From: Patescibacteria group bacterium
GTDB taxonomy: Bacteria > Patescibacteriota > UBA1384 > XYA2-FULL-43-10 > 1-14-0-10-43-13
Length of the DNA stretch: 64,000 nt
NCBI GenBank assembly: GCA_041649155.1
Contig: JBAZNP010000001.1
Location: 366,564 to 430,563 of the forward strand
Direction: 5' to 3'
Shown here: positions 1 through 64,000 of the stretch, in pieces
How positions within the stretch are numbered: position 1 is the stretch's first letter
Layout: each line of letters starts with the position of its first letter
The notes under the pieces: generated by a model
Database searches by the model: none
What the model was told of the DNA's origin: nothing
What the model saw: only the letters and a program-made list of their open reading frames with translations
Translations under genes and position numbers: made by a program

Positions 1-83
1 TAAAAGGCAAAGCTAAAAACTTCTTTTCGAAAGAAGCAAAAACTGCCATCGTCGCTTTTATTCTGGAGTGGTGGTGGGCTATT

Positions 84-950
84 TTGTTAGTAATTTTAAT
101 AATTATCGGCGGCTTTTTGGCATTCAGCTATTTCTTTGGCAATGCAGGCAGAAGCCCGAGTGAAACCGGCCAAAGCATAGTGCAGGCAGCTGATCCAATT
201 AAAGATAAGGCAATGATCCAGAAAGTTCTGGCGTTGTCAGGAAACGGAACTGTCAATAGTCAAGAGCTACAGCAATTGGCGGATGAGCTGGAAGCAATCA
301 AACAATATGCGGACGACAGCACGGACCAGAAAATTGACGTATTGATTAATAAAATCCAAAAATTTAATCAGCTTAACAAACAAAACGGTACAAGCATTAT
401 TAGTTCCCTCAAAGAAATCGTAAGCGAAATTAATGGATGCGTTGAAGTGGCGACAAGTGACTTTTTTAAGTTTGCTTATAACGAAGATGAAGATACTAAA
501 AAAGAAATTTTAGCAGACAAGCTTAAAAGACAAGATGGCCAAACGACACAGCTCGACAAGAGAATTTGTCGCTTACTAGTTACCATTGAAAATAACAAAG
601 AAGCCATCGGAATAAATGACGTCTCAATAACAGCTTTAGTTGATCATAAGGTTTACTCCGGGACCAGAACACATGCAAATGGCAGAGCAGTTGACCTTGA
701 CTGGAGAGATGATAACGACACCAAGATAATTAAATGGATTTTTAATAATTATGACAGCTTAAAACAACAAGGAATCGCGCCTTATGAGGTGAAAGAACCG
801 TTCACTCAATATTTAATTGCCCAAGATGGCGCATTAAAAGGAAGTGACGCTCTCAGTGCAAAAGGGTTCGACAAATCGTCCTTACAGAACCATGGATGGA
901 CTGAATCCGGTACCGTTGGGAGCAATAGCCATATTCACATCGATATTTAA
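84..950 (+). CDS. N-terminally membrane-anchored protein with LAS/peptidase-M15-like zinc-binding signature (SGTRTHANGRAVD = SxHxxGxAxD; C-terminal HIHID). Frame is open to the window edge, so the true start may lie upstream of the window
   Basis: ORF 84-950 (TTG at 84; no in-frame stop back to nt 3). Lys-rich segment then hydrophobic helix. Motif seen by eye. Stop is 2 nt before the giant ORF start. Confidence 0.5.
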   Translation: MLVILIIIGGFLAFSYFFGNAGRSPSETGQSIVQAADPIKDKAMIQKVLALSGNGTVNSQELQQLADELEAIKQYADDSTDQKIDVLINKIQKFNQLNKQNGTSIISSLKEIVSEINGCVEVATSDFFKFAYNEDEDTKKEILADKLKRQDGQTTQLDKRICRLLVTIENNKEAIGINDVSITALVDHKVYSGTRTHANGRAVDLDWRDDNDTKIIKWIFNNYDSLKQQGIAPYEVKEPFTQYLIAQDGALKGSDALSAKGFDKSSLQNHGWTESGTVGSNSHIHIDI

Positions 951-952
951 TT

Positions 953-3900
953 ATGAAAAATTTTCTAAAAAATTTCTTAATCCTAACTATATGTTTTTCC
1001 ACTACTTTTGGGAATTATTTTGCATTTTTCACGCCCCAAAAGACATCAGCCGCAGAAACAACCACAGCAAAACAGGGTGATGGAGAGGCTTCGGAGACAC
1101 CGGATGATAGCAACTTGACAGACAAAGAGACTATCCCCATAGAAGCACAAACTTTAACACAGCATGTTTATAATAGCCAGATTAATACAAATGGGTTTGA
1201 GGATATTAATGACTTGTTTGCTTCTTCTTCAGACCCTAAAATCATTCTTAACGCCGATGATGCTTCTGCCGTGCGCTCACTCTCCTGCATGTCTTCTCTC
1301 ATACCGAACTTTGCGACTAATACTAAAAAACTTTTTGAAATTTTGCCCTCTTCTTCAAGGCCAAGTACCGAGGCAGAACTTTCTGCACTTAAGCTTAGCA
1401 ATTCTGATAAGTTTTATAGTCTGGTCTCACAAGCACAGAATATCTGGTACGAAAATAATGAGGGCTTTATATTAAATGACATGAGCACTTTGGAATGTTT
1501 ATCAGGTCTTTCTGCTAACGAAATTGTTGATTTAAGGGCAAGAGATCCACAGCAGTTAACAACAATCATCAATGATTCAAAAGAATCTCTTACAATCGAC
1601 ATAAGAGTCTTAAAAACACTAATCTACTTAGTCACCCCAAAAAATCAAGGTGGTGCCGGCCATTATAGAATAAAGGTAGCGCGCATAAGAACTGGTTACA
1701 CTTCAAAATCAAGGCAAACTTCCAGAGAGTCAAATTATATAGTGGATCAGCTCAACAGCAGCACTACAACAACCACAAGCAGCAGTGATCTTTCAGGGGA
1801 AACAGCTGCCGAAATCGGGATGAATCGGGACATCAGCAGTTCAGACTCATACGACTTAGACGGAACAAACGCAACAGCAATTGTTGAAGACGAAAATGGT
1901 GATGAGTATGATGCCTATATTAATGATCAGCTTCAAAATGAAGATGAATCTACCGATAGTAGCACAAGTAGCGATAAAACTGAAAAGAATATATCAGCTC
2001 ACTCTGAAGGAAAAGCTATTGATATCTCAGAAGTAGATGATATTCGATGTACATTAATCGAGAGAAAAAGAGTCGGACACACTAGCAAAACCAGTTATTC
2101 CCAAAGACCGATTAAACTAGCATGGCAAACACAAGAAGGCTATGCTGAGTCCGGAGGATATGACGGAGGCGATCTAGGCCAACTTTTTAAAGAATCTGCG
2201 TCAGACGAGATTAGAAGTCTGATCGAAGAACTGGGCGGAGATCCAAGTAATTATGATGGAGATCTTTCACAAGGAAACTTTTCCGACATCGTTCAGGTGA
2301 TAGGAAAATCATTATTCTCTCAAATTATCAATTCCCCTTCATCTAATTTCTCCGGTTACGATTTTCAAGATACTTTGCAAAAAATCGGCAGCGTGTATTT
2401 TGCTGATTTATTAGGTCTAGAAAAAGAAATTTTTGTAGATCAAGATATCACTTCCCTAGATGATCTTCAAAGAGTTGTTGGGCAAGCAGCGCTAGAAGAA
2501 CGCTTAAATCTTCCTTTCGGGACATTTACCGGCGACACGCTCGAAGACACTCTTCTAAATATCGGTCAGAGAAAAATTGAGTATGAAATGGGGCTAAATT
2601 CATCTTCTCTCAACAGTCTCTTAAATGACAATACGCAAAGTCTGCCCTTGATAGTCGGGGAAGCAGCAATAGAAAAAGCCCTTTCATTAAAAGAAGGATC
2701 TTTCACCGGCAATAGTTTCTCAGAACTCAAAAAGAATGTGGGTGAGATTAAAGGAAAAACGATATTCATCGATACAACCTATCCAGATAACATTCTCCAC
2801 CTTGACTCGGGGACAACAAACAAATTAGTATCCGGACAATTAAGCCCTATCGCCTACACAACGCTAGTTGGGCAAACAAGACTTGATGATACTGCATATG
2901 GATTTAAATATTTGTCGACCCATGAAAGTGCCTATAACTTACCGGAAGGCACTTGGTCCAATGCACTCTTGGGCAAAAAAGATGCCCTAAAAACCATCGG
3001 CGTAAATACGATCTCTAAAGCCTTTGCGACAGACGATGAACAACGGACTGCAATGGAAAAATGGCTCATCAGCAACACAGCAAAAAATTCGGATGATGAT
3101 TGCACCATAAACCTATATCCCGAAGTAAACATCACTGTTAAGGACGAAGATAAAACAGTTGCGATACTCGAAGATAATGCAATCGAAGCCGGGCTAGCTA
3201 CAGGAGATTTTTACAAAATGTTCGGTTGCGCAAAATCAAATCCGGCAAGCGTTTTTGAAAAAACCGGCAGCAAAATCCTTTATTATGCACTAGCCAATTA
3301 TGATTCAAGCTCAGAAGAAAAATTTAAGATTGATCTTATGGATACCAATTCGGAGTATAAACTTTTACAAAATGATCAGCTTGAATTTTATCTGCCCAGA
3401 ATTCAGGAAATGAATACTACTACAAACCGGATTACTAGTAACTGGGAAGACCAAAGTTCACAGTTAGATTATCAGCCTATCATGGCTTCTCTAAGTCATA
3501 TTAAAAGTATCGTCGGGGACTCAAAATATTATTCAAACAAAAACACTATCCAAACTGCCTCAAAAAAAATATCAATTGAAATTGGCATCTTAAAATCCAT
3601 ATTTGAAAAAGATCAAAAAGAACATCAGGAATTAAAAAATAAAATTAATTCAACACACATAGACATCAACAGGCTAACAACCTTATCAAGCGAAATACTA
3701 GAAGGAAGAATAGTCCCGTCAACTGAGAATATTCAATTAAGCCAAATACCCGCTTCAGGGCTTACCAGCGATGCCGAGCAGTACAGCGAATCTTCTTCAG
3801 CGTCAGGAAAAACAGGCAAGGTCGGCATAATGCTTCTCCTTGCAAGAAAAATCGATCCTAAAGACTTCTTTTTGTCCGTCGGAACGGACAAAACCGAGAC

Positions 3901-6900
3901 TGAGCTTAGTTTGCCTCAAAATTCACTTTATTATTACGTGCAGAATTTGGAGAAAAAGGGATTATCAGGTCAAGACGCTTTCTATCAATCGATCGGACAA
4001 GCCAAAATTGAAGAGGAATTCGGTATGCCTAGCTTCTATTTCCAAGGGTCTCTCTATAAGATAACCGACAAGCCAGATTTCCAGAACGATCTGGACTCGT
4101 TAATGAAATATAATGGATTCAACCAAGATGATAAACTCTATGATTCAACTAAAGACTATATTTTTCAGGCCAAAACAAAGAATGTAGGGGTATTTAACTA
4201 TTATGTTCAAAAAGCCGAAAACAAATACAGTGAAGGGCTCGCTAAGTATAAAAAAGAAATCAATACTGAAGGAAGCAGCAAAGTAGTCGAGAGCACCCTG
4301 AATGACCTGATTACAAATGTTAAAGCAAACGGATTAACCGACGGAATACGTTCGGCAGAAAATGATTTGCTATTTAGAATGGGAATAGCAGGAAATTTAC
4401 AATCCCTCATGAATGATAGTCCGATTGCCTGGAGTACAGCGAATAAGACCGCCAGTGAAATCGACAAGAAGCTATCTCTCGAAGACGGAACCACTAGATC
4501 TCTGTTTACCAGCAGCTTCGTCCCCTTAAACGACGGCAAAGACATTTTAGGTGAAAATGATAAAAAGATTGTTTCCGGCAAACTAGAAATAACAACAAGC
4601 GCAATCAATAAATATCTGGAAGCTTTAAATGGGGATATAGACCCAGATGATCTCACAACAGCAGGCCAGGAAATAACCTATAACTCTTCTAACCCCTACG
4701 CAGCAAAAACCGATGCTTCCACAGATAACTTGTGTACCAGCTTGTTTAATGCCAGCGACAACGGGATCTCCTTGTCAAAGCAATTCGTAAATGATTCTTT
4801 CTGGTTCAGAGACAAAGACGGAATAGTATTTGCCCAAAATCAGGAAAGCGCAAAACAACTAAGAGACCAAAATTCTGACAAAAAAATTACATTTCTAGAG
4901 GAAATTGCCATTGGATTAGCGAAAGTAACAGGGAAAAGCCAAAGTGAAGTTCAGAACGCTTTGTTGGCTTATCTCAAAAACGGCGGTCAGAAAACTCTGT
5001 TCAGCTTTTCTGACGAGCAGTACGAGGCGATGGAGAAAAGTTCAGGCATACCAAAAGACATTCTTCAGAAATTATTTGTACGTCAAAACGCTACCCAAAT
5101 CAACAATTCTCTCTCAGCTTACAAAAAAGCAGTCGGCCAAAGCACAGCTAAAAAAATTATAAATTATAAACTTTTCCAGGGACTAGGGGTGAGTCTAGAC
5201 TCTACTTCATTTGATTCTGACAGCCTATACGAAATAATGAACGGAAATTACAAACCTTTGTATGACATCGGGGCATTATTGATTGATAAAAAATTAAATC
5301 TGCCGACAGGAACGATCACGGATATAACTACGGCCAGCACACAAAAAATGAAAACCTGTGCTTTGGCGGAAGCCGGCGGCGGTATGCTGGGAGGATTAAT
5401 CGGCCTGAACTATGTATCAATGAAAGGCGACATCAGAACAAATCTCGGGCAATCAGTGATAGAAACAACTTTGAACTTGCCGCGAGGCACTTTTAAAGGA
5501 AATTCTCTCGACGAACTAGTTAAGAGCACTTCTCCCGTCAACTTTGTGCTCGGCTTCCAAATTCCAATAGAAGGGGTTGTGTCCAGCGATATAGTTCAGG
5601 GGATATTTGGCACAACTACTGCCAAAATGTCATCCAGCGACATTACTGACACGATGAAACTTAACCAAATTAAAAATTATCTTGAAGTAAAAAGTCTGTT
5701 ATCGAGCTCTGAAAGTAAAGCTGTCTCTAATTTAGACAACAAACTTGAAAGCCAAATCAAACTCATATCAAGCGATTCCTCTAAATGGACTACCAATTTT
5801 CAAAATCGTGTTAAGTTTTTGGACAACATCCTCGGGCTATCTGCCGACACGACAAAAAATATGCTTACGGGGGGGATCAGCCCGAATGCTTATCTGGACA
5901 TGGCAGCAGGCAAGTCGCTTCAAGGCATAGCGGCTCTTAACGTAATTAATATTTTCGACTTAGAAGAATACCAAAGTGCAGCAGCGATGAACTTGGTTAG
6001 AAACTTCGGATCGATGATAACCAATGGACAATATAATGATATCTACTCTTCTCTATCAGATGTATTTAATGTCAACTTGGACGCAAAAGCTGGATTTACC
6101 AAAGGGACAGCCTCTAATGTATTGGGAGACCCAAAAAATGCAGCAAAAATACTTCTGGCAGAAGGAATAAAAAAAGTCGACCAAAGTTTGGGCTTAGACT
6201 CAAATAGCGACACCTCCTTAACCAAGTTATATGATTATCAGCAAACAAATCTTGAGCAATGCAAGGCATCAATTTTACAACCAGAGCAAGAAGCTGCGCT
6301 GAAAGACGAGGAAATCCAACTTAAATTGCCAAACTTGACCACAAATAATGATGCGAGATTAGCCGAGATATCAAACACAAGATCCACCGCTAACCAGAGC
6401 TACAATGATTGCAAAACGCAATCCATAGAAGAAGCCACAACTTCATCCCATCTCATATTCAGAACTGCAGTGAACGATAAAATTTCATCCGCAATATCCA
6501 ACAAGATTTCTGAAATTACACAGGGCACTATTATTATGCCGAAAGAAGATGTCAGCAACTTCATTAAAAACGGCGATATGAAATATTTCGAAACAATAGG
6601 ATTGGCATATGCAGCAAACATAGTATTAAACAAAGCGGGCAATAACGAACTTGTGCCTCCAGGGATGAGGATAACCTATAAAGATTTATATCTGGCAACT
6701 TTCGGCGATAGAAACGCTGAAGCAAGTGCCGGAGATGCAGCTGTTTACGCCGATGTAAACAATATAACCTACTCTGACTTCAATACTCCGTACAGATACG
6801 GCGACGTTTGTGGCACGCTTGGAAGCATAGGTTGCCTTAATGCTGATAGCTACTTGAGCATGGATTCTTCCAGTGCATTGCCTCGAGACGAAAGTCAACT

Positions 6901-8431
6901 TGTGGCAGCTAATCAGGCTTCGACAAACGCTATGTACGGCTACAACCCAAGTGACGCGGCTACTGTTAGCACTGCTAGTTCCAAATACCAGACCAAATAC
7001 GGAGACAATCTAACTATCGCCAATAGCGATCAATGTAAACAGGATCCAATGTCTGAAACATGTCAAAAAGCTGCAGGCGCTTTAACCAATCTTAACAGTG
7101 TAAAGGGTGAAGCACGACAAAAATCGAGACAAACTTTTATCGACGACCTAAAGTACAAAACGACCGACGCTCTTCTCTGGAATCTTGATAAGAACGTCTA
7201 CCCCGGACTTAGTTACGCCCTCTTAAGGGGAGATGCGACAGTAAAGCAAAACGCTATGGCCAACTACATACGAAACGGCATTATGAGAGGGGAACTTTTT
7301 GGCATCGATATTAGTTCTAGATTAAAAAATGTCGGGGAATGGATTAACACTTATGATACTTTTTCCGATCTTACATCAGCAGTATCAAACGGGGGGTTAG
7401 ACAGCTTTTTCCAATCAGGCGGCGGTTATACTGCTCTTAATGACTTCGTCAACAATAACTCAAAGAACTGGTTTGGCTTTGATATGCCGGAAAATATGCT
7501 TGGAGGCTTGACCGTCGGTTTATCTACGGGCGTTTGGGACGCTAGCAAATTAGACCTCTCAGATTCAAGACTTATTAAATTTGATGGAGGGATTTATAAA
7601 GGCACAAACGGTAAATTACAGATACCTACCATGACCCAGATTGGCAAAAATTTACTGAACGATAAAATAACAGATCTAAAAAATGGTTTGGAAGGTAAAT
7701 TGTTCTCTTGGACCGACAAAATTCTTGGATGGGACTCAGGAACGGCTTATCAAACATACCAAGCATATGAGAATGTTCAAAAAGCCAGAGAAGCATATAT
7801 AAACATTAAAGATATTTCTGGAGCAGCTAAAGCAAAAGCAGCAGCAGATTATGATGCAGCCAAAGCTCAATTAATTACATTCGTAGTCACTACAGTTTTT
7901 TCAAAACAGATAGCTGCAGCAGAAGAATCACTTGGTTTGGTTTCAGGGACAGGCTCAATGCTTGCAACGATGCTTATCACTGGTTTCAACCCCATAGGCT
8001 TGATTACGTTTGTCGGAATGAATTTATTTATGGTTTATAAGGTAGAGCTAAAATGTAGCGCGGATGGTTATTATCCAGAAATGCAGGCCGGAACTTCTTC
8101 AAATGTGGTTGATGTAACAGGATTGGGAGTATGGAACGGGATGAGTCAAGAAACCTCAAAAAAGAAGTCCATTGAAGCGGCCCAGTATAAAGCAAGCCGA
8201 TTGATCGGAGACGTACTGTCAATGCAGGACAGCCCTAAATACGCCGACGTAATTCCAAGTCAGATTATGACTGGACGACAAGAGGATGTTGATTTATGGG
8301 ACCCTGCAATCACATATTACCTATGCTCAAAACTCGGCAACACTTCTATAAAGGGAATTTGTGGAGGAAATACAAGAGCTGGAGTGTGGGAGAATCCACA
8401 AACAGTAGCTCTGACACATATAGGATTTTAG
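953..8431 (+). CDS. Giant (2492 aa) secreted/surface protein. N-terminal signal peptide, Ser/Thr/Asp-rich low-complexity segments, internal LNLPxGT repeats, an SAHSEGKAID (SxHxxGxAxD) motif, and two C-terminal TM helices followed by a Cys-containing tail
   Basis: Single uninterrupted 7479-nt ORF. Signal-peptide-like N-terminus MKNFLKNFLILTICFSTTFG. Hydrophobic helices near residues 2290-2340. Terminator hairpin plus T-run at 8578-8604. Confidence 0.75.
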   Translation: MKNFLKNFLILTICFSTTFGNYFAFFTPQKTSAAETTTAKQGDGEASETPDDSNLTDKETIPIEAQTLTQHVYNSQINTNGFEDINDLFASSSDPKIILNADDASAVRSLSCMSSLIPNFATNTKKLFEILPSSSRPSTEAELSALKLSNSDKFYSLVSQAQNIWYENNEGFILNDMSTLECLSGLSANEIVDLRARDPQQLTTIINDSKESLTIDIRVLKTLIYLVTPKNQGGAGHYRIKVARIRTGYTSKSRQTSRESNYIVDQLNSSTTTTTSSSDLSGETAAEIGMNRDISSSDSYDLDGTNATAIVEDENGDEYDAYINDQLQNEDESTDSSTSSDKTEKNISAHSEGKAIDISEVDDIRCTLIERKRVGHTSKTSYSQRPIKLAWQTQEGYAESGGYDGGDLGQLFKESASDEIRSLIEELGGDPSNYDGDLSQGNFSDIVQVIGKSLFSQIINSPSSNFSGYDFQDTLQKIGSVYFADLLGLEKEIFVDQDITSLDDLQRVVGQAALEERLNLPFGTFTGDTLEDTLLNIGQRKIEYEMGLNSSSLNSLLNDNTQSLPLIVGEAAIEKALSLKEGSFTGNSFSELKKNVGEIKGKTIFIDTTYPDNILHLDSGTTNKLVSGQLSPIAYTTLVGQTRLDDTAYGFKYLSTHESAYNLPEGTWSNALLGKKDALKTIGVNTISKAFATDDEQRTAMEKWLISNTAKNSDDDCTINLYPEVNITVKDEDKTVAILEDNAIEAGLATGDFYKMFGCAKSNPASVFEKTGSKILYYALANYDSSSEEKFKIDLMDTNSEYKLLQNDQLEFYLPRIQEMNTTTNRITSNWEDQSSQLDYQPIMASLSHIKSIVGDSKYYSNKNTIQTASKKISIEIGILKSIFEKDQKEHQELKNKINSTHIDINRLTTLSSEILEGRIVPSTENIQLSQIPASGLTSDAEQYSESSSASGKTGKVGIMLLLARKIDPKDFFLSVGTDKTETELSLPQNSLYYYVQNLEKKGLSGQDAFYQSIGQAKIEEEFGMPSFYFQGSLYKITDKPDFQNDLDSLMKYNGFNQDDKLYDSTKDYIFQAKTKNVGVFNYYVQKAENKYSEGLAKYKKEINTEGSSKVVESTLNDLITNVKANGLTDGIRSAENDLLFRMGIAGNLQSLMNDSPIAWSTANKTASEIDKKLSLEDGTTRSLFTSSFVPLNDGKDILGENDKKIVSGKLEITTSAINKYLEALNGDIDPDDLTTAGQEITYNSSNPYAAKTDASTDNLCTSLFNASDNGISLSKQFVNDSFWFRDKDGIVFAQNQESAKQLRDQNSDKKITFLEEIAIGLAKVTGKSQSEVQNALLAYLKNGGQKTLFSFSDEQYEAMEKSSGIPKDILQKLFVRQNATQINNSLSAYKKAVGQSTAKKIINYKLFQGLGVSLDSTSFDSDSLYEIMNGNYKPLYDIGALLIDKKLNLPTGTITDITTASTQKMKTCALAEAGGGMLGGLIGLNYVSMKGDIRTNLGQSVIETTLNLPRGTFKGNSLDELVKSTSPVNFVLGFQIPIEGVVSSDIVQGIFGTTTAKMSSSDITDTMKLNQIKNYLEVKSLLSSSESKAVSNLDNKLESQIKLISSDSSKWTTNFQNRVKFLDNILGLSADTTKNMLTGGISPNAYLDMAAGKSLQGIAALNVINIFDLEEYQSAAAMNLVRNFGSMITNGQYNDIYSSLSDVFNVNLDAKAGFTKGTASNVLGDPKNAAKILLAEGIKKVDQSLGLDSNSDTSLTKLYDYQQTNLEQCKASILQPEQEAALKDEEIQLKLPNLTTNNDARLAEISNTRSTANQSYNDCKTQSIEEATTSSHLIFRTAVNDKISSAISNKISEITQGTIIMPKEDVSNFIKNGDMKYFETIGLAYAANIVLNKAGNNELVPPGMRITYKDLYLATFGDRNAEASAGDAAVYADVNNITYSDFNTPYRYGDVCGTLGSIGCLNADSYLSMDSSSALPRDESQLVAANQASTNAMYGYNPSDAATVSTASSKYQTKYGDNLTIANSDQCKQDPMSETCQKAAGALTNLNSVKGEARQKSRQTFIDDLKYKTTDALLWNLDKNVYPGLSYALLRGDATVKQNAMANYIRNGIMRGELFGIDISSRLKNVGEWINTYDTFSDLTSAVSNGGLDSFFQSGGGYTALNDFVNNNSKNWFGFDMPENMLGGLTVGLSTGVWDASKLDLSDSRLIKFDGGIYKGTNGKLQIPTMTQIGKNLLNDKITDLKNGLEGKLFSWTDKILGWDSGTAYQTYQAYENVQKAREAYINIKDISGAAKAKAAADYDAAKAQLITFVVTTVFSKQIAAAEESLGLVSGTGSMLATMLITGFNPIGLITFVGMNLFMVYKVELKCSADGYYPEMQAGTSSNVVDVTGLGVWNGMSQETSKKKSIEAAQYKASRLIGDVLSMQDSPKYADVIPSQIMTGRQEDVDLWDPAITYYLCSKLGNTSIKGICGGNTRAGVWENPQTVALTHIGF

Positions 8432-8550
8432 CTGCTGCTAATTTAAAATTTTCAATTTAGAATTTAAAATGAATTATTAATTTTTTAATGTTTAAACATT
8501 TAGATTTTTAAATTGAATTTATAATTTGTAAATTATAAATTTTAAATTTA

Positions 8551-8823
8551 CTAGTTAGTATTAACTATTCTTAAATTTCGGACGATCTTTCGTCCGATTT
8601 TTTTATTGAGATAATCTATCAAATCTTCCGACAGCATTTGTAGCTCCGAAGCCTCAGAAGAAGACATCGCAGAAACCTTTAAAACGCCCCCAGAAAAAGA
8701 AATTGGGGCTACAGACATCTTGCCCCAGTTTTCAACATAAAAACAAATCTGGGCGCTTTCTGTGGTCTTGGCGAGGCCCTTCTTTGCCAGACTTGCCCTT
8801 AAAATTTTATCTAATTTTTCCAT
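8551..8823 (-). CDS. DUF721 (YaaB/RemB-like) small protein typically found next to recF
   Basis: 90 aa. Pattern ...W..M.V.P.SF.GGVLKV...SS.A.ELQ... and position immediately downstream of recF. Confidence 0.55.
   Translation of the reverse strand: MEKLDKILRASLAKKGLAKTTESAQICFYVENWGKMSVAPISFSGGVLKVSAMSSSEASELQMLSEDLIDYLNKKIGRKIVRNLRIVNTN
8578..8604 (+). terminator. Rho-independent terminator for the giant gene (tcggacga-tctt-tcgtccga + T7). Lies inside the convergent DUF721 coding 3' end
   Basis: Perfect 8-bp stem, 4-nt loop, run of 7 T. Confidence 0.55.
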
Positions 8824-8873
8824 GCTTGCTATTAGAAACTAGTTTATTTAAATATAATCTTACTGCTCGCTCT

Positions 8874-8903
8874 GTCATTCCCGCGAAGGCGGGAATCTAC
8901 TAA
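8874..8903. repeat. Short hairpin repeat, family H (gtcattcccgc-GAAG-gcgggaatctactaa)
   Basis: Perfect 8-bp stem with GAAG loop. Same unit recurs at 13766, 14114, 14162(inv), 25108(inv), 42044. Confidence 0.7.
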
Positions 8904-8999
8904 TGGTAAAAACTATCTTGTATCCACGGGCCATGGCGTTGCCTGCCCGAGGATGACGCAAGAAGAAAGGTTCGCCCCCAGCCCTCCACCCTCTGCCTT

Positions 9000-10073
9000 C
9001 TACTCTCTACTTGCTTTAATCTCAATAACTTTTGATTTTTTTAATAATTCCGGCGATAGATGGTCTGCTTCTGTTGAAGTAATTAGAGTTTGATACTGAG
9101 ACACAAGCTCGCCTAAGTGAGACCGCCTCTCCGGATCAAATTCAGAGAAAATATCATCCAAAAGAAGTATTGGTTTATCCATATCTTCCCCCGCTGCTAG
9201 ACCTTGTTCTTTAATTTTTTCCATATATTTAAGCTCAGAAATCTTCAGTGCCAGAATAGCAGATCTAATTTCTCCCCTCGAGGCAAAATTAGCCATGTTG
9301 CGGCCGTTCAACTCAAATACTACATCATCACGATGCGGGCCAACAAGGGATCTTCCGGAAGATATTTCCCTATATCTAAGTCGGTCTAAAACATCAGCTA
9401 AATCACCTTCAAAATTCTGACAATAAATCATTTTAAGATCCGCACCAAAATCACCAGAAATAGATCTGTAAAGATCAGGTAAAAATTCATTTATTTCATC
9501 AGCAGCCTTTTTTCTTCTCTTAATTATCAACTCTCCAAACTTGACCAGCTCCTTATCCCAAAAACTCATCTCCTGCTCGCTTGCCTGTCTTTTATTTATT
9601 CTTTGTAATAAATTATTTCTCTGTTGTTTAACTTTTTTATAACTGACTAAAGCTTCTAGATATTCTCTATCAACCTGACTTATCATTACGTCTAAAAATC
9701 GGCGTCTATCTGAAGGCGAACCGGAAATTATCGAAATAGTCTCTGCAGAAAAAACAACTGTGGGTAAAATTCCGACAAAGTTAGACAATTTTCGAACCAC
9801 TCCTTTTTCTTTAGCCTGCATGAAAAGGCGCGGCGTTCTGGTTAAAAAAATTTCCAGATTGTCCCCGCTTATTCTCGCATAATCAGAATTAAAATTAATC
9901 AAATTTTTCTTGTCATCTTCGCGAAATGAACGGCAGAAAGAAAGTAGAGCCACTGCCTCTAAAATATTACTTTTGCCAGCGCCGTTTAGCCCGACTAAAA
10001 CAGTGACCTGATCAAAATCAATTTCAAATTTCTGATGATTGCGAAAATTTTCTAGTTTAAGTCTTTTAAACAC
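9000..10073 (-). CDS. recF: DNA replication and repair protein RecF
   Basis: N-terminus MFKRLKLENFRNH...VLVGLNGAGKSNILEA (Walker A). 357 aa. Synteny dnaA-dnaN-recF. Confidence 0.9.
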   Translation of the reverse strand: MFKRLKLENFRNHQKFEIDFDQVTVLVGLNGAGKSNILEAVALLSFCRSFREDDKKNLINFNSDYARISGDNLEIFLTRTPRLFMQAKEKGVVRKLSNFVGILPTVVFSAETISIISGSPSDRRRFLDVMISQVDREYLEALVSYKKVKQQRNNLLQRINKRQASEQEMSFWDKELVKFGELIIKRRKKAADEINEFLPDLYRSISGDFGADLKMIYCQNFEGDLADVLDRLRYREISSGRSLVGPHRDDVVFELNGRNMANFASRGEIRSAILALKISELKYMEKIKEQGLAAGEDMDKPILLLDDIFSEFDPERRSHLGELVSQYQTLITSTEADHLSPELLKKSKVIEIKASRE

Positions 10074-10110
10074 AGCTTACCAAATTCTAAATTGAAAATT
10101 TTAAATTAAT

Positions 10111-18408: not shown

Positions 18409-18771
18409 ATGAATAAAATAACAACATTTAAAGATTTAGTTGTTTGGCAAAAGTCACATCAGTTAACACTTTTAGTTTATAAAGCAGTTGCGCGATTTCC
18501 ACGTTTTGAAGAATTTGGGTTATCTAGTCAGATGAGAAGATGCTCGTCATCCGTTCCATCGAATATTGCAGAGGGATTTAAAAAGAATTCGACAAAAGAC
18601 AGCCTTCATTTTTATAATATTGCAGAATGTTCTTTGGAAGAATTAAAATATCAACTAATTTTAGCTAGAGATTTGAGCTATATTGATAATAATGGATACG
18701 ACACACTTGATAGTTTAGCGGAAGAAGTCAGTAAAGTGCTTTACGGCTGGATAAAAAGCCACAAACAGTAG
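18409..18771 (+). CDS. Four-helix-bundle protein (TIGR02436-type, 23S rRNA intervening-sequence protein family)
   Basis: FKDLVVWQKSHQL...FPR.EEFGLSSQMRR...SVPSNIAEG...LEEL. Flanked by inverted ACAGATAACAG-type motifs at 18387-18408 and 18772-18806. Confidence 0.7.
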   Translation: MNKITTFKDLVVWQKSHQLTLLVYKAVARFPRFEEFGLSSQMRRCSSSVPSNIAEGFKKNSTKDSLHFYNIAECSLEELKYQLILARDLSYIDNNGYDTLDSLAEEVSKVLYGWIKSHKQ

Positions 18772-18805
18772 CTGTAATCTGTCTAACTGTTATCTGTATA
18801 CTAGC

Positions 18806-19111
18806 CTAGATTCCTGCCACGAACCATCCTGCCGCTCTTAGTATTACAAACGACAGGGCGACTACAATTATCCCGATTATTGCGTTTATGAGTCCTTGCT
18901 GGGCTTTTTTTGATTGTTCTGGATTGCCGCCAGCTGTGATATAGGATATGCCGGATACTACTAAAAATATAAAAGCCAGAACGCCGGCGATATATAAGAG
19001 CCAAGTGGTGATCAGCGTAACTAATCCAAAAATAGTCACCGGTGTTAATGCGACGTTTATTGCTCCGACCAGCTGCTCTCCTGTAATTGTGACAAGCGGG
19101 AAGATTGGCAT
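18806..19111 (-). CDS. Small pilin-like protein with conserved module ...AFIFLVVSGISYITAGGNPEQSKKAQ...IIGIIVVALSFVI (TrbC/VirB2-like T4SS_pilin-type; family assignment by memory)
   Basis: 101 aa, two hydrophobic helices. Paralog of 19420, 19778 C-term, 20976 C-term, 22198. Confidence 0.6.
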   Translation of the reverse strand: MPIFPLVTITGEQLVGAINVALTPVTIFGLVTLITTWLLYIAGVLAFIFLVVSGISYITAGGNPEQSKKAQQGLINAIIGIIVVALSFVILRAAGWFVAGI

Positions 19112-19145
19112 CTTTTAGTTTTAAGAATATTTAAAAATTACTAAT

Positions 19146-19298
19146 TGTCATTCCCGACCTGCCTGCCGGCAGACAGGCTTGTATCGGGAATCCAGAAATG
19201 ACACAGGCAGCCCAACTCTCTGGATCCCAGATCTCCCATTCGACAAAGCTCAGGGCCTGAGTGAAATCGAAGGCAAGCTTGCAGTCTGGGATGACGAC
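19146..19298. repeat. Composite family P/M repeat (tgtcattcccgac-ctgcctgccggcagacagg-...-ggaatccagaaatgacacaggc...ctctggatcccag...gtctgggatgacga)
   Basis: Shares the palindrome module with 11266 and 36099, and the ggat-ccagaaatgac / ctggatccc modules with 48223 and 29841. Confidence 0.7.
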
Positions 19299-19419
19299 AA
19301 GTGTAGTAACAGTCATAATTTAATCATCCTCTCTGGCTAAAATCTTTATGAAATATTATATTTGGTAAACAAAAAATGCCCCCGAGAGAGCATTTTCTTA
19401 AGAATCATTTTTTAATTAA

Positions 19420-19749
19420 TTACTGTATGGTGCCGCTGCTAGCAGTGTTGCTGACAGCAGTAAGTATAACATATGCTAATACAACTATAACGATACCAAT
19501 AACAGAGTTGATTATCCCTTGTTGCCCTTTTTTGGCCTGTTCTGCATTTCCGCCTGCCGTAATGTAAGTTATGCCTGAAACAACTAGATAAATAAAAGCT
19601 AAAACGCCGACGATGTATATGATCCATGTAATTACATTGTTTACTATATCTCCAATATTGGAGTTGGTGCTACTTATAGAAATGGCGGTTCCCAATTGAT
19701 TAGCATCCGGTGATTGTGCGTAAACTTTTTCAATTAAACTTGTTAACAT
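19420..19749 (-). CDS. Small pilin-like protein (same conserved module)
   Basis: 109 aa; ...AFIYLVVSGITYITAGGNAEQAKKGQQ... Strong SD AAGGAGGAG upstream. Confidence 0.6.
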   Translation of the reverse strand: MLTSLIEKVYAQSPDANQLGTAISISSTNSNIGDIVNNVITWIIYIVGVLAFIYLVVSGITYITAGGNAEQAKKGQQGIINSVIGIVIVVLAYVILTAVSNTASSGTIQ

Positions 19750-19777
19750 TCTCCTCCTTAATTAAAGCGAGCATGGG

Positions 19778-20968
19778 TTATTGAAAAATACTTTCAATTA
19801 TTTTCATTATTCCTATTGCTACACCTATAACAATTACTCCTATAACCGACCATAGAAGAGTTTTTTTGGCCAGTTCAGCCTTACTCTCCTCTCCATAGGA
19901 AGTTAAATAAATTATTGATGCATACAGTATCATTATAAAGGCAACCACTGCACTAATGTCAAGAAGCCAGCTGATCAAAGTCGTTACCATGCAAAGAATT
20001 TGATCTAAATCTTTCTTTGAGCTACAGGTGTTAAGAAGATTCTTGATATTAAAGTTGTTTAAACCAGAAACAGAAACAGCTTTAGCGTCACTATCGTTTG
20101 TGGCGACTTCCGCTACTGTAACCTTATATTCGGTATGATTATTATTAGTCCCTAAAACGCCGGGATAAACCTCCACGATAATTGTGTGAGAACCTGTATC
20201 GGTGCCGCCTGTGTCCCATTCTACTGTGACAGGTACATTGTCATCCGGCACAGTCCCAGATCCTTTTAAATGGTCATCTGTATTTTGATCGATATAAACT
20301 TTATAAGTCTGCCCTTCTAGATCAAAAAATTTGACCTTTATGCTGGCAGTATCCCCTTTTTTGACATTATTCGTATCGGGTGTTATGACAATGCCTTCAG
20401 TTTCAGCAATATCAAAGTTGTAGTCTTCGATTTGAAAGTTAGAGCAATTCCTAACCTTGTCATCTATAACAAACCTTAAGTCATAATTGCCTGCTGAACC
20501 ATAATCGCCAGCATTAATCGGCTTTGGAATTGTGAACTCTCCAACGCGATCTTCTTCCGGTCTAATGACGCCGTCGGCTATTAATTTATAGACGCTTCCA
20601 GATTGAGGATCATCCTGACCGTTCCATAGATAAATTCTATAATTATAGATTACCTGATTTGTTCCAAGAGGATCCGCATTTGAACCGTTGCTTTTTTTGC
20701 CCAGCACTGCTCCAGTTTTGTATTCTGTATCTTCGGGTTGCTTGATTTCATAGGCGACAGTTTGTCCAGCAAAAAGTTTTCTGGAGTCTGGAAATTGAAC
20801 AGTAATATCAAGATCTTCCGTTACGGTGCAGGAAGAGTTAAAAGAGGTATCGGCGTCTTCAGCAAAAACTTGCGACGAGTTAGTAAGAGAAAGAGTGTAA
20901 ATTACAGAAAATATAAAAGAAGCAATCAGAAATCCAACGTAAGTAAATTTTATTATATTTTTTTTCAT
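19778..20968 (-). CDS. Secreted protein with about 300-aa N-terminal ectodomain fused to a C-terminal pilin-like module
   Basis: Signal peptide. C-terminus ...VAFIMILYASIIYLTSYGEESKAELAKK...VIGVIVIGVAIGI. Confidence 0.6.
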   Translation of the reverse strand: MKKNIIKFTYVGFLIASFIFSVIYTLSLTNSSQVFAEDADTSFNSSCTVTEDLDITVQFPDSRKLFAGQTVAYEIKQPEDTEYKTGAVLGKKSNGSNADPLGTNQVIYNYRIYLWNGQDDPQSGSVYKLIADGVIRPEEDRVGEFTIPKPINAGDYGSAGNYDLRFVIDDKVRNCSNFQIEDYNFDIAETEGIVITPDTNNVKKGDTASIKVKFFDLEGQTYKVYIDQNTDDHLKGSGTVPDDNVPVTVEWDTGGTDTGSHTIIVEVYPGVLGTNNNHTEYKVTVAEVATNDSDAKAVSVSGLNNFNIKNLLNTCSSKKDLDQILCMVTTLISWLLDISAVVAFIMILYASIIYLTSYGEESKAELAKKTLLWSVIGVIVIGVAIGIMKIIESIFQ

Positions 20969-20975
20969 TATTGTC

Positions 20976-22190
20976 CTATTTCGGGCCGCTCCAAAAGTTT
21001 GCTGCGATTGTTTGTATGGTTAAAGATAATGTTGCGGCCACAATACCAATGATGGAGTACATTAGTGCTTTTTTTGCTTTTTCCGCTTTGGCTGTGTCTC
21101 CGCCTGCGGTTATGTATTGAATGCCGCTTATCATAATGCCAATAAATGCTAAAACTCCGATTGCCCATTCGAGCAATTCTACTATTAACAAGGCTAAGTC
21201 CCCGATTCCATTGATTTCGCTATGGAGAGGAAAGCCCGATGCTAATTTTGCTAAAACAGTAGAAAAATTATTCGGAACTGTTAATTTATCCGTGTCTGTG
21301 CTGCTTCCCTCTGACCCAGGAGTTTGTCCTTCGCTTCCTGAAATGTTTACGGTTATTTCTGCTTGACCTGTCATCGGGCTATCTGTGCCGGCATCAATGA
21401 AAGTCTTTATCCTGACTTTATGATAAATACAAGTTTTTTCTTGCGGCGACCAGGGCATTTCTATATAACCTGACGCCGGATCTGGATCGGCGGATATTAT
21501 TTGAGCATCCTGCATTTTATCGATATAATTGCCGGCGCAGTCTGTAATCCAAATATGGTAAACTTCATCGGCATGGCCGGAAAAACGATATTTTATCATG
21601 GTTGACGCATCAGTATTGTCAGTGCCATCAGAATTTTTAAGATTGATTGTTTCGGGATCAGCCGACAATTCAATTTCGCCATGCAGCGCAACAGCACCAT
21701 TATTAGTAAAGCTAAAGCTCTGTATCTGGTCTGATAAAACATTATATTTGCAACCGGTAGTTAGATTTTCATAACTTACCACTGCTTTATAGTCTCCGGC
21801 TTCACTAATCGGTATCACAACTGGGTTCGGGCTAAATCCGTTTGAAAATCCTGGTTCTGCCTCTCCGTATGATGTGTAAATATCATTTTCGTAATAATTA
21901 TTATAATTGTCGTAACCCACTTTCCTGATTTCGATTTTGTATTTTATCTTATTATTTATATCTAGTTTATTTAATGAGAGGGTAACTTTTTTTGTTACAT
22001 CTTCACTCGGTATTAAGGTGTATGTGGCTGGAGCTGAAGAATCGCAGGCAGCTTTAACTCTCATCGACTCATTAGGCGCGAAGAGATTTATTGCGGCAGC
22101 AATGAGTAGAGTAGTATTAAAAATTATTGCGAATGTTCCAATTGCAATAAGAGCGGAAGCGGTTCTTTTTACTATTCGATAATGTTTCAT
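20976..22190 (-). CDS. Secreted protein with about 320-aa N-terminal ectodomain fused to a C-terminal pilin-like module
   Basis: C-terminus ...LAFIGIMISGIQYITAGGDTAKAEKAKK...IIGIVAATLSL. 7-nt gaps to both neighbours (operon). Confidence 0.6.
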   Translation of the reverse strand: MKHYRIVKRTASALIAIGTFAIIFNTTLLIAAAINLFAPNESMRVKAACDSSAPATYTLIPSEDVTKKVTLSLNKLDINNKIKYKIEIRKVGYDNYNNYYENDIYTSYGEAEPGFSNGFSPNPVVIPISEAGDYKAVVSYENLTTGCKYNVLSDQIQSFSFTNNGAVALHGEIELSADPETINLKNSDGTDNTDASTMIKYRFSGHADEVYHIWITDCAGNYIDKMQDAQIISADPDPASGYIEMPWSPQEKTCIYHKVRIKTFIDAGTDSPMTGQAEITVNISGSEGQTPGSEGSSTDTDKLTVPNNFSTVLAKLASGFPLHSEINGIGDLALLIVELLEWAIGVLAFIGIMISGIQYITAGGDTAKAEKAKKALMYSIIGIVAATLSLTIQTIAANFWSGPK

Positions 22191-22197
22191 TGTGAAA

Positions 22198-22566
22198 TTA
22201 TTTTACTCCTAAAAAATTCAGAATGGCGTCAATCAATAAAAGCATAATAAATCCCAGAATCGCCCCAAGAGCTATCTCTTTAGCTTCGCTAATCTGGGTT
22301 TCATTACCTTTTGAGGTAACATATTTTATCCCGGCGTAGATAATCATTAAAGAGGCCAGAGCAAACCCAAGCTTTATCGCATAAACCAGCACGGCTGACA
22401 TATAGGATTTGTATCCTGCAAATTGGGTTTGGCCGTTTACGGTCACGCCTGTTTCCAATGCAAAAACCTTGGAAAATGTTATCGCCGACAAAAAAGAAAA
22501 CGTTTTTACAAAAGAACGGAATTTTTTTAAAAAATAGTTATTTTGAGTAATTTTTGTCTTTTTCAT
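22198..22566 (-). CDS. Pilin-like module protein. Start re-called at ATG 22566 (MKKTKITQ...), SD GGAGG
   Basis: C-terminus ...LASLMIIYAGIKYVTSKGNETQISEAKE...ILGFIMLLLI. Confidence 0.55.
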   Translation of the reverse strand: MKKTKITQNNYFLKKFRSFVKTFSFLSAITFSKVFALETGVTVNGQTQFAGYKSYMSAVLVYAIKLGFALASLMIIYAGIKYVTSKGNETQISEAKEIALGAILGFIMLLLIDAILNFLGVK

Positions 22567-22623
22567 TTCCCCTCCTAGCCCCGTTTGATATCGCAAGCGA
22601 TTATCTAATAGAGGCACTTCCAT

Positions 22624-22694
22624 CCGTCACCCTGAACTTGATTCAGGATTTGGTTACTATTTGTATAGGTTCCAGATCAAGTCTGGAATGACAT
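22624..22694. repeat. Family M inverted-repeat element (gtcaccctgaacttgattcagga ... tccagatcaagtctggaatgac)
   Basis: Related to 29841-29919 and the arms of 19146 and 48223. Confidence 0.6.
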
Positions 22695-22710
22695 GTAATT
22701 AATTTGCTCT

Positions 22711-24063
22711 TTACCAAGTCTCTTTTCTTAATAACTGGGTTATTTTGTCTGAGGCTAAATCAAGGGCAGACTGAGGCTCTTGTGTGCCGGAATTGACGGA
22801 GTCAATTGCAGTATTCATTAACGAATCAAATTCAACAGGATATCTTCCCTTAATTAAGGAGTGCGCTGTAGCCAAAGAAAGTTTTTCCGGATTTGTACCT
22901 GTGCGACTTTTAAGAGAAATGTCATAGCTGGAAGCTTTTTTTGAAGTATAAAGACGATTGGCGGAGCTGAAATCATCTTGGATGCTTTCTCCTGCTAAAG
23001 TCGAAACTAAATTCCAGGATGCAGCTGAATTTTTTGACAACCGGCTTACTCCATAAGCGGTAAATCTCGCATAATCAGTAATTTTACCTGCATCTTCGCT
23101 TAATTGCGGTGCAAATCCCTTTTTGTATTTAAGGCTCGGATATTTTTGAAGCAGTGTGTTTTGAAGGCTTGAATAACCAAAGATCATTGCCACTTTTCCG
23201 TTGGCAAATGCATCTATTGGATCGCCTATAGAATCGTCCCAGCAGTAGTTTTCAGAGCTAGGATCGGCGAAAGAAGTATAAAACTCCAAAGCTCGTGTAC
23301 CCGGATTGTCGTTTGCCCCTGTCGAGGTGTCTTTTGGTAGATTGAAAGTGGCCAATTCTTTGTTGTCCGATAAAATGCTTGTCTCGTTTTGTTTCATCAG
23401 AAGATATAAAATATCTTGAGAATTGGGTATTTTGCTTGTTCCTAGCGCAACCCCAGCCACTCCGTTAGCGCTGATTATGTTTGATGCTTCGACAAAGTCT
23501 GTCCACGTCCCAGGCACATCGAATAGAAGGCTGCTAGCTCTTTTTGTTGTTTCTTTATCGTCTTTATTTGCCTCATTATATGCTTTCAGCGCACTGCTAA
23601 ATATTGTTGGGTTATAGTAAACCATTAGAGGCTCGACTGAAGGCGTTAAAGCATAAATTTTATCATTTATGTAGACCGATTCTTTAACCGATGGAACGTA
23701 TTGTTTGTCTAGGTCCAATTTTTTGGCTGTTGCCTCCGGCATGCTGGCCAATTTTTCTTTATGGCGATATACCCAGTCATTTGGCATTGCCCACACATCG
23801 GGACCGGCTCCGGAAGAGATTGAATTTAAGGCTCGATTCTCATAACCAGAGTCTAACTCCTGCTTTACATACGTAACAGTATATCCTTTATTGCTTTTTT
23901 CAAAATTTTTTATTACAGGCTTCCAAGCGTCTTCTTCCTCGAAGCCCCAGACAACAATAGCCCCGCTGGTTGTGGTTTTCTTTGTACAGCCGGATAAAGT
24001 AGTCGCAAAAATCAGAGCAACCAATAAGTAGCCCACGGTTTTAAATATTTTTTTAGTATTCAT
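22711..24063 (-). CDS. ABC transporter substrate-binding lipoprotein (sugar-type, solute-binding family 1)
   Basis: Lipobox LSGC. 450 aa. No cognate permease adjacent. Confidence 0.65.
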   Translation of the reverse strand: MNTKKIFKTVGYLLVALIFATTLSGCTKKTTTSGAIVVWGFEEEDAWKPVIKNFEKSNKGYTVTYVKQELDSGYENRALNSISSGAGPDVWAMPNDWVYRHKEKLASMPEATAKKLDLDKQYVPSVKESVYINDKIYALTPSVEPLMVYYNPTIFSSALKAYNEANKDDKETTKRASSLLFDVPGTWTDFVEASNIISANGVAGVALGTSKIPNSQDILYLLMKQNETSILSDNKELATFNLPKDTSTGANDNPGTRALEFYTSFADPSSENYCWDDSIGDPIDAFANGKVAMIFGYSSLQNTLLQKYPSLKYKKGFAPQLSEDAGKITDYARFTAYGVSRLSKNSAASWNLVSTLAGESIQDDFSSANRLYTSKKASSYDISLKSRTGTNPEKLSLATAHSLIKGRYPVEFDSLMNTAIDSVNSGTQEPQSALDLASDKITQLLRKETW

Positions 24064-24098
24064 GATAACCCCTCCACATTCAATTTTAAATTTGTAAA

Positions 24099-24986
24099 TT
24101 ATAAATTCTTAGAGATTTCTTTTATGAATTTACCAAATTCCTCGTTTATATCATCACGTTTAAGCGCCATTTCTACATTTGTTTTTAAGTACTCAGTGAT
24201 ATTTCCACAGTCATAATATTTTCCGTTTTTTATTTCAACCGCCATGCAATTTTGACCTTCTTTGCGAAGCTGATTTACGCCGTCAACATAAACCAATTCG
24301 GCGTTGTCGGCTACTTTAACTTCTTTTAGCGCTTTAAATATTTCTGGTGGGAAAACAAAACCGGAAACAATTGCCAAGTTAGACGGTAAATTTTCTGGAC
24401 CTGGTTTTTCAATTAGATCTGAGACTTTTATTACTCCGTTTTCTAATTCTTCCCCTTTTGCATATGCGTATCGTTTTGTGTCCTCTGGCTTGTCTGTCCT
24501 GATTCCGCCCAAAATCATTGTTCCATATTTGTTATATGCTTCAATCAATTGTTTTGTTCTGGAAGGTTCCGCTGATATGAAGTCGTCTCCCCAAAGCACG
24601 ACAAAGGGTTCGTCGCCTACAATCTTTTCGGCAGTTAAGATAGCGTCGCCATTACCTTTCGCCTCTTTTTGACGGACGTAAACAAATTCAGCCAGCTCAG
24701 ATAATCTTTTTATTTTTTCGAGCTGTTCTATTTTGCCTGATTTTTCGAGCTTGGCTTCCAACTCTAAATGCCGGTCAAAATGATCTTCGATCGCTCTTTT
24801 ATGCCAACTTGTCACAAAAATAACTTGCTCTATCCCCGCTTCTGCCAATTCTTCAACGACATATTGTATTACTGGTTTGTCTACAATCGGCAGCATTTCT
24901 TTTGGCATCGCCTTTGAAGCTGGCAAAAAACGAGTGCCATATCCGGCAACTGGAACAACAGCTTTACGTATTTTTTTCATAATCAA
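24099..24986 (-). CDS. galU: UTP--glucose-1-phosphate uridylyltransferase
   Basis: AVVPVAGYGTRFLPASKAMPKEMLPIVDKPVIQYVVEE signature. Confidence 0.85.
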   Translation of the reverse strand: MIMKKIRKAVVPVAGYGTRFLPASKAMPKEMLPIVDKPVIQYVVEELAEAGIEQVIFVTSWHKRAIEDHFDRHLELEAKLEKSGKIEQLEKIKRLSELAEFVYVRQKEAKGNGDAILTAEKIVGDEPFVVLWGDDFISAEPSRTKQLIEAYNKYGTMILGGIRTDKPEDTKRYAYAKGEELENGVIKVSDLIEKPGPENLPSNLAIVSGFVFPPEIFKALKEVKVADNAELVYVDGVNQLRKEGQNCMAVEIKNGKYYDCGNITEYLKTNVEMALKRDDINEEFGKFIKEISKNL

Positions 24987-25107
24987 TCCTTGTTTAGTAG
25001 CAATATAAATTTATCATAGAAAATATTTTATTACAAAAAATGCTGGATAGTCCAGCTGAGATTTTTTTGACAGTCCCCTTTCTAAAAAAGTAAATAAAAA
25101 CCGAATG

Positions 25108-25149
25108 GATCCCCGCCTTCGCGGGGATGACGGCATAGTCAGCCGTCAT
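25108..25149. repeat. Family H hairpin (inverted copy) plus adjacent atgacggc...gccgtcat hairpin
   Basis: ggatccccgccttcgcggggatgac. Confidence 0.6.
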
Positions 25150-25520
25150 TTTTCATTTACTTTAATGACTTTTGTTTTAACTTTAGCGTCCTTTGGAATT
25201 TGAATAGTTAAAAGACCATCTTTTAAGGTAGCCTTTGCATCTTCGGTATTAACGGCGATAGGGAGAACATAGGAGCGAGAGAAAGGACCCCAGTAACATT
25301 CTTGTGTGAAATGTTTTTCAACTGACACGTCGTGACCTGGCTTTCTTTCGCCTCTTAAAGTGACAACTTCCTCGGTTATTGAGATATCCACATCTCCGGC
25401 TTTTACGCCGGCTATTGGCGCCAATATATAAATACTATGTTCGTCTTGATAAACATCGACAGAAAGTTGACCTTCAGATTCTTCGCCATACATCCAGTCT
25501 TCATGATTTGTTTCTATCAT
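25146..25520 (-). CDS. Hsp20/alpha-crystallin family small heat-shock protein
   Basis: 124 aa with ACD-like core (...GVKAGDVDISITEEVVTLRGER...ATLKDGLLTIQIPK). Confidence 0.8.
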   Translation of the reverse strand: MIETNHEDWMYGEESEGQLSVDVYQDEHSIYILAPIAGVKAGDVDISITEEVVTLRGERKPGHDVSVEKHFTQECYWGPFSRSYVLPIAVNTEDAKATLKDGLLTIQIPKDAKVKTKVIKVNEK

Positions 25521-25560
25521 TTGCCCTCCTTTGTCAGTTTTGCCTCAAAAAAACTAAATA

Positions 25561-25605
25561 TTGACTGACTATTTTAAGTATAGTAAACCCTAAAAAAATA
25601 GTCAA
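25561..25605 (-). promoter_or_regulatory. Sigma70-like promoter for hsp20 (minus strand: TTGACT -17- TATACT; -35 at 25605-25600, -10 at 25582-25577) embedded in an imperfect inverted repeat TTGACTGACTATTTT / AAAATAGTCAA
   Basis: Hexamers and spacing read directly. SD AAAGGAGGG before the ATG. Confidence 0.5.
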
Positions 25606-25607
25606 AT

Positions 25608-25741
25608 ATTCCTTTTTGAATTACGAAATTACGCTCACCCTCATCAAATTTCTAGGCGCTCTCAAGGCTCCATGCGCCTGCCTGCCGGCAGGCAGGCTTG
25701 CAACCGTCGAAATTTGACAAGGTCTCACAATTTCGTAATTC
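25608..25741. repeat. Family P variant with outer inverted repeat gaattacgaaatt / aatttcgtaattc and central palindrome cgcctgcctgccggcaggcaggc
   Basis: Sequence comparison with the other palindrome-containing copies. Confidence 0.65.
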
Positions 25742-25830
25742 AAGATATGTTGTAGTTTATTATGGACTTTGCATAATTTATATAGTTTAGGCATATTTAA
25801 ATTGTTAAGAATATTTTTTGAGATTAAAAT

Positions 25831-26565
25831 GTGAAAAATGTGGCATTGAAATTTAAAGCGCCAATATTAGCAATTTACAGTTTTTTTCTGGAGATATTTT
25901 TCCCAAAACGATGTGTTGACTGTGGAAAACCGGCGGAGCATTTTGTTTGTTCTGATTGCATTAAAAGTATAGAAAAAAATAAAACATCGACCTGTCCTGA
26001 CTGTGGAAAAATCAGTCAATCCGGTAAATACTGTCAAAAATGCAAAAAGAAAAACGGTATATATTTAACAGGATTAATTGCGGCTGCAAGGTATGAAATC
26101 GGACCTCTCAAAGAAATGGTCCATCATTTAAAATATTCTGGAATTACCAGCTTGGCTGAACTACTTGGAGAGCTCATGGCTGAGCGCCTTGAGCGTGAAA
26201 CATTAAAAAGCGGCCTTGTATTGGTGCCAGTCCCCTTGCATCGAAAAAGAGAATTTACCAGAGGTTTTAATCAAGCCGAGCTTTTGGCAAGACACATTTC
26301 AGAAAGGTTGAATATTCCAGGTGGTTTGGCTTTAACGAGGACAAAAAATACGCCGAGTCAGGTGACTTTGTCCGGTGATTTGAGAAAAACGAATTTGATT
26401 AATGTTTTTAGATGTGATGACATTGAATTAATTACTGGAAAAACCGTATTGTTAATCGACGATGTCACAACAACAGGTTCGACATTAAATGAATGCGCCA
26501 AAGTGTTAAAACAAAATGGCGCAAAAAATGTTTATGGAGTGGTAGTGGCAAGACGAGTGAATTAA
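25831..26565 (+). CDS. comFC: ComF family protein (double zinc ribbon + phosphoribosyltransferase domain)
   Basis: Two CxxC pairs at the N-terminus. PRTase motif VLLIDDVTTTGSTL. Confidence 0.8.
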   Translation: MKNVALKFKAPILAIYSFFLEIFFPKRCVDCGKPAEHFVCSDCIKSIEKNKTSTCPDCGKISQSGKYCQKCKKKNGIYLTGLIAAARYEIGPLKEMVHHLKYSGITSLAELLGELMAERLERETLKSGLVLVPVPLHRKREFTRGFNQAELLARHISERLNIPGGLALTRTKNTPSQVTLSGDLRKTNLINVFRCDDIELITGKTVLLIDDVTTTGSTLNECAKVLKQNGAKNVYGVVVARRVN

Positions 26566-26586
26566 TTCAGGACTTACGCGATTGAT

Positions 26587-26728
26587 GTCATTCCGACTCC
26601 TTGGCTTTGTCCAAGGGTGGAGGAATCTTAAAAATAATTACTATTAAAAGATCCCTCCACTTTGGTCGGGATGACAGAATACATAATAGGGAGATTCCTC
26701 CCCTGATACATCGGGGTCGAAATGACAG
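26587..26728. repeat. Family P composite repeat (gtcattccgactc...ggaggaatc...aaagatccctccactttggtcgggatgaca...ggggtcgaaatgacag)
   Basis: Causes the spurious 45-codon N-terminal extension of ORF 26601. Confidence 0.7.
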
Positions 26729-26735
26729 CTATAAA

Positions 26736-27203
26736 ATGACTAAAAAACAAATTATTATCATTCTAATACTGGCCGTAACTGCTATTTTCTTGGTCGTTTT
26801 TTGCTTTTGGAGGGCAAAATCAAATAATCAACATGCTAATAGTCAGACAAAACAAGTTTGCTATGAGGCTCGATGCTTTAACGTTGAATTAGCGACAACT
26901 TCCGAAGAACAGGAAAGGGGACTGATGGAGAGGGAAAGTTTGGCTGCGGATGCTGGCATGTTGTTCGTTTATCGGTCAGAAGGGGACTATCCGTTTTGGA
27001 TGAAAAACACAAAAATTCCCCTGGATATGATTTGGATCGACAAAGATTTTAAAGTGGTTTCCATGGTCGCTGCAGAGCCTTGCGTGTCCGATCCCTGCCG
27101 CATTTACGACCCTCAAAAACAGGCAAAATATGTTTTGGAGCTAAGCGCCGGCACAGCCCAAAACATCAACCTCAAAGAAGGGGACGAGGTGGTTTTTAAA
27201 TAG
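26736..27203 (+). CDS. DUF192 (COG1430) domain protein with N-terminal TM anchor. Start re-called at ATG 26736
   Basis: MTKKQIIIILILAV... then ...GLMERESLAADAGMLFVY...YPFWMKNTKIPLDMIWID. Confidence 0.65.
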   Translation: MTKKQIIIILILAVTAIFLVVFCFWRAKSNNQHANSQTKQVCYEARCFNVELATTSEEQERGLMERESLAADAGMLFVYRSEGDYPFWMKNTKIPLDMIWIDKDFKVVSMVAAEPCVSDPCRIYDPQKQAKYVLELSAGTAQNINLKEGDEVVFK

Positions 27204-27404
27204 GACAAACATAAAAGAATATCTTTTGAAAATAAAAAATGCCCGTTCGGGCAGTTTTTAAATGGCGGAGAGGGTGGGATTTGGTCACTGGTATTTTTCT
27301 GCTGAAAAATCCATCGACCCCGCCTCGCGCTACCCGCGCTCCGGCTTTCAAATCTTTTTCTATCAAATCAAACCAAATCTGGCTATGCCAGCCTCAGTTT
27401 GATT

Positions 27405-27494
27405 TGGCGGAGAGGGTGGGATTTGAACCCACGAGGAGCTTGCACCCCTGGCTGTTTTCAAGACAGCTGCACTAGACCACTATGCGACCTCTCC
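27405..27494 (-). tRNA. tRNA-Ser (anticodon TGA), CCA encoded
   Basis: Reverse complement folds: ggagagg/cctctcc acceptor, loop ctTGAaa, long variable arm, T-loop ttcaaat. Confidence 0.8.
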
Positions 27495-27843
27495 AAAATT
27501 ATATTATATTATTATCTTTCAAATACTTATGTTAAGTAAAAAACATTGACCAACTATGTCCTGCATTCCGCTTTGCGGAAGCAGGGACGCCTGCTTCGCC
27601 ATGGCGAATGCGGCGCGACCTCTCCAATGATATTATCATAACATTTTCAAGCTCAATAATCAATCTATACTGGTAATCTGGAGATTTCTTCCTGATGCAT
27701 TAGGTTGAAATGGCATTTGTCGCTTATTGTGACTTTTTATATTTTGGAAAGTTATTTTTTTATCAAGCGTTGTACTTTTTGCAATTAAATAAAGGCTCAT
27801 AAGCATATAAGCTTTGAAGCACATAAACTAATAAGGAGTCGCT

Positions 27844-28146
27844 ATGATGTCAAAAACGCCAATAGATCTAAAGGGGGTTAAGGAAGGGGAAACTGACATG
27901 CAATTATTAAGAATTGCTCTTATCGCAGAGCTTGATGCTATTAATTTTTACGAACAATGTGCTGCCAGCACCAAAGACACAGCTATGAAAAAAATATTTC
28001 TGGATGTAGCCGGAGAAGAAAAGACTCACATCGGAGAGTTTCAGTCACTTCTTCTAATAAGAGATAGAGAACAAGAAAAAGAATTAATACATGGCGATAA
28101 AGAAGTTGATGACTTAACTGGAGAGGGAAGCGAGGAGGAGGATTAA
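27844..28146 (+). CDS. Small ferritin-like/rubrerythrin-family protein (possible encapsulated-ferritin-like fold)
   Basis: About 100 aa with E...E..H spacing (LDAINFYEQ...AGEEKTHIGEF). Adjacent to sod. Confidence 0.45.
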   Translation: MMSKTPIDLKGVKEGETDMQLLRIALIAELDAINFYEQCAASTKDTAMKKIFLDVAGEEKTHIGEFQSLLLIRDREQEKELIHGDKEVDDLTGEGSEEED

Positions 28147-28775
28147 TGGAAAACAATAAATTTTACAAATTACCTGAATTACCATATAGCTATGACGCAC
28201 TGGAGCCGATTATTTCCACTGAACAGCTTGAAATACATCACGACATTCATCATAAAGCCTATGTTGATAATGCAAATAAGATTTTAGAGAAATTTGATAA
28301 GGCAAGAGAAGAGGAAAAAGAGTTTGATTCCCCTGCCATTTATAAGGCACTGTCTTTCAATATCGGCGGACATGTTTTGCACTCATTGTTTTGGGAGAAT
28401 ATCACTCCTGTTAATAGTGGATCGGACGCAAGTAAATCATTGAATGATGCGATAAAAGAGGAATTCGGCAGCCTTGATCGTTTTATGGATGAGTTCTCCA
28501 AAACTGCTCAGAACGTAGAGGGCTCTGGCTGGGCAGCATTAGCTTATTGCAGAAAAACAAAAAGGCCGATGATTATGCAAATCGAGAAGCATAATTTAAA
28601 TATTTATCCGATGTTTTCAATTTTATTGGTGCTTGATGTCTGGGAGCATGCTTACTATTTAGATTATCAGAACAAGAGAGCGGATTTTATTAACAATTTT
28701 TGGGAAATACTTAATTGGGATGCGGTTAGCAAAAGATTCGATGAGGTTAGATCAAAAGAAAAAGAGGCTAAATGA
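28146..28775 (+). CDS. sod: Fe/Mn superoxide dismutase
   Basis: LPYSYDALEPIIS...HHDIHH...DVWEHAYYLDYQN signature. Confidence 0.9.
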   Translation: MENNKFYKLPELPYSYDALEPIISTEQLEIHHDIHHKAYVDNANKILEKFDKAREEEKEFDSPAIYKALSFNIGGHVLHSLFWENITPVNSGSDASKSLNDAIKEEFGSLDRFMDEFSKTAQNVEGSGWAALAYCRKTKRPMIMQIEKHNLNIYPMFSILLVLDVWEHAYYLDYQNKRADFINNFWEILNWDAVSKRFDEVRSKEKEAK

Positions 28776-29158
28776 AAATGAGTTACAAAAGAAAAAAACG
28801 AGCACTTATCGATTGGTTTCCTAAGCTTTCAGTTATAACATTTGTTTTTAGCCTCTTTGCCTTTTTGTTTCCGGATATTTTAAAATTTATCGACAACGCA
28901 CCATTGCTTTTCAATTTTTTCTTCGGTGTCGTTGTTCTGTCGGCTTTGGTGATCCTTTGGGACAGGAATAAACTTGCGGGAATCACATTTGTTATACTTG
29001 GTTTGTTATACGGGTTAATAACCTGGGACAGGCTTTTGGCTGTAAATACATTTTCGACTTCACTTTGGTTGATTTTCACCGGCCTCATGTTTTTGGTTTC
29101 AGAAGAAAATAGCCTTCCTGCTAGAAAGCTTGCAACTAAGAAAGTTGATAAAAACTGA
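28772..29158 (+). CDS. Hypothetical integral membrane protein (about 4 TM)
   Basis: Hydrophobic segments only. Confidence 0.4.
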   Translation: MKMSYKRKKRALIDWFPKLSVITFVFSLFAFLFPDILKFIDNAPLLFNFFFGVVVLSALVILWDRNKLAGITFVILGLLYGLITWDRLLAVNTFSTSLWLIFTGLMFLVSEENSLPARKLATKKVDKN

Positions 29159-29183
29159 TAGTCTTTGGCAGCATAAATTTATT

Positions 29184-29259
29184 TAAAAGATCCCTCGACT
29201 TCACTCGGGATGACAATAAAATAGGTTGCCACGGTCTCCGTAGCGACCTCGCAATGACA
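29184..29259. repeat. Family P fragment (aaaagatccctcgacttcactcgggatgaca...gcaatgaca)
   Basis: Module shared with 13357, 26587, 34134. Confidence 0.55.
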
Positions 29260-29306
29260 AAAAAAGAACCATGATTCATGATTCTTAATTCATAATTCTA
29301 GTGAAT

Positions 29307-29837
29307 TTACTCAATGCAACAATCGATGGCTTTTTTGACTACGCCTCGAAGTTTTCCCATTATGCCGGTCTTTTCTGTATCCTTTTTGTTGAGAGCTTTT
29401 TCGTCGATCTTTTGGATATTTTTAGTATCGACAATGTCCATATTTACACCCCAGAAGAGGGAGTAAAGGTCGAATGCTTTTTTAAATAAATCTTCCGCAT
29501 CTTTCTTTTTGCCTTGGCCAAGCATCTTGGTTCCAACTTCCTCCAGTCTCATTGAAGCGGCTAAAAGATGTTTTGAAATGCACCAGACTTCACCTTCGGA
29601 GTCTTTGATGATTTTCTTAAGAAGATCCTTTCGCATTTCCCGCACTTCTTTTAAAAGATCAAGATATTCAGATTTACCTGTTTTTTGTTGAGTGAAAAAG
29701 AAATGTTCCTCAATGGAGACTAAGTTCATTATCGCTATTGATAGGTCTTGATCGGCCGAAAGATCTAATGGATTTTTCTTTTTTGCATCATCGACTTTTT
29801 CGACTAGGTCTTTATAGTTTTTTAGATTATTTTTCAT
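29307..29837 (-). CDS. Hypothetical cytoplasmic protein
   Basis: 176-aa ORF, no recognisable motif. Confidence 0.4.
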   Translation of the reverse strand: MKNNLKNYKDLVEKVDDAKKKNPLDLSADQDLSIAIMNLVSIEEHFFFTQQKTGKSEYLDLLKEVREMRKDLLKKIIKDSEGEVWCISKHLLAASMRLEEVGTKMLGQGKKKDAEDLFKKAFDLYSLFWGVNMDIVDTKNIQKIDEKALNKKDTEKTGIMGKLRGVVKKAIDCCIE

Positions 29838-29840
29838 ATC

Positions 29841-29919
29841 GTCATCCCATACTTGATACGGGATCCAGAAATTAATTATTTATATAGATTCCAGATCTCA
29901 AGCTGCAGTCTGGAATGAC
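29841..29919. repeat. Family M inverted-repeat element (gtcatcccatacttgatacgggatccagaaat ... tccagatctcaagctgcagtctggaatgac)
   Basis: Sequence. Confidence 0.6.
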
Positions 29920-29926
29920 GGTTGTA

Positions 29927-30433
29927 TTATTTTGTTAAAAAATAAAACACCATGCTTAATATTACAAGTGGTGATATGGGCAGTACCACTTTTTCAAAGG
30001 GAAAGTGAGCTTTACCGTTCTTGTTTTTGAAATATTTATATAAAATTGCTCCTGAAAAGAAGAAGAAACTGCCGATAATAATTCCTAAAACAAGTTTGTC
30101 TAATCCCCAGTAAGTATTGAACGGATGACCAATAATTTCTTTAATATATAGAGGAATTACAACGGAAGCGTAATATATAGCGGTTACAATAAACGGAGCA
30201 CCCTTAAAATACCATTTTTTTTGTTTGAGCCAATTGATAGTCCATGCGGAAACAGACATGAGAATTCCGCCGATCCAAAGTCCGGAAATTGTGTCATCTA
30301 TTCCTAGCCAGCGGGAAAGCCCTAAACCTGCCACGACCCCAACAGTGCAGACGGGACACACGGCCCGAGCTATGCTCGGAAGAAACAAGAAACAAGAAAC
30401 AAGAAACAAATATTTTGTGATTTTATTGTGCAT
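29927..30433 (-). CDS. Integral membrane protein with N-terminal CPVC motif; possible membrane thiol-disulfide oxidoreductase partner
   Basis: 4-5 TM. CxxC at the first helix boundary. Overlaps the downstream thioredoxin-fold gene by 11 nt. Contains an in-frame (aacaaga)x4 tract. Confidence 0.4.
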   Translation of the reverse strand: MHNKITKYLFLVSCFLFLPSIARAVCPVCTVGVVAGLGLSRWLGIDDTISGLWIGGILMSVSAWTINWLKQKKWYFKGAPFIVTAIYYASVVIPLYIKEIIGHPFNTYWGLDKLVLGIIIGSFFFFSGAILYKYFKNKNGKAHFPFEKVVLPISPLVILSMVFYFLTK

Positions 30434-30872
30434 TAATCTTTAAATTAAGAAAGTTTTCAATTTCCACTTCGCCGACATAACATTTTGAAGCTGAACCATC
30501 AAACAATAATGGCACGCCAAGTTCGTCTTCTGGAATCTTGCAAATAGCAGCCTTTTCTTTCATGACCGCTGCATTTTCTTTGTTGTACCAAATTTCTTTA
30601 AAATCAAGTTGAATTTTTTCATCAATTTTGTTTGTTTTAATATATTCCTCCACTTTTTTACAATGAGAACAGCCATCGCCGACAAAAAGGATAATATCGC
30701 TGCCAGGAGTTGATTTTATACTGGAAGCGCCCGCAACTTTTCCGTTATCGTCTTGTTGGCTCTGACTCTGATCATTATCTGCTGTTTTATTTGAGTTTTT
30801 ACTTCTTACGATACCCCACACACCTGCTGCAACGATGAGCACGATCGCAACAAAAAGCAACGCTTTTTTCAT
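30423..30872 (-). CDS. Secreted thioredoxin-fold / glutaredoxin-like protein (CSHC active site)
   Basis: Signal/TM N-terminus. ...ILFVGDGCSHCKKVEEYIK... Confidence 0.55.
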   Translation of the reverse strand: MKKALLFVAIVLIVAAGVWGIVRSKNSNKTADNDQSQSQQDDNGKVAGASSIKSTPGSDIILFVGDGCSHCKKVEEYIKTNKIDEKIQLDFKEIWYNKENAAVMKEKAAICKIPEDELGVPLLFDGSASKCYVGEVEIENFLNLKINAQ

Positions 30873-31036
30873 GTTTATCTCCTAGTAAGTTATTGACAGC
30901 TTCGATTATGCCTACTTTTTCGAGAAAATACAACACTTTAATTTGACAACATTTTATGATACTCTAATTTGAGATGGTTTCACGTCATAATTTTGTGTTT
31001 TAGAGCGTGAAAGCATTAAAAAAAGTTGATAAAATC

Positions 31037-31131
31037 TGGAGAGGTCGCATAGTGGCCTAGTGCGCTGGTTTGCTAAACCGGTATATGGTCTAATCACCGT
31101 ATCGAGGGTTCGAATCCCTCCCTCTCCGCCA
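31037..31131 (+). tRNA. tRNA-Ser (anticodon GCT), CCA encoded
   Basis: Acceptor ggagagg/cctctcc, loop ttGCTaa, long variable arm. Confidence 0.8.
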
Positions 31132-31290
31132 GTAAATGTTGCCCAGAATGGGCGATATTTACTGGCGAAAGAAGATTCGAACAGGGAAGGGGTCGGGAAA
31201 CGGGAGTTTCCCGTGCAGGAAAATACTAAAAACCGTCGGTTTTTAGAAGGAGCAACGCTCCGCTCGAGATCCCTCCTTCTCCGCCAAAAA
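31132..31290 (+). ncRNA. Second copy of the tRNA-Ser-trailing structured element. Ends with a copy (31267-31285) of this tRNA's own 3' region
   Basis: About 95% identical to 16412-16540. Substitutions fall in hairpin stems (aaaaaccgaGggttttt vs aaaaaccgTCggttttt; agcgaagcgct vs ggagcaacgctcc). Confidence 0.4.
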
Positions 31291-31382
31291 ATTAGATAAC
31301 AGAACACAGATATCAGATAACAGAATGATTACTATGCTATCTGTTTGGCTGTTATCTGTATTCTTAACACAAGGGAGGGTTT

Positions 31383-31886
31383 ATGGCCGAAGTTAAAGCT
31401 AAGATGGCGCCCAAATTTAATCCAGAAGGCAGTAAACCGGTTTTCACCTGGATAGCGCCGGAGTTTATTCGATATAAAAAGACCGCCAAATGGTTTGTTG
31501 CTGTTTTGCTTGCAGGGATTGTTCTTGGTTTTATATTTGCAAAACAAGGACAGTGGAGCAGTGTCGCGCTTGTGGGTACGGCTGTTATTGTTTTTACAAC
31601 TTTGTCAGGGGCTAAGCCTAAAAAGATTACTTCTGCCTTATATCAGGATGGAGTTGTGACAGATGGTAAGGTCTTTGATTTTACTCAGTTTAAATCCTTT
31701 TGGCTTGAAGCTGGAGAGTTGCCCAAGGCTAAATTGCAGCTTCTCGGACGTTTTGCCGGACAGGTGACATTGCCAATATTTGACATTGATCCAGAGCAAG
31801 TTCGCTTATTTCTTTCAAAGCATTTGCCTGAAGAAAACAGAGGACCTGATTTAATTGATGAAATAAACAGGTTGATGAGATTTTGA
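31383..31886 (+). CDS. Hypothetical membrane protein
   Basis: 167 aa, 2 TM. Preceded by inverted ACAGATAACAG motifs at 31290-31370. Confidence 0.4.
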   Translation: MAEVKAKMAPKFNPEGSKPVFTWIAPEFIRYKKTAKWFVAVLLAGIVLGFIFAKQGQWSSVALVGTAVIVFTTLSGAKPKKITSALYQDGVVTDGKVFDFTQFKSFWLEAGELPKAKLQLLGRFAGQVTLPIFDIDPEQVRLFLSKHLPEENRGPDLIDEINRLMRF

Positions 31887-31998
31887 TAGAAATGGATAGC
31901 GAATTTGAACCAATAGCCAATATATGAATAATTCCTCTCCTTTTGAAGGAGGTTAATATTAGTAAATTCGCCATTAGTACAGATTAGTTATTCATTTG

Positions 31999-32074
31999 TG
32001 TTGTTTTGCCCGCGTAGCTCAGTGGATAGAGCGCACGGTTGCGGTCCGTGAGGCCACAGGTCCGATTCCTGTCG
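31999..32074 (+). tRNA. tRNA-Arg (anticodon GCG), CCA encoded
   Basis: 76 nt. gcccgcg/cgcgggt acceptor. Loop ttGCGgt. Confidence 0.8.
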
Positions 32075-32098
32075 CGGGTACCATTCGACTCGATATTA

Positions 32099-32121
32099 AA
32101 GACGAGCAATCGTCTTTTTTG
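32099..32121 (+). terminator. Rho-independent terminator (aagacga-gcaa-tcgtctt + T6)
   Basis: Hairpin plus T-run directly after tRNA-Arg. Confidence 0.55.
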
Positions 32122-32168
32122 ATTGGTAGCAATTGATTATATGTGCGCAAGTGTGTATCATTTTACCT

Positions 32169-33443
32169 ATGAATGAATATAAATTGACTAAATTGAAAAA
32201 TGGACTCCGGCTGCTTCTGGTGCCGAGGAAAGCGTCTGAAGTTGTGACGGTGATGGTAATGTTTAAAGTGGGTGGCCGATACGAGACGGAGGAAATGGCC
32301 GGAATTTCCCATGTATTGGAGCACATGCACTATAAGGGCACGCCAAAGCGGCCAAGCGGGTTAAAAGTCGCCGAATTTATCGAATCAATCGGCGGAGAGC
32401 ACAACGCTTTTACCGGTAAAGAATGCACTGGATATCATGCAAAAGTAGCGCCAAAACATTTGGAAAAAGCTTTTGATTTTCTGTCTGACCTACTTTTAAA
32501 TTCTTTGTTTAAACCGGAGGATTTAGAGCGTGAAAAACAGGTTATTCTTCAAGAAATTGATATGTATGAGGATCTGCCAATGCAAATAGTGGGGAATAAA
32601 TTCGAAGAGGCCGTTTTTGGCAAGAACGCATTGGGCAGAGACGTAATTGGCTACAAAAAGACAGTGCAGGCTCTTTCGAGAGGTGATTTGGTCAAATATC
32701 GCTCAAAGCATTATTCTGCCTCAAATGCCGTATTGGCGCTTGCGGGTAATTTTGGCGATTTAAGTGAAGACGAAATTGAAAATTTAGCCGAGAAATATTT
32801 TAGCTTTAATCATAATCAAGAAGAATCTTTACCTAGTGTTAATATTCCGGACAAGGGCGGCGAAAATATTATAGAGAAAAAGACCGAACAAAGTCATGTA
32901 GTCGTAGGCTTCAGAACTGTTCCTCTCTCTCATCCTGACTATCATAAACTGGAAATGCTTGCCTTGATTCTGGGCGGTTCAATGAGCTCAAGAATGTTTG
33001 AGGAAATTCGTGAAAAGCGAGGATTGGCCTATGCTGTTCGAACATCGACTGCTAACTATATCGAAGCTGGATTTCTAGAAACTCAGGCTGGAGTGCCTCA
33101 CGATAAGATTGACGAAACCATTGAGGCCATAATGGGTGAGTATAAAAAGATGAAAACCGAAAAAGTTGAGCCTTCCGAGCTTCAAAAAGCAAAGGAAATT
33201 GTGTACGGGAAGATGTTGATTAAGTTCGAAGACTCCGAGGAATTGGTTTATCACTATGCTTCAGATGAACTTTTTCTAGAAAAGATCGATACACCTGAAG
33301 AACTGGCCAAGATTTACCAAAATATTACAGCTGATGATATAATGGAAGTAGCGAATAAATATTTCACCAAGGATCGTCTTGGAATTGCATTTATCGGTCC
33401 AAAGTTTGACAAGGAAAAAATAGGGGAACTGCTAACAATTTAA
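32169..33443 (+). CDS. M16 family zinc peptidase (insulinase-like). Start re-called at M13
   Basis: HxxEH inverted zincin motif HVLEHMHYKGT. Confidence 0.75.
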   Translation: MNEYKLTKLKNGLRLLLVPRKASEVVTVMVMFKVGGRYETEEMAGISHVLEHMHYKGTPKRPSGLKVAEFIESIGGEHNAFTGKECTGYHAKVAPKHLEKAFDFLSDLLLNSLFKPEDLEREKQVILQEIDMYEDLPMQIVGNKFEEAVFGKNALGRDVIGYKKTVQALSRGDLVKYRSKHYSASNAVLALAGNFGDLSEDEIENLAEKYFSFNHNQEESLPSVNIPDKGGENIIEKKTEQSHVVVGFRTVPLSHPDYHKLEMLALILGGSMSSRMFEEIREKRGLAYAVRTSTANYIEAGFLETQAGVPHDKIDETIEAIMGEYKKMKTEKVEPSELQKAKEIVYGKMLIKFEDSEELVYHYASDELFLEKIDTPEELAKIYQNITADDIMEVANKYFTKDRLGIAFIGPKFDKEKIGELLTI

Positions 33444-33444
33444 A

Positions 33445-34068
33445 TTGGATAACACTATGGAAGAAAAAAAAGAACTAGATAAAAATGTTGCTATTCAGCG
33501 CACTTTTGTAATGATAAAGCCTGACGGCGTCCAAAGGGGATTAATCGGCGAGGTAATTGCCCGGTTTGAAAAGCGTGGCCTGAAAGTCATTGGATTAAAA
33601 ATGGTTAAACCATCAATAGAACACTTGAACGACCATTATCCAAAAGATGAAGAGTGGATCGAGCGACTGGGCGGAAAAGGCTTTACCGTTTTTGAAGAGT
33701 ATGGATTCGACCCCATAGACGTTATGGGAACTTCAGATAAAAAGGAAGCCGGTAAGATGGTTCGGGAGTGGCTGATGAATTACATGACTGAAGCCCCGGT
33801 TATTGCTATGGTGGTCGAGGGAATACACGCTGTAGATATGGTCAGAAAAATAGTCGGTTCAACTCTGCCAAATAAGGCAGAAATCGGCACGATTAGAGGG
33901 GACTATTCAGTCGATTCCCCTGCCTCTGCTAATTTAAACAAGAGAGCGGTAAAAAACTTAATTCATGCTTCTGAAAAAGCAGATGAAGCTGAACAGGAAA
34001 TTGCTCATTGGTTTTCTGAGGAAGAAATTTACGACTATAATCGGGCGGATCACGCGGCAATGTTCTAA
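33445..34068 (+). CDS. ndk: Nucleoside diphosphate kinase with an about 60-aa internal insertion
   Basis: TFVMIKPDGVQRGLIGEVIARFEKRGLKV...NLIHASE; 207 aa versus the usual about 140-150. Confidence 0.8.
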   Translation: MDNTMEEKKELDKNVAIQRTFVMIKPDGVQRGLIGEVIARFEKRGLKVIGLKMVKPSIEHLNDHYPKDEEWIERLGGKGFTVFEEYGFDPIDVMGTSDKKEAGKMVREWLMNYMTEAPVIAMVVEGIHAVDMVRKIVGSTLPNKAEIGTIRGDYSVDSPASANLNKRAVKNLIHASEKADEAEQEIAHWFSEEEIYDYNRADHAAMF

Positions 34069-34133
34069 TTACTAGAATTATGAATTTAGAATCTTGAATT
34101 ATGGATTTTAAATAATAATGCCAATTTATTGCT

Positions 34134-34270
34134 GTCATTTCGACTCCTCAACTTTGTTCGAGGGCAGACCTGCCTGCCGGCAGGCAGGGAAATCTTATAT
34201 AAATTAAAAAATTATTATCAAAAGATCCCTCCGTTTCAGTCGGGATGACAAAGTGACAGTCGGGATAACA
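34134..34270. repeat. Family P composite repeat (inverted relative to the 36099 copy)
   Basis: gtcatttcgactcc...cctgcctgccggcaggcagg...aaagatccctccgtttcagtcgggatgaca. Confidence 0.75.
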
Positions 34271-34333
34271 ATTTGGACGAGTAATTAATACGTTTTTTCA
34301 TGATTCATTATTCATGATTCGAGATTCTAATTT

Positions 34334-35458
34334 ATGAATTATTTTATTCCATTCTCATCTGCACTTGTTATTTCAATGATATTGACGGGCTTTTTGCGTA
34401 ATGTCGGAGTGAGATACGGTTTAATGTCGACTCCACGGGCAAGAGACATTCACAAAAAGCCGGTTCCACGTATTGGCGGATTGGCGATTTTCTTCTCCTT
34501 CCTTGTTATCTCTCTAATCTCATTTGGAGCAATCTCTAATGGATTTTCTTTTCATTCCGGAGAATGGTTCGGCATGGATAAGCACATTGCCAGCATCCTT
34601 TTGGGCGGAGTATTTATTTCTCTCCCCATGCTTTTGGACGATATTTTTGGTCTTAAAGCTTGGCAAAAACTCATCTTCCAGCTCATTGCCACATTCATAA
34701 TTATTGCCTCGGGCATCGGGATAGACACACTGGCCAACCCTTTCGGTGAAGCTATTAATCTCAATTCTGTTTATATTCCGCTACTGACTTTTCGTGGCGT
34801 TGTTTATCATTTTTCACTATGGTCCGATCTTTTAACTTTAATCTGGATGATAGGGATGATGAATGTTATTAATTTTATTGACGGTGTTGATGGATTGGCT
34901 GGAGGCGTCTCGGCGATTGCCTGTTTTACGATTTTTCTGCTTTCAATAAGTTTAGCCGTAAATCAGCCATCAGTTGCCTTGATGTCGATCATTTTGGCTG
35001 GTTCATGCGTTGGCTTTTTGGTTTGGAATTTTCCGCCGGCAAAAATATTTATGGGGGACACCGGAAGCGCCTTTCTTGGCTTTATGCTTGGAGTTTTACC
35101 TTTAGTTTCCGGCGGCAAGCTCGCCACTGCTTTTTTGGTCCTAGGATTTCCAATAATTGATGGGCTTTTAGTTTCTGCCGGCAGGATTTATCGCAGGGAA
35201 AATCCATTTACTACTCCTGATAAAACTCATTTGCATCATCGTTTTTTAAGAGCAGGTTTTTCTTCAAGACGAGCTATATTATCTATCTACATTATTTCTG
35301 CTGCATTCGGATGGGTTGCTTTGAGGTCAACAACGCAGAACAAAATGATTGCTGCTATTGTATTGATTTTGTTATTGGTAGCGATTACAAGAATACTAAA
35401 TTATTTAGCAGCCAGAAAATCATTAGGACACAAGAGACAAGAAGCAATCACCAAATAA
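34334..35458 (+). CDS. Polyprenyl-phosphate phospho-sugar transferase, MraY/WecA family (GT4)
   Basis: Motif MNVINFIDGVDGLAGG, about 10 TM. Not in a dcw cluster, so MraY versus WecA is unresolved. Confidence 0.7.
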   Translation: MNYFIPFSSALVISMILTGFLRNVGVRYGLMSTPRARDIHKKPVPRIGGLAIFFSFLVISLISFGAISNGFSFHSGEWFGMDKHIASILLGGVFISLPMLLDDIFGLKAWQKLIFQLIATFIIIASGIGIDTLANPFGEAINLNSVYIPLLTFRGVVYHFSLWSDLLTLIWMIGMMNVINFIDGVDGLAGGVSAIACFTIFLLSISLAVNQPSVALMSIILAGSCVGFLVWNFPPAKIFMGDTGSAFLGFMLGVLPLVSGGKLATAFLVLGFPIIDGLLVSAGRIYRRENPFTTPDKTHLHHRFLRAGFSSRRAILSIYIISAAFGWVALRSTTQNKMIAAIVLILLLVAITRILNYLAARKSLGHKRQEAITK

Positions 35459-35598
35459 TATCCAATTTTCAATAATCAAATTTTAAACAAACATGTTCCG
35501 GATATTGAGTTTTTGAGTATTGAAATTTGTTTGTGTCTTGTAACTTGTTTCTTGTATCTTTTTGCACACATTTATTTTTTTCTGTTAAACTATTAAGT

Positions 35599-36081
35599 AT
35601 GGAAAAAAGTTTTTCATTTAGTGGACAGAGAGAGGGAGAAAAGGTTGTAAGCGTGGTTAAAAATCACCCTTTTGTTTTTCTTTTCCCTGGGTTGAAGTCA
35701 GTTCTTTTTTTAGTGGTGGGAATTGCAGTTTATTTGTTCTGGCCCAGCCAGTATTCGGGAATGGTCTTATTCATTACCATTCTCATAGGCTTAGGAATAT
35801 TCTTCAGAACTTATTTTGATTATAGTCAGAGTGTTTTTGTGATTACTAACCAACGGATTATTAACGTCGATCAGGACGGGTTTTGGAAGAGAAAAATAAC
35901 TGAAACGGAGATCGACAAAATACAAGATGCTGCTTCTGAAACATCGGGAATGCTTAGAACTATGTTTAAGTTTGGTGATTTGGTGATTCGAACTGCCGGT
36001 GTGAGCCAGGGGAGTGAAATTCGTGTTAAAAATATTGCAAACCCTTATCAGGTTCAACAAAAAATCGTTTCTATAAAATAG
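35599..36081 (+). CDS. Membrane-anchored bacterial PH-domain (DUF304/YdbS-like) protein. Start re-called at M25
   Basis: Two TM then PH-like region. Confidence 0.5.
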   Translation: MEKSFSFSGQREGEKVVSVVKNHPFVFLFPGLKSVLFLVVGIAVYLFWPSQYSGMVLFITILIGLGIFFRTYFDYSQSVFVITNQRIINVDQDGFWKRKITETEIDKIQDAASETSGMLRTMFKFGDLVIRTAGVSQGSEIRVKNIANPYQVQQKIVSIK

Positions 36082-36098
36082 TTCTGATAACTCATTAC

Positions 36099-36210
36099 TG
36101 TCATCCCGACCAGAGTGGAGGGATCTTTAATGTGTCTAATCATAAGATTTCCCTGCCTGCCGGCAGGCAGGTCCGACCGTTAGACAAAGCTCATGGGGTC
36201 GAAATAACAA
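36099..36210. repeat. Family P composite repeat (near-identical to 11266-11382)
   Basis: tgtcatcccgaccagagtggagggatc...ccctgcctgccggcaggcaggtcc...ggggtcgaaataaca. Confidence 0.75.
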
Positions 36211-36224
36211 GTAAACGGATATGT

Positions 36225-39200
36225 TTATACACAAATCACGTTGTCTTTGCCAACGAGTTCTTTTAGTTTTCTAAGCACAATCGGACTTATTTCAACCTTA
36301 TTCTTGACGGCGATTTCTTTGTAGGCGCCGTCATCGGCTGGAATTTTGATTGTAACTTTTGATTCTCCTGAATGAGAAGTTAAGATTTCCCTGACTTCCA
36401 TTAGAATTTCACGACTGGCATTTTCCGGCATGGTCACGCATAAATTTTGAGCGATTTTTGGCACACCGTTACTGAAAGTTCTGGAGCCGGAGTTTGCTGT
36501 AGTCCCTCCTGAAGAATATTTATTACCTCCATTTTGTCCGTATTGCCCGAAGTTTCTTCTCTTTTGTTCTTTGGGGACAAATTCCGGCAGGATGGTTTTT
36601 TCGCCTATTTCAAAAACCTCTTCAGCTAAAATTTTTGGTGAGCCGTCTTTAAAACTAACAAATCCTTCAACGGCAATTATTTTGTCGTTAACCCACATTG
36701 CCTCGTTGCCTTCAAGGAGTTTTGGGAAAACCAGTATCTCCACCTTGGCACTCAAGTCTTCGATCTTAGCAAAAATCATCTTTTGATTTTTTCGGGTCAA
36801 TATCTTTTGAATAGTTGTAATTATTCCGGAAACTCGTACATATTGGTTCTCCAGATTGTCTTTAATCTCCAATAGGCTATGGCTTCTGTGAGGCTCAATC
36901 AGATGCCCAACGCCGGAAAGTGGGTGTTCTGAGACATACATACCTAAGAGTTCTCGTTCCCACGATAGTCGTTGTTTCTTGTCGGCTGGCTTAGTCCTTT
37001 CCATTTTAATATCAGCCATTTCGATTGCATCTGCTCCGCCAAAAAGAGAAGTTTGACTGGAGTTGCTATTTTTTTGATAAGCGGAAGCGTAGGCAAGAAT
37101 ATTCTCCATATTGTAAACAATTTCAGCTCTTTCGCCCAAATCGTCGAGAGCGCCCGCCATAGCAAGAGCCTCGAGAGATTTTTTATTAATTACTTTCCCG
37201 TCGAGGCGGGTAATAAAATTTCTTAGGTCAGTGAAAGAACCGTTTTTTCTCTCTTTTACAATAAATTCTGCAACGGCAACGCCCACGTTTTTAATGGCTG
37301 AAAGACCGAAACGTACGTTGTTGCTTTCTTTTACCACGCCGAAATCTTCGAAAGACTCATTAACAGAAGGCGGTAAAACTTTAATGCCCATTCGTTCACA
37401 TTCGGCAATATCAATAGCAAGTTTATCGAGATCATCCTTGTTTGAAGTCATCAAAGCGGCCATGAACTCTGAAGGATAATGTGCTTTTAGGTAGGCGGTC
37501 TGATAAGCAATGTAGGCGTAGCAGGCAGCATGAGATTTATTGAAAGCGTACTGGGCAAAATCCTGCATTGCTACATAAAGATCTTCGGCAATTGATCTGT
37601 CAACGTCGTTTTTGACGCAGCCTTCAATAAACTCTTTACCCATTTTCTCCATCAGCTCTTTGATTTTTTTACCAATGGCTTTTCTTAAGGAATCGGCCTG
37701 ACCTCCGGTAAAGCCGGCCATATCCTTTGACATCTGCATTACTTGTTCCTGATAAACAATAATGCCGTAAGTGTTCTCAAGAGCCGCTTTTGCCTTGGGA
37801 TGAGCGTAGGTTACCTGTTTTCTGCCATGCTTTCGGTCAATAAACTCCTGAATCCATTGCATTGGGCCGGGACGATAGAGGGCGACCATGGCGATAATGT
37901 CCTCAAAAACAGATGGTCGCAGCTCTTTTAAGTATCGTTTCATGCCGTCCGATTCCAGCTGGAAGACACCAGTTGTTTCAGCTCGTGATAACAATTTATA
38001 CGTGTCTTTATCCTTGAAATCGATCTTATCGATATCAAAATCTGGTACCTTAGTTTTCTTAATAATTCGGACCGCGTTTTGAATGATGGTTAAGTTCGAC
38101 AAGCCCAAAAAGTCAAATTTCAGGAGGCCAAGGTGCTCAATCGGGGTCATTGAATATTGGGTAACAGTTGAAATGTCTCCCTTCGTCGCTTCCTGAAGTG
38201 GACAATATTCTGTCAGGGCATCTTTTGAGATTACAACGCCTGCAGCGTGCATGGAAGCATGACGAACAACGCCTTCAAGCTTGGTTGCGATATCGATACA
38301 TTCTTTGACCTGAGCATTGCTGTTATATATTTCCTTGAGCTCAGAAACAGTCTCAAGTGATTTTCCAAGCATCTCTCCCTGAGGGATTAGCTTGGCAATC
38401 ATGTCGACTTCGCCATAGCTCATGCCAAGAACTCTGCCTACGTCACGAACTGCCATTCGGGCAGCCATTGTTCCGAAGGTGATAATCTGGCCAACGTGAT
38501 CACGGCCGTAGTGTTTCGATACATATTCAATCACCTCATGTCGTCTTGAATCGGCAAAATCGGTATCAAAATCGGGCATGGAGATACGATCGGGGTTTAA
38601 AAATCGCTCAAACAGAAGATTGTAAGCAAGGGGATTGAGATTGGTGATATTAAAAGCGTAAGCAATGATTGACCCTGCCCCTGAGCCTCTTCCTGGCCCA
38701 ACTGATATTTTCTGATCCTTTGACCATTGAATAAAATCAGCCACGATCAAAAAGTAGCCCTGATAGCCCATCTTGGTAATGACGCTCAGCTCATATTTGT
38801 ACCTGTCCCAGACGCTCTCTTCTATTCTCAATTCCTCAAATGTCGGCTCTCTGTCTTTGGGTAAATCTTCCTTTTTGATTGGTTCTGAGCCATATCGCCA
38901 GTTGAGGCCCAAATAAGCTTTTTCCTTGAAAAAGCTATCCAAAGTATAGCCTTCCGGTACGGGAAAGTCCGGAATAATAATGCCGCCGAGATCAAGCTTT
39001 AAGTTGCATTTTTCGGCTATTTCGAGAGTGTTGGTAATGGCTTCGGGGTGATCGGAGAAATTTTTGGCCATTTCTTCTGTTGAAAGCATTGATAAATCGA
39101 AATCCATCAGAGTTAGCCGGTTAGTTTCGCTCATTTGGCGAGACGTCTGCAGACAAATTAAAGCATCTTGGGCAATGTTATCATCGGAATTAACGTAGTG

Positions 39201-39827
39201 AATGTCATTTGTTGCTACAACTTTTAGATCAAATTCTTTCGCTAGCTGATATATTAAGTCGTTGGCTAGTTTTTGGTCGTCGGTTTTTTTATGGTATTGA
39301 ACTTCCAAATACAAATCTTCTTTAGGAAAAATAGTCAAATATTCCTTAACTGCTTCACGCCCTTTTTCAATGCTCTCAAGAGCCTTTCTGGCAATTTCTC
39401 CCTGTATACAGGCAGAAGAGGCAATCAAGCCTTTGGAATATTTTTTTAAAACGTCCTTATCAATTCGTGGCTTGTAGTAAAATCCCTCGAGGTGGGCGAT
39501 TGTTGTCAATTTGATCAGGTTTTTATAACCCTCTTCGTTTTTGGCCAGAAGAATTAAGTGATAAGGATGCGCGTCAGTTCTGGGCACCTTGTCTTTCAAT
39601 GTTCGCGGGGCAACATAAACTTCGCAGCCGATAATCGGCTTTATCCCTTCTTTCTCGCATATTTCATAGAACTCAACAGCTCCATGCATAACCCCGTGGT
39701 CGGTTAAAGCTAGAGCAGGTTGGTTATTCGCTTTGGCTTTTTTTATCAAATCAGGAAGTTTACCCATGCCGTCCAGCATGGAATAGTGGGAGTGAGTATG
39801 CAAATGTACAAACTGAAGTTTGTCCAT
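36225..39827 (-). CDS. dnaE: DNA polymerase III alpha subunit
   Basis: 1200 aa; N-terminal PHP domain HLHTHSHYSMLDG; polymerase core. Confidence 0.9.
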   Translation of the reverse strand: MDKLQFVHLHTHSHYSMLDGMGKLPDLIKKAKANNQPALALTDHGVMHGAVEFYEICEKEGIKPIIGCEVYVAPRTLKDKVPRTDAHPYHLILLAKNEEGYKNLIKLTTIAHLEGFYYKPRIDKDVLKKYSKGLIASSACIQGEIARKALESIEKGREAVKEYLTIFPKEDLYLEVQYHKKTDDQKLANDLIYQLAKEFDLKVVATNDIHYVNSDDNIAQDALICLQTSRQMSETNRLTLMDFDLSMLSTEEMAKNFSDHPEAITNTLEIAEKCNLKLDLGGIIIPDFPVPEGYTLDSFFKEKAYLGLNWRYGSEPIKKEDLPKDREPTFEELRIEESVWDRYKYELSVITKMGYQGYFLIVADFIQWSKDQKISVGPGRGSGAGSIIAYAFNITNLNPLAYNLLFERFLNPDRISMPDFDTDFADSRRHEVIEYVSKHYGRDHVGQIITFGTMAARMAVRDVGRVLGMSYGEVDMIAKLIPQGEMLGKSLETVSELKEIYNSNAQVKECIDIATKLEGVVRHASMHAAGVVISKDALTEYCPLQEATKGDISTVTQYSMTPIEHLGLLKFDFLGLSNLTIIQNAVRIIKKTKVPDFDIDKIDFKDKDTYKLLSRAETTGVFQLESDGMKRYLKELRPSVFEDIIAMVALYRPGPMQWIQEFIDRKHGRKQVTYAHPKAKAALENTYGIIVYQEQVMQMSKDMAGFTGGQADSLRKAIGKKIKELMEKMGKEFIEGCVKNDVDRSIAEDLYVAMQDFAQYAFNKSHAACYAYIAYQTAYLKAHYPSEFMAALMTSNKDDLDKLAIDIAECERMGIKVLPPSVNESFEDFGVVKESNNVRFGLSAIKNVGVAVAEFIVKERKNGSFTDLRNFITRLDGKVINKKSLEALAMAGALDDLGERAEIVYNMENILAYASAYQKNSNSSQTSLFGGADAIEMADIKMERTKPADKKQRLSWERELLGMYVSEHPLSGVGHLIEPHRSHSLLEIKDNLENQYVRVSGIITTIQKILTRKNQKMIFAKIEDLSAKVEILVFPKLLEGNEAMWVNDKIIAVEGFVSFKDGSPKILAEEVFEIGEKTILPEFVPKEQKRRNFGQYGQNGGNKYSSGGTTANSGSRTFSNGVPKIAQNLCVTMPENASREILMEVREILTSHSGESKVTIKIPADDGAYKEIAVKNKVEISPIVLRKLKELVGKDNVICV

Positions 39828-39899
39828 AATTTCTAATAATTTAAAATTAAGAATTGTTTGGCGTGCTTTTTATGTGTTTTTGTGTTATAGTAGGAACTT

Positions 39900-41222
39900 A
39901 TGACTCAAGAAACTAAAAATAATTTCGTATTTATACTTGGTAGAGAACAAGAAATTGCTTTGGCGGAGCTCAAAGCAGTTTTGGGTAGGTTTGGTTTTTA
40001 TTTTGATATTTATAAGATAACTGGAAACCAAGTCTTTGCCAATATTGACAATTTTACAGTAAGTGATGCGGTCAAAGTAATGGATGCTCTGGCCGGTACT
40101 ATTAAAATATATAAATTAGAAGGCCTCATAGAAAAAGATATTGCTGCACAAATTGTCTCGTTATTTCGTCTTCATAAAGTGAACGGCGAAGGTAAAATAA
40201 ACTTTGCAATTTCTTATTTTGGCAGGGGATTTTCAAGGCAGAACATCAATTCTATCGCTTTAACTGCTAAAAAGCAGCTCAAAAGTGATTTTAGTCTAAG
40301 GTACGTCGAATCCAGAGATTCTGCTGAGCTCAGTTCGATTCTATCGTTGAAAAATAATCTTGCGACTAAGGGTATCGAATTCGGGCTTTTTGATAATGAA
40401 ATTGGGATTTTAGTAGCGCTCAATAATCCGGAAGAGTGGTCAAAAAGAGATTACGACAAACCGGCATCTGACAAATTTTCCGGAATGCTACCGCCAAAAC
40501 TTGCTCGCATGATGATCAACCTTGCATTGGGTGAATGCAAGGAAATTACAAATGGATTAGAAATTAGAAATTTGAAATTAGAAATTCCACAGCACGAAGT
40601 GCTTGTCGCTGATCCTTTTTGTGGTTCTGGCAATGTTTTGATGGAAGCAATGATGTTGGGGCATGATGCGATTGGTAGTGATATATCGGAGAAAGCAGTT
40701 GAAGACACAAAAGCCAATATTGAATGGCTAAAAAATCAGAATACAGATAACAGAATACAGATAACAGTTTTTCAAGCGGATGCCACTAGTGAAGAATATA
40801 TTAAAAAACTGACAACTAGTCACAAAAACCTAGTTTTTGTGACTGAGCCTTACTTGGGCGAGCCTAAGAAGTATAAGCCAACGTACAATGCAGCAGCAGG
40901 CGAATATTCAAAAATCAAAGAGCTCTATCTCAAGTTCCTTGAGAATATTGCTGTATTGTCAAATTGCTATATTACTAATAGTTCAAAATCAGAACCTGGC
41001 TTGCCAAACAATAAAACAATAAAACAATATAACAATTGCATCTTGTGTCTTGTTTTTCCTCTCGTTGAAACGATTGAGGGCAGGAGATTTAGCCTTTTTA
41101 AGGCGAGTGTTGACGAAATCAGAGAATTAGGCTATACTCAATCTTGTCCAACTATGGTTTATGGGCGCGATTATCAAGTTGTCAAAAGAGAAATAGCCTT
41201 GCTCAAATTCGAGCAAATTTAA
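39900..41222 (+). CDS. SAM-dependent methyltransferase, UPF0020/THUMP-associated family (RlmKL/Trm11-like) candidate
   Basis: Motif I LVADPFCGSGNVLMEA. Contains an in-frame copy of the ACAGATAACAG motif at 40741-40768. Confidence 0.5.
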   Translation: MTQETKNNFVFILGREQEIALAELKAVLGRFGFYFDIYKITGNQVFANIDNFTVSDAVKVMDALAGTIKIYKLEGLIEKDIAAQIVSLFRLHKVNGEGKINFAISYFGRGFSRQNINSIALTAKKQLKSDFSLRYVESRDSAELSSILSLKNNLATKGIEFGLFDNEIGILVALNNPEEWSKRDYDKPASDKFSGMLPPKLARMMINLALGECKEITNGLEIRNLKLEIPQHEVLVADPFCGSGNVLMEAMMLGHDAIGSDISEKAVEDTKANIEWLKNQNTDNRIQITVFQADATSEEYIKKLTTSHKNLVFVTEPYLGEPKKYKPTYNAAAGEYSKIKELYLKFLENIAVLSNCYITNSSKSEPGLPNNKTIKQYNNCILCLVFPLVETIEGRRFSLFKASVDEIRELGYTQSCPTMVYGRDYQVVKREIALLKFEQI

Positions 41223-41241
41223 AATTCTTACGGAGTAAGTC

Positions 41242-41538
41242 ATGGCACATAAAAAAGCTGCCGGTAGTACAAGATTGGGTAGAGATTCAAGAGCACAGCG
41301 CTTAGGCGTGAAGATTTTTGGTGACCAATTAGTTACAGCAGGCGGAATCATCATAAGACAGCGCGGAACTAAATATCATCCAGGCAAGAACGTTGGAATC
41401 GGTAAAGACGACACTTTATTTGCTTTGATTTCCGGTCTTGTTAAGTTTCAACACAAAAAAGTAACTGCATTCACAGGGAATAAAGACAAAAGAGTTTTTG
41501 TTGATGTTGAGCCAGTAGCAGAAAAGCAGGAGAAATAA
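41242..41538 (+). CDS. rpmA: 50S ribosomal protein L27 (with C-terminal extension)
   Basis: [16 protein letters not shown]...[19 protein letters not shown]. Confidence 0.9.
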
Positions 41539-42035
41539 TGGAAAAAATTCTTGAAAAATATGCTAAAAAAAATATTCCTGAACTAAAATCCGGAGATACT
41601 GTTCGTGTTCACCTTAAGGTTAAAGAAGGCAGCAAAGAAAGAGTACAGATTTTCGAAGGCCTAGTTATTGCAACTAAGCATGGAACAGGTCTTGATGGAA
41701 CTTTCACCGCTAGAAAAGAATCTTTTGGTGTTGGCGTTGAGAGAACTTTCCCAATTCACAGCCCCCGAGTTGTTAAGATTGAAAGAGTAAAACAATCAAA
41801 AGTTAGAAGAAGCAAACTATATTATATGAGAGAGCTTTCAGGCAAAAACGCTCGTCTTAAAGAGCTTAATCGAGATCACAAAGTTTGGGAAGAAGGCGCA
41901 GCCGAAGAAGAGCTAAAGAAAATCGCTGAAGAAAAAGCAAAAGAAGCAGCAGCAATTGAAGCAAAGAGAAAAGCAGAAGAGGAAGAACTAGAGCGAAAAG
42001 CCAAAGCTTTGGCAGGCGACAGAATAAAAAAGTAA
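41538..42035 (+). CDS. rplS: 50S ribosomal protein L19 with K/E/A-rich C-terminal tail
   Basis: ...GDTVRVHLKVKEGSKERVQIFEGLVIATKHGTG...; 165 aa versus the usual about 115. Confidence 0.85.
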   Translation: MEKILEKYAKKNIPELKSGDTVRVHLKVKEGSKERVQIFEGLVIATKHGTGLDGTFTARKESFGVGVERTFPIHSPRVVKIERVKQSKVRRSKLYYMRELSGKNARLKELNRDHKVWEEGAAEEELKKIAEEKAKEAAAIEAKRKAEEEELERKAKALAGDRIKK

Positions 42036-42043
42036 TATAAGTT

Positions 42044-42072
42044 GTCATTCCCGTGAAGACGGGAATCCAAGA
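42044..42072. repeat. Family H hairpin repeat (gtcattcccgtgaagacgggaatcc)
   Basis: Sequence. Confidence 0.6.
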
Positions 42073-42107
42073 TAGTCAATATTCAGAATACAGATAGCAG
42101 CTAAAAA

Positions 42108-42135
42108 AATGCCCCAATAAACAGGGCATTTTTTG
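42108..42135 (+). terminator. Rho-independent terminator after rplS (aatgccc-caataaaca-gggcatt + T5)
   Basis: Hairpin plus T-run. Confidence 0.5.
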
Positions 42136-42202
42136 TAATAGATAATTTTGCTTTTGAATCCCTTTTGTACCCCATTTGACACCCTTTTGTTATAATGAAG
42201 CC

Positions 42203-42721
42203 ATGTTATCCCATCAAAATCCCCTTGGCTATCGATATCTCCGCACTTGGCAGCAAGCCAATGAAATTTTTGAATTGACAGAGAAATTTATTACAACTTT
42301 GCCGCTTCGCCATCCTGAAACAGGCCAATATTTAACAGATTTGAAAGACCAGATGATTCGATCGGCCAGAAGCGTAGTCCGCAACATCGAAGAGGGCTAT
42401 GTTCGAACATCGACCAAGGAGTATATTTCATTTCTGGGCTTTTCAGCCGGATCTTTAGAGGAGTTAATCGGCGATTTTAAATATTGCCAAAAGGGAAACA
42501 TAGGGGATCCAAAAGGATGCGCAAAAGGGATACAAATGGGGGTGGGCGAAGCTAAAATGCTTGACCGGCAAATTAAAAGTCTGGAGGAGAAAACATTTAA
42601 TGAAAAGACCGCTTCCCAAAGTGACATGATCAAAAAATCATGGTCTGGACAGAAGAAAATTGAGGACGATTTCGATAAGAAGCTTCAAGATATTATAGAC
42701 GGCAAGAGAAAGAGCTTATGA
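42203..42721 (+). CDS. Four-helix-bundle protein (TIGR02436-type). Start re-called at M10. TATAAT at 42190-42195 suggests a leaderless transcript
   Basis: YRYLRTWQQANE...SARSVVRNIEEGYVRTSTKEYISFLGFSAGSLEEL. Confidence 0.6.
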   Translation: MLSHQNPLGYRYLRTWQQANEIFELTEKFITTLPLRHPETGQYLTDLKDQMIRSARSVVRNIEEGYVRTSTKEYISFLGFSAGSLEELIGDFKYCQKGNIGDPKGCAKGIQMGVGEAKMLDRQIKSLEEKTFNEKTASQSDMIKKSWSGQKKIEDDFDKKLQDIIDGKRKSL

Positions 42722-43080
42722 TTTTTGATAAGACGAAAAACAAATCGACCGGCAATATGGGGGAGGATTTGGCGGCGGAATATTTGATAAAAAATAAATA
42801 TAAAATTCTTGGTCGTAATATTAATATTAAAGTCGGCGAGATCGACATATTGGCCGACGATCGAGGTACAATTGTGATTGTGGAGGTGAAAACAGTACGA
42901 GGGAGTGGTTTCGGCCTTGCTCAAGAATTGGTTCGTTTTAAAAAGCAAAACAAGCTCAAATTGCTGGCACGAGCATTGACTCAGAAGTATCCCAATAAGA
43001 CTATTCGGATCGATGTGATAGGCGTCGATTATTCGTGTGGCGAACCCAAAATCGAGCACATTATAAATGCAGTTTACTAA
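42718..43080 (+). CDS. yraN: YraN family (UPF0102) endonuclease
   Basis: GEDLAAEYL...ILGRNI...GEIDILADD...IVIVEVKT. Confidence 0.8.
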   Translation: MIFDKTKNKSTGNMGEDLAAEYLIKNKYKILGRNINIKVGEIDILADDRGTIVIVEVKTVRGSGFGLAQELVRFKKQNKLKLLARALTQKYPNKTIRIDVIGVDYSCGEPKIEHIINAVY

Positions 43081-43134
43081 TATTTTTAATGCGGTAAACC
43101 CACGATCGTCCATTTTTAGATTAACTTTTTAATA

Positions 43135-43178
43135 AAAAAATCCCCCGCCGGTTAAGGCGAGGGCGGTGGGCTCAGTTA
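43135..43178 (-). terminator. GC-rich hairpin with T-run on the minus strand; probable terminator of the GC-rich gene pair and possibly bidirectional
   Basis: ccgcc/ggcgg stem followed by tttttttatt on the minus strand. Confidence 0.35.
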
Positions 43179-43208
43179 TATGTTAGAGAGATACTGTGAA
43201 TGACAAGC

Positions 43209-43637
43209 TTAGCAACTGGGGCGGCGGTGAGCTATGGCCCATTTGGCTTGCTTTCTCACTTCTTCAACGCTGGTCTCTTCGGACCATGGAGTATCGGTAT
43301 AGAGTTCCCAGACATCGTTGTAATCATCGAGAGGCCTCTCGATGCCTAAGGTAACTGCCGTTCCGCTCAATCCAGGTCTAATGTAGAGCAGCTTCCAGGT
43401 ATACCCACGAAAGTGGATCACGGTGGTATCGAATTTTACTCTTGAGATTGCTGTCTCTGAAGGTATGACCTCTGCAATTTCATTCTCATTTGCGGGTTGA
43501 TGATAGTAGCTGCGTTTGGAGCGGTTCTCTGGTTTGTCTGTGTGGGTTTCAGTTAAGCATAGAACGATGTAGCTCCTGATTTGTCCCCATGTAGTGATTG
43601 CTATTAGCTCCTTTTCCGTGCTCTGTTTGTTGTCCAT
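43209..43637 (-). CDS. Hypothetical protein in a GC-rich island
   Basis: 142-aa ORF; about 50-55% GC versus about 33-35% background. Confidence 0.45.
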   Translation of the reverse strand: MDNKQSTEKELIAITTWGQIRSYIVLCLTETHTDKPENRSKRSYYHQPANENEIAEVIPSETAISRVKFDTTVIHFRGYTWKLLYIRPGLSGTAVTLGIERPLDDYNDVWELYTDTPWSEETSVEEVRKQAKWAIAHRRPSC

Positions 43638-43640
43638 TTG

Positions 43641-44069
43641 CTAGCCAGCCTCCTTTTTGTTTGAATTTGGGTTCGGTGATAGCAGAATAAATCTCTCTTC
43701 GACGTAAATGACATCTTTGTATCGGTAGTCAGAAAAAGGCATTTTGGGTAAGATACCTTTTTTACCTTTGTTCTGAAGGCTGACCAGCCATTTGTCGATA
43801 GTTGATTCGTCGCCAAGAGCATAATCAGCCAAAGCTTCTCGCATTTCTTTTTTTTCGCTCTCGTCCAGAGAAATCGTAGGTAGGCATTTAACAACTTCTT
43901 TTAATGCCCAATAGGTTGTTTCTTGACCACAGTCCTTGAAGCTCATTTTGTCCTCCACTTTTGCTTTTTCGATTTTTTTCGCCTTTTGTACTATCGGAAT
44001 GATAATGCCGAAAACAACCGCCATTAAAATTAAGAGACTTGCGCCAAACTCCAAAGGCTTGTTTTCCAT
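43641..44069 (-). CDS. Hypothetical N-terminally membrane-anchored protein in a GC-rich island
   Basis: 142-aa ORF, single N-terminal TM, 4-nt overlap arrangement with the downstream gene. Confidence 0.45.
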   Translation of the reverse strand: MENKPLEFGASLLILMAVVFGIIIPIVQKAKKIEKAKVEDKMSFKDCGQETTYWALKEVVKCLPTISLDESEKKEMREALADYALGDESTIDKWLVSLQNKGKKGILPKMPFSDYRYKDVIYVEERFILLSPNPNSNKKEAG

Positions 44070-44274
44070 TTATTTTCTCCTTGTGTAGGTGCTTGAAAGT
44101 CGAGAAGATTGCCACGCTGTGCTCGCAATGACATTAATCAGCTTGTCGAGCGATACTTTAGCATTAATCCAAATATTTGTCAATAATATAAATACAACAA
44201 TAATAAAAAATTAATCTTAAATTATGATAATATTGACATATTGTAGTTAAAATTGATACAACATAATTAACCAA

Positions 44275-45030
44275 ATGAAAGAAGAACAAATATTAAAATA
44301 TCTGGCTAATTTCGGACTCCGCCCGCTCGAGGCAGCGGTTTATTTGACGATTTTGAAATTAGGCCAATCAACTGTAGGGAAGATTAGTCAAGAGTCGAGC
44401 ATTCAGAGGACTTTTGTCTACGACCTTTTGCATGAGTTGCAAGAAAAAGGCTTGGTTTCATGCGCAGAAGTAAGAGGAGTAAAGAACTTCAGTGCGATAT
44501 CCTTTGCCAGCTTTAAAAGGTTGCAGGAAAACAAAGTAAAAAGATTTGAATCGATCTTGCCAGAGTTACTTTTATTCGAAAAAAGTGTAGGCGATCGGCC
44601 AAAAATCACAATGTATGAAGGCAGGGATGGTTTGGCTGCTGCCCAATATGATACCTTGCAGTTTCCTAATTCTGAAATTTCAGCTTACGCGGCCGCTGAG
44701 GGTCTATATTATGACGAACCAGGTTTTGCGAAAAATTATATCAAAGAAAGAGTGAAAAATAATATTCGGGTGAGGGCGATTTGTCCGGATTCGGAGCTGC
44801 TTCGGCCGTACGTTGAACGCAATAAAGCTGAGCTGAGAATTTCGAGGACTGTGCCGGCTGGTCAATTCCCTTTTACGAATGAAATTGATATCTATGGCAA
44901 TAAAGTGGCAATCTTATCTTATACGGGAGAGCTTTTAGCGGTCATTATCGAATCAGAAAGTGTTGCCAGAACTCAAAGGATGATTTTTGAGTTGGCATGG
45001 TTGGGAGCGGGGAAATTTAACAAGAGCTAA
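44275..45030 (+). CDS. TrmB-family HTH transcriptional regulator
   Basis: N-terminal wHTH ...LEAAVYLTILKLGQSTVGKISQESSIQRTFVYDLLHELQEKGLV. Confidence 0.6.
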   Translation: MKEEQILKYLANFGLRPLEAAVYLTILKLGQSTVGKISQESSIQRTFVYDLLHELQEKGLVSCAEVRGVKNFSAISFASFKRLQENKVKRFESILPELLLFEKSVGDRPKITMYEGRDGLAAAQYDTLQFPNSEISAYAAAEGLYYDEPGFAKNYIKERVKNNIRVRAICPDSELLRPYVERNKAELRISRTVPAGQFPFTNEIDIYGNKVAILSYTGELLAVIIESESVARTQRMIFELAWLGAGKFNKS

Positions 45031-45161
45031 TTGGCTATTGCAAAGTCTTGATATAATTGGGATAAAGTTATATAATCGTTTGGCTTAATAATAGCCCCAG
45101 TTAGATGGCCCTGATGGGGCATCAAACGGGGCAAGGAGGATGGATGGAAAAGGAGAAAAAA

Positions 45162-45488
45162 ATGAGAAAAGTTGCAACCGGTTTTATTGAATTTATAAGA
45201 AAACAAGGGGTTGTCGGGTTGGCTGTTGGTTTTGTCTTGGGCGGATCAGTTTCCAAACTGGTAACAGCTCTTGTTAACGATATTATTAATCCTCTGATCG
45301 GGATTTTGTTAGGTAGAGCAAAAGATTTAGCTAGTTATTCAATCAAGATTGGTGGAACTGAATTAATGTGGGGAGATTTTGCCAGTCAATTAATTGACTT
45401 CATCACTATTGCACTGGTTGTTTACGGTGCTTTTAAAATTTTACAGCTGGATAAGCTAGATTTGAAGGAAGAAAAGGCTAAGAAGTAA
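45162..45488 (+). CDS. mscL: Large-conductance mechanosensitive channel. Start re-called at M20 (SD AAGGAG at 6 nt)
   Basis: MRKVATGFIEFIRKQGVVGLAVGFVLGGSVSKLV. Confidence 0.8.
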   Translation: MRKVATGFIEFIRKQGVVGLAVGFVLGGSVSKLVTALVNDIINPLIGILLGRAKDLASYSIKIGGTELMWGDFASQLIDFITIALVVYGAFKILQLDKLDLKEEKAKK

Positions 45489-45540
45489 AATTTCAATATA
45501 CGAACTTTCTTTTTTTCGTGTTTTGCGATAGATTAAAGGT

Positions 45541-46965
45541 ATGATTAGAACAAGATTTGCACCGAGTCCAACAGGGGAACTTCATATTGGCGGAGCCAGA
45601 ACCGCTCTTTTTGCTTATCTTTTCGCAAAGTCACAGGGCGGGGAATTTTTACTTCGAATTGAAGATACTGACCGAAATCGCTATGTTGAGGGATCAGTCG
45701 AGCGCATTATTGAATCATTGAAATGGCTTGGAATTAGTCCTGACAACCGCAAAAATATTATGGTCCAGTCAGAACGCCTGCCGGAGTATAAAAATGCAGC
45801 CTTGAAGCTTCTGAAAGAAAATAAGGCATATATCTGCACTTGTTCTAAAGAAAGACTGGATGGTTTGCGGAAAGAGCAGGAAGCAAAGAAACTTCCTACT
45901 GGATATGATGGACATTGTCGCAGTGGAAAGTGGAAAGTAGAGAGCAAAAAGGATTTAGAGGAATATTTGTCAAAAGGGGCGGTTGTGCGGATGAAAATGC
46001 CGGAAAAGGGCAAGATTGCTTTAAGCGACCTGATTCGAGGTAAAGTTGAGTTTGATGCTTCACTTATTGATGATCAGGTTATATTGAAATCAGACGGATA
46101 TCCAACTTACCATCTGGCTTCAATAGTTGATGATCACGAGATGAAAATTACTCATGTTGTTCGTGCCGAAGAATGGCTTTCTTCAACTCCGAAACATTTA
46201 ATTTTATATGAAATGTTTGGCTGGAAAGCGCCTGAATTTGCTCATTTATCCATGATATTGGGACCGGACAAAAAGAAACTTTCTAAACGTCATGGTGCAA
46301 CTAGCGTGATGCAATACAGAGAAGAAGGATATTTGCCTGAAGCATTGGTTAATTTTCTTGCATTTTTGGGCTGGAATCCAAAGGACGAGCGGGAAACATT
46401 TTTAATGGAAGAATTAATTAAAGAATTTAAGTTAGAAAACGTTAATAAGGCGCCGGCGATATTCAATATTGAGAAATTGGATGATATTAATGAGAAATAT
46501 ATTCGCAAAGTTGTCAGTCATCAGTTGTCAGTTGTCAGTCCGCTGCTAAAAGAATTTGGAGTAGAAGATATTTCGGTTGGAGAGTTGGAATTAATTGGTC
46601 GTGGTGGATATTCAACCTTGAAGCAGGCCGCGGAATATATTTTAGAGCTTAGAAAAGAGCCTGAATATGATGGAAAAATGCTGGTATTTAAGAAGTCGAC
46701 AAAAGGAGCAACACTTCTTGGTTTGCAGTCAGCAGTTTGCAGTTTGCAGAATATTGAGGAAAATGATTGGAATTCTCAGGAACTACAGATGAAATTGGGG
46801 TTGGTTGTTGAAAGAACCAATCTGACTAACGGGGATGTTTTCTGGCCAATTCGGGTTGCTTTGTCGGGTCAGGAAAAATCTCCAAGTCCGGTTGAGCTTC
46901 TTGTTGCGTTGGGAAAAGAAGAAAGCTTAAAGCGGATAAAGAAGGCTGTTAAGAAATTGAAGTAA
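45541..46965 (+). CDS. gltX: Glutamate--tRNA ligase
   Basis: MIRTRFAPSPTGELHIGGARTALF (HIGH motif), KLSKR motif. Contains in-frame 7-mer microsatellite tracts at 46501-46530 and 46721-46750. Confidence 0.9.
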   Translation: MIRTRFAPSPTGELHIGGARTALFAYLFAKSQGGEFLLRIEDTDRNRYVEGSVERIIESLKWLGISPDNRKNIMVQSERLPEYKNAALKLLKENKAYICTCSKERLDGLRKEQEAKKLPTGYDGHCRSGKWKVESKKDLEEYLSKGAVVRMKMPEKGKIALSDLIRGKVEFDASLIDDQVILKSDGYPTYHLASIVDDHEMKITHVVRAEEWLSSTPKHLILYEMFGWKAPEFAHLSMILGPDKKKLSKRHGATSVMQYREEGYLPEALVNFLAFLGWNPKDERETFLMEELIKEFKLENVNKAPAIFNIEKLDDINEKYIRKVVSHQLSVVSPLLKEFGVEDISVGELELIGRGGYSTLKQAAEYILELRKEPEYDGKMLVFKKSTKGATLLGLQSAVCSLQNIEENDWNSQELQMKLGLVVERTNLTNGDVFWPIRVALSGQEKSPSPVELLVALGKEESLKRIKKAVKKLK

Positions 46966-47000
46966 AGCACTAATTGTTATATTGCTAAATTGTTGAATTG

Positions 47001-47045
47001 TTAACCTCACCCAACCTCTCCTCCTAAAGGAGAGGGGCAATATGG
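47001..47045. repeat. Family S hairpin repeat (taacctcacccaacctctcct-cctaa-aggagaggggcaatat)
   Basis: Copies at 51270-51312 and 55330-55378. Confidence 0.65.
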
Positions 47046-47086
47046 CCATGAAGCGGTAAACGGTAATATCGGAGGGGTAGTATTGA

Positions 47087-48211
47087 ATGGGACAAAAAAT
47101 TAAGCTTGTTCAAATTATAGCTGATTCTAAAATTGGTGGCGGCTCAAGCCATATTTTGGGCGTTCTCCGCAATATTGATAAAGAAAAGTTTGATTGCTAT
47201 TTGATTTGTCCTAAAGGATTTTTGTCTGATGAGGCAGAAAAAATTCCCGGATTAAAAATTTTTAATATTGAAATGAAATCAAAATTTGATTTTGGCTCAA
47301 TATTTCAGCTAAAAAAGAAAATACTGGAAATAAGATCGGGCAGCGACCCTTTTGGCCCAATGATAGCGCACTCTCATGGTCCGAGGGCAGGTTTATTATC
47401 GAGATTTGCCTTGCCGCTTGGCGTCAAATCTGTTTACACTGAGCATATTTACGACGAGACTTATCGTCTTAAAAATCCGGTAAATAATGCCGTCCAAAGA
47501 TTTTTTCTAAGAAAGCAAAACGCAAATACTGATTTAATTATCGCCGTTTCTAATTCGGTTAAAAATGCTTTAGTAAAACATGGGTTGGCGCTTCCTGATC
47601 AAATTATTGTGATCCCAAATGGTGTTGACGTTGATAAATTTAAATCTTTAAAATCTCCGGCACAAAAGTATAATCATCCGGTTATTGGGTCTGTTGGGCG
47701 TTTGAGTCCGATAAAAGGATTTGAATATTTAATTGCTGCAATGCCTTATATTAAGAAAAAATTCCCGCTTGTGTCACTTGAAATTATCGGTTCTGGCTCA
47801 GAAGGAAGGAAACTGGCCGGTAAAATAAGAGAATTGAAATTGGAGCACAATGTGACATTGTTGGGCTCGAAAGAGGATCCGTTCAAATACGCGAAACACT
47901 GGAATGGATTTGTAATTCCTTCTGTTTCTGAGCCTTTTGGAATTGTTGCGCTGGAAGCAATGGCATCAGGAATTCCGATTGTGGCTTCGAAAACAGGTGG
48001 GCTTCAGGATATTATTACGAATAAGAAGAACGGACTCTTGGTCGAACCACGTAATCCGGAAGCACTTGCGAAAGTAATTCTGCAATTATTGGGCAATTTG
48101 GCATTTGCGACCAAGCTGAAACGTGAAGGCCAAATTCGGGTTAAGGATTTTGATTGGAAAAAAGTGGTCAAAGAACTGGAAAAGGCTTATTTTAATTTGT
48201 TTACTGAATAG
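47087..48211 (+). CDS. Glycosyltransferase family 1 (GT4-type)
   Basis: C-terminal ...EPFGIVALEAMASGIPIVASKTGG... Confidence 0.75.
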   Translation: MGQKIKLVQIIADSKIGGGSSHILGVLRNIDKEKFDCYLICPKGFLSDEAEKIPGLKIFNIEMKSKFDFGSIFQLKKKILEIRSGSDPFGPMIAHSHGPRAGLLSRFALPLGVKSVYTEHIYDETYRLKNPVNNAVQRFFLRKQNANTDLIIAVSNSVKNALVKHGLALPDQIIVIPNGVDVDKFKSLKSPAQKYNHPVIGSVGRLSPIKGFEYLIAAMPYIKKKFPLVSLEIIGSGSEGRKLAGKIRELKLEHNVTLLGSKEDPFKYAKHWNGFVIPSVSEPFGIVALEAMASGIPIVASKTGGLQDIITNKKNGLLVEPRNPEALAKVILQLLGNLAFATKLKREGQIRVKDFDWKKVVKELEKAYFNLFTE

Positions 48212-48222
48212 CTCTGTTTACT

Positions 48223-48313
48223 GTCATTTCAGGCTTGATCTGGAATCTAGAAATTACACAGGCGAATCAACTCTCTGGATCCCAGCTCTCAAGCTTACAG
48301 GCTGGGATGACGA
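48223..48313. repeat. Family M/P composite repeat (ctgtcatttcaggcttgatctggaatctagaaattacacaggc...ctctggatcccag...gctgggatgacga)
   Basis: Shares modules with 19146-19298. Confidence 0.65.
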
Positions 48314-48451
48314 TAGGGGTGAGTGAATGGTTACGCTCTAAATTATTGCCAAAACTAGAGAAAAATGATACATTCTCTCTAGCAAGTTTTATATTCGGAG
48401 ATCGCCATGTCATTCGACGTGGGACGATTGAATTAGATCAAAATTTAATAA

Positions 48452-48525
48452 TCGGAGATCGTATAATGGTAGTACAACGGGTTCTGGTCCCGTTTATCTA
48501 GGTTCGAATCCTAGTCTCCGAACCA
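48452..48525 (+). tRNA. tRNA-Gln (anticodon CTG), CCA encoded
   Basis: tcggaga/tctccga acceptor, loop ttCTGgt. The 5' 11 nt are duplicated at 48395-48405. Confidence 0.75.
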
Positions 48526-48580
48526 TGAAAAAGAAGATCGGGCTGTCTGATCTTTTTTTAAAAAACTCAAATATGGTAAT

Positions 48581-49270
48581 ATGAAAAAGATGGCACAGAA
48601 TTCTACAATTATTTCAGTCCAAGACATTACAAAAACTTATCATCTTGGCGATAATATTAAAGTCAAAGCTCTGAGAGGAGTCTCTTTGGATATTCACCGA
48701 GGGGACTTTTTGTGTATTACTGGCCGAAACGGTTCAGGAAAATCAACTTTTCTGCATCAATTGGGCCTTCTTGATCTGCCCAGCAGTGGAAAGATTTTTT
48801 TAAATGATCATGAAATCACTGCTATGTCAGAGAGAGAACGTTCAAATCTGCGATTGACTTATTTGGGTTATATATTTCAGGAATACGCTCTTGTACCCGA
48901 GCTCACTGCTCTTGAGAATGTAATGTTGCCGTCAATGATGAATAATAGTACTAAAGTATCAAAAGAAAAAGCGCAAGAATTGCTAGTAAAAGTTGGACTG
49001 GAAGGAAAAACAAATCATCTTCCAAAGCAATGCTCCGGAGGCGAGCAGCAAAAAATTGCTATTGCTAGAGCTTTGGTCAATGATCCTCAGATTTTATTCG
49101 CAGATGAACCGACTGCCAGTTTGGATTCATCTGTTTCTAAAGATATTTTATCTATCTTTAAAAAATTAAATAAAGAAGATGGCCATACGGTTATTATGAT
49201 CACTCATGAGGAAGAAGAAACAAAATATGCCAATCGGATTATTGAATTGAAAGATGGGAGAATTATATGA
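48581..49270 (+). CDS. ABC transporter ATP-binding protein (MacB/LolD-like)
   Basis: Walker A GRNGSGKST; signature LSGGEQQKIAIARAL. Confidence 0.85.
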   Translation: MKKMAQNSTIISVQDITKTYHLGDNIKVKALRGVSLDIHRGDFLCITGRNGSGKSTFLHQLGLLDLPSSGKIFLNDHEITAMSERERSNLRLTYLGYIFQEYALVPELTALENVMLPSMMNNSTKVSKEKAQELLVKVGLEGKTNHLPKQCSGGEQQKIAIARALVNDPQILFADEPTASLDSSVSKDILSIFKKLNKEDGHTVIMITHEEEETKYANRIIELKDGRII

Positions 49271-50466
49271 AAAACAGGGCAAAAATCCCATTCTTTTTAG
49301 TCTCAAAATTTCTCCGAAGAGGTAACAAATGGACTCTTTTTCTAACCATTCTTTTGATCTCAATAGCTTTTATTAATCTGCTTTTTCTCGCCTCTCTGTT
49401 TAAGGGGATAGCGGACATGTCTGATAATCAGGCGATTAATACATACGCTGGTAATATTACAATAACTCCATTAGAAGGTAGCGACTACTTGGAAAGTGTT
49501 TCGGATAAGATCGAAAAAATTGAGACGATTGATGGGGTTATCGGAGCAAGCCCTCAAACCATTGTTCCTGTAACTTTCAGTTTTAACAATATAAAAGGAA
49601 CGTGGACAACTATTGCAGTTGACCCTAAAAATGAAAAGAAAGTGACAAATGTTTCGGGGAAAATATACGATGGTTCATATCTAGAACAAGGGGATACTGA
49701 TCAGATTGTTTTAGGAAAAGAGGTGGCTGGCGGACCTGATAGTAATATGAATTCTGCTTCATTAAAAGGGGCCAAAGTTGGTGATAAAATTACTCTTAGC
49801 ATGAATGGAATCTCAAAAGAATTTACAGTTAAAGGGTTATTCTTTACCAAATTTATGTTTACTGATAGATATTCATTTATTAGCCAAGAAGCATTAGAGC
49901 AGTTTGTTCCAAGTATTAATAATAAAACCACAAGCATTAATGTCAAAATAAAAAATAAGGGCGACGAAGACAAAATTATACAGAAAATAAGAGATTTAGG
50001 CATTGAAGGTCAAGCGGACACTTGGGTTCAAAATGCAAGCTTTATGAAAAGTGTAAACAAAACCTTTGTTGCTATTAGCGCCATATTGGATATTGTGGGA
50101 GGACTAATCGCTGCGGTCACCATATTCATAATTATTTCACTTGATGTTTCAACTAAACGGCATGAAATAGGTGTACTTCGGGCAATTGGTGTCAAGCCAT
50201 CACTCGTCATATTTACCTATGTTTTTCAGGCGGCGATTTATTCTGCCTTGGGAATTACGCTGGGATTACTGGCCTTTACCGCTTTAATCATGCCATATTA
50301 TGTTGCCCATCCTTTTCCGTTGCCGATAGGTGATGCTACTCTGGTTATTACATCTGGAGATATTTCACGCAAAGTCATATTGGTTTTTGTTCTCGCTGTC
50401 ATATCGGCCATTATTCCTTCTGCTACTGCTACCAGAGTTAAAATTCTGGATTCAATTAAGAGCTAA
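49267..50466 (+). CDS. ABC transporter permease, FtsX/MacB family
   Basis: N-terminal TM, large extracytoplasmic domain, C-terminal 3-TM FtsX-like region. 4-nt overlap with the ATPase. Confidence 0.75.
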   Translation: MKNRAKIPFFLVSKFLRRGNKWTLFLTILLISIAFINLLFLASLFKGIADMSDNQAINTYAGNITITPLEGSDYLESVSDKIEKIETIDGVIGASPQTIVPVTFSFNNIKGTWTTIAVDPKNEKKVTNVSGKIYDGSYLEQGDTDQIVLGKEVAGGPDSNMNSASLKGAKVGDKITLSMNGISKEFTVKGLFFTKFMFTDRYSFISQEALEQFVPSINNKTTSINVKIKNKGDEDKIIQKIRDLGIEGQADTWVQNASFMKSVNKTFVAISAILDIVGGLIAAVTIFIIISLDVSTKRHEIGVLRAIGVKPSLVIFTYVFQAAIYSALGITLGLLAFTALIMPYYVAHPFPLPIGDATLVITSGDISRKVILVFVLAVISAIIPSATATRVKILDSIKS

Positions 50467-50558
50467 ATAAATCTTACGGCTAATTCTCTCAGCAAATTAT
50501 CAGTTTTGTGCTATAATCTTAAGTTAATTTAGAATTTAAAATTTATAATTTAAAAACA

Positions 50559-51242
50559 ATGCGTATATTAGTCATTGAAGATGATCACAAAATTGCAAAT
50601 GCGATTAAAAAAGGCTTGGAACAAGAGTCTTTTGCTGTTGATGTATCTTATGATGGTCGGGACGGGTTAGGCTCAGCCTTGACTATTGATTATGATTTAA
50701 TTATTATCGACAGAATGTTACCGGAAGTTGACGGGATCAAGATTTGTACCGCCTTAAGAGACAAGAAGAATAATGCTCCGATATTATTTTTAACCGCAAA
50801 AGACAAAATTAAAGACAGGGTGGAGGGTTTGAATGCCGGAGCAGACGATTATTTGGTCAAACCGTTTGCTTTTCAGGAATTGTTGGCTCGTGTGAGGGCT
50901 CTTCTCAGGAGACCTTCACAAAAGGTGGAAAATATCTTAACTATTGATGATTTATCATTAAATACCTTAACATTCGAAGTAACAAGAGAAAGAACGAAGA
51001 TAAATTTATCTAGCAAGGAATTTGCGCTTCTTGAATACATGATGAGAAATCCGGGACGGATTTTGACTAAAGATAATTTGATATCTCATGTTTGGAATTA
51101 CGATGCCGACATCCTTTTAAATACGGTTGAGGTGTACATTGGATACTTGAGGAATAAGATAGATAAGCCATTTAAAAATAAACCAGAATTAATTAAAACG
51201 ATTAGGGGTTTCGGATATAAAATTGTCGCAAGCGACAAGTAA
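50559..51242 (+). CDS. OmpR-family response regulator
   Basis: Receiver (D at DRMLP) plus winged-helix C-terminal domain. Confidence 0.85.
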   Translation: MRILVIEDDHKIANAIKKGLEQESFAVDVSYDGRDGLGSALTIDYDLIIIDRMLPEVDGIKICTALRDKKNNAPILFLTAKDKIKDRVEGLNAGADDYLVKPFAFQELLARVRALLRRPSQKVENILTIDDLSLNTLTFEVTRERTKINLSSKEFALLEYMMRNPGRILTKDNLISHVWNYDADILLNTVEVYIGYLRNKIDKPFKNKPELIKTIRGFGYKIVASDK

Positions 51243-51269
51243 TTGTTGTACTATTAAATTGCTCTGTTA

Positions 51270-51312
51270 TTAACCTCACCCAGCCTCTCCTTCTAAAGGA
51301 GAGGAGCAATAT
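51270..51312. repeat. Family S hairpin repeat; its AGGAGAGG arm lies 12-17 nt upstream of the histidine kinase start codon
   Basis: taacctcacccagcctctccttctaaaggagaggagcaatat. Confidence 0.6.
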
Positions 51313-51318
51313 AACAAT

Positions 51319-52383
51319 ATGGGCAATATAACAGTTGAATTCATGCATTTTAAAAACGCTTACTTAAAACTTACAATTTTTTATGTTCTGATTGTGATGA
51401 CAATCAGTGTAACTTTTAGTATCTCTTTATATGGAATATCTTCAAAAGAATTGGATCGTGGTCTTGGAAAACAATCTAATGTTTTGAGGGATATTCCGAT
51501 AAGAGGGAGTGTTTTACAACAAGCTCCTGATTTTGAGCAGATAAGACTTGACCAATTAGACGAAAGCAGCAACCGCTTAAGACTTAATTTGATTTATTTT
51601 AATTTATTAATTTTACTCCTATCTTCTTTGGCAAGTTATTTTCTTGCCCGAAAGACACTTGAGCCGATTAAGGAGGCGATGGATACTCAAAATCGTTTTA
51701 CTGCCGATGCCTCCCATGAATTGCGAACTCCTTTGACAGCGATGAGAACTGAAATAGAAGTGAATTTAAGAGATAAAAAATTGGGATTGCCTGAAGCAAA
51801 AAAGCTTTTACAAAGTAATTTGGAAGAGACGGAAAAACTGGAATCTCTTTCAAACGCTCTTTTAAAACTGGCCAGCTATGATGAGGAAGTAAAGTCAACT
51901 TTTAGCAAAGTTTCCCTGGAAGAGGTTTTAACCGAGGCTTATGAAAAAGTTGAGTGTTTGGCCAACAAAAAATCGATTATTTTCAAGAATAACTTTCAAA
52001 ATATTTTCGTAAAAGGTGACAAGCAAAGCTTGATCGAATTATTTATCATTTTGATTGATAATGCTATTAAGTATAGTCCGGAAAAATCTAAAATTTTAAT
52101 AAATATTACTTCGGAAAAAGATTGGGCAACTGTAAAAATTCGTGATTACGGCATAGGCATTAAAGCTTCCGATCTGCCTCACATTTTTGACCGATTTTAT
52201 AGAGCAGATACATCGCGTTCCAAGGAAAAAATTAATGGTTATGGCCTTGGTCTATCTATCGCCAAGAGCATAGTTAATTTTCATAAGGGTGCAATTGATG
52301 CTTTTTCAAAGCCTGACAAAGGCAGTGAATTTGTTGTGAAATTGAAATTATTTAGAAAAACGTCCTCCAGAAATAACATTTAA
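51319..52383 (+). CDS. Sensor histidine kinase
   Basis: 2 TM; H-box ADASHELRTPLT; HATPase_c G-boxes. Confidence 0.85.
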   Translation: MGNITVEFMHFKNAYLKLTIFYVLIVMTISVTFSISLYGISSKELDRGLGKQSNVLRDIPIRGSVLQQAPDFEQIRLDQLDESSNRLRLNLIYFNLLILLLSSLASYFLARKTLEPIKEAMDTQNRFTADASHELRTPLTAMRTEIEVNLRDKKLGLPEAKKLLQSNLEETEKLESLSNALLKLASYDEEVKSTFSKVSLEEVLTEAYEKVECLANKKSIIFKNNFQNIFVKGDKQSLIELFIILIDNAIKYSPEKSKILINITSEKDWATVKIRDYGIGIKASDLPHIFDRFYRADTSRSKEKINGYGLGLSIAKSIVNFHKGAIDAFSKPDKGSEFVVKLKLFRKTSSRNNI

Positions 52384-52454
52384 ACCTTAAGCTTTCTCTC
52401 AGATGGTTTGGGTAAGATTAACTTATCTTAATTAAGTCGGGAGGAGGTGATAAA

Positions 52455-52898
52455 GTGAAAAACGCAAAAATTATTCTGCCGGTTCTTGCTTTGGGCATTA
52501 TGCTTGGCGGCGCTGGAGTTTATTCTGTAAAATACGCTGCTGCTTCCAATGGAGCAAACCAGTCAAAAATGGCTGAAGAATTGGCTCAAAAGCTGAACGT
52601 GAGTACGGACCAAGTATCTTCAGCGATGGATCAAATTCATGAAGAAAAGCAGACTGAACGCAAAACTGAAGTAAGCGCTAATTTAGACAAAGCGGTATCA
52701 GACGGAGTTATTACTGCCGAGCAAAAACAAAAAATATTGGATAAAGAAGCTCAAAATCAGCAGGAACGCGAACAAAAAAGAGCTGAAATGGAGAAATGGG
52801 CCAGTGATAATGGAATTGATTTCTCCAAACTAAAAGATTATGGTTTTGGAATGGGCGGCAGAGGACACGGGGAAAGTAAAGGATCGGTCGATAAGTAA
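52455..52898 (+). CDS. Secreted LTxxQ-motif protein (CpxP/Spy/ZraP-like periplasmic stress protein candidate). GTG start with SD GGAGGAGG
   Basis: Signal peptide; two LTxxQ-like motifs (VSTDQ, ITAEQ); helical, K/E/Q-rich. Confidence 0.4.
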   Translation: MKNAKIILPVLALGIMLGGAGVYSVKYAAASNGANQSKMAEELAQKLNVSTDQVSSAMDQIHEEKQTERKTEVSANLDKAVSDGVITAEQKQKILDKEAQNQQEREQKRAEMEKWASDNGIDFSKLKDYGFGMGGRGHGESKGSVDK

Positions 52899-53080
52899 AA
52901 TAAATAACATTAATAAATATTTAGAAACAGCCCTTCCTCCGGGGCTGTTTCTTTTGACATAATGATTAAAATATGATATAAAAATCAGGACCAACTATAC
53001 AAGATTTTATTGTATTAGTTAAGAATAGGGTGAGAATTTATTATCTCTGCTAGAAACGACGGACATACAGGGAGGTTGGA

Positions 53081-53488
53081 ATGGATAGGGAAGAACCGAG
53101 AAAGATTAAAGCAATTCTTGCTAGTATTCCGAAAAAAGAGAAATGCCAGCCTTGGGGTCGAGCATTGACTGGGCACATCACTGTTTGGTTAAAGAACAAT
53201 GATTCCAATCCGGTCCAGCTAATATCTCACATGGCTAGCCTAAGGGCAGGGGTTTATTGTGTTACACTGAGCTTCAGGTCTGATTCGAATAAGTTTGATG
53301 ATTATCAGAAAGATACTGAGGCAAATAGGTCCAAGCATCGGCCGGTTATAATGGCATGCTTCCGTGCGTACATGGATCAGAACAAATCGACAGATTTGAG
53401 TCGAGAAAAAGCCATCGACCTTCTAGAGGGGCTTGATGGCTTGATTGGCAGGCTGAACCAACAGTTTACTCAAAATCTTGCTAACTAG
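53081..53488 (+). CDS. Hypothetical protein
   Basis: 135-aa ORF with SD GGGAGG. No motif. Confidence 0.4.
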   Translation: MDREEPRKIKAILASIPKKEKCQPWGRALTGHITVWLKNNDSNPVQLISHMASLRAGVYCVTLSFRSDSNKFDDYQKDTEANRSKHRPVIMACFRAYMDQNKSTDLSREKAIDLLEGLDGLIGRLNQQFTQNLAN

Positions 53489-53575
53489 TCATCTTTGTCG
53501 CCCGATGCTGGGTTAAGTATCGGTAAGGTCTGAGTAATTTACTATTAATTACTCAGACCTTTTTCATTTCAAAGC

Positions 53576-55177
53576 TTATTTACCAGCAATGTCTTCAAGT
53601 CTGATCATGCCGTCGCTGCGTGATTTCAATATTAAATTATTTGAATAGCCGTAAATATCCATTTCTTCAAATAGAGGAATGACTGCTACATCGTCCATAC
53701 TTTTTTGCATTGCTTCCTGTAGGTACTTTAAACGATATTTTTGATCAATGGTCTTGTTGGCCTGTTCAATTAATGTGTCTACTTCTGTGTTTGAATAACC
53801 CAAATTATAAATACCATGATCTTCACTTGGTGTGTGAATTATTAAATCTAATACTTCGTATGCATCTCTACTATCAGAGCTATAACCAGTTCTGTAAGTT
53901 GTCGTATCTCTTTCATCTGTCTTTGCGTAAAATTGATCCATGTCTTCAATCGGATTTAGTTTTGCGGTAATACCAATTTCAGATAATTGGCTGGCAATTA
54001 AATCCATTGTTGTTTTTGCGTTGGGATTCACAGACATATAATCTATTGTCATAGTGAATCCATCTTTGTAACCGGCTTCTGTAAGAAGGTTTTTCGCATT
54101 TTCTTTATTGTATTCCAGTCGTTTAATAGCAGGATTGTAACCGAATACTCCAACAGGAACCAACTGATTTGCAATTCTTGCGCCCGAAGGAAGGCTGCGC
54201 ATTATCTCACTCACATTTATTCCTTCTTCGATTGCTTGTCGTACCCGAATGTCTTTAAGGGGATTTTGAGGCAAGTCAATATATGGGGTTTTAGCTCTGG
54301 TTGTGTCGAGGCTCAAATATATAATTCCATTGCCATGAGACATTTTTAGTAGCTGTAAATCTTTACCTGAAACAATAGTTTTTAGTTCATCTATGTTTTT
54401 CTGTTCTGTTATATACATCGCCAAGTCGATCTCATTATTCTCCAGAGCTTTTAGTCTTTCTGTTTCATCGGATATTAGCTTCAACGTAACTTCTTTTGCT
54501 TTGGGTTTTTCTTTCCAGTAATTTTCGTTTCGGATAAATTTTACTTCTTTGTCGTTTGTTTCACCGATTTTGTATGGTCCAGAACCAAGATGATTGCTTA
54601 GCTCATTTTTCTCGACGTCAGCCTTGGACATAATGAGTAAGTTGGTGGCAAATCTATTTAAAATAACTGGATCAGGAACTGTTGTTTTGAAAGCAATTGT
54701 TTTTGAATCGATTATTTCTATTTTGTCTACAGTCGGGATGAGATCAGCCATCTGTAATTTTTTATCAATTTTTATGTAATCGTAAGTGAATTTTACATCT
54801 TCCGAAGTAACCGGTGTTCCGTCACTGAATTTGGCGTCTGGCGAGAGATGAAACCTCCATGTTAATTCATCCGGATTGCTCCAGCTTTCAGCCAAACATG
54901 GTTCGACTATTCCGAGCTCGTTAAATTTAACAAGCGGTTCGAACACGCTTGAATTGAAATTAACAGTATAATTCTCCGTGCTGTTTTCCGGATATACTCC
55001 CATTAACCACGATGCCCCGATTCTGACCTGATCTATTTCCTTGGGCGCATTTTGCTCTTCGGAAATTTGAGCCGAGCTCTTAAATGGCCAGACCATCTGT
55101 TTTTTTAAAAAAAATAAGCCTCCGATTATAGTAATAACCAGAAGCGCTAAAAGAGCTACTAAGCGATATTGCTTCAT
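53576..55177 (-). CDS. ABC transporter substrate-binding protein, family 5 (peptide/nickel type)
   Basis: 533 aa, N-terminal TM/signal. No adjacent permease. Confidence 0.7.
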   Translation of the reverse strand: MKQYRLVALLALLVITIIGGLFFLKKQMVWPFKSSAQISEEQNAPKEIDQVRIGASWLMGVYPENSTENYTVNFNSSVFEPLVKFNELGIVEPCLAESWSNPDELTWRFHLSPDAKFSDGTPVTSEDVKFTYDYIKIDKKLQMADLIPTVDKIEIIDSKTIAFKTTVPDPVILNRFATNLLIMSKADVEKNELSNHLGSGPYKIGETNDKEVKFIRNENYWKEKPKAKEVTLKLISDETERLKALENNEIDLAMYITEQKNIDELKTIVSGKDLQLLKMSHGNGIIYLSLDTTRAKTPYIDLPQNPLKDIRVRQAIEEGINVSEIMRSLPSGARIANQLVPVGVFGYNPAIKRLEYNKENAKNLLTEAGYKDGFTMTIDYMSVNPNAKTTMDLIASQLSEIGITAKLNPIEDMDQFYAKTDERDTTTYRTGYSSDSRDAYEVLDLIIHTPSEDHGIYNLGYSNTEVDTLIEQANKTIDQKYRLKYLQEAMQKSMDDVAVIPLFEEMDIYGYSNNLILKSRSDGMIRLEDIAGK

Positions 55178-55329
55178 ATCCCTCCTCTTGTTTTGAAGTC
55201 AATTAAATTGTCCAATATATTTATTATAATACCTTTTTTGTAAATTGTTAAATTGTAGAGCAAGCGATTAGTATGGCGGTTTTTTTTATGCGGTGAAGTT
55301 GGTAAGATAACAGTTGATTTCAAGTATTT

Positions 55330-55378
55330 TACCTCACCCAACCTCTCCTTTTAAAGGAGAGGGGTTGAGAAGGAGGAA
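55330..55378. repeat. Family S hairpin repeat (acctcacccaacctctcctttTAAAggagaggggttgaga)
   Basis: Third copy. Confidence 0.6.
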
Positions 55379-55533
55379 ATATCTGTTTAACAATTCCAGG
55401 GAAAATTTTATCAATAAATGAGGGCATTGCTACCATTCAGAATGCCCGGGAAAAAGCCCAGATAGACCTAGGGCTGGTTTTTGGCGCCAAAGTTGGGGAT
55501 TGGGTACTATATGCTACAAATCGGGCCGTAAAA

Positions 55534-56751
55534 TTGATTTCCGAGGATGATGCCAAAGAAATTATCTCGTTGCTCGAAGACAACTATTCTCCTGTGGATA
55601 TTAGCCGTTTACCGCTACAATTTAAGAAAATCATATTCAAGGTGCGAAGCGGAAATTCCGACCTGACGAAAGAGGATGTTGAATATCTTTTAAATCTTAA
55701 GGGAAAGAATAATTTGGAAACTCTTTTTGCAGAAGCTAACACTTTGCGCAAAGATCAGATTGATGATTTTGTTTGCATTCATGGCATAATAGAATTCTCA
55801 AATTATTGTTGCAATAATTGCCTTTACTGTGGCATCCGGAAGGATAATAAAAACATACGACGTTATCGTATAAATTCAAAAGAGCTTGAAAATATTGCAG
55901 AAGAGGCAGTGGAGAAAGAAGGATATAAATTGCTGGTTTTGCAGAGCGGTGAAGACATAAATTATTCTGACGACGAGCTCATAGAATTGATAAAAAACAT
56001 CAAAAAAAGAGCAAAAGTGTTTATCTTTCTATCGGTGGGCAACAGAAGCAGGGAATTTTATAAAAATGCCTTTAGGGCCGGTGCAACAGGCACGCTTTTC
56101 CGTTTTGAAACGTCAAATGAAGAATTGTATAAAAAAATGCATCCCGGGGATAGTTTAGATAGCAGATTGCAGTTGCTAAGATATCAGCAAGAGCTCGGCT
56201 ATTACATAGCTTCCGGCAGTCTGGTAGGACTTCCAGGTCAATCGATTTATGACATTGCGGATGATTTATTGCTGACTAAAAAATTGAGCATCCCGATGAT
56301 TTCGAGCGGACCATACGTCGAGGCGGAGAACACGCCTCTCCAAATTTCTAATTCCAAATTTCTAATTCCTGCCTCGCCGGAAGGCGGGTCTAATAAAAAT
56401 CCAAATGAGCAAATGACAAATAAAAAACTGGGAACTGATGAAAAGCTTCAGCTTTTCTTAAAATATATTGCGGTGGCGAGATTTTTGATGCCGGAGGTAA
56501 AAATTCCGGTCACGACTGCTCTTGAAACACTTGATCCGGAAAGTGGCCGGCATAAGGGGCTTTTGGCCGGTGCAAATGCTCTTATGTTTAATCTTACACC
56601 TGAAGAATATGCCGGAAAATATTCGATATACGATAACAAATATCGTGAACGTGAAAAAGTCTGGCAGAAGTATGGGTTATTCAAAGGAGAGGAAAGTTAT
56701 GAGATGCTGGAAGAAAGATTGATGATCGATATAAAAGATGATAATTTTTAA
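55534..56751 (+). CDS. Radical SAM protein (BioB/HydE/PylB-like). The N-terminal boundary is uncertain: the frame may start upstream
   Basis: CNNCLYC = CxxxCxxC cluster motif. Confidence 0.65.
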   Translation: MISEDDAKEIISLLEDNYSPVDISRLPLQFKKIIFKVRSGNSDLTKEDVEYLLNLKGKNNLETLFAEANTLRKDQIDDFVCIHGIIEFSNYCCNNCLYCGIRKDNKNIRRYRINSKELENIAEEAVEKEGYKLLVLQSGEDINYSDDELIELIKNIKKRAKVFIFLSVGNRSREFYKNAFRAGATGTLFRFETSNEELYKKMHPGDSLDSRLQLLRYQQELGYYIASGSLVGLPGQSIYDIADDLLLTKKLSIPMISSGPYVEAENTPLQISNSKFLIPASPEGGSNKNPNEQMTNKKLGTDEKLQLFLKYIAVARFLMPEVKIPVTTALETLDPESGRHKGLLAGANALMFNLTPEEYAGKYSIYDNKYREREKVWQKYGLFKGEESYEMLEERLMIDIKDDNF

Positions 56752-56773
56752 AAAAATAAAATGAAGGAGCAAG

Positions 56774-57280
56774 ATGGATAAAAGTATTTTAATTATTATC
56801 TCAAATTACGATTTTAATGAAATCGAATATTCAGTGCCAAAGAATATCTTTGAAGAAAATAATATCCACGTACAAGTTGCTTCACTGGATGGCGGCAAGT
56901 GTTTTGGTTTTAAGGGTTTAGTGGTTGAAGCGGATTTAAGCATAATGGAGGTGGATGCTTTCGATTTTGATGCAGTAGTTTTCGTCGGAGGCAGTGGAGT
57001 CGAATTATATTTTGATAATATCAAAACTTTGGATTTAGTCAGAGAATTTTATGGAGTTGGAAAATTGACCTGCGCAATTTGCTGGGCGCCTGTTGTTTTG
57101 GCTAAAGCGGGAATACTTTTGGGCAAAAGGGCAACTGTGTGGAGCGGAGGCGTGAAGGATCTAAATGAAGCGGGGGCGATTTTTACGGATGAGGCTGTGA
57201 CTGTTGATGGGAATATTATTACAGCCAGCGGTCCGGCTGCTGCCGCTGAGTTTGCTAAAAAAGTCGTAGAGATGGTATAA
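56774..57280 (+). CDS. DJ-1/PfpI family protein
   Basis: Nucleophile elbow ...LTCAICWAPVVLAKAG... Confidence 0.75.
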   Translation: MDKSILIIISNYDFNEIEYSVPKNIFEENNIHVQVASLDGGKCFGFKGLVVEADLSIMEVDAFDFDAVVFVGGSGVELYFDNIKTLDLVREFYGVGKLTCAICWAPVVLAKAGILLGKRATVWSGGVKDLNEAGAIFTDEAVTVDGNIITASGPAAAAEFAKKVVEMV

Positions 57281-57358
57281 AATTTTAATCACATAATCTA
57301 ACAACGGAAAATTTAGGTTTTCCAGCCTTTTTCTCGAACTTGATTCAATCTCACTCTA

Positions 57359-57393
57359 CCATGAAAAGTGCACCACTTGCGTGATGCACTTTT
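57359..57393 (-). terminator. Long perfect hairpin (catgaaaagtgca-9 nt-tgcacttttcatg) immediately 3' of tRNA-Glu
   Basis: 13-bp stem. No clear T-run. Confidence 0.35.
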
Positions 57394-57395
57394 CA

Positions 57396-57470
57396 TGGTA
57401 GCGCCAAGGGGAATCGAACCCCTGTTACCGCCGTGAGAGGGCGGCGTACTAGCCTCTATACGATGGCGCC
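57396..57470 (-). tRNA. tRNA-Glu (anticodon CTC), CCA encoded
   Basis: Reverse complement ggcgcca.../tggcgct acceptor; loop ctCTCac. Confidence 0.75.
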
Positions 57471-57602
57471 ATATAAACTTTTAAAATTATAACAAAAAAA
57501 TAGATGAGAAGCAATCAGGATTGATATTAGAAAACAGAAACGCCGGAGAATTATTTATCTCCGGCGTGGGGAACCAAACTGAATTGTGGTTTGGCTCTAA
57601 TG

Positions 57603-57929
57603 TTATTGTTGTGCGATGCTACCTAGCAGGCTACTTTGTTCAAGACGACGTTTTGCTTTTTGAATTCCCGAGTAAGAAAAATCAAATCCTTCGATGCGCG
57701 CTCCTAGCGGAATGAGCTTGTCTGCCTCTTTTCTCGGTCCTACGACTAAATGTTGCTTTCCTGCAATGTTATAGTGTATCACCGCTATCTCTTGTGTCTG
57801 CGTGCATGCTACTTTTTTGTTGCTCACCTTGGTCACCCTCCCAGCTTCCATGCTTGGAAGCAGAATCACGAGACAAACACTTGGGTGTTGCTGCACTTGT
57901 CTCGTCATTTCTGCCTGCAGTATTCTCAC
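57603..57929 (-). CDS. Hypothetical small protein in a GC-atypical segment beside tRNA-Glu (low confidence; could be non-coding)
   Basis: 108-aa ORF. Local GC clearly above background. Several hairpins in the region. Confidence 0.25.
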   Translation of the reverse strand: MRILQAEMTRQVQQHPSVCLVILLPSMEAGRVTKVSNKKVACTQTQEIAVIHYNIAGKQHLVVGPRKEADKLIPLGARIEGFDFSYSGIQKAKRRLEQSSLLGSIAQQ

Positions 57930-58096
57930 AAACTCAAGTAAATTTATCGTATAAGTGATAAAAAGTCAATAGTGCGAGCTGCGAACAGGCGGTTTAGTTG
58001 TATTATAAAAAAATATGATATAATAAACTAAATGAATGGATCCTGATTGGCCGACTTCGTTGGCTTGGGATGACATAAACATCGAGGATGATTTCT

Positions 58097-59233
58097 ATGA
58101 AAGCGAGGGGATCGGCAATAATTATTGCAATGCTTTTAATTACCGCTGTTGGTGGTATTGCTTTTGGCATTAGCAGAGTTTTATTTATTGAGTTCGCCTC
58201 AGCATCGTACTATGTGAATGGGTCGGTGGCATATTATGCTGCAGAATCAGGTATGGAAGAAGGTTTTCTCCGGTATCGCTATAGTAAAAATGCCGAAGTA
58301 CCTTTTGATAGCTGGACTTTGGGAGATGATAGCGTTTATCGCAGTAATTTGAGCGATAGCGCATCAAGCAATGCTTCTGCCGGAATTGCCCCTGCCACTG
58401 CAATATCGGATTTAAACAAACAATATTATGATTTGCGGATGGGGTACTTAGGAACATTCGGCGGGCCTTTTTATGGACATAATGCATCTTCTAATGTTGG
58501 CGACACCGGTGTTTTCAATTCTGCTGACCTATTTGCTTCTAATTATGGGACAGGGGATTATGATTTTGCAGAAATTAAACAAGATAATTCAGAAAAATTC
58601 GATCTAACAAATATCGATTTTCTCAGTCAAAATCTCATGCTCTTTTTGCAGTTTCAAAATATTGATACTAATAATTTAGATAGAACATCGGAATGCCAAG
58701 CAACAGCAGAGGTTAAATTTGTAGTTAAAGACGCAGTGGGAATTGTAAACGAGTATAAGGGTTTGACTAGTTTTAAACCGGAGACCTGTGCAGGTGCAAG
58801 CTACTTAAACACATCAAAAAGCAATCTTATTGCCGCCGACAGTGGATTTAGCGCCGGCGGTTATGTTAGTTCGGGCGGCTACTCATCTGGGCAGTCAAAT
58901 GCAGATTATTATTATTTATTGGGTAATATTTTTAATGATATGTTGCTTAGGGCGGGTAAGTCTCCCGAGTCAAACTACCAAAATGTTACAATGTATGTAA
59001 AGCCTCTTTTCCATGATGTAAAAATTGCTTTTGTCAGCGACCATTGCAACACTATTAATAGTCCTTGTAAAAATTTGACCAATAGTAGTAAATACATTGT
59101 CGCTGGTCCATTTACAACCATCAGCGCTACTGGTTATTATGGCGGAACATCGAGAAAACTTGAAGCAAATATTGACCGCCAATCAGGAACATTATATGAT
59201 TTATTTGACTACGTTATTTATAAAAATAGTTAG
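58097..59233 (+). CDS. Type IV pilus minor pilin/assembly protein with PilX-N-like N-terminus (MKARGSAIIIAMLLITAVGGIAFGI)
   Basis: N-terminal motif. SD GAGGA 8 nt upstream of ATG 58097. Confidence 0.5.
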   Translation: MKARGSAIIIAMLLITAVGGIAFGISRVLFIEFASASYYVNGSVAYYAAESGMEEGFLRYRYSKNAEVPFDSWTLGDDSVYRSNLSDSASSNASAGIAPATAISDLNKQYYDLRMGYLGTFGGPFYGHNASSNVGDTGVFNSADLFASNYGTGDYDFAEIKQDNSEKFDLTNIDFLSQNLMLFLQFQNIDTNNLDRTSECQATAEVKFVVKDAVGIVNEYKGLTSFKPETCAGASYLNTSKSNLIAADSGFSAGGYVSSGGYSSGQSNADYYYLLGNIFNDMLLRAGKSPESNYQNVTMYVKPLFHDVKIAFVSDHCNTINSPCKNLTNSSKYIVAGPFTTISATGYYGGTSRKLEANIDRQSGTLYDLFDYVIYKNS

Positions 59234-59242
59234 GAGGACCAT

Positions 59243-59629
59243 ATGAGCAAAGACGCTAGAATCCTGATAGTTGATGACGACATGACTCTAAGAGAACTTT
59301 ATGAAGAGAGAATGAAACAAGAAGGCTATGTTATATTGTCAGCTTCGGACGGAGAAGAGGCAATTGAAAAAGCCGTTAAAGAAAAACCTGATTTGATTCT
59401 TCTTGATATTATGATGCCGAAGATTAATGGTATTGATGTAATGAAGATGCTTCGGGAAAAAGAGGAAACATCTAAAATTCCGATTATTGTTTTAACTGCT
59501 TTGGTCCAGGAAATCAGCAAAGTAAAAGATATGATGAAACCAGGCGACGGATATTTAATCAAAAGTGAAATTATGCCCAAGGATGTTGTCGCTAAGACTG
59601 AAGAATCACTGGCTAAAGTGAGCAAGTAA
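59243..59629 (+). CDS. Single-domain response regulator (CheY/PilH-like receiver)
   Basis: DD...D phosphoacceptor pocket (LIVDDDMTLRE...LILLDIMMP...K). Confidence 0.8.
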   Translation: MSKDARILIVDDDMTLRELYEERMKQEGYVILSASDGEEAIEKAVKEKPDLILLDIMMPKINGIDVMKMLREKEETSKIPIIVLTALVQEISKVKDMMKPGDGYLIKSEIMPKDVVAKTEESLAKVSK

Positions 59630-59751
59630 GCATGTAAGCGGATAAGCCGGTAAGTTTTATTGAATATTCTCAAATAAAAATCCCTGAACTATTCGGGGAT
59701 TTTTAAATCTTTGAAAACCTTCCACTTTCTACTCTCTACCTTCTACTGAAA

Positions 59752-60003
59752 CTACTTATATGGTGCGAAAGGGTTTTCTCTGCCAAAACCTGACTCAAGA
59801 GAGAAGTTCGAATCGTAGATCGATGGCTTGGCTATTGCCTCAAAGGCCTTTTTGTCTATTCCGGTGTCTTCCTTTTTGCTGCTCTGGCTTGTCTGGCTTG
59901 AAGAGATGTTGTTGAGTACGAATTTGGTGGAAAATAGACCTATCGCGGCAATCAAGATTATGAAAGCAAAAACACCTAAATTGTCTTTAAGCTTATTTTC
60001 CAT
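59752..60003 (-). CDS. Small membrane protein in the pilus operon (unknown; PilP-position)
   Basis: 83 aa, one TM. Confidence 0.35.
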   Translation of the reverse strand: MENKLKDNLGVFAFIILIAAIGLFSTKFVLNNISSSQTSQSSKKEDTGIDKKAFEAIAKPSIYDSNFSLESGFGRENPFAPYK

Positions 60004-60541
60004 AATAAATTTTTCCTGTTAATCTCATGTTTATAGTGCCTTCTTCTGTTCCGTTCAAATCTATTGAAGAGATGGAATTAAAGCGGGCGAGTGTCTCCAT
60101 ACCTTTGATGAAATTTAATAACGATGAATAAGATGTTCGCGTGTTAAAAGTGAATTGTGATCCGTTTGGAGAACTATTTTTCTTAGTGCTCGATGTTTGT
60201 GCATTTTTAATTTCGTTTATCGATATATTGTCCAATACTAAACTATTACTTTTTGCCAAATCCTCAGTCTGGACAATGAACTGACTAATATCGGAATTAT
60301 CCGGCCAATAATTGTTAACAATTTTCTCAGTTGATTTAAGGTCATCGGGATTTTTGCTGATTTTTTGTAAATAGTCCAACTTGTCATAAATTTGATTTAG
60401 TTCGGTTCGGCTGGAGGTAATTTTTTTATTATTTTGTTTTAAGCCATCGATAGAAGGTTTGAGCGCAAAAATAGTTATGGCAACAAAAATAGCCAAATAG
60501 ATGCTTACTGTTATAATAGTTTTTTTCCAGATAGAAGGCAT
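59993..60541 (-). CDS. pilO: Type IV pilus assembly protein PilO-like
   Basis: N-terminal TM, coiled coil, position after pilN. Confidence 0.55.
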   Translation of the reverse strand: MPSIWKKTIITVSIYLAIFVAITIFALKPSIDGLKQNNKKITSSRTELNQIYDKLDYLQKISKNPDDLKSTEKIVNNYWPDNSDISQFIVQTEDLAKSNSLVLDNISINEIKNAQTSSTKKNSSPNGSQFTFNTRTSYSSLLNFIKGMETLARFNSISSIDLNGTEEGTINMRLTGKIYYGK

Positions 60542-61108
60542 TTACTTAATTTCTCCGATTTCAGATGAAATACTAAAACTAAAATTACTTTGTTCTTCGT
60601 CGCGGGTTGAAGAGGAAAATGTAACGTTTTTAAAATATTTCGAACTGCTCATTTTTTCTTTAAATCTGGCAATATCATTTCTCGTTTCTGCATATCCGGT
60701 TAAGCCGATTTTTTTATTTTGCTGATCTAAAGTCATGGTTTTTATTTGAACCTGCGAAGGAGTTAGTTTGGATAGTTCGGTGATAATATTGCTCCACAAG
60801 ATCCTGTTAGAACCAACTGATTCAATTTTACTTAGCTTTGAATTGACAGCCTTTATGCCTTCATCGGTTTCTTTATATCGTAATAAAACATTGTTCTGTT
60901 CGGAAATTTTGCTGCTAAACTTATCAATATCTTTTTTTGTTTCGTAATTTGCCACCCACAAACTTGTCGTTACTATTAAAAGAATAATAAAGACAGTAGC
61001 CAGGAAAATTGAAATCACTTTAGCGATTTTTTTAACTTTTTTCTCCTGTTTGAATTTTGGTGGAAGAAGATTGATAGCCACATTTACTCCGAGTAGTAAG
61101 CAAGACAT
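60542..61108 (-). CDS. pilN: Type IV pilus assembly protein PilN
   Basis: INLLPPKFKQEKKVKK motif, single TM. Confidence 0.7.
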   Translation of the reverse strand: MSCLLLGVNVAINLLPPKFKQEKKVKKIAKVISIFLATVFIILLIVTTSLWVANYETKKDIDKFSSKISEQNNVLLRYKETDEGIKAVNSKLSKIESVGSNRILWSNIITELSKLTPSQVQIKTMTLDQQNKKIGLTGYAETRNDIARFKEKMSSSKYFKNVTFSSSTRDEEQSNFSFSISSEIGEIK

Positions 61109-61161
61109 TTTTTTGGACTTGCTACTTACAACTTATTTACTTACAACTGACAACTTGTTAA

Positions 61162-62166
61162 TTATTCGTATTCATTTCTTAAAGCTAAACCAAAAGCGGT
61201 GATGAAGTCTGTGCCTAAGCTTTCTCTTCCTTTTATATTTGGCTTCACGATTTCTGCCGCGATTTTTGTCTCTTTAGCGATATATTTATCAATGCCCGAT
61301 ATTTTTGCTCCAGAACCACAGAGAAGTATTTTTTTAACAGGCTTTGGTTTGTAATCTCTGTTTTGGTGATACTTGATTGCGTTAATGATTTCATCTGAGA
61401 TATTCAAAAGCGTTCTGGAAAGGTCTGGAAATTCACTTTCTTTTATGATGGTTTTATCAGTTGTTTCACTGTGTCCGATTGCCTGTAAATTTTCTATAAT
61501 TTGATTTTTGCCTATTGCAACTGTTGTGGTGAGTCTAACGCTGTTGCTGTCCCAGATCGATATGCGAGAGATCTCAGTTCCAATTTCCACTATTAGCGAT
61601 CCGTCAAGCGAAACAGAATTGCTAATTGCTCTTCCCACTGCAATCGGTTTTGTCTCCAGGGCTGCAAGTTCAAACCCTGCTAATTTTGTCATTTCCACAT
61701 AGTCGTCAACTAGCTTGCGGGGGGACGCCACAATTAAGATATCTGCCATGGCATCTTCTGGATGAGTTATTAAGACCTGATGGTCAATATAAACATCCTC
61801 TATCGGGATTGGTAAAAATTGTGCTGCTTCTATCAGGATAGCTTTTTCATACTCGCTCTCGGTCATTTTTGGCATTTGAATAGTCTTAGAAAAGACAAAT
61901 GTTTCCGGTAGAGCCGACACTATTTTTTTTGCTTTAATTGCCGAAGGAAGAGCTTTCTTGCAAGCATTTTTTATTAAACTGGCTGTAGTTGCCTTGTTTT
62001 TAAAGGTATCTTTTTCCAGTATTCGTTCTGTTAGCGGAACCTCGACCGATCCAATTAAAAATATTCCGCTCCTTTTTCTTTTGAGCTCCACAAGCTTTAG
62101 GGTCTCGTATCCGATGTCGAGACCGAATACGGAATCATCTTTAAATGTTGATAGAAAATCGAGCAT
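61162..62166 (-). CDS. pilM: Type IV pilus assembly protein PilM (actin-like ATPase fold)
   Basis: N-terminus ...FGLDIGYETLKLVEL...; 334 aa; synteny. Confidence 0.75.
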   Translation of the reverse strand: MLDFLSTFKDDSVFGLDIGYETLKLVELKRKRSGIFLIGSVEVPLTERILEKDTFKNKATTASLIKNACKKALPSAIKAKKIVSALPETFVFSKTIQMPKMTESEYEKAILIEAAQFLPIPIEDVYIDHQVLITHPEDAMADILIVASPRKLVDDYVEMTKLAGFELAALETKPIAVGRAISNSVSLDGSLIVEIGTEISRISIWDSNSVRLTTTVAIGKNQIIENLQAIGHSETTDKTIIKESEFPDLSRTLLNISDEIINAIKYHQNRDYKPKPVKKILLCGSGAKISGIDKYIAKETKIAAEIVKPNIKGRESLGTDFITAFGLALRNEYE

Positions 62167-62260
62167 AATATATTTTTAATAATTTCTTAATCTTTTATTT
62201 ATTTTACCAAATTTTGCATAAGGGTGACCAATTAAATCATAAGACGTTCGAGGTAAATGC

Positions 62261-63469
62261 TTAAATAGCATTTACTAGACCATAGATTGGCTGCAGAACA
62301 GAAACTATGATGACGCCAATGCCGGCACCCATAACTACCATTAAAATTGGTTCGAGCATCGTCGAGAGATTTGCTGTTGCTGAATCAATGTCTCTGTCGA
62401 AAAAGTCAGCCAAGGTATCAAAAACTTCATCCACATTGCCGGATTTTTCACCAACTGATGAAAGCTGTCCGATCATTTTAGGCATGAGCATGCTGGCTTT
62501 AAGGGTAGAAGAAATTGAATGGCCGGATTTGATTTGTTCTGCCATTGCGGCTATTTCTTTTTGATAAATTACATTGCCTACAACTTTGCTTGAAACTTCA
62601 AAAACTTCTACCAATGGAAGGCCAGAAGCTGTGAGGGAAGCGAAAGTTCTGGTGAATCTGGAAACATAGGTTTTTTTGAGAAGAGGACCAATAACTGGAA
62701 TCTTGATTTTTATCTTGTCAATTGTAAGTTTGCCTGAAGGGGTTTTATTGAATTGAATAATAGAGATGATTATAGCGATTACTACAGCAAGAATGTACAA
62801 ACCATAATTTTTTAATATAAAACTAAGTTTTATTATTGTTCTGGTTAATATTGGTAGGGCAACTCCAGCATCATCAAAAATTAATTTCAATTGGGGAATT
62901 ATGATGATCATTACGAGAGCCAAAACTCCAACTAAAGCAACAAGTACGAAAGCGGGATATGCCAGTGCGCCTTTAATTTTGCGGTTAAGTTCGTAATCTT
63001 TTTGCATTTGAACTGAAAGACGGTTTAATACGATCTCAATCTTACCTGATTCTTCTCCTGACTTAACCATGTTGACATAAATGTCATTAAAAATATCAGG
63101 ATGCTTGGCAAGAGCTTTTGAAAAGGGCGCGCCGCCCTTAGTATCAAACATAACCTTACTGATTTCTGATTCAAAATAACTATTAGTTGTTTCTTCTTTC
63201 AGTGATTCGAGAGCGTCAATAATGGATAAGCCTGATTTCAACATTATACCGAGTTGCTGGGTGAATATAATTTTATCTTTTAGCTGAACCTTCTTTTTGA
63301 AAGGAATTTTAAAAGGAAGAGAGAATCCTTCTCCTGACTTAGTTTTAATTTCTGTTACAAAAAGACCCCTTTCTCTTAACGACAGGGAAGCGGATGATGA
63401 TTTCTCGGCCTCAATGACGCCTTTAGAAATATTTCCTTTTGTGTCCTTTGCTTTGTATGTGAATTGCAT
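62261..63469 (-). CDS. pilC: Type IV pilus platform protein PilC (GspF family)
   Basis: Two T2SSF-like repeats, 3 TM, 402 aa. Confidence 0.8.
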   Translation of the reverse strand: MQFTYKAKDTKGNISKGVIEAEKSSSASLSLRERGLFVTEIKTKSGEGFSLPFKIPFKKKVQLKDKIIFTQQLGIMLKSGLSIIDALESLKEETTNSYFESEISKVMFDTKGGAPFSKALAKHPDIFNDIYVNMVKSGEESGKIEIVLNRLSVQMQKDYELNRKIKGALAYPAFVLVALVGVLALVMIIIIPQLKLIFDDAGVALPILTRTIIKLSFILKNYGLYILAVVIAIIISIIQFNKTPSGKLTIDKIKIKIPVIGPLLKKTYVSRFTRTFASLTASGLPLVEVFEVSSKVVGNVIYQKEIAAMAEQIKSGHSISSTLKASMLMPKMIGQLSSVGEKSGNVDEVFDTLADFFDRDIDSATANLSTMLEPILMVVMGAGIGVIIVSVLQPIYGLVNAI

Positions 63470-63521
63470 AAAAACAACAGATTACTAATTATACAAATAA
63501 CACTAATATTCAGGGTGCTGG

Positions 63522-64000
63522 CTAGTCTTTTGTCACTCTCCAGACCTCTTCAATTGTTGTTATGCCATCAGCTACTTTAAGTATTCCGTCCTGCAACATT
63601 GTTACCATTCCCGCTTTTACAGCTTGAGCTTGTATTTCTGAAGATGGTTTTTTATTCAGGATCATTTCTTTGATGACTTCATCAATTCCAAGTACTTCAT
63701 ATAGACCGACTCTTCCTTTGTATCCCATATCGCTGCAATTTTTGCATCCTTTACCATGGAAAAATTTTAGTCCCTTGCTTTTAATTTCCGTTTTTTCCTT
63801 TTCTGGCATTTTTTCTATTTCTTCTTCTATTTTCTTTTTTTCAGCTTCTGAGACCTGAATTTCCTCTTTGCAATCAGGGCATATTTTTCGTGCTAGACGT
63901 TGCCCCACCACTACATTTAGAGCGGAAGTCAACAAAAATGGTTCTACACCCATGTCAATTAATCTCGGTGCTGCTCCGGTGGCGTCATTAGTGTGCAAAG
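63522..64000 (-). CDS. pilB: GspE/PilB-family assembly ATPase, C-terminal part only (runs off the window end)
   Basis: ...[22 protein letters not shown]...; C-terminal tetracysteine CPDC...CKNC. Confidence 0.75.

Follow-up and report, generated by a model that had tools for sequence, protein, structure and literature searches.

Two adjacent genes in a 64,000-nt stretch of Patescibacteria DNA (the window), one for a membrane-anchored protein (the partner) and one for a protein of 2492 aa (the giant), are the last two genes of the type IV secretion (T4SS) cluster, of the monoderm conjugation type, that ultra-small Patescibacteria have beside dnaA and oriC. We lean towards reading the N-terminal domain of the giant, from its sequence, as a diverged LAS-type module that would bind metal and be directed at peptidoglycan. 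With so many peptidoglycan hydrolases encoded around the pair, a function at the cell wall is the most reasonable interpretation. All features described below are on the plus strand.

Genomic context of the gene pair

The window begins within the partner gene, therefore the upstream T4SS genes are outside of it, and for the same reason the T4SS context was missed in the initial annotation. We read the upstream genes from a relative with 82-89% identity (L001) as well as from more distant loci. A co-oriented cluster of VirB4, VirB6/TrbL-like and TraC/TrsD-like genes was present in L001 and in 31/31 loci that extend far enough upstream. The order of a TraC-like gene, VirB4, a two-domain wall hydrolase, a PEGA protein, the partner and the giant was observed in every one of the 31 loci that had enough upstream DNA (among 42 species-level loci), a clear answer to the earlier proposal to look for synteny of the pair in relatives. 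The gene following VirB4 is the dedicated peptidoglycan hydrolase of the cluster (the VirB1 role); its product joins an SLT or glucosaminidase domain to M15_4, Amidase_2, CHAP, C39-like or M74.

Within the window, on the 3' side of the giant, we found DciA, recF, dnaN and dnaA (8551-13362) and, about 11 kb from the giant, two T4SS_pilin genes (19778-22190); the minimum of the GC skew was near 10-12 kb. This context settles the identity of the pair as the tail end of a Patescibacteria T4SS cluster next to oriC. The source is indeed a Patescibacterium with a reduced genome, as had been supposed.

The partner protein

The partner was initially described as a protein of 288 aa. This length arises only because the gene is cut at the edge of the window, and the TTG at position 84 is an internal Leu codon within the TM helix. 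From nt 3 onwards the frame is open, the gene begins upstream of the window, and the window holds the C-terminal 315 codons and the stop (3..950) of a protein of 504 aa; the fragment is 100% identical to residues 190-504 of the deposited protein P0001. On the other hand, the co-oriented arrangement of the two genes was described correctly: with the partner stop at 948-950 and the ATG of the giant at 953, the gap is 2 nt. The protein consists of about 215 charged, low-complexity N-terminal residues, a single TM helix, AIVAFILEWWWAILLVILIIIGGFLAFSYFF (45..137, with a Kyte-Doolittle maximum of 2.74), and an ectodomain.

LAS stands for the superfamily of lysostaphin, D-Ala-D-Ala peptidases and Hedgehog. 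The M15/LAS metallopeptidases include VanY, VanX, LdcB, phage L-Ala-D-Glu endolysins and the Hedgehog N-domain, and share a fold in which a central antiparallel sheet bears the metal ligands. The first zinc motif is H-x(3-6)-D, in M15 typically S-x-H-x-x-G-x-A-x-D, while the third zinc ligand, a His, and a catalytic His or Glu (as HxH or ExxH) are located downstream in the same domain. M23 (LytM or lysostaphin type) is a zinc peptidase of the LAS superfamily with HxH.

The C-terminal 144 aa of the partner (516..947) make up an M15-like module, identified by motif, alignment and a weak match to Peptidase_M15_3 (E 0.033, 14.8 bits against a cut-off of 23.2, covering the last 22 profile positions only). 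As in M15/LAS enzymes, it combines H-x6-D (HANGRAVD, 672-695) with a C-terminal HxH, namely the HIH in SHIHIDI (930-938), which the initial annotation had correctly spotted. The H..G.A.D pattern arises in 0.15% of shuffles of the partner. In an alignment of 6 such modules H44, H53, G56, D60, H139 and H141 were invariant, and partner-type modules terminate in H[IT]HIGF. The full S-x-H-x-x-G-x-A-x-D signature had been attributed to both proteins; it is present in the giant (SAHSEGKAID), but the partner reads RTHANGRAVD and, with the Ser of M15 missing, matches only HxxGxAxD. Against Pfam, the best match of the 6 modules was to M15_4 (E 0.02, sub-threshold). No relevant PDB sequence match was found for the module, and an exhaustive phmmer search against 1.84 billion representatives returned two true relatives only and no bridge to M15.

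The same position is occupied in partner orthologues by M23 (23/35), the M15-like module (6/35) or a C39-like module (4/35). Peptidase_M23 matched these orthologues with E values as low as 2.6e-22, and had no match in the window protein. The M23-bearing orthologues share with the window partner the N-terminal scaffold, the operon position and the position of the module; in place of H-x3-D of M23, however, the window partner has H-x6-D with G and A at the M15 positions. Across lineages, the partner keeps a conserved scaffold anchored in the membrane and exchanges the peptidase module at its C-terminus; it is not, as had been suggested, one member of an unusual pair of paralogues. Nor did the supposed paralogous domains align as such, since the profile-profile alignment of the giant domain with the partner module covered the 21-column motif only, with a probability of 52%.

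The giant protein and its family

The giant gene (953..8431, an open reading frame delimited correctly from the outset) has a 2492-aa translation identical to the deposited hypothetical protein P0003 of a Patescibacteria MAG (798,787-bp contig). We collected 56 homologues with lengths of 2357-3160 aa and three partial sequences of 1762-2631 aa; every homologue with a source label came from Patescibacteria. The N-terminus (953..1054) reads as a putative signal peptide, MKNFLKNFLILTICFSTTFGNYFAFFTPQKTSA/AE, and the homologues also start with a hydrophobic segment. There are three exact and two degenerate copies of LNLPxGT, starting at residues 518, 577, 1174, 1448 and 1507; the first, found by a regex search, covers residues 518-524 (2504..2524), and the repeated G-x4-E-x5-P columns of these repeats are invariant across the family. 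The signal-peptide-like start, the LNLPxGT copies and a Ser/Thr/Asp-rich stretch had all been noted before, and all are present.

Conservation across the homologues was strongest in the N-terminal domain and the C-terminal tail. Exactly three of the 11 His of the giant, H237, H350 and H2489, are invariant in the 53 complete homologues. In the divergent homologue L042, Arg stands in place of H237, a point against the LAS reading. Exactly two Cys, C366 and C2368, are 100% conserved. The remaining 15 comprise 14 in sequence-adjacent pairs, kept or lost together (for example, 51 homologues have both and 2 neither of the pair 1261-1469; for 2458-2470 the numbers are 50 and 3), and C14, which is inside the signal peptide. 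Therefore, C366 and C2368 are the only unpaired Cys outside the signal peptide.

The N-terminal domain and its motif

The conserved N-terminal domain, delineated by homologue alignment, spans residues about 205-400 (1565..2152) and holds two of the three most conserved stretches of the giant (201-250 and 351-400). Its invariant positions are D216, R218, LVTPK 226-230, GGAGH 233-237, E259, S348, H350, G353, A355, D357, D362, C366-T367 and PIKLxWQT 386-393. A variable Ser/Thr/Asp-rich insert at residues about 262-345 (1736..1987) contains a conserved TAAExG and a hairpin-like xVxDxNGxxYxA; AlphaFold pLDDT was below 50 across it.

The motif SAHSEGKAID occupies residues 348-357 (1994..2023), somewhat downstream of residue 335, near which it was first placed. 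It has the M15/LAS pattern S-x-H-x-x-G-x-A-x-D with H-x6-D spacing (H350, D357), which arises in 0.065% of shuffles of the giant, so that here, as with the partner, a match by chance is improbable. The check on conservation that had been called for gave a positive result: the motif is kept in 54 of the 55 homologues whose sequence covers the N-terminus, at identities as low as 26%, and is far better conserved than the flanking sequence. In divergent giants the spacing is looser, H-x8-D in L042 and H-x13-D in L040. For comparison, a genuine M15_4 hydrolase of the same cluster has LSSHAFGLAIDIN, where the giant has NISAHSEGKAIDIS. Two differences from M15/LAS enzymes are evident: an insert of about 85 residues separates the upstream conserved block from the motif, and the homologue alignment of the domain has no downstream HxH or ExxH for the third ligand and the catalytic residue, so that the check for a second His ligand came out negative.

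The searches for LAS membership gave the following picture. The window giant had no match in Pfam, and in a scan of 38 homologues the best LAS-family match had E 0.008, below every cut-off. The recurrent weak matches fell on M15/VanY-type families alone: Extensin-like_C (4 members), Peptidase_M15_2, M15_3, M15_4 and VanY. Searches of NCBIfam, Pfam, PHROGs and PDB sequences returned nothing significant for the giant or the partner, and hhalign of the giant domain against the M15_4 proteins of the same cluster gave a probability of 8%. Two AlphaFold2 runs on the domain, made with a shallow alignment of about 40 sequences, had mean pLDDT of 55 and 52; Foldseek found no match with these models, which are too poor for fold comparison. 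Thus, of the LAS reading in the initial annotation, motif conservation and a recurrent weak likeness to M15/VanY-type families stand, although no match reaches a cut-off; the profile searches it had named as a check gave no significant LAS match for either protein, an outcome that it had itself listed as refuting the reading. From the sequence, we could not show that the motif belongs to a working enzyme of a known kind.

One explanation of these results would be that the motif arose by convergence in a domain with a non-LAS fold, serving, for example, in metal-dependent self-processing or in docking to another T4SS subunit. The lack of a match in every formal homology and fold search, along with the confinement of the likeness to the partner module to 21 columns, would fit with this. 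Still, we think it quite improbable, given that the ten-residue motif fits the LAS signature at all five defining positions, that the weak matches cluster on one small Pfam group out of 24,736 families, and that the neighbours are peptidoglycan hydrolases, including members of the LAS families M15_4, M74 and M23.

The membrane region and the C-terminal tail

The membrane region of the giant, defined by hydrophobicity and alignment, includes residues about 2296-2355 (7838..8017), with an amphipathic segment, a conserved E..lGLvPG loop and a hydrophobic hairpin or TM. The hydrophobic segments behind the earlier claim of two C-terminal TM helices are there, while the number of passes is 2 or 3. 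The conserved tail (residues 2367-2492, 8051..8428, from the homologue alignment) has the blocks C2368-ADGYYP, AAQYKA, PSQIMTGRxEDV, the C2458/C2470 pair and the terminal GVWxNPQTxxxTHIGF. Calling it Cys-rich was an overstatement, with 3 Cys in 126 residues. H2489 (codon at 8417-8419) is followed by only three residues. The ending H[IVL]G[FY] is shared by all 53 complete giants, a pattern resembling the ...HxHIGF end of partner-type modules; the first His of HxH is W, Y or L in nearly all giants, and the full HxH is seen in two divergent ones, DHTHIGF in L034 and ADHIHVSW in L040.

This likeness between THIGF and HxHIGF, together with three invariant His and two invariant Cys, makes it conceivable, if rather unlikely, that the zinc site is split, H350 and D357 of the N-terminal domain being joined by H2489 from the last strand in one LAS-like module outside the membrane. 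The T4SS-associated giant would then build a LAS-type module from both of its termini, with a possible C366-C2368 disulfide closing a loop of about 2000 residues and with the middle of about 1900 residues forming a long loop or stalk. There is no conserved His between D357 and H2489 (H376 is only 6% conserved), and C366 and C2368 are left without sequence-adjacent partners, both points in favour of such an arrangement. Besides, a "mini-giant" of 1043 aa, L043, is anchored at its N-terminus and lacks a C-terminal TM, and therefore keeps both ends in one compartment. The lack of a confident AlphaFold fold for the isolated N-terminal domain would fit as well, but the shallow alignment explains it equally well. 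Further points speak against the split: hhalign of the tail gave 6.8% against the partner module and 0.1% against M15_4, Pfam scans of 29 tails found no M15 family, and three membrane passes would put the tail in the cytoplasm; the invariant residues yield no covariation signal. If the site were split, the change between its assembled and open states could serve to link the cutting of the wall with the extension of the secretion apparatus.

The domain may also descend from a LAS enzyme and have lost catalysis; it would then attach the giant to a cell wall, either as an adhesin or as an anchor that binds peptidoglycan or metal. The relaxed spacing in L042 and L040 would suit such a pseudo-enzyme, as would the lack of HxH/ExxH in the domain, the loss of the first His of the terminal HxH in nearly all giants and the presence of two dedicated hydrolases in the operon. 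We regard this as improbable, however: the S, H, G, A and D of the motif, along with E259, D362 and C366, are kept at only 26% overall identity, a constraint that exceeds the usual need of binding alone.

Comparison with known systems

A T4SS cluster adjoining dnaA has been described in Patescibacteria (Quinonero-Coronel et al. 2025, PMC12102498). The cluster analysed here is alike in having VirB6/TrbL-like, TraC/TrsD-like and VirB4 genes followed by wall hydrolases and a PEGA protein, in abutting recF-dnaN-dnaA, and in the VirB2-like pilin genes close by. In Southlakia epibionticum the cluster is SEML1_0004-0019 (Wang et al. 2023, PMC10633639), and among the genes after VirB4 are SEML1_0007 (1114 aa, bearing a Hedgehog/DD-peptidase domain), one for a lysozyme/Cys-protease protein and one for a PEGA protein (PMC10633639, Tables S1/S2), all of them 'ES' (essential) in the essentiality columns of Table S1. 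SEML1_0007 is thus a large protein with a Hedgehog/DD-peptidase domain in a matching position; however, its LAS domain is C-terminal and recognisable by structure-based annotation, unlike that proposed for the giant, and the S. epibionticum cluster has no protein of 2400-3100 aa. Searches of the text and tables of PMC12102498 and PMC10633639 found no description of the giant family, its N-terminal half-motif or the invariant THIGF end.

In monoderm conjugation the VirB1 role belongs to wall hydrolases such as PrgK (pCF10), TraG (pIP501) and CwlT (ICEBs1) (PMC12102498 and general knowledge). These, too, are wall hydrolases of several domains, either secreted or anchored in the membrane, with their genes inside a T4SS operon, and they resemble the gene after VirB4 here in the combination of a glycosidase with a peptidase module. 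Yet they are between a few hundred and about 900 residues long, with clear SLT, CHAP, NlpC/P60 or M23 domains, while the giant exceeds them in size by a factor of three or more and has a candidate catalytic domain that escapes all profile libraries.

Proposed role of the pair

Returning to the diverged LAS-type module, the reading that we favour, the partner would be bitopic, with an acidic N-terminus in the cytoplasm, one TM helix and a coiled region outside. Its outer end would bear a peptidoglycan peptidase module, M23 in most lineages and M15-like (HxxGxAxD...HxH) in the lineage of the window. The giant would be exported via its signal peptide, and the hydrophobic segments near the C-terminus would keep it in the membrane, with about 2300 residues exposed outside the cell. 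The N-terminal domain (S348, H350, D357) would supply the first half of a LAS zinc site; what is shown is the conservation, the synteny and the peptidase modules of the neighbours, and from these we infer that it has a LAS fold, binds metal, and either recognises the stem peptides of peptidoglycan or cleaves them. In this it would cooperate with the partner and with the SLT/M15_4-type hydrolase from the gene after VirB4, and this joint action may allow the secretion apparatus to cross a cell wall, either that of the cell itself or that of a host. On host attachment or remodelling of a host wall, the role first suggested, the results speak neither for nor against. A point against catalysis by the giant is that two other wall hydrolases are already encoded in the cluster, which leaves no obvious need for a third enzyme of this sort.

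Gene context of the partner and the giant

It is the genomic context that identifies the partner-giant pair. In a relative with 82-89% identity (locus L001), the two genes are preceded by genes of a type IV secretion system (T4SS), those for a TrbL/VirB6-like protein (at least 924 aa), two small proteins, a TraC-like protein, a VirB4-type ATPase, a Peptidase_M15_4 protein of 377 aa (E 3.9e-16), and a PEGA/beta-propeller protein. A survey with one genome per GTDB species produced 42 loci. We found that the order TraC-like protein, VirB4, a hydrolase of ~400 aa, PEGA protein, partner, and giant was kept in 31 out of 31 loci with enough upstream sequence. Across the surveyed loci the partner gene directly adjoins the giant gene or overlaps with it; in the window, a gap of 2 nt separates the partner stop (948-950) from the giant ATG (953). 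This synteny, the neighboring domains, and the conservation described below were all observed directly.

The hydrolase encoded after VirB4 carries an SLT or glucosaminidase domain followed, depending on the lineage, by an M15_4, Amidase_2, CHAP, C39-like, or M74 domain. For example, among loci L002-L042 its gene, located before the PEGA gene, is at 3506-4729 in L002, 4913-6193 in L010, and 1862-3196 in L005. This two-domain architecture is that of the VirB1/PrgK/TraG-type wall hydrolases in monoderm conjugation systems. The cluster layout as a whole matches the published Patescibacteria T4SS, which is related to monoderm conjugation machinery and often located beside dnaA (PMC12102498). In Southlakia epibionticum the T4SS cluster has 'ES' (essential) calls, and the proteins encoded after VirB4 there include one of 1114 aa with a Hedgehog/DD-peptidase domain, one of lysozyme/Cys-protease type, and a PEGA protein (PMC10633639 Tables S1/S2).

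The T4SS cluster, its place near oriC, and the LAS-type hydrolases within it are already known. New are the modular partner and the family of the giant, with its strict half-motif at the N-terminus and its invariant His strand at the C-terminus; we found no description of the giant family in the searchable parts of PMC12102498 and PMC10633639.

The partner protein

The initial annotation gave the partner as a 288-aa protein, but this ORF is only part of a gene. The frame is open from nt 3, and the TTG at 84 is a leucine codon inside the transmembrane (TM) helix. The database protein P0001, with 100% identity to this ORF, has 504 aa; it begins with some 215 residues of charged, low-complexity sequence, continues with a single strongly hydrophobic helix, and finishes with an ectodomain that has the SHIHIDI end. 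An alternative genetic code, raised by the database protein being longer than the ORF, was ruled out, the window edge being the cause.

The SxHxxGxAxD signature reported for the partner is present as HxxGxAxD (RTHANGRAVD), its serine being absent, while the C-terminal HIH was confirmed five residues from the end. HxxGxAxD occurred in 0.15% of shuffled sequences of partner composition. In Pfam, the partner matched only Peptidase_M15_3, below the cut-off (E 0.033) and over the last 22 profile positions. An exhaustive phmmer search with its C-terminal module against 1.84 billion representatives gave nine matches; only two were true relatives, six were fn3, Ig, BACON, FG-GAP, or ankyrin repeat noise, and the ninth was the protein P0069.

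Across loci, members of the partner family are homologous in the membrane-proximal part and differ in the C-terminal module. Among 35 orthologues (e.g., L025 7845-9437 and L010 7590-9314), the module was Peptidase_M23 in 23 (best E 2.6e-22), a C39-like cysteine peptidase in four, and an M15-like HxxGxAxD...HxH module in six, the window partner included. Since a genuine LAS-superfamily peptidase occupies this place in most relatives, a peptidase role is likely for the window partner as well, although no profile recognizes its module. A published remark on patescibacterial peptidases, papain-like or Gly-Gly, that are fused to a single membrane-anchored coiled-coil region (PMC12419801) may cover the same family, though in another operon.

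Conservation of the giant

The giant ORF at 953..8431 (+), 2492 aa, was confirmed; its product is identical to the deposited hypothetical protein P0003 of a Patescibacteria MAG (798,787-bp contig). The S-x-H-x-x-G-x-A-x-D motif is also present (SAHSEGKAID), at residues 348-357 rather than about 335, and was observed in 0.065% of shuffled sequences of giant composition. Searches yielded 56 homologues of 2357-3160 aa, except for three partial sequences of 1762-2631 aa, and every homologue with a source label was from Patescibacteria. Among the 55 homologues covering the N-terminus, 54 kept the pattern S.H..G.A.D, with identities as low as 26%.

When 53 complete sequences were aligned over their full length, conservation by 50-residue windows was highest at 201-250 and 351-400, in the N-terminal domain, and at 2401-2492, in the C-terminal tail. 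Only H237, H350, and H2489 were invariant among the 11 histidines, with every other one conserved in at most 64% of sequences. Of 17 cysteines, C366 and C2368 were invariant. Of the remaining 15, 14 pair up with a neighbor in the sequence such that both are present or both absent (for pair 1261-1469, 51 sequences with both, two with neither, and none mixed; for pair 2458-2470, 50, three, and none, respectively), and the last one, C14, is within the signal peptide. Disulfides in an exported protein would be expected to covary in this way. The long ectodomain contains LNLPxGT-type repeats.

The homologue alignments showed no conserved histidine after D357 inside the N-terminal domain, which therefore lacks the HxH or ExxH motif of the canonical third ligand. 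This gap would suit a non-catalytic binding module, a reading to be set beside the near-universal retention of S.H..G.A.D; we regard it as quite unlikely. The case for H237 as third ligand loses strength with the L042 relative, which has arginine at this position.

Tests for LAS/M15 membership

Pfam and NCBIfam searches gave no match for the giant and nothing significant for either protein. When the N-terminal domains of 38 giants were scanned singly against Pfam, all matches were below threshold; they concentrated on Extensin-like_C (four members), Peptidase_M15_2, M15_3, M15_4, and VanY, all of them families of a single Pfam clan. The motif region thus resembles LAS profiles above all others, a likeness that does not establish homology of the domain. 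Searching PDB sequences with profiles of the N-terminal domain, of the partner module, and of the tail brought up no relevant match; a weak similarity between the tail and the Pvc3 sheath protein (E 0.085) is probably due to chance. PHROGs gave no match, and a word-index search for homologues, started from the domain alignment, yielded three fragments only.

With hhalign, the giant domain and the partner module aligned only over 21 columns around the motif (probability 52%), and thus the proposal that the two domains are paralogues was not supported. Against the alignment of M15_4 proteins of the cluster, a thin and underpowered set of four sequences, the giant domain scored 8% and all queries, the partner module included, 0.1-8%; the partner module was aligned collinearly despite the low probability. 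AlphaFold2 models of giant residues 168-425 and of the orthologous domain with the shortest insert (P0028, 164 aa) had mean pLDDT values of 55 and 52, respectively, too low for the lack of Foldseek matches with either model to count against a LAS fold.

The LAS assignment made by the initial annotation, which had named a significant profile or fold match as its test, is not demonstrated, since neither kind of match was obtained. A LAS peptidase domain in the giant is suggested by motif, conservation, and context rather than by significant homology or fold. The same results could reflect a motif that arose convergently on an unrelated fold; given where the sub-threshold matches concentrate, we consider this very improbable.

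The C-terminus and a possible composite site

We observed that all complete giants end in ...G[VL]WxNPQTxx[WYL]THIGF, with minor variants HVGF and HLGY. Partner-type modules have H[IT]HIGF ends, and divergent giants have a full HxH end (DHTHIGF in L034, ADHIHVSW in L040). With these shared ends, the invariant H2489 has the sequence surroundings of the final LAS strand, exactly the element missing from the N-terminal domain.

Could the two termini of the giant build one site, from H350/D357 and H2489? The only cysteines left unpaired by the covariation analysis, C366 and C2368, are located one in each part. Also, locus L043 encodes a 1043-aa relative (2395-5523, CAYPSR010000029.1), of a size that suits full-length structure prediction, with a partner-like acidic N-terminus, a single N-terminal TM helix, a giant-type domain (ISAHKDGKAVDISEIDYIY), LNLPxGS repeats, and an ...NIHFAY end, with no C-terminal membrane segment or TM hairpin; both of its ends are in one compartment. 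On the other hand, the tail has no profile similarity to LAS domains, and the giant is predicted to pass the membrane 2 or 3 times. On balance we think a composite site unlikely; if true, it would be an unusual protein architecture.

The tail also contains an invariant motif, PSQIMTGRQEDV, at residues 2434-2445 (nt 8252-8287), 44 residues ahead of the terminal histidine. It reads as a degenerate S-x-H-x-x-G-x-x-x-D with isoleucine replacing histidine; hhalign pairs it with the motif of the partner at only 6.8% probability.

Proposed role in the T4SS

For the preferred reading, a diverged LAS-type metal site in the N-terminal domain, the fold, metal, substrate, and target of the giant are as we infer them. 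The partner and the giant would be envelope components of the T4SS. The partner would be a wall peptidase anchored in the membrane, its catalytic head being exchangeable. The giant would be exported, kept attached by its C-terminal hydrophobic region, and would present the long repeat-bearing ectodomain, while its N-terminal domain may recognize or cut peptidoglycan peptides, letting the apparatus pass a wall, either that of the cell itself or, in line with the host-directed role proposed by the initial annotation, that of the host.

In the only species tested, epibiotic growth requires the Patescibacteria T4SS, the role of which was called "completely unknown" in a 2024 perspective (PMC11665869). 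In the lineages represented here (MAGs labeled Berkelbacteria, Saccharibacteria, Doudnabacteria, or unclassified Patescibacteria), the system gains a very large, strongly conserved extracellular component, and the neighboring membrane protein proves to be a scaffold for exchangeable wall-peptidase modules. Should the domain of the giant act on peptidoglycan, it would be a candidate for the wall-breaching step, in the own wall or the host's. The three invariant histidines and two invariant cysteines are obvious mutational targets.

The origin side of the window

Downstream of the giant, on the opposite strand, are DciA, recF, dnaN, and dnaA (8551-13362, (-)), followed by YidC and a PilB/T2SSE-type ATPase (14878-18381, (+)). 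Together with the cumulative GC-skew minimum near 10-12 kb of the window, the dnaA-region genes place the replication origin directly beside the T4SS cluster. The dnaN-dnaA spacer (11215-11838, 624 bp) is AT-rich. A terminator-like hairpin at 8578-8597 (+), eight pairs followed by a T run as found by pattern match only, is located ~150 nt past the giant stop, within the convergent DciA gene.

Across the origin from the giant gene, two tandem ORFs of ~400 aa each (19778-20968 and 20976-22190, both (-)) have C-terminal Pfam T4SS_pilin matches (E 1.8e-8 and 4.5e-9, respectively). They appear to be paralogous VirB2-like pilins, extended at the N-terminus to an unusual length.

Follow-up and report, generated by a model that had tools for sequence, protein, structure and literature searches.

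A probable VirB2-like pilin array with ectodomain-bearing members in a replaceable cassette near dnaA in a Patescibacteria genome

Five consecutive minus-strand genes near dnaA in the MAG of an ultrasmall Patescibacteria/CPR bacterium (g1-g5) encode proteins with one common C-terminal module, and they raise the question of what these proteins build and why two of them carry large N-terminal domains. Arrays of this type are already in the literature (PMC12102498, PMC10633639), reports of VirB2-like ones near dnaA dating from 2023-2025; the locus type is therefore known, and it is less novel than an initial annotation of this DNA had assumed. Ectodomain-bearing pilins and the exchange of a cassette are apparently undescribed in the papers searched.

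The five open reading frames proposed in the initial annotation were confirmed; the array spans 18806-22566 of the window (the whole 64-kb stretch of DNA that was analyzed), with gaps of 7, 7, 28 and 308 nt between genes (Table 1). All five products end in the same module of two hydrophobic helices, and the alignment of the modules shows an invariant A..I.Y.T..G...G...I pattern and the motif SGIxYITAGG(N/D). The initial annotation had assigned this module to TrbC/VirB2-like 'T4SS pilins' and proposed a Pfam HMM search, and the assignment held: all five products exceed the gathering cut-off (26.6 bits) of Pfam PF18895 (T4SS_pilin) with scores of 34.8-49.4 bits, far from a chance match, and two of them are already named 'pilin' at NCBI. 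A search of the entire window with a local HMM of the module retrieved the five array genes and nothing else. Matches to TrbC/VirB2 PF04956 were significant by E-value and sub-threshold by score (15.9-17.4 bits, cut-off 27.9 bits), and homologs of the array proteins match both PF18895 and PF04956. Additionally, four of the five modules match nearly the full NF045849 profile of a Mycoplasma ICE pilin-like protein (E 1.8e-6 to 3.7e-4), with scores of 12.9-27.5 bits that are all under the curated cut-off of 40. A sub-threshold PF04956 match and a fold as simple as a helical hairpin cannot prove homology or polymerisation. The charge bias of the module loop is weak (net +1/+2 in g1, g2 and g4; 0 or -1 in g3 and g5).

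Table 1. Features of the array, in window coordinates. A slash marks the end of a predicted leader.
Feature	Position	Strand	Description
g1	18806..19111	-	101-aa short pilin, 'TITGEQL' subtype; PF18895 46.1 bits
MITE-like repeat	19146..19304	.	inserted between g2 and g1; dispersed repeat
Terminator-like hairpin + U-run	19365..19398	-	directly 3' of g2; 12-bp stem then UUUUUUG; tentative
g2	19420..19749	-	109-aa short pilin; final gene of tight operon; PF18895 49.4 bits
Hypervariable cassette (g5, g4, g3)	19766..22708	-	flanked by conserved SBP gene and g2
g3	19778..20968	-	396-aa ectodomain-pilin; PF18895 34.8 bits; NCBI name 'MAG: pilin'; aa 1-36 signal peptide (...SSQVFA/EDAD), ~50-187 beta-sandwich domain 1, 193-286 domain 2, ~287-320 disordered linker, 321-396 pilin hairpin
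g3 ectodomain + linker	20009..20860	-	aa 37-320; tandem Ig-like (CARDB/PKD/macroglobulin-like) domains
g4	20976..22190	-	404-aa ectodomain-pilin; PF18895 36.7 bits at aa 333-392; ~aa 1-40 signal/anchor helix, ~50-170 and 171-289 beta-sandwich domains, 290-328 low-complexity linker, 329-404 pilin hairpin
g4 ectodomain + linker	21207..22070	-	aa 41-328; all-beta prediction
g5	22198..22566	-	122-aa pilin, operon's first gene; PF18895 35.3 bits; in variable cassette

For the N-terminal regions of g3 and g4, beta-sandwich folds of the adhesin type had been expected, and structure prediction gave them: in both AF2 models, beta-sandwiches in tandem are followed by a disordered linker and the helical hairpin. 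The g3 model has a mean pLDDT of 74, with hairpin helices at residues 321-356 and 361-395; the g4 model is poor (mean 55; domain 2 at 77-87, the rest low), with helices at 329-361 and 366-400. Fold matches of the ectodomains were restricted to surface-type domains (Ig-like/CARDB/PKD/MG), those of g4 being weak and only of the tandem-sandwich (arrestin/complement-like) kind; enzyme folds and families gave no match. An Ig-like fold is too generic to establish adhesion. The g3 ectodomain has PKD/Big_7 repeat proteins as its relatives by sequence outside the pilin family; the g4 ectodomain has no family in a Pfam profile search, and the five homologs of g4 all carry PF18895. The description of the two N-terminal domains as mutually unrelated stands for their sequences, since BLASTP of g3 against g4 aligned the module alone (34% over 67 aa) and detected no significant similarity between the N-terminal regions, but not for their folds, both being tandem Ig-like sandwiches in the models. 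Four cysteines occur in each ectodomain and none in the short pilins; LPxTG is absent from g3 and g4. Signal-like segments, K/R-rich and then hydrophobic and ending in (V/L)FA, begin g3, g4 and g5, and that of g4 may be an uncleaved anchor. The succession of signal peptide, sandwiches, linker and hairpin places the g3 and g4 ectodomains outside the cell. Moreover, in the two long-pilin families the module is 71% and 55% identical versus 22.5% and 23% for the distal domain, the values of 55% and 23% being those of the g4 orthologs.

The leaders of the short forms comprise only 10-15 residues and have no hydrophobic core. The g2 N-terminus bears a conserved leader-like motif, 'LIEKVYA', found in 59 of 112 short homologs. 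The g5 leader is long and signal-like (MKKTK...FSFLSAITFSKVFA/LETG) and is followed by the hairpin module; its ATG at 22566 has AGGAGGGG upstream (a GGAGG ribosome-binding site), and a longer start at 22623 lacks such a site. Shine-Dalgarno-like sequences are strong for g2 (AAGGAGG) and g5, more distant for g4 and only weak for g1 and g3. Between g2 and g1, the MITE-like repeat noted in the initial annotation was substantiated: a further copy, ~85% identical and internally deleted, lies at 48238-48320, and the element has inverted termini of the GTCATCCC/GGGATGAC type and a palindrome, CCTGCCTGCCGGCAGGCAGG, that recurs at four other intergenic sites. A close relative, L015, lacks the element at the orthologous position, with 10 nt there versus 200 nt in the window. 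The hairpin behind g2 was read from an RNA fold of 19320-19425(-); a terminator pattern scan did not report it and its whole-stretch z-score was not significant, so it is only tentatively a terminator. It is probable that g1 is transcribed separately.

The replacement of the cassette was deduced from a single close relative, L015, taken from a metagenome assembly. A blastn comparison of the window with L015 gave 75-88% identity on both sides of a 2.9-kb cassette stretch without alignment; the flanking proteins are 88-98% identical, and g1 and g2 are 87% and 76% identical to their L015 counterparts f101 and e106. The equivalent stretch of L015 measures 3.3 kb and encodes pilins of 404, 101, 402 and 106 aa, and in L015 no ortholog of, or nucleotide similarity to, g3, g4 or g5 was found, g5 having module-level matches only. 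The variation suggested by the initial annotation is thus present as the complete replacement of the g5-g4-g3 segment. Proteins with the g5-type module range in length from 122 aa in this array through 297 aa in L016 to 404 aa in L015, and the g4-type module occurs in L015 as a 101-aa short form; the same module types thus gain or lose ectodomains. L001 and the P0003 contig share the array order and the positional orthologs, and L016 does so in part; the g5 ortholog of L001 is 65% identical. Of the 13 other arrays examined, 11 contain at least one long PF18895 protein; these long forms measure 394-804 aa, some with two modules.

Just beyond the window and across the origin, at a distance of 22-26 kb, a T4SS core encodes a VirB4 ATPase (P-loop_TraG, 100 bits), a VirB6-like TrbL_3 protein, a TraC-like protein and an M15 cell-wall peptidase; VirB5 is not present. 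The cluster is on the same chromosome (its overlap with the window is 99.9% identical), and oriC and 15 CDS separate the array from virB4, hence the two are non-contiguous. The PilB-like ATPase that the initial annotation had placed next to the array was confirmed at 16729-18381 (PF00437, 375 bits), 425 nt away, but it belongs to T4P/T2SS machinery, with no functional tie to VirB2-type pilins, and the relevant partner of the array is the VirB4/VirB6-like cluster.

We consider that the locus is probably a VirB2-like PF18895 pilin array of a chromosomal, origin-proximal T4SS, combining core pilins with exchangeable surface adhesin-pilins. All five products would be inserted in the membrane as helical hairpins, with both termini outside and the lysine-containing GG(N/D)xxxxKK loop facing the cytoplasm, which is the topology of VirB2/TraA in the membrane. 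We infer a division of labour in which g1 and g2, which are short, carry leader motifs and are conserved between relatives, would be core structural subunits, and g5, g4 and g3, with predicted Sec-type signal peptides, form the exchangeable 3-kb part. The two putative Ig-like domains of g3 and g4, N-terminal to the hairpin and joined to it by a flexible linker of 30-45 residues, would then be exposed at the cell surface. Should the hairpins co-polymerise with the short pilins in the manner of VirB2, these domains would lie on the exterior of the pilus, since the N-termini of a VirB2 filament are on its exterior and an N-terminal fusion would be exposed; for steric reasons, such a filament could hardly accommodate an ectodomain of ~30 kDa on each subunit, and g3 and g4 would therefore be minor subunits at best. 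The ectodomains most likely act as adhesins with which the epibiont binds its host cell, and the exchange of a 3-kb segment with Ig-like outer domains suggests replaceable host-binding parts. If this is true, the replacement of the cassette from lineage to lineage would change host specificity.

It is possible, although we find it doubtful, that the PF18895 hairpin never polymerises and only anchors the proteins in the membrane or belongs to a T4SS subunit associated with the channel. All five would then reside in the membrane, g3 and g4 as ordinary surface proteins fixed by the hairpin at their C-terminus and the short ones as small integral parts of the T4SS translocon. To our knowledge, a pilus built from PF18895 proteins has never been seen, and our search found no solved structure of any family member. 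Two hydrophobic helices are common to many anchors, large ectodomains fit awkwardly into a VirB2-type filament, and the tandem double modules (four transmembrane helices) of some long homologs suit an anchor better than a filament subunit. A T4SS pilus of Patescibacteria is not demonstrated, and PMC12857230 calls it a 'possibility'. However, the conservation of the module (55-71%), with its invariant Y.T..G..K loop motif, is far above what an anchor needs, the similarity to TrbC/VirB2 and the Mycoplasma ICE pilin-like protein is consistent although sub-threshold, and reduced genomes keep arrays of 3-6 distinct module genes, those of Southlakia being essential to its epibiotic growth (Wang et al. 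2023, PMC10633639).

Intragenomic antigenic or phase variation, in which silent and expressed copies would recombine as in Neisseria pilE/pilS and one lineage would switch its surface, is improbable. Several divergent tandem paralogs are present, and PMC12102498 draws the analogy with VirB2 paralogs of Bartonella and Anaplasma; against this, the five genes have no common nucleotide repeats of at least 30 nt, their proteins are merely 25-59% identical, each of the five genes carries a start codon of its own, the array order and the positional orthologs are stable, and variation between lineages takes the form of whole-cassette replacement rather than shuffling. Still less probable is that the genes are T4aP/T2SS-type pilins built by the PilB-like ATPase, a reading already contradicted by the sequence. 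The adjacency is retained in L001, L015 and the P0003 contig, but the whole region is syntenic in these, which makes it functionally uninformative, and the g2 leader 'LTSLIEK' resembles the prepilin FTLIE motif only superficially: none of the five has a class-III signal (G/FTLIE and then a hydrophobic helix) or a match to the N_methyl/T4P pilin Pfam families, and the conserved module is C-terminal, not N-terminal. Moreover, pilB is convergent with the array, with a four-helix-bundle gene between it and g1, and the T4P genes of the window (PilM, PilC, PilX_N-like) are at 58-64 kb. We give hardly any credence to decay of some or all of the genes, notably of g1, which is set apart by its weak ribosome-binding site, the terminator-like hairpin and the inserted element. 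All five frames are intact and above the family threshold, g1 is conserved over its full length, including the N-terminus, in 13 homologs (75-88% identity), and L015, without the element, still has 115 nt between its g1 equivalent and the neighbour.

The nearest known systems are the arrays of other Patescibacteria, of which Quinonero-Coronel et al. 2025 (PMC12102498) counted 441, often near dnaA, and which include SEML1_0014-0019 of Southlakia epibionticum. They have in common with our locus the PF18895 family, tandem sets of 2-11 divergent paralogs (~25% identity), a chromosomal position near dnaA/dnaN/rnpA, an MPF-FATA-like VirB4 without outer-membrane components, and an Hsp20 neighbour; in Patescibacteria cultures, PF18895 proteins also rank with the most strongly expressed genes of unknown function (PMC10936435). 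However, the Southlakia pilins are all ~190 aa or shorter and contiguous with the T4SS core, whereas here two members of ~400 aa bear tandem Ig-like ectodomains, oriC and 15 CDS intervene, and the ectodomain part is a replaceable cassette; the accessible text of PMC10633639 and PMC12102498 makes no mention of ectodomain fusions or replacement.

VirB2/TrbC/TraA (PF04956; T-pilus, F-pilus) are likewise small hydrophobic hairpins whose N-terminal leader ends in an AxA-type site; they are encoded with VirB4/VirB6 and present in the membrane with outside termini and a cytoplasmic loop, but they belong to diderm T4SSs, the array host is monoderm, and the sequence similarity is sub-threshold. We are not aware of any protein of the VirB2/TraA family that bears a folded N-terminal domain of 280 aa. 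The VirB2/VirB5 paralogs of Bartonella Trw (TrwL/TrwJ) and the VirB2 paralogs of Anaplasma are also multiple, divergent and tandem, and are interpreted as host-surface adaptation or antigenic variation; their host-binding diversity lies in short pilins and a separate VirB5, whereas in our array it is the pilin module itself that carries the presumed binding domains as a fusion. Adhesin-bearing minor subunits of other filaments, such as the large-domain minor pilins CofB/TcpB of type IV pili and pVIII hybrid display in filamentous phage, offer a functional analogy only: a conserved polymerisation module bears an extra folded domain and enters in a minority among short major subunits, and large inserts are tolerated in mosaic filaments only; the protein families and assembly machines are unrelated, and filament incorporation of g3 and g4 is putative. 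The Mbov_0395 family (NF045849) of Mycoplasma ICEs, a pilin-like conjugal transfer protein, is likewise a hairpin, 80 residues long, and serves a monoderm MPF-FATA-type conjugation system, but it is on a mobile element, single-copy and without ectodomains. Finally, in Gram-positive conjugation systems, PrgB (pCF10) and the thioester-domain adhesin of B. subtilis pLS20 (PMC8092201) are Ig-like-rich surface proteins encoded with monoderm T4SSs that mediate cell-cell contact. According to PMC12102498, adhesins such as PrgB were not detected in Patescibacteria. Whereas PrgB and the pLS20 adhesin are LPxTG sortase-anchored wall proteins without a pilin module, g3 and g4 are anchored by their PF18895 hairpin.

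The five consecutive minus-strand genes g1-g5 proposed in the initial annotation were all present, with exact coordinates, and their products belong to the T4SS_pilin family PF18895: whole-protein scores of 46.1, 49.4, 34.8, 36.7 and 35.3 bits for g1 to g5 pass the gathering threshold of 26.6 bits in every case, and the alignments span approximately positions 3-71 of the 71 profile positions. Additionally, identical proteins are found in an NCBI metagenome-assembled genome named "Patescibacteria group bacterium" (WC536_02010-02035, on a 799-kb contig), where two already bear the name "pilin". The initial assignment to T4SS pilins of the TrbC/VirB2-like, CPR type is therefore correct. The predicted common C-terminal module was also recovered, as approximately 75 residues align in all five proteins, with invariant positions in SGIxYITAGG(N/D)...K...IIG. 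Hydropathy analysis gave two hydrophobic helices connected by a short polar loop, i.e. a hairpin, in each protein, and the AF2 models place the helices at residues 321-356 and 361-395 of g3 and at residues 329-361 and 366-400 of g4. A local HMM built from the module and run over the open reading frames of the window matched exactly g1-g5.

Similarity to other pilin families was lower. The best PF04956 (TrbC/VirB2) scores, 17.4 bits for g2 and 15.9 bits for g3 (E 0.005-0.015), are below the gathering threshold of 27.9 bits, and g1, g4 and g5 gave no match to this profile. Since several homologs match both PF18895 and PF04956, a distant relationship of g1-g5 to the PF04956 pilins is plausible from sequence. 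The profile NF045849 (Mycoplasma ICE "pilin-like conjugal transfer protein") was matched with E-values down to 1.8e-6, yet under its cut-off. A comparison of the module profile with all PDB sequences returned noise only, so that the homology has no solved relative as an anchor, and tblastn of g2 against 72,556 plasmids gave no match, so that at this sensitivity nothing connects it with known mobile conjugation systems. Type IVa pilins, sortase anchoring and lipoprotein anchoring were ruled out by motif searches of g1-g5: there was no class-III signal (regular expression for G|F/M-T-L-I-E plus a hydrophobic N-terminal helix), no Pfam match to T4P pilins or N_methyl at E <=0.1, no LPx[TSA]G sortase signal, and no lipobox [LVI][ASTVI][GAS]C within the N-terminal 60 residues; in g4, the conserved KAAC has K at -3.

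Coordinates of the pilin genes and associated features (window positions unless a related contig or locus, L003 or L008-L016, is named)
Feature	Position	Strand	Remark
g1	18806-19111	minus	101 aa
g2	19420-19749	minus	109 aa
g3	19778-20968	minus	396 aa
g4	20976-22190	minus	404 aa
g5	22198-22566	minus	122 aa
T4SS core region	L003:1-9998		directly upstream of window position 1
Giant ORF	953-8431	plus	2492 aa
PilB-like ATPase	16729-18381	plus	
Four-helix-bundle gene	18409-18771	plus	between PilB and g1
PilX_N-like gene	58088-59233		
PilM gene	61162-62166		
PilC gene	62261-63469		
GIY-YIG nuclease gene	13744-14085		
Palindromic repeats, group 1	8874-8911, 13766-13803, 14114-14151, 42044-42081		
Palindromic repeats, group 2	13399-13443, 26632-26676, 29171-29215, 34206-34250		
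Palindromic repeats, group 3	11309-11348, 25660-25699, 34152-34191, 36135-36174		
MITE-like element	19146-19304		second copy at 48238-48320
149-nt direct repeat	16381-16529, 31101-31249		96% identity
Partial tRNA-Ser 3'-end copies	16535-16566, 31261-31292		one after each 149-nt repeat
14-nt tandem repeat	11396-11468		related copies at 8981 and 59717
Proteins with two tandem modules	L008:6302-7552, L009:4090-6336, L010:4871-7201, L011:5204-7618, L013:5213-7558		416-804 aa
Gene inserted between pilin genes	L016:4940-6376		478 aa

The genes g5-g4-g3-g2 form a tight operon. Going from g5 to g1, the intergenic distances are 7, 7, 28 and 308 nt, and ribosome-binding sites were found before the g5 start (AGGAGGGG) and before g2 (AAGGAGG), that of g1 being weak. 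RNA folding revealed a hairpin followed by a U-run downstream of g2, with a z-score of the stretch that is not significant; this hairpin was seen by folding only and not in a scan of positions 18300-24200 for sigma-70 promoter and terminator patterns, whose counts equalled those of shuffled controls and were uninformative. The element that separates g2 from g1 occurs once more in the window and is missing from L015, a closer relative, which identifies it as a true MITE-like insertion. Damage to the g1 leader was suspected because the IEKVYA motif, present in g2 and in the orthologs of the related locus L001, is missing from g1. The idea that the insertion wrecked g1 was rejected, since the N-terminus M..F..TITG(E/Q)xLxG is kept in 13 homologs (75-88% identity), including that of the element-free L015.

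The N-termini of the short pilins were analyzed using 112 short homologs, the proteins of at most 140 aa among the 120 best module matches. In g2 and its homologs P0030-P0148, a strongly conserved N-terminal segment of 10-20 residues without a hydrophobic core can be observed. In g3, g4 and g5, a signal-like segment is followed by a site of the (V/L)(F/Y)A type; g2 has such a site after a leader of 10 residues, and g1 is without one. The motif M..LIE(K/R)xYA is present in 59 of the 112 short homologs and the g1 subtype TITG(E/Q)xL in 13, while the remaining 40 fall into neither leader class and mostly still show an AxA-type end (e.g. KAYA, KAHA or KANA). The leader-like segment of the short homologs is 10-20 residues long and ends in the AxA manner in most of them, only the LIEKxYA motif having been counted. 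These patterns suggest that the segment is a leader of an unusual type.

The five genes constitute a PF18895 pilin array of an origin-proximal Patescibacteria T4SS. The window is chromosomal and close to the origin, with the gene order recF, dnaN, dnaA, rnpA, yidD, yidC, jag, tRNA-Ser, PilB-like ATPase (+), four-helix-bundle "23S IVS" (+), array (-), ABC substrate-binding protein (SBP), GalU-like and Hsp20. No VirB4, VirB6 or VirD4 gene was found inside the 64-kb window. The overlapping contig L003 matches window positions 1-18452 at 99.9% (L003 position = window position + 9048) and reaches 9 kb further upstream, where it carries a VirB4 cluster; the T4SS core is therefore located beyond dnaA as seen from the array, 22-26 kb and 15 CDS away. 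This core comprises a TrbL_3/VirB6-like protein of 945 aa, family-less proteins of 296 and 105 aa, a TraC-like protein of 318 aa, a VirB4-type ATPase of 605 aa, a Peptidase_M15_4 protein of 388 aa, a PEGA and beta-propeller protein of 415 aa, and a membrane protein of 504 aa, of which window positions 84-950 encode the C-terminal part. The VirB4-like ATPase (P-loop_TraG, 100 bits; AAA_10; DUF87) is encoded upstream of window position 1, at a distance of 3.4-5.3 kb. The genomic survey PMC12102498 defines an array by two or more PF18895/PF04956 genes that are in tandem or one non-pilin gene apart, with virB4 in the same genome within approximately 20 CDS; here, five such genes are consecutive, and g1 and g5 are the 16th and 20th CDS counted from the VirB4-like ATPase.

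The giant ORF follows directly after the T4SS core, and exactly the same protein is found on two assemblies. Its product has a signal-like N-terminus, a single TM-like segment close to the C-terminus (aa 2336-2354) and an S/T/D/N-rich composition, and a Pfam search gave no match; it is possibly a surface protein associated with the T4SS, or a substrate. The PilB-like ATPase to which attention had been drawn as a neighbour is indeed present, but it belongs to the T4P/T2SS machinery, it is convergent to the array, and g1-g5 have no prepilin motif. It lies approximately 40 kb from the other T4P genes of the window. The adjacent four-helix-bundle gene ("23S rRNA intervening sequence protein"/bAvd-like) is 97.5% identical in L015 and has no counterpart at this position in L001 or in the P0003 contig, and is thus a variable small insert.

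In g3 and g4, extracellular tandem Ig-like domains are fused N-terminally to the hairpin. The initial annotation had described both as secreted, with mutually unrelated N-terminal parts, and this agrees with a predicted signal-like segment and modelled tandem all-beta domains before the hairpin in each protein, and with a BLASTP similarity between the two that is confined to the module. The AF2 model of g3 is good (mean pLDDT 74) and shows an N-terminal helix, two all-beta regions (approximately residues 50-187 and 193-286) and, before the helical hairpin, a disordered linker; the signal peptide is predicted to end at SSQVFA|EDAD. The g4 model has the same layout and a confident beta-sandwich at residues 171-289, its overall quality being low (pLDDT 55) and not sufficient for an interpretation of the first domain. 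Fold searches with the whole g3 and g4 models returned generic Ig-like matches only, by which a ligand is not indicated. An exhaustive phmmer search of 1.84 billion representatives, with only the g3 ectodomain as query, found just 17 proteins, namely PF18895 proteins of 360-472 aa and a few PKD/Big_7 multi-repeat proteins. Each ectodomain contains four cysteines, and the short pilins contain none. Because of the N-terminal signal segment, the ectodomains must lie outside the cell, whether the signal is cleaved or not; the first module helix would then run from outside to inside, with the lysine-containing loop in the cytoplasm and the C-terminus outside. VirB2 and F-pilin share this membrane topology, and in the solved T- and F-pili the N-terminus is on the filament exterior.

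A conserved module contrasts with a divergent distal domain. Two more distant relatives, the locus L001 and the P0003 contig, share the flanks and the short-long-long-short-short order of the array, and each pilin of the window is closest to its positional ortholog there (44-65% identity). Mean identity to g3 within its family of 17 sequences is 71% for the module, 35% for domain 2 and 22.5% for the distal domain 1, and the corresponding values of the g4 family are 55%, 38% and 23%. Long PF18895 proteins (297-804 aa) occur in 11 of the 13 other arrays compared, all except L012 and L014. When ten of them, from nine arrays, were scanned against Pfam, their N-terminal 230-600 residues matched no family, and two tandem modules were found in four. 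Two tandem PF18895 modules, with four predicted helices, can be observed in the long proteins of L008, L009, L010, L011 and L013, and Pfam confirms the two stretches in four of these five. The gene inserted between the pilin genes of L016 encodes a signal-like N-terminus, and has no pilin module and no Pfam family on record.

The ectodomain-bearing cassette is replaced between close relatives while short pilins are kept alongside, which is in accordance with the paralog variation previously suggested. L015 is closely similar in its flanking proteins (PilB 88%, four-helix-bundle 97.5%, SBP 88%, Hsp20 98% and ComF-like 88% identity) and in g1 (87%) and g2 (76%), and its array encodes proteins of 404, 101, 402, 106, 106 and 101 aa. 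No orthologs of g3, g4 or g5 were found in L015, where only the modules match (30-52%), and BLASTP of the ectodomains against it detected no similarity (best E ~0.6). At the nucleotide level, collinearity (75-88%) extends up to the SBP stop codon and again from the g2 start onward; window positions 19766-22708 and L015 positions 5987-9295 share essentially nothing, and a lone 85-nt match, between the L015 pilin d106 and g2, lies outside this window segment. The GC content of the cassette (0.385) is essentially that of the flanks (0.395-0.407), and so gives no compositional sign of a foreign origin. The g5-type module is part of a 122-aa protein in the window, of 297 aa in L016 and of 404 aa in L015, and the g4-type module is found in a 101-aa short pilin of L015; module types also acquire or lose ectodomains.

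Several repeats were observed in the window. Dispersed intergenic palindromic repeats form several short families, with GTCATTCCCG/CGGGATGAC-type ends or the palindrome CCTGCCTGCCGGCAGGCAGG, with one family lying on both sides of the GIY-YIG nuclease gene. The 149-nt direct repeat consists of the tRNA-Ser 3' end and downstream sequence, is followed in both places by a further partial copy of this 3' end, and resembles the trace left by an element that integrates into tRNA-Ser genes. A 14-nt tandem repeat (CTTTCTACCTTCCA-like, at least 5 units) in the dnaN-dnaA intergenic region may be oriC-associated.

Taken together, g1 and g2 are probably core subunits, and g3, g4 and g5 exchangeable accessory subunits whose ectodomains would bind a host surface. 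The membrane could be the site of ectodomain display, or, should the hairpins co-polymerise like VirB2, the outside of a pilus that contains these proteins as minority subunits. The most far-reaching reading, a VirB2-type pilus of a monoderm CPR bacterium, with a shaft of short pilins and interspersed Ig-like-adhesin "display" subunits with outward N-termini, in which the exchanged 3-kb cassette sets the host that is attached to and fed on, we consider unlikely. The main alternative, that the module is a mere anchor or a channel component and that there is no filament, is somewhat unlikely, and the double-module proteins fit it somewhat better.

The array as such is known biology. A search for PF18895 and PF04956 in 1,948 Patescibacteria assemblies gave 441 arrays of 2-11 genes with approximately 25% mean identity, and this survey places the T4SS often near dnaA, dnaN and rnpA and reports no T4SS adhesins across the phylum (Quinonero-Coronel et al. 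2025, PMC12102498). Wang et al. (2023, PMC10633639) showed that Southlakia epibionticum requires its T4SS cluster, pilin series included, for epibiotic growth; T4SS and pilin array are essential in the sole system tested. In enrichment cultures of Patescibacteria, genes for PF18895 proteins belong to the most strongly expressed ones without a known function (PMC10936435), and a 2025 review calls pilus formation in Patescibacteria an "intriguing possibility" (PMC12857230). These papers of 2023-2025 already cover the type of locus, its origin-proximal location and the notion of paralog versatility. Ectodomain-fused pilins and cassette replacement were not found described in the open-access literature searched; the fusion to the pilin module itself may be why adhesin-like domains have been missed.

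This locus supplies candidates for host recognition and exploitation by Patescibacteria. Turnover between close relatives hits the adhesin-like part, while short pilins and flanks stay, and the cassette yields a testable host-range hypothesis and a handle for comparative genomics (cassette type versus host). Whereas the Southlakia pilins are all approximately 190 aa or shorter, the array described here has members of about 400 aa. The mature pilins VirB2, TrbC and TraA have approximately 65-80 residues, and g1, g2 and g5 are roughly alike, in contrast to g3 and g4, which would retain approximately 360 residues after removal of the predicted leader. We know of no VirB2-family filament whose subunits carry large folded domains, and if the hairpins polymerise, the one encoded here would, to our knowledge, be the first.

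Follow-up and report, generated by a model that had tools for sequence, protein, structure and literature searches.

A two-gene operon in a probable hypervariable accessory-gene slot of a Patescibacteria genome, with a member of an uncurated family of small proteins

Analysis of a 64,000-nt stretch of a Patescibacteria MAG (the whole of which is referred to below as the window) revealed a pair of small genes, ORF A and ORF B, which probably forms an operon in a hypervariable accessory-gene slot of a Patescibacteria clade, the content of which is replaced by recombination. In the window the pair lies between rplS, an IVS-type gene and yraN on one side, and a gene for a TrmB-like regulator followed by gltX on the other (Table 1). 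The genes at the corresponding position in five relatives are unrelated, the breakpoints of homology are exact and ORF B is foreign in composition, bearing out the original prediction in so far as the pair occupies a site at which accessory genes collect. Its further suggestion of a role in toxin/immunity, defence or host interaction received no support from PADLOC, phage, plasmid and viral-contig searches.

Table 1. Features of the two-gene operon and its flanks, in window coordinates
Feature	Coordinates	Strand	Description
Left flank: 23S_rRNA_IVP four-helix-bundle and UPF0102/YraN genes	42176..43080	+	convergent with cargo
Intrinsic terminator	43131..43163	-	8-bp G+C-rich stem, 6-nt loop, U-tract
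ORF B	43209..43637	-	142 aa, cytoplasmic; outlier in GC and codon usage; uncurated small-protein family
ORF A	43641..44069	-	142 aa; orphan, N-terminal membrane anchor, lysine-rich, mostly helical C-terminal part
Ribosome-binding site AAGGAG	44077..44082	-	7 nt before ORF A ATG; last bases homologous with L002
5' untranslated leader of cargo operon	44083..44154	-	conserved with L002
Cargo promoter-like site	44155..44183	-	TTGACA 44183-44178, 17-nt spacer, TAAAGT 44160-44155
Promoter-like site of TrmB-like gene	44233..44262	+	TTGACA, 18-nt spacer, TACAAC
TrmB-family helix-turn-helix regulator	44275..45030	+	divergent from cargo; 57-85% identity in relatives

A conserved frame around variable content

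L002, L003, L004, L005 and L018 all keep an orthologue of the TrmB-like gene along with the bidirectional promoter block, and rplS or the IVP gene is found on the other side of the slot in L001, L004 and L005. The closest relatives are short single contigs from different metagenomes, on which every set of cargo genes appears just once and some of the loci are truncated. No mutual similarity was detected among the genes behind the divergent promoter in five relatives, despite 69-74% identity of the flanking DNA. In blastn comparisons with the closest relative, L002, homology runs from 45009 to 44076, is absent over the cargo and resumes at 43163-43129, with breakpoints that coincide with the ribosome-binding site on one side and with the terminator on the other. 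The latter is conserved in L002 behind a different gene (86% over 35 nt). Conserved flanks enclosing unrelated content in related genomes, as seen here, are one characteristic of a core-gene-flanked hotspot or replacement island.

No integrase or transposase gene was found between rplS and gltX, either in the ORF list or with Pfam; the tRNA gene nearest to the pair lies at 48452, and no repeats bounding the slot were detected in the window. None of the usual marks of mobility of a foreign island (a gene for an integrase or transposase, a tRNA serving as target, flanking direct repeats) is accordingly seen here. Since no such enzyme is encoded inside the slot, homologous recombination in the conserved flanks would be the natural, and most likely, mechanism of exchange, by which the frame would remain fixed while the cargo is replaceable. 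The slot itself would be bounded on one side by the core genes rpmA-rplS, where genes for IVP and YraN may or may not be present, and on the other by the TrmB-like regulator followed by gltX.

On the left flank Pfam confirmed the predicted IVS-type gene and yraN, with a 23S_rRNA_IVP protein at 42176-42721 (PF05635, E = 8e-14) and a UPF0102/YraN protein at 42718-43080. These two genes are variably present in relatives: both are absent in L001, while L004 has the IVP gene without that for YraN. The PF05635 family has a relative in Avd, an accessory protein of diversity-generating retroelements (DGRs), which abound in CPR genomes; ORF A and ORF B might accordingly be construed as the target or cargo of a DGR or other mobile element tied to this Avd-like gene. 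Against this, the neighborhood, in which all ORFs are accounted for, contains no reverse transcriptase gene, no template/variable repeat pair or long imperfect repeat occurs in 40000-47000, and L001 has a homologue of ORF B even though the IVP gene is absent from it. This explanation is thus effectively refuted at this locus.

Organization of the operon and its divergent regulator

Both of the predicted minus-strand ORFs stand at their original coordinates, each with 142 codons' worth of protein, and both look coding; for ORF A the in-frame codon score is 0.332 versus <= -0.18 in the other five frames. They had been described as overlapping, but the minus strand reads ...TAG CAA ATG..., which leaves a 3-nt spacer, and an AGGAGG ahead of ORF B lies within the end of ORF A. 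The predicted GC-rich hairpin with a T-run was recovered on the minus strand 45 nt past the stop codon of ORF B, where the stem-loop at 43163-43142, CCCUCGCC-UUAACC-GGCGGGGG (8 pairs, 7 of them G-C), is followed by AUUUUUUUAUU. This hairpin is unique in the window and is kept in the centroid fold, and a G+C-rich stem-loop with a U-tract downstream of a stop codon is the standard configuration of a rho-independent terminator. The leader folds no better than shuffled sequence (z = +1.1), and an Rfam scan of the window recovered only tRNAs.

The -35 element of the cargo promoter is conserved in L002, L003, L005 and L018. The TTGACA at 44233-44238, which the original prediction had assigned to an AT-rich leader of the pair, is indeed present, but it is on the plus strand and constitutes the conserved -35 element of the TrmB-like gene. 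The promoter of the latter gene lies in the best-conserved intergenic block (TGTCAATAT ... TTGTATC, in the minus-strand reading), and the short palindrome ACAATATGT over its -35 element could be an operator. These features make up one small operon, which runs from promoter and leader through ORF A, a 3-nt gap and ORF B to the terminator. That this operon occupies a hypervariable slot with exchangeable content is the explanation that we favor, in our estimate with better than even chances. The cargo would be transcribed from the conserved promoter that points away from the regulator gene, and the TrmB-like protein probably autoregulates as well as controls the divergent cargo promoter.

A TrmB-family gene also occurs within ~5 kb of a gene of the ORF B family in four independent lineages, represented by the window, by L012/L013/L009, by L011 and by L007. 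This amounts to 4 of ~9 lineages (~p = 0.05 by rough estimate), and the TrmB proteins are ~26% identical across these lineages. A literature search for TrmB in Patescibacteria found nothing.

The composition shift is due to ORF B

The original prediction placed a two-gene island of 50-55% GC in a genome of ~34% GC. The window was found to have 38.5% GC and the segment 43130-44100 to have 43.9%, a value reached by only 1.8% of 971-nt windows; the stretch given as an example, 43201-43260, does contain 33 G+C in 60 nt. The shift is real but small, and it is due to ORF B alone. With 47.8% GC (z = 2.7) ORF B is within the top 0.2% of 429-nt windows, and its GC3 of 52.4% (z = 3.1) is the maximum among 63 ORFs. 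The excess is largest at these third codon positions (52% versus a host mean of 35%), though GC2 is also high (43%). Its codon score, 0.073, is lower than that of any of the 37 host genes examined (host mean 0.274, sd 0.054). ORF A, in contrast, is compositionally native, with a GC content ordinary for the window (40.1%) and a codon score of 0.332. Composition and codon usage within the window thus single out ORF B as an outlier and show no uniform two-gene island: the notion of a foreign gene pair holds for ORF B in GC, GC3 and codon score and fails for ORF A, and a segment strongly deviating as a whole from the host in both G+C and codon usage is not what is observed.

In low-GC relatives the cargo has 45-53% GC versus 36-48% in the flanks, while at the high-GC locus L012 it has 55% versus 59-64%. 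The source of the cargo seems to be a horizontally shared pool with ~45-55% GC, and ORF B retains a composition unlike that of the host. GC-biased gene conversion was also considered as the source of the high cargo GC and is disfavoured, as the L012 cargo is GC-poorer than its flanks.

ORF B belongs to an undescribed family of small proteins

In an exhaustive HMMER search, counted in representative clusters, the ORF B family had 63 representatives at E<=1e-3, of which 15 reached E<=1e-10. The family was defined by two alignments (A4 and A5), and the collections were scanned with a 16-sequence subset of a 29-sequence alignment. Its domain spans ~110-145 aa and has a C-terminal helix, IRE.A..I. 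It is marked by the motifs (F)NVLCVTKR, WH.PI.G.A with its conserved His, R.GL.G.A and WELYTDTP, which are invariant or nearly so, with W110-P117 invariant in A5. ORF B displays these as VLCLTET, YH, RPGLSGTA and WELYTDTP. No significant curated match was obtained for ORF A, ORF B or 29 members of the ORF B family in Pfam, NCBIfam, PHROGs, PADLOC or PDB sequences, in agreement with the original statement that neither protein of the pair has recognizable motifs, and a literature search for the family motif found nothing. These observations define a previously uncurated and undescribed family of small cytoplasmic proteins with a sparse but wide distribution. By eye, WELYTDTP is similar to YHEYTVITP, a motif of RNase Sa-type ribonucleases, but the conserved Arg and Glu come in opposite order in the two, and there is no PDB sequence match. 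A structure model of ORF B, made from a 2-sequence alignment before the 63-member family was known, has a pLDDT of 35, and neither it nor the model of ORF A is of usable quality.

The homologue of ORF B in the relative L001 shows 66% identity and adjoins rplS, with which it is convergent. Between the two genes identity is 39% at codon position 3 and 71-74% at positions 1 and 2, and pN is 0.256 versus a pS of 0.864, which indicates that ORF B is a genuine gene under purifying selection. Across the family, GC3 is off that of the host in most loci examined, lying above it in AT-rich hosts and below it in GC-rich hosts; regression on host GC3 gives a slope of 0.38 with a mean deviation of 14 points (n = 10, p = 0.09). 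This mismatch in both directions suggests that the family moves horizontally. Family members are often stand-alone, as in L015 and L017 where they are solitary, or are often preceded by non-homologous partners of ~150 aa (L012, L016, L001), and in longer proteins (P0135, P0139) the domain stands at the C-terminus, behind N-terminal regions that are unrelated. One member adjoins a Mutator-type transposase.

These data also bear on a simpler view, in which the pair consists of ordinary hypothetical genes that are specific to the lineage, evolve fast and are passed on vertically, with the GC of ORF B stemming from amino-acid composition or chance and the relatives differing through rapid divergence and the loss of genes. 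Small orphan genes abound in CPR genomes, and the native codon usage of ORF A, the high GC2 of ORF B, and the lack of mobility genes or bounding repeats at the slot are all compatible with it, as is the position of the L001 homologue on the same side of the slot. Since this homologue also adjoins rplS, vertical inheritance in a sub-clade is possible; the high GC3 of ORF B would then need a gene-specific cause. Vertical synteny of the pair, which the original prediction had named as contrary evidence, extends to ORF B in L001 but not to ORF A, which lacks a homologue. The third-position excess of ORF B, its codon score below those of all tested host genes, the deviation of its family from other hosts in both directions and the dissimilar cargo between similar flanks in five relatives argue against this view, and we regard it as unlikely, though as an alternative to be taken seriously.

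ORF A is a membrane-anchored orphan

The membrane anchor originally attributed to ORF A is upheld by a single strong N-terminal transmembrane helix at residues 9-27 (Kyte-Doolittle hydropathy 2.72) and by a helix at 5-38 in an AF2 model of ORF A alone (overall pLDDT 53). By the positive-inside rule its C-terminal part is probably cytoplasmic. No homologues were found in any collection searched. ORF A is an orphan of this lineage, with a membrane anchor and a native composition. A relationship to 'family X', the upstream gene in L001 and L002, was considered and rejected (BLASTP E = 0.14, hhalign probability 0.2%). A MAFFT alignment of the two had looked suggestive, without support from either of these methods.

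Assessment of a role in biological conflict

Two small, tightly coupled genes in a variable slot might constitute a conflict module (toxin-antitoxin, toxin-immunity, abortive infection or other anti-phage), in which ORF A would be the effector or anchor in the membrane, partnered by ORF B in the cytoplasm. The varied upstream partners of the family, its occurrence behind unrelated N-terminal regions and the transposase beside one member would be in keeping with this, as would the weak matches of ORF A in PADLOC-DB v2 to NsnC (E = 0.0071) and KwaA (E = 0.0093). However, at 14 bits each these best matches are insignificant and fall on the transmembrane segment, while ORF B has no match at all; hence neither protein corresponds to a defence system of that collection. 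Nothing significant was recovered for the pair in phage and plasmid collections (tblastn) or in scans of viral contigs, and no defence genes adjoin it. With respect to type II toxin-antitoxin systems, neither protein belongs to a pertinent Pfam, NCBIfam or PADLOC family, and ORF A has an anchor and no HTH, RHH, AbrB or other known antitoxin domain. Co-occurrence is equally unlike that of such systems, with ORF A lacking homologues and the ORF B family being solitary or preceded by unrelated genes. The frequent solitary genes argue against an obligate toxin-partner pair, as a toxin that needs a cognate partner is unlikely to occur alone. We accordingly view a conflict module as improbable.

Relationship to known systems

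The slot is reminiscent of accessory or defence hotspots flanked by core genes and of replacement-type flexible genomic islands, such as those known from Pseudomonas aeruginosa, with its core defence hotspots (PMC10250203), and from E. coli, with its repertoire of hotspots and defence islands (PMC10121019). Shared with these are the fixed position between conserved core genes, the unrelated and compositionally atypical accessory genes in related genomes and the lack of an integrase or transposase inside the slot. It differs from the hotspots in being tiny (~0.9 kb, two genes), in having a conserved frame that reaches inward to promoter, leader, ribosome-binding site and terminator, and in carrying cargo that matches no known defence system; further, the host is a Patescibacteria MAG and the variability is known here from single metagenomic contigs alone.

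The right flank resembles, at the sequence level, the divergent regulator-target pairs of the TrmB family (PF01978), in which a winged-helix regulator shares a compact, conserved bidirectional promoter with the adjoining operon; here the -35 element of the regulator gene is overlapped by a short palindrome, which adds to this likeness. Characterized TrmB proteins control genes of sugar transport or metabolism, whereas the putative targets here vary by genome and match no known function. The pair also resembles type II toxin-antitoxin and polymorphic toxin-immunity cassettes in consisting of two small, translationally close genes, and in the combination of a conserved small domain, patchy and HGT-like in its distribution, with variable partners and occasional fusion to unrelated N-terminal regions. 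It departs from them in that no toxin, antitoxin or immunity domain is detectable in either protein, the one encoded upstream has a membrane anchor and no DNA-binding domain, the ORF B family is frequently solitary and the pair has no secretion or trafficking domains.

General considerations

Within the replaceable-slot reading that we favor, ORF A may tether ORF B at the membrane or act as its partner there. A bolder version would see the TrmB-like regulator, bidirectional promoter, leader, ribosome-binding site and terminator as a fixed 'expression frame' that serves as an integrase-free landing pad for swapped cassettes, with ORF B belonging to a mobile domain family, stand-alone or fused C-terminally, that functions in conflicts with other microbes or phages and has in ORF A a membrane-anchored, lineage-specific partner. 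We offer this as a speculation that is quite unlikely to be correct in all its parts.

Were the favored reading to fail, the locus would come down to a pair of hypothetical genes and a slight fluctuation in GC. To our knowledge, ultra-small CPR genomes lack most of the classical mobile-element machinery. If the reading is right, the slot would provide a small and cleanly bounded example of exchangeable accessory-gene space in such genomes, in which regulator, promoter and terminator are fixed and the content is replaced. It would also bring to light a newly defined family, typified by the motif WELYTDTP, whose composition suggests movement between hosts of 37-62% GC. The conserved flanks could then be used to mine CPR metagenomes for more cargo, and the ORF B family would be a candidate for structural and functional work.

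Organization of the operon and its flanks

ORF A and ORF B are identical to the hypothetical proteins WC536_02165 and WC536_02170 in NCBI, from a 798,787-bp Patescibacteria group bacterium MAG contig. Their genes are separated by a 3-nt gap rather than overlapping as originally predicted, and the hairpin with a T-run predicted after the pair is indeed an intrinsic terminator of canonical form. The TTGACA that the prediction placed in the leader preceding the pair (44233-44238) lies instead on the plus strand, in the promoter of the divergently transcribed gene of a TrmB-like protein; the operon has a promoter-like site of its own, followed by a leader whose predicted structure is not significant. 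A short conserved palindrome, ACAATATGT, overlaps the -35 element of the TrmB-gene promoter. The mRNA of this regulator may be leaderless, since only 12 nt lie between the promoter end and the ATG (44233-44277), with no Shine-Dalgarno between them.

Features of the operon, its surroundings and other parts of the window
Feature	Position	Strand	Remarks
Giant ORF	953-8431	+	2492 aa
recF	9000-10073	-	
dnaN	10111-11214	-	
dnaA	11839-13362	-	
GIY-YIG protein	13744-14085		
rnpA	14233-14622		
23-nt motif, two copies	40731-40767		in tandem, methyltransferase-like gene
23-nt motif, one further copy	42078-42100		rplS-IVP spacer
Intrinsic terminator		-	CCCUCGCC-UUAACC-GGCGGGGG then AUUUUUUUAUU; 45 nt past ORF B
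ORF B	43209-43637	-	
ORF A/ORF B junction		-	TAG-CAA-ATG; AGGAGG inside ORF A end
ORF A	43641-44069	-	
Ribosome-binding site		-	AAGGAG, 7 nt 5' of ORF A ATG
Leader of the pair		-	~75 nt
Promoter-like site of the pair	44183-44178; 44160-44155	-	TTGACA, 17-nt spacer, TAAAGT
TrmB-gene promoter	from 44233	+	TTGACA, 18-nt spacer, TACAAC; conserved
TrmB-like gene	44275-45030	+	PF01978, E = 9e-14; divergent from the pair
tRNA-Glu	57396-57470		
Small GC-rich ORF	57603-57929	-	108 aa

The left flank, convergent with the pair, comprises rpmA, rplS and then genes for 23S_rRNA_IVP (IVP) and UPF0102/YraN proteins, the last two matching the original prediction of an IVS-type four-helix-bundle gene and yraN; on the right the TrmB-like gene is followed by mscL and gltX. 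A link to a diversity-generating (DGR) system via the Avd-like IVP gene was rejected because the neighbourhood contains no reverse transcriptase gene and no repeat pair was found within 40000-47000. The rplS-IVP spacer also carries a copy of a 23-nt motif with CAGAATACAGATA(A/G)CAG (repeat family D2). Further afield, the replication-origin neighbourhood occupies 9000-14622; cumulative GC skew reaches its minimum, and GC content falls to a trough of 27%, at about 11.5-12 kb. The pair lies ~31 kb from this point and is encoded on the other strand than most of the genes around it. The giant ORF has no Pfam match at E<=1e-3; giant proteins of uncharacterised function are common in CPR genomes.

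Apparent replacement of the coding content in relatives

Relatives were retrieved with the TrmB-like protein as anchor, the closest being single short metagenomic contigs, with TrmB proteins 85% (L002), 80% (L003), 67% (L004), 60% (L005 and L006) and 57% (L018) identical to that of the window. All of these retain the intergenic block with both promoters (alignments A6, A8). The genes behind the divergent promoter are ORF A and ORF B in the window, a 201-aa protein that matches ankyrin faintly and a 158-aa protein of family X in L002, proteins of 143, 182 and 55 aa in L004, a 62-aa transmembrane protein, a 146-aa protein and several more including yraN and a second TrmB in L005, and proteins of 181 and 245 aa in L018. 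No pairwise similarity was detected among these proteins, barring the L002 family X protein, which matches (E about 1e-8 to 4e-10) the protein encoded upstream of ORF B's homologue in another relative, L001. In blastn comparisons of the window with L002, homology runs continuously from 45009 to 44076, taking in the TrmB gene, the intergenic region and the leader before it stops at the ribosome-binding site; no similarity is detected across the two genes, and a 35-nt match of 86% identity reappears at the terminator (43163-43129). These breakpoints place the apparent replacement of the coding content precisely in the segment that runs from the ribosome-binding site to the terminator.

At the opposite end of the slot, family X, the ORF B homologue and a terminator follow one another in that order in L001 and L008, directly convergent with rplS, whose product shares 83% identity with that of the window; the IVP and YraN genes are absent there, and L004 has IVP and lacks YraN. 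The presence of an ORF B homologue at the same position in L001 would fit a view of the pair as ordinary hypothetical genes of purely vertical inheritance, but the sharp homology breakpoints, together with the third-position and codon-usage evidence below, weaken this view, and we consider it improbable.

In L005 the rplS-to-TrmB interval (L005:1387-7396) is ~6 kb long and holds nine genes, including yraN, a DUF4325 gene, a second TrmB paralogue and genes whose products resemble glucosamine-6-phosphate isomerase in one case and, by eye, ASCH in another; thus, the slot can expand greatly. In L003 an IS200/IS605-type Y1 transposase (L003:1053-1490) follows the TrmB-like gene in place of mscL/gltX, pointing to mobile-element activity right beside the slot locus in this clade.

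Composition of the pair

The GC shift is real yet modest and is borne by one gene, ORF B. The interval 43130-44100 has 43.9% G+C against 38.5% for the window, so that the predicted 50-55% in a 34% genome was overstated, although its 60-nt example was correct; nor is this a uniform two-gene island, ORF A being ordinary at 40.1%. ORF B, with 47.8% GC and a GC3 of 52.4%, is at the top of the 63 window ORFs (z = 2.7 and 3.1), a GC level matched by only 0.2% of 429-nt windows. When codon usage is scored by log-odds with 37 host genes as the training set (mean 0.274, sd 0.054), ORF A scores 0.332 and ORF B 0.073, under the minimum of all 37, its frame nevertheless being the best-scoring of its six. 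The second most GC-rich ORF (46.2% GC), which lacks a Pfam match and adjoins tRNA-Glu, may likewise be a small gene of foreign origin, or else a spurious ORF.

ORF A and the ORF B family

A single strong transmembrane helix (residues 9-27) bears out the predicted membrane anchor of ORF A; the lysine-rich, mainly helical stretch after it is probably cytoplasmic by the positive-inside rule (single-sequence AF2 model, pLDDT 53). Among 5.8 billion clustered proteins ORF A has no homologue beyond itself, and phages, plasmids and viral contigs yielded no match either.

The one close homologue of ORF B, P0002, is 66% identical to it. At the nucleotide level the two are 71-74% identical at codon positions 1 and 2 and 39% at position 3, with pN 0.256 and pS 0.864 (pS saturated), and this pattern marks ORF B as a real gene subject to purifying selection. 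With a two-sequence profile, an exhaustive HMMER search of 1.84 billion representatives recovered 63 proteins at E<=1e-3, including 15 at E<=1e-10, nearly all of 100-190 aa and sharing the motifs (F)NVLCVTKR, WH.PI.G.A, V.F.G, R.GL.G.A and WELYTDTP and a C-terminal helix with IRE.A..I. In a few larger members, P0135 (335 aa) and P0139 (232 aa), unrelated N-terminal regions precede the family domain, which forms the C-terminal part; neither protein has a Pfam domain. Meaningful Pfam or PHROGs matches were found for 0/29 members tested, no NCBIfam model matches ORF B or two further members, and the family profile found nothing among PDB sequences; an AF2 model of ORF B from two sequences was unusable (pLDDT 35). 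The original statement that the pair has no recognisable motifs thus holds with respect to curated families and the PDB for both proteins, and the ORF B family is an undescribed, uncurated family of small proteins.

Genomic contexts of ORF B-family members
Locus	Host GC	Context
L012, L013, L009	about 60%	TrmB gene divergent from 160-aa gene, then family member; convergent with dnaN-dnaA
L007 (Patescibacteria MAG)	51%	TrmB-like fragment, four uncharacterised genes, family member; convergent with rpmA
L011	48%	TrmB gene ~3 kb upstream
L016	37%	152-aa gene overlaps family gene
L015, L017	45-47%	family gene solitary
L014	38%	335-aa fusion protein in long operon with AAA ATPase
L019	61% (host genes)	family member adjoins Mutator-family transposase

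The upstream partners of the family genes are mutually unrelated, with no similarity detected among them. The repeated TrmB genes nearby are suggestive only (rough p ~0.05, assuming the density in the window, where about one gene in 60 is a TrmB gene), and TrmB proteins across these lineages are only about 26% identical. The L014 run (L014:5339-12702) contains about ten co-directional genes, almost none with Pfam matches, and has the AAA ATPase at its end; a weak MazE-like match lies nearby. The run may represent a multi-gene system that is so far uncharacterised, or else an integrated element. The L019 member (P0138, 190 aa), which together with the transposase lies in L019:7001-8887, has a hydrophobic C-terminal extension; its contig, which also encodes a guanylate-cyclase domain and has genes that match PEP-CTERM and TPR faintly, is probably not CPR, so the family would not be confined to Patescibacteria.

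In low-GC relatives the genes in the slot have 45-53% GC and their flanks 36-48%; at the high-GC locus L012 the values are 55% and 59-64%. Across ten loci the GC3 of the family gene tracks that of its host weakly (slope 0.38, n = 10, p = 0.09; mean absolute deviation 14 points): among the seven hosts below 50% GC3 it exceeds the host value by 6 to 26 points in six and is at par in L014, and in the three hosts above 60% it lies 3 to 17 points under. This suggests repeated horizontal movement out of a pool of ~50% GC, which would be expected to leave such a pattern; gene-specific constraint is a possible source as well. GC-biased gene conversion is disfavoured, as it would not yield such a pattern.

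Functional considerations

The original proposal of a toxin/immunity or defence module draws on the architecture of the pair, but neither protein has a significant match and members of the ORF B family are often solitary; we regard such a role as quite unlikely. The reading that we favour, with some confidence, is that of an accessory operon in a core-flanked slot replaceable by recombination, which would be transcribed from a conserved promoter beside the TrmB-like regulator. ORF B would be drawn from a horizontally circulating, undescribed family of small proteins, and ORF A would be a membrane-anchored orphan of native composition; a regulatory role of TrmB, recombination as the mechanism and any association of the two proteins are inferences. 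The closest concept is that of accessory or defence hotspots flanked by core genes, or of replacement islands (e.g. PMC10250203, PMC10121019), in comparison with which the slot described here would be a miniature whose frame extends in as far as the ribosome-binding site on one side and the terminator on the other.
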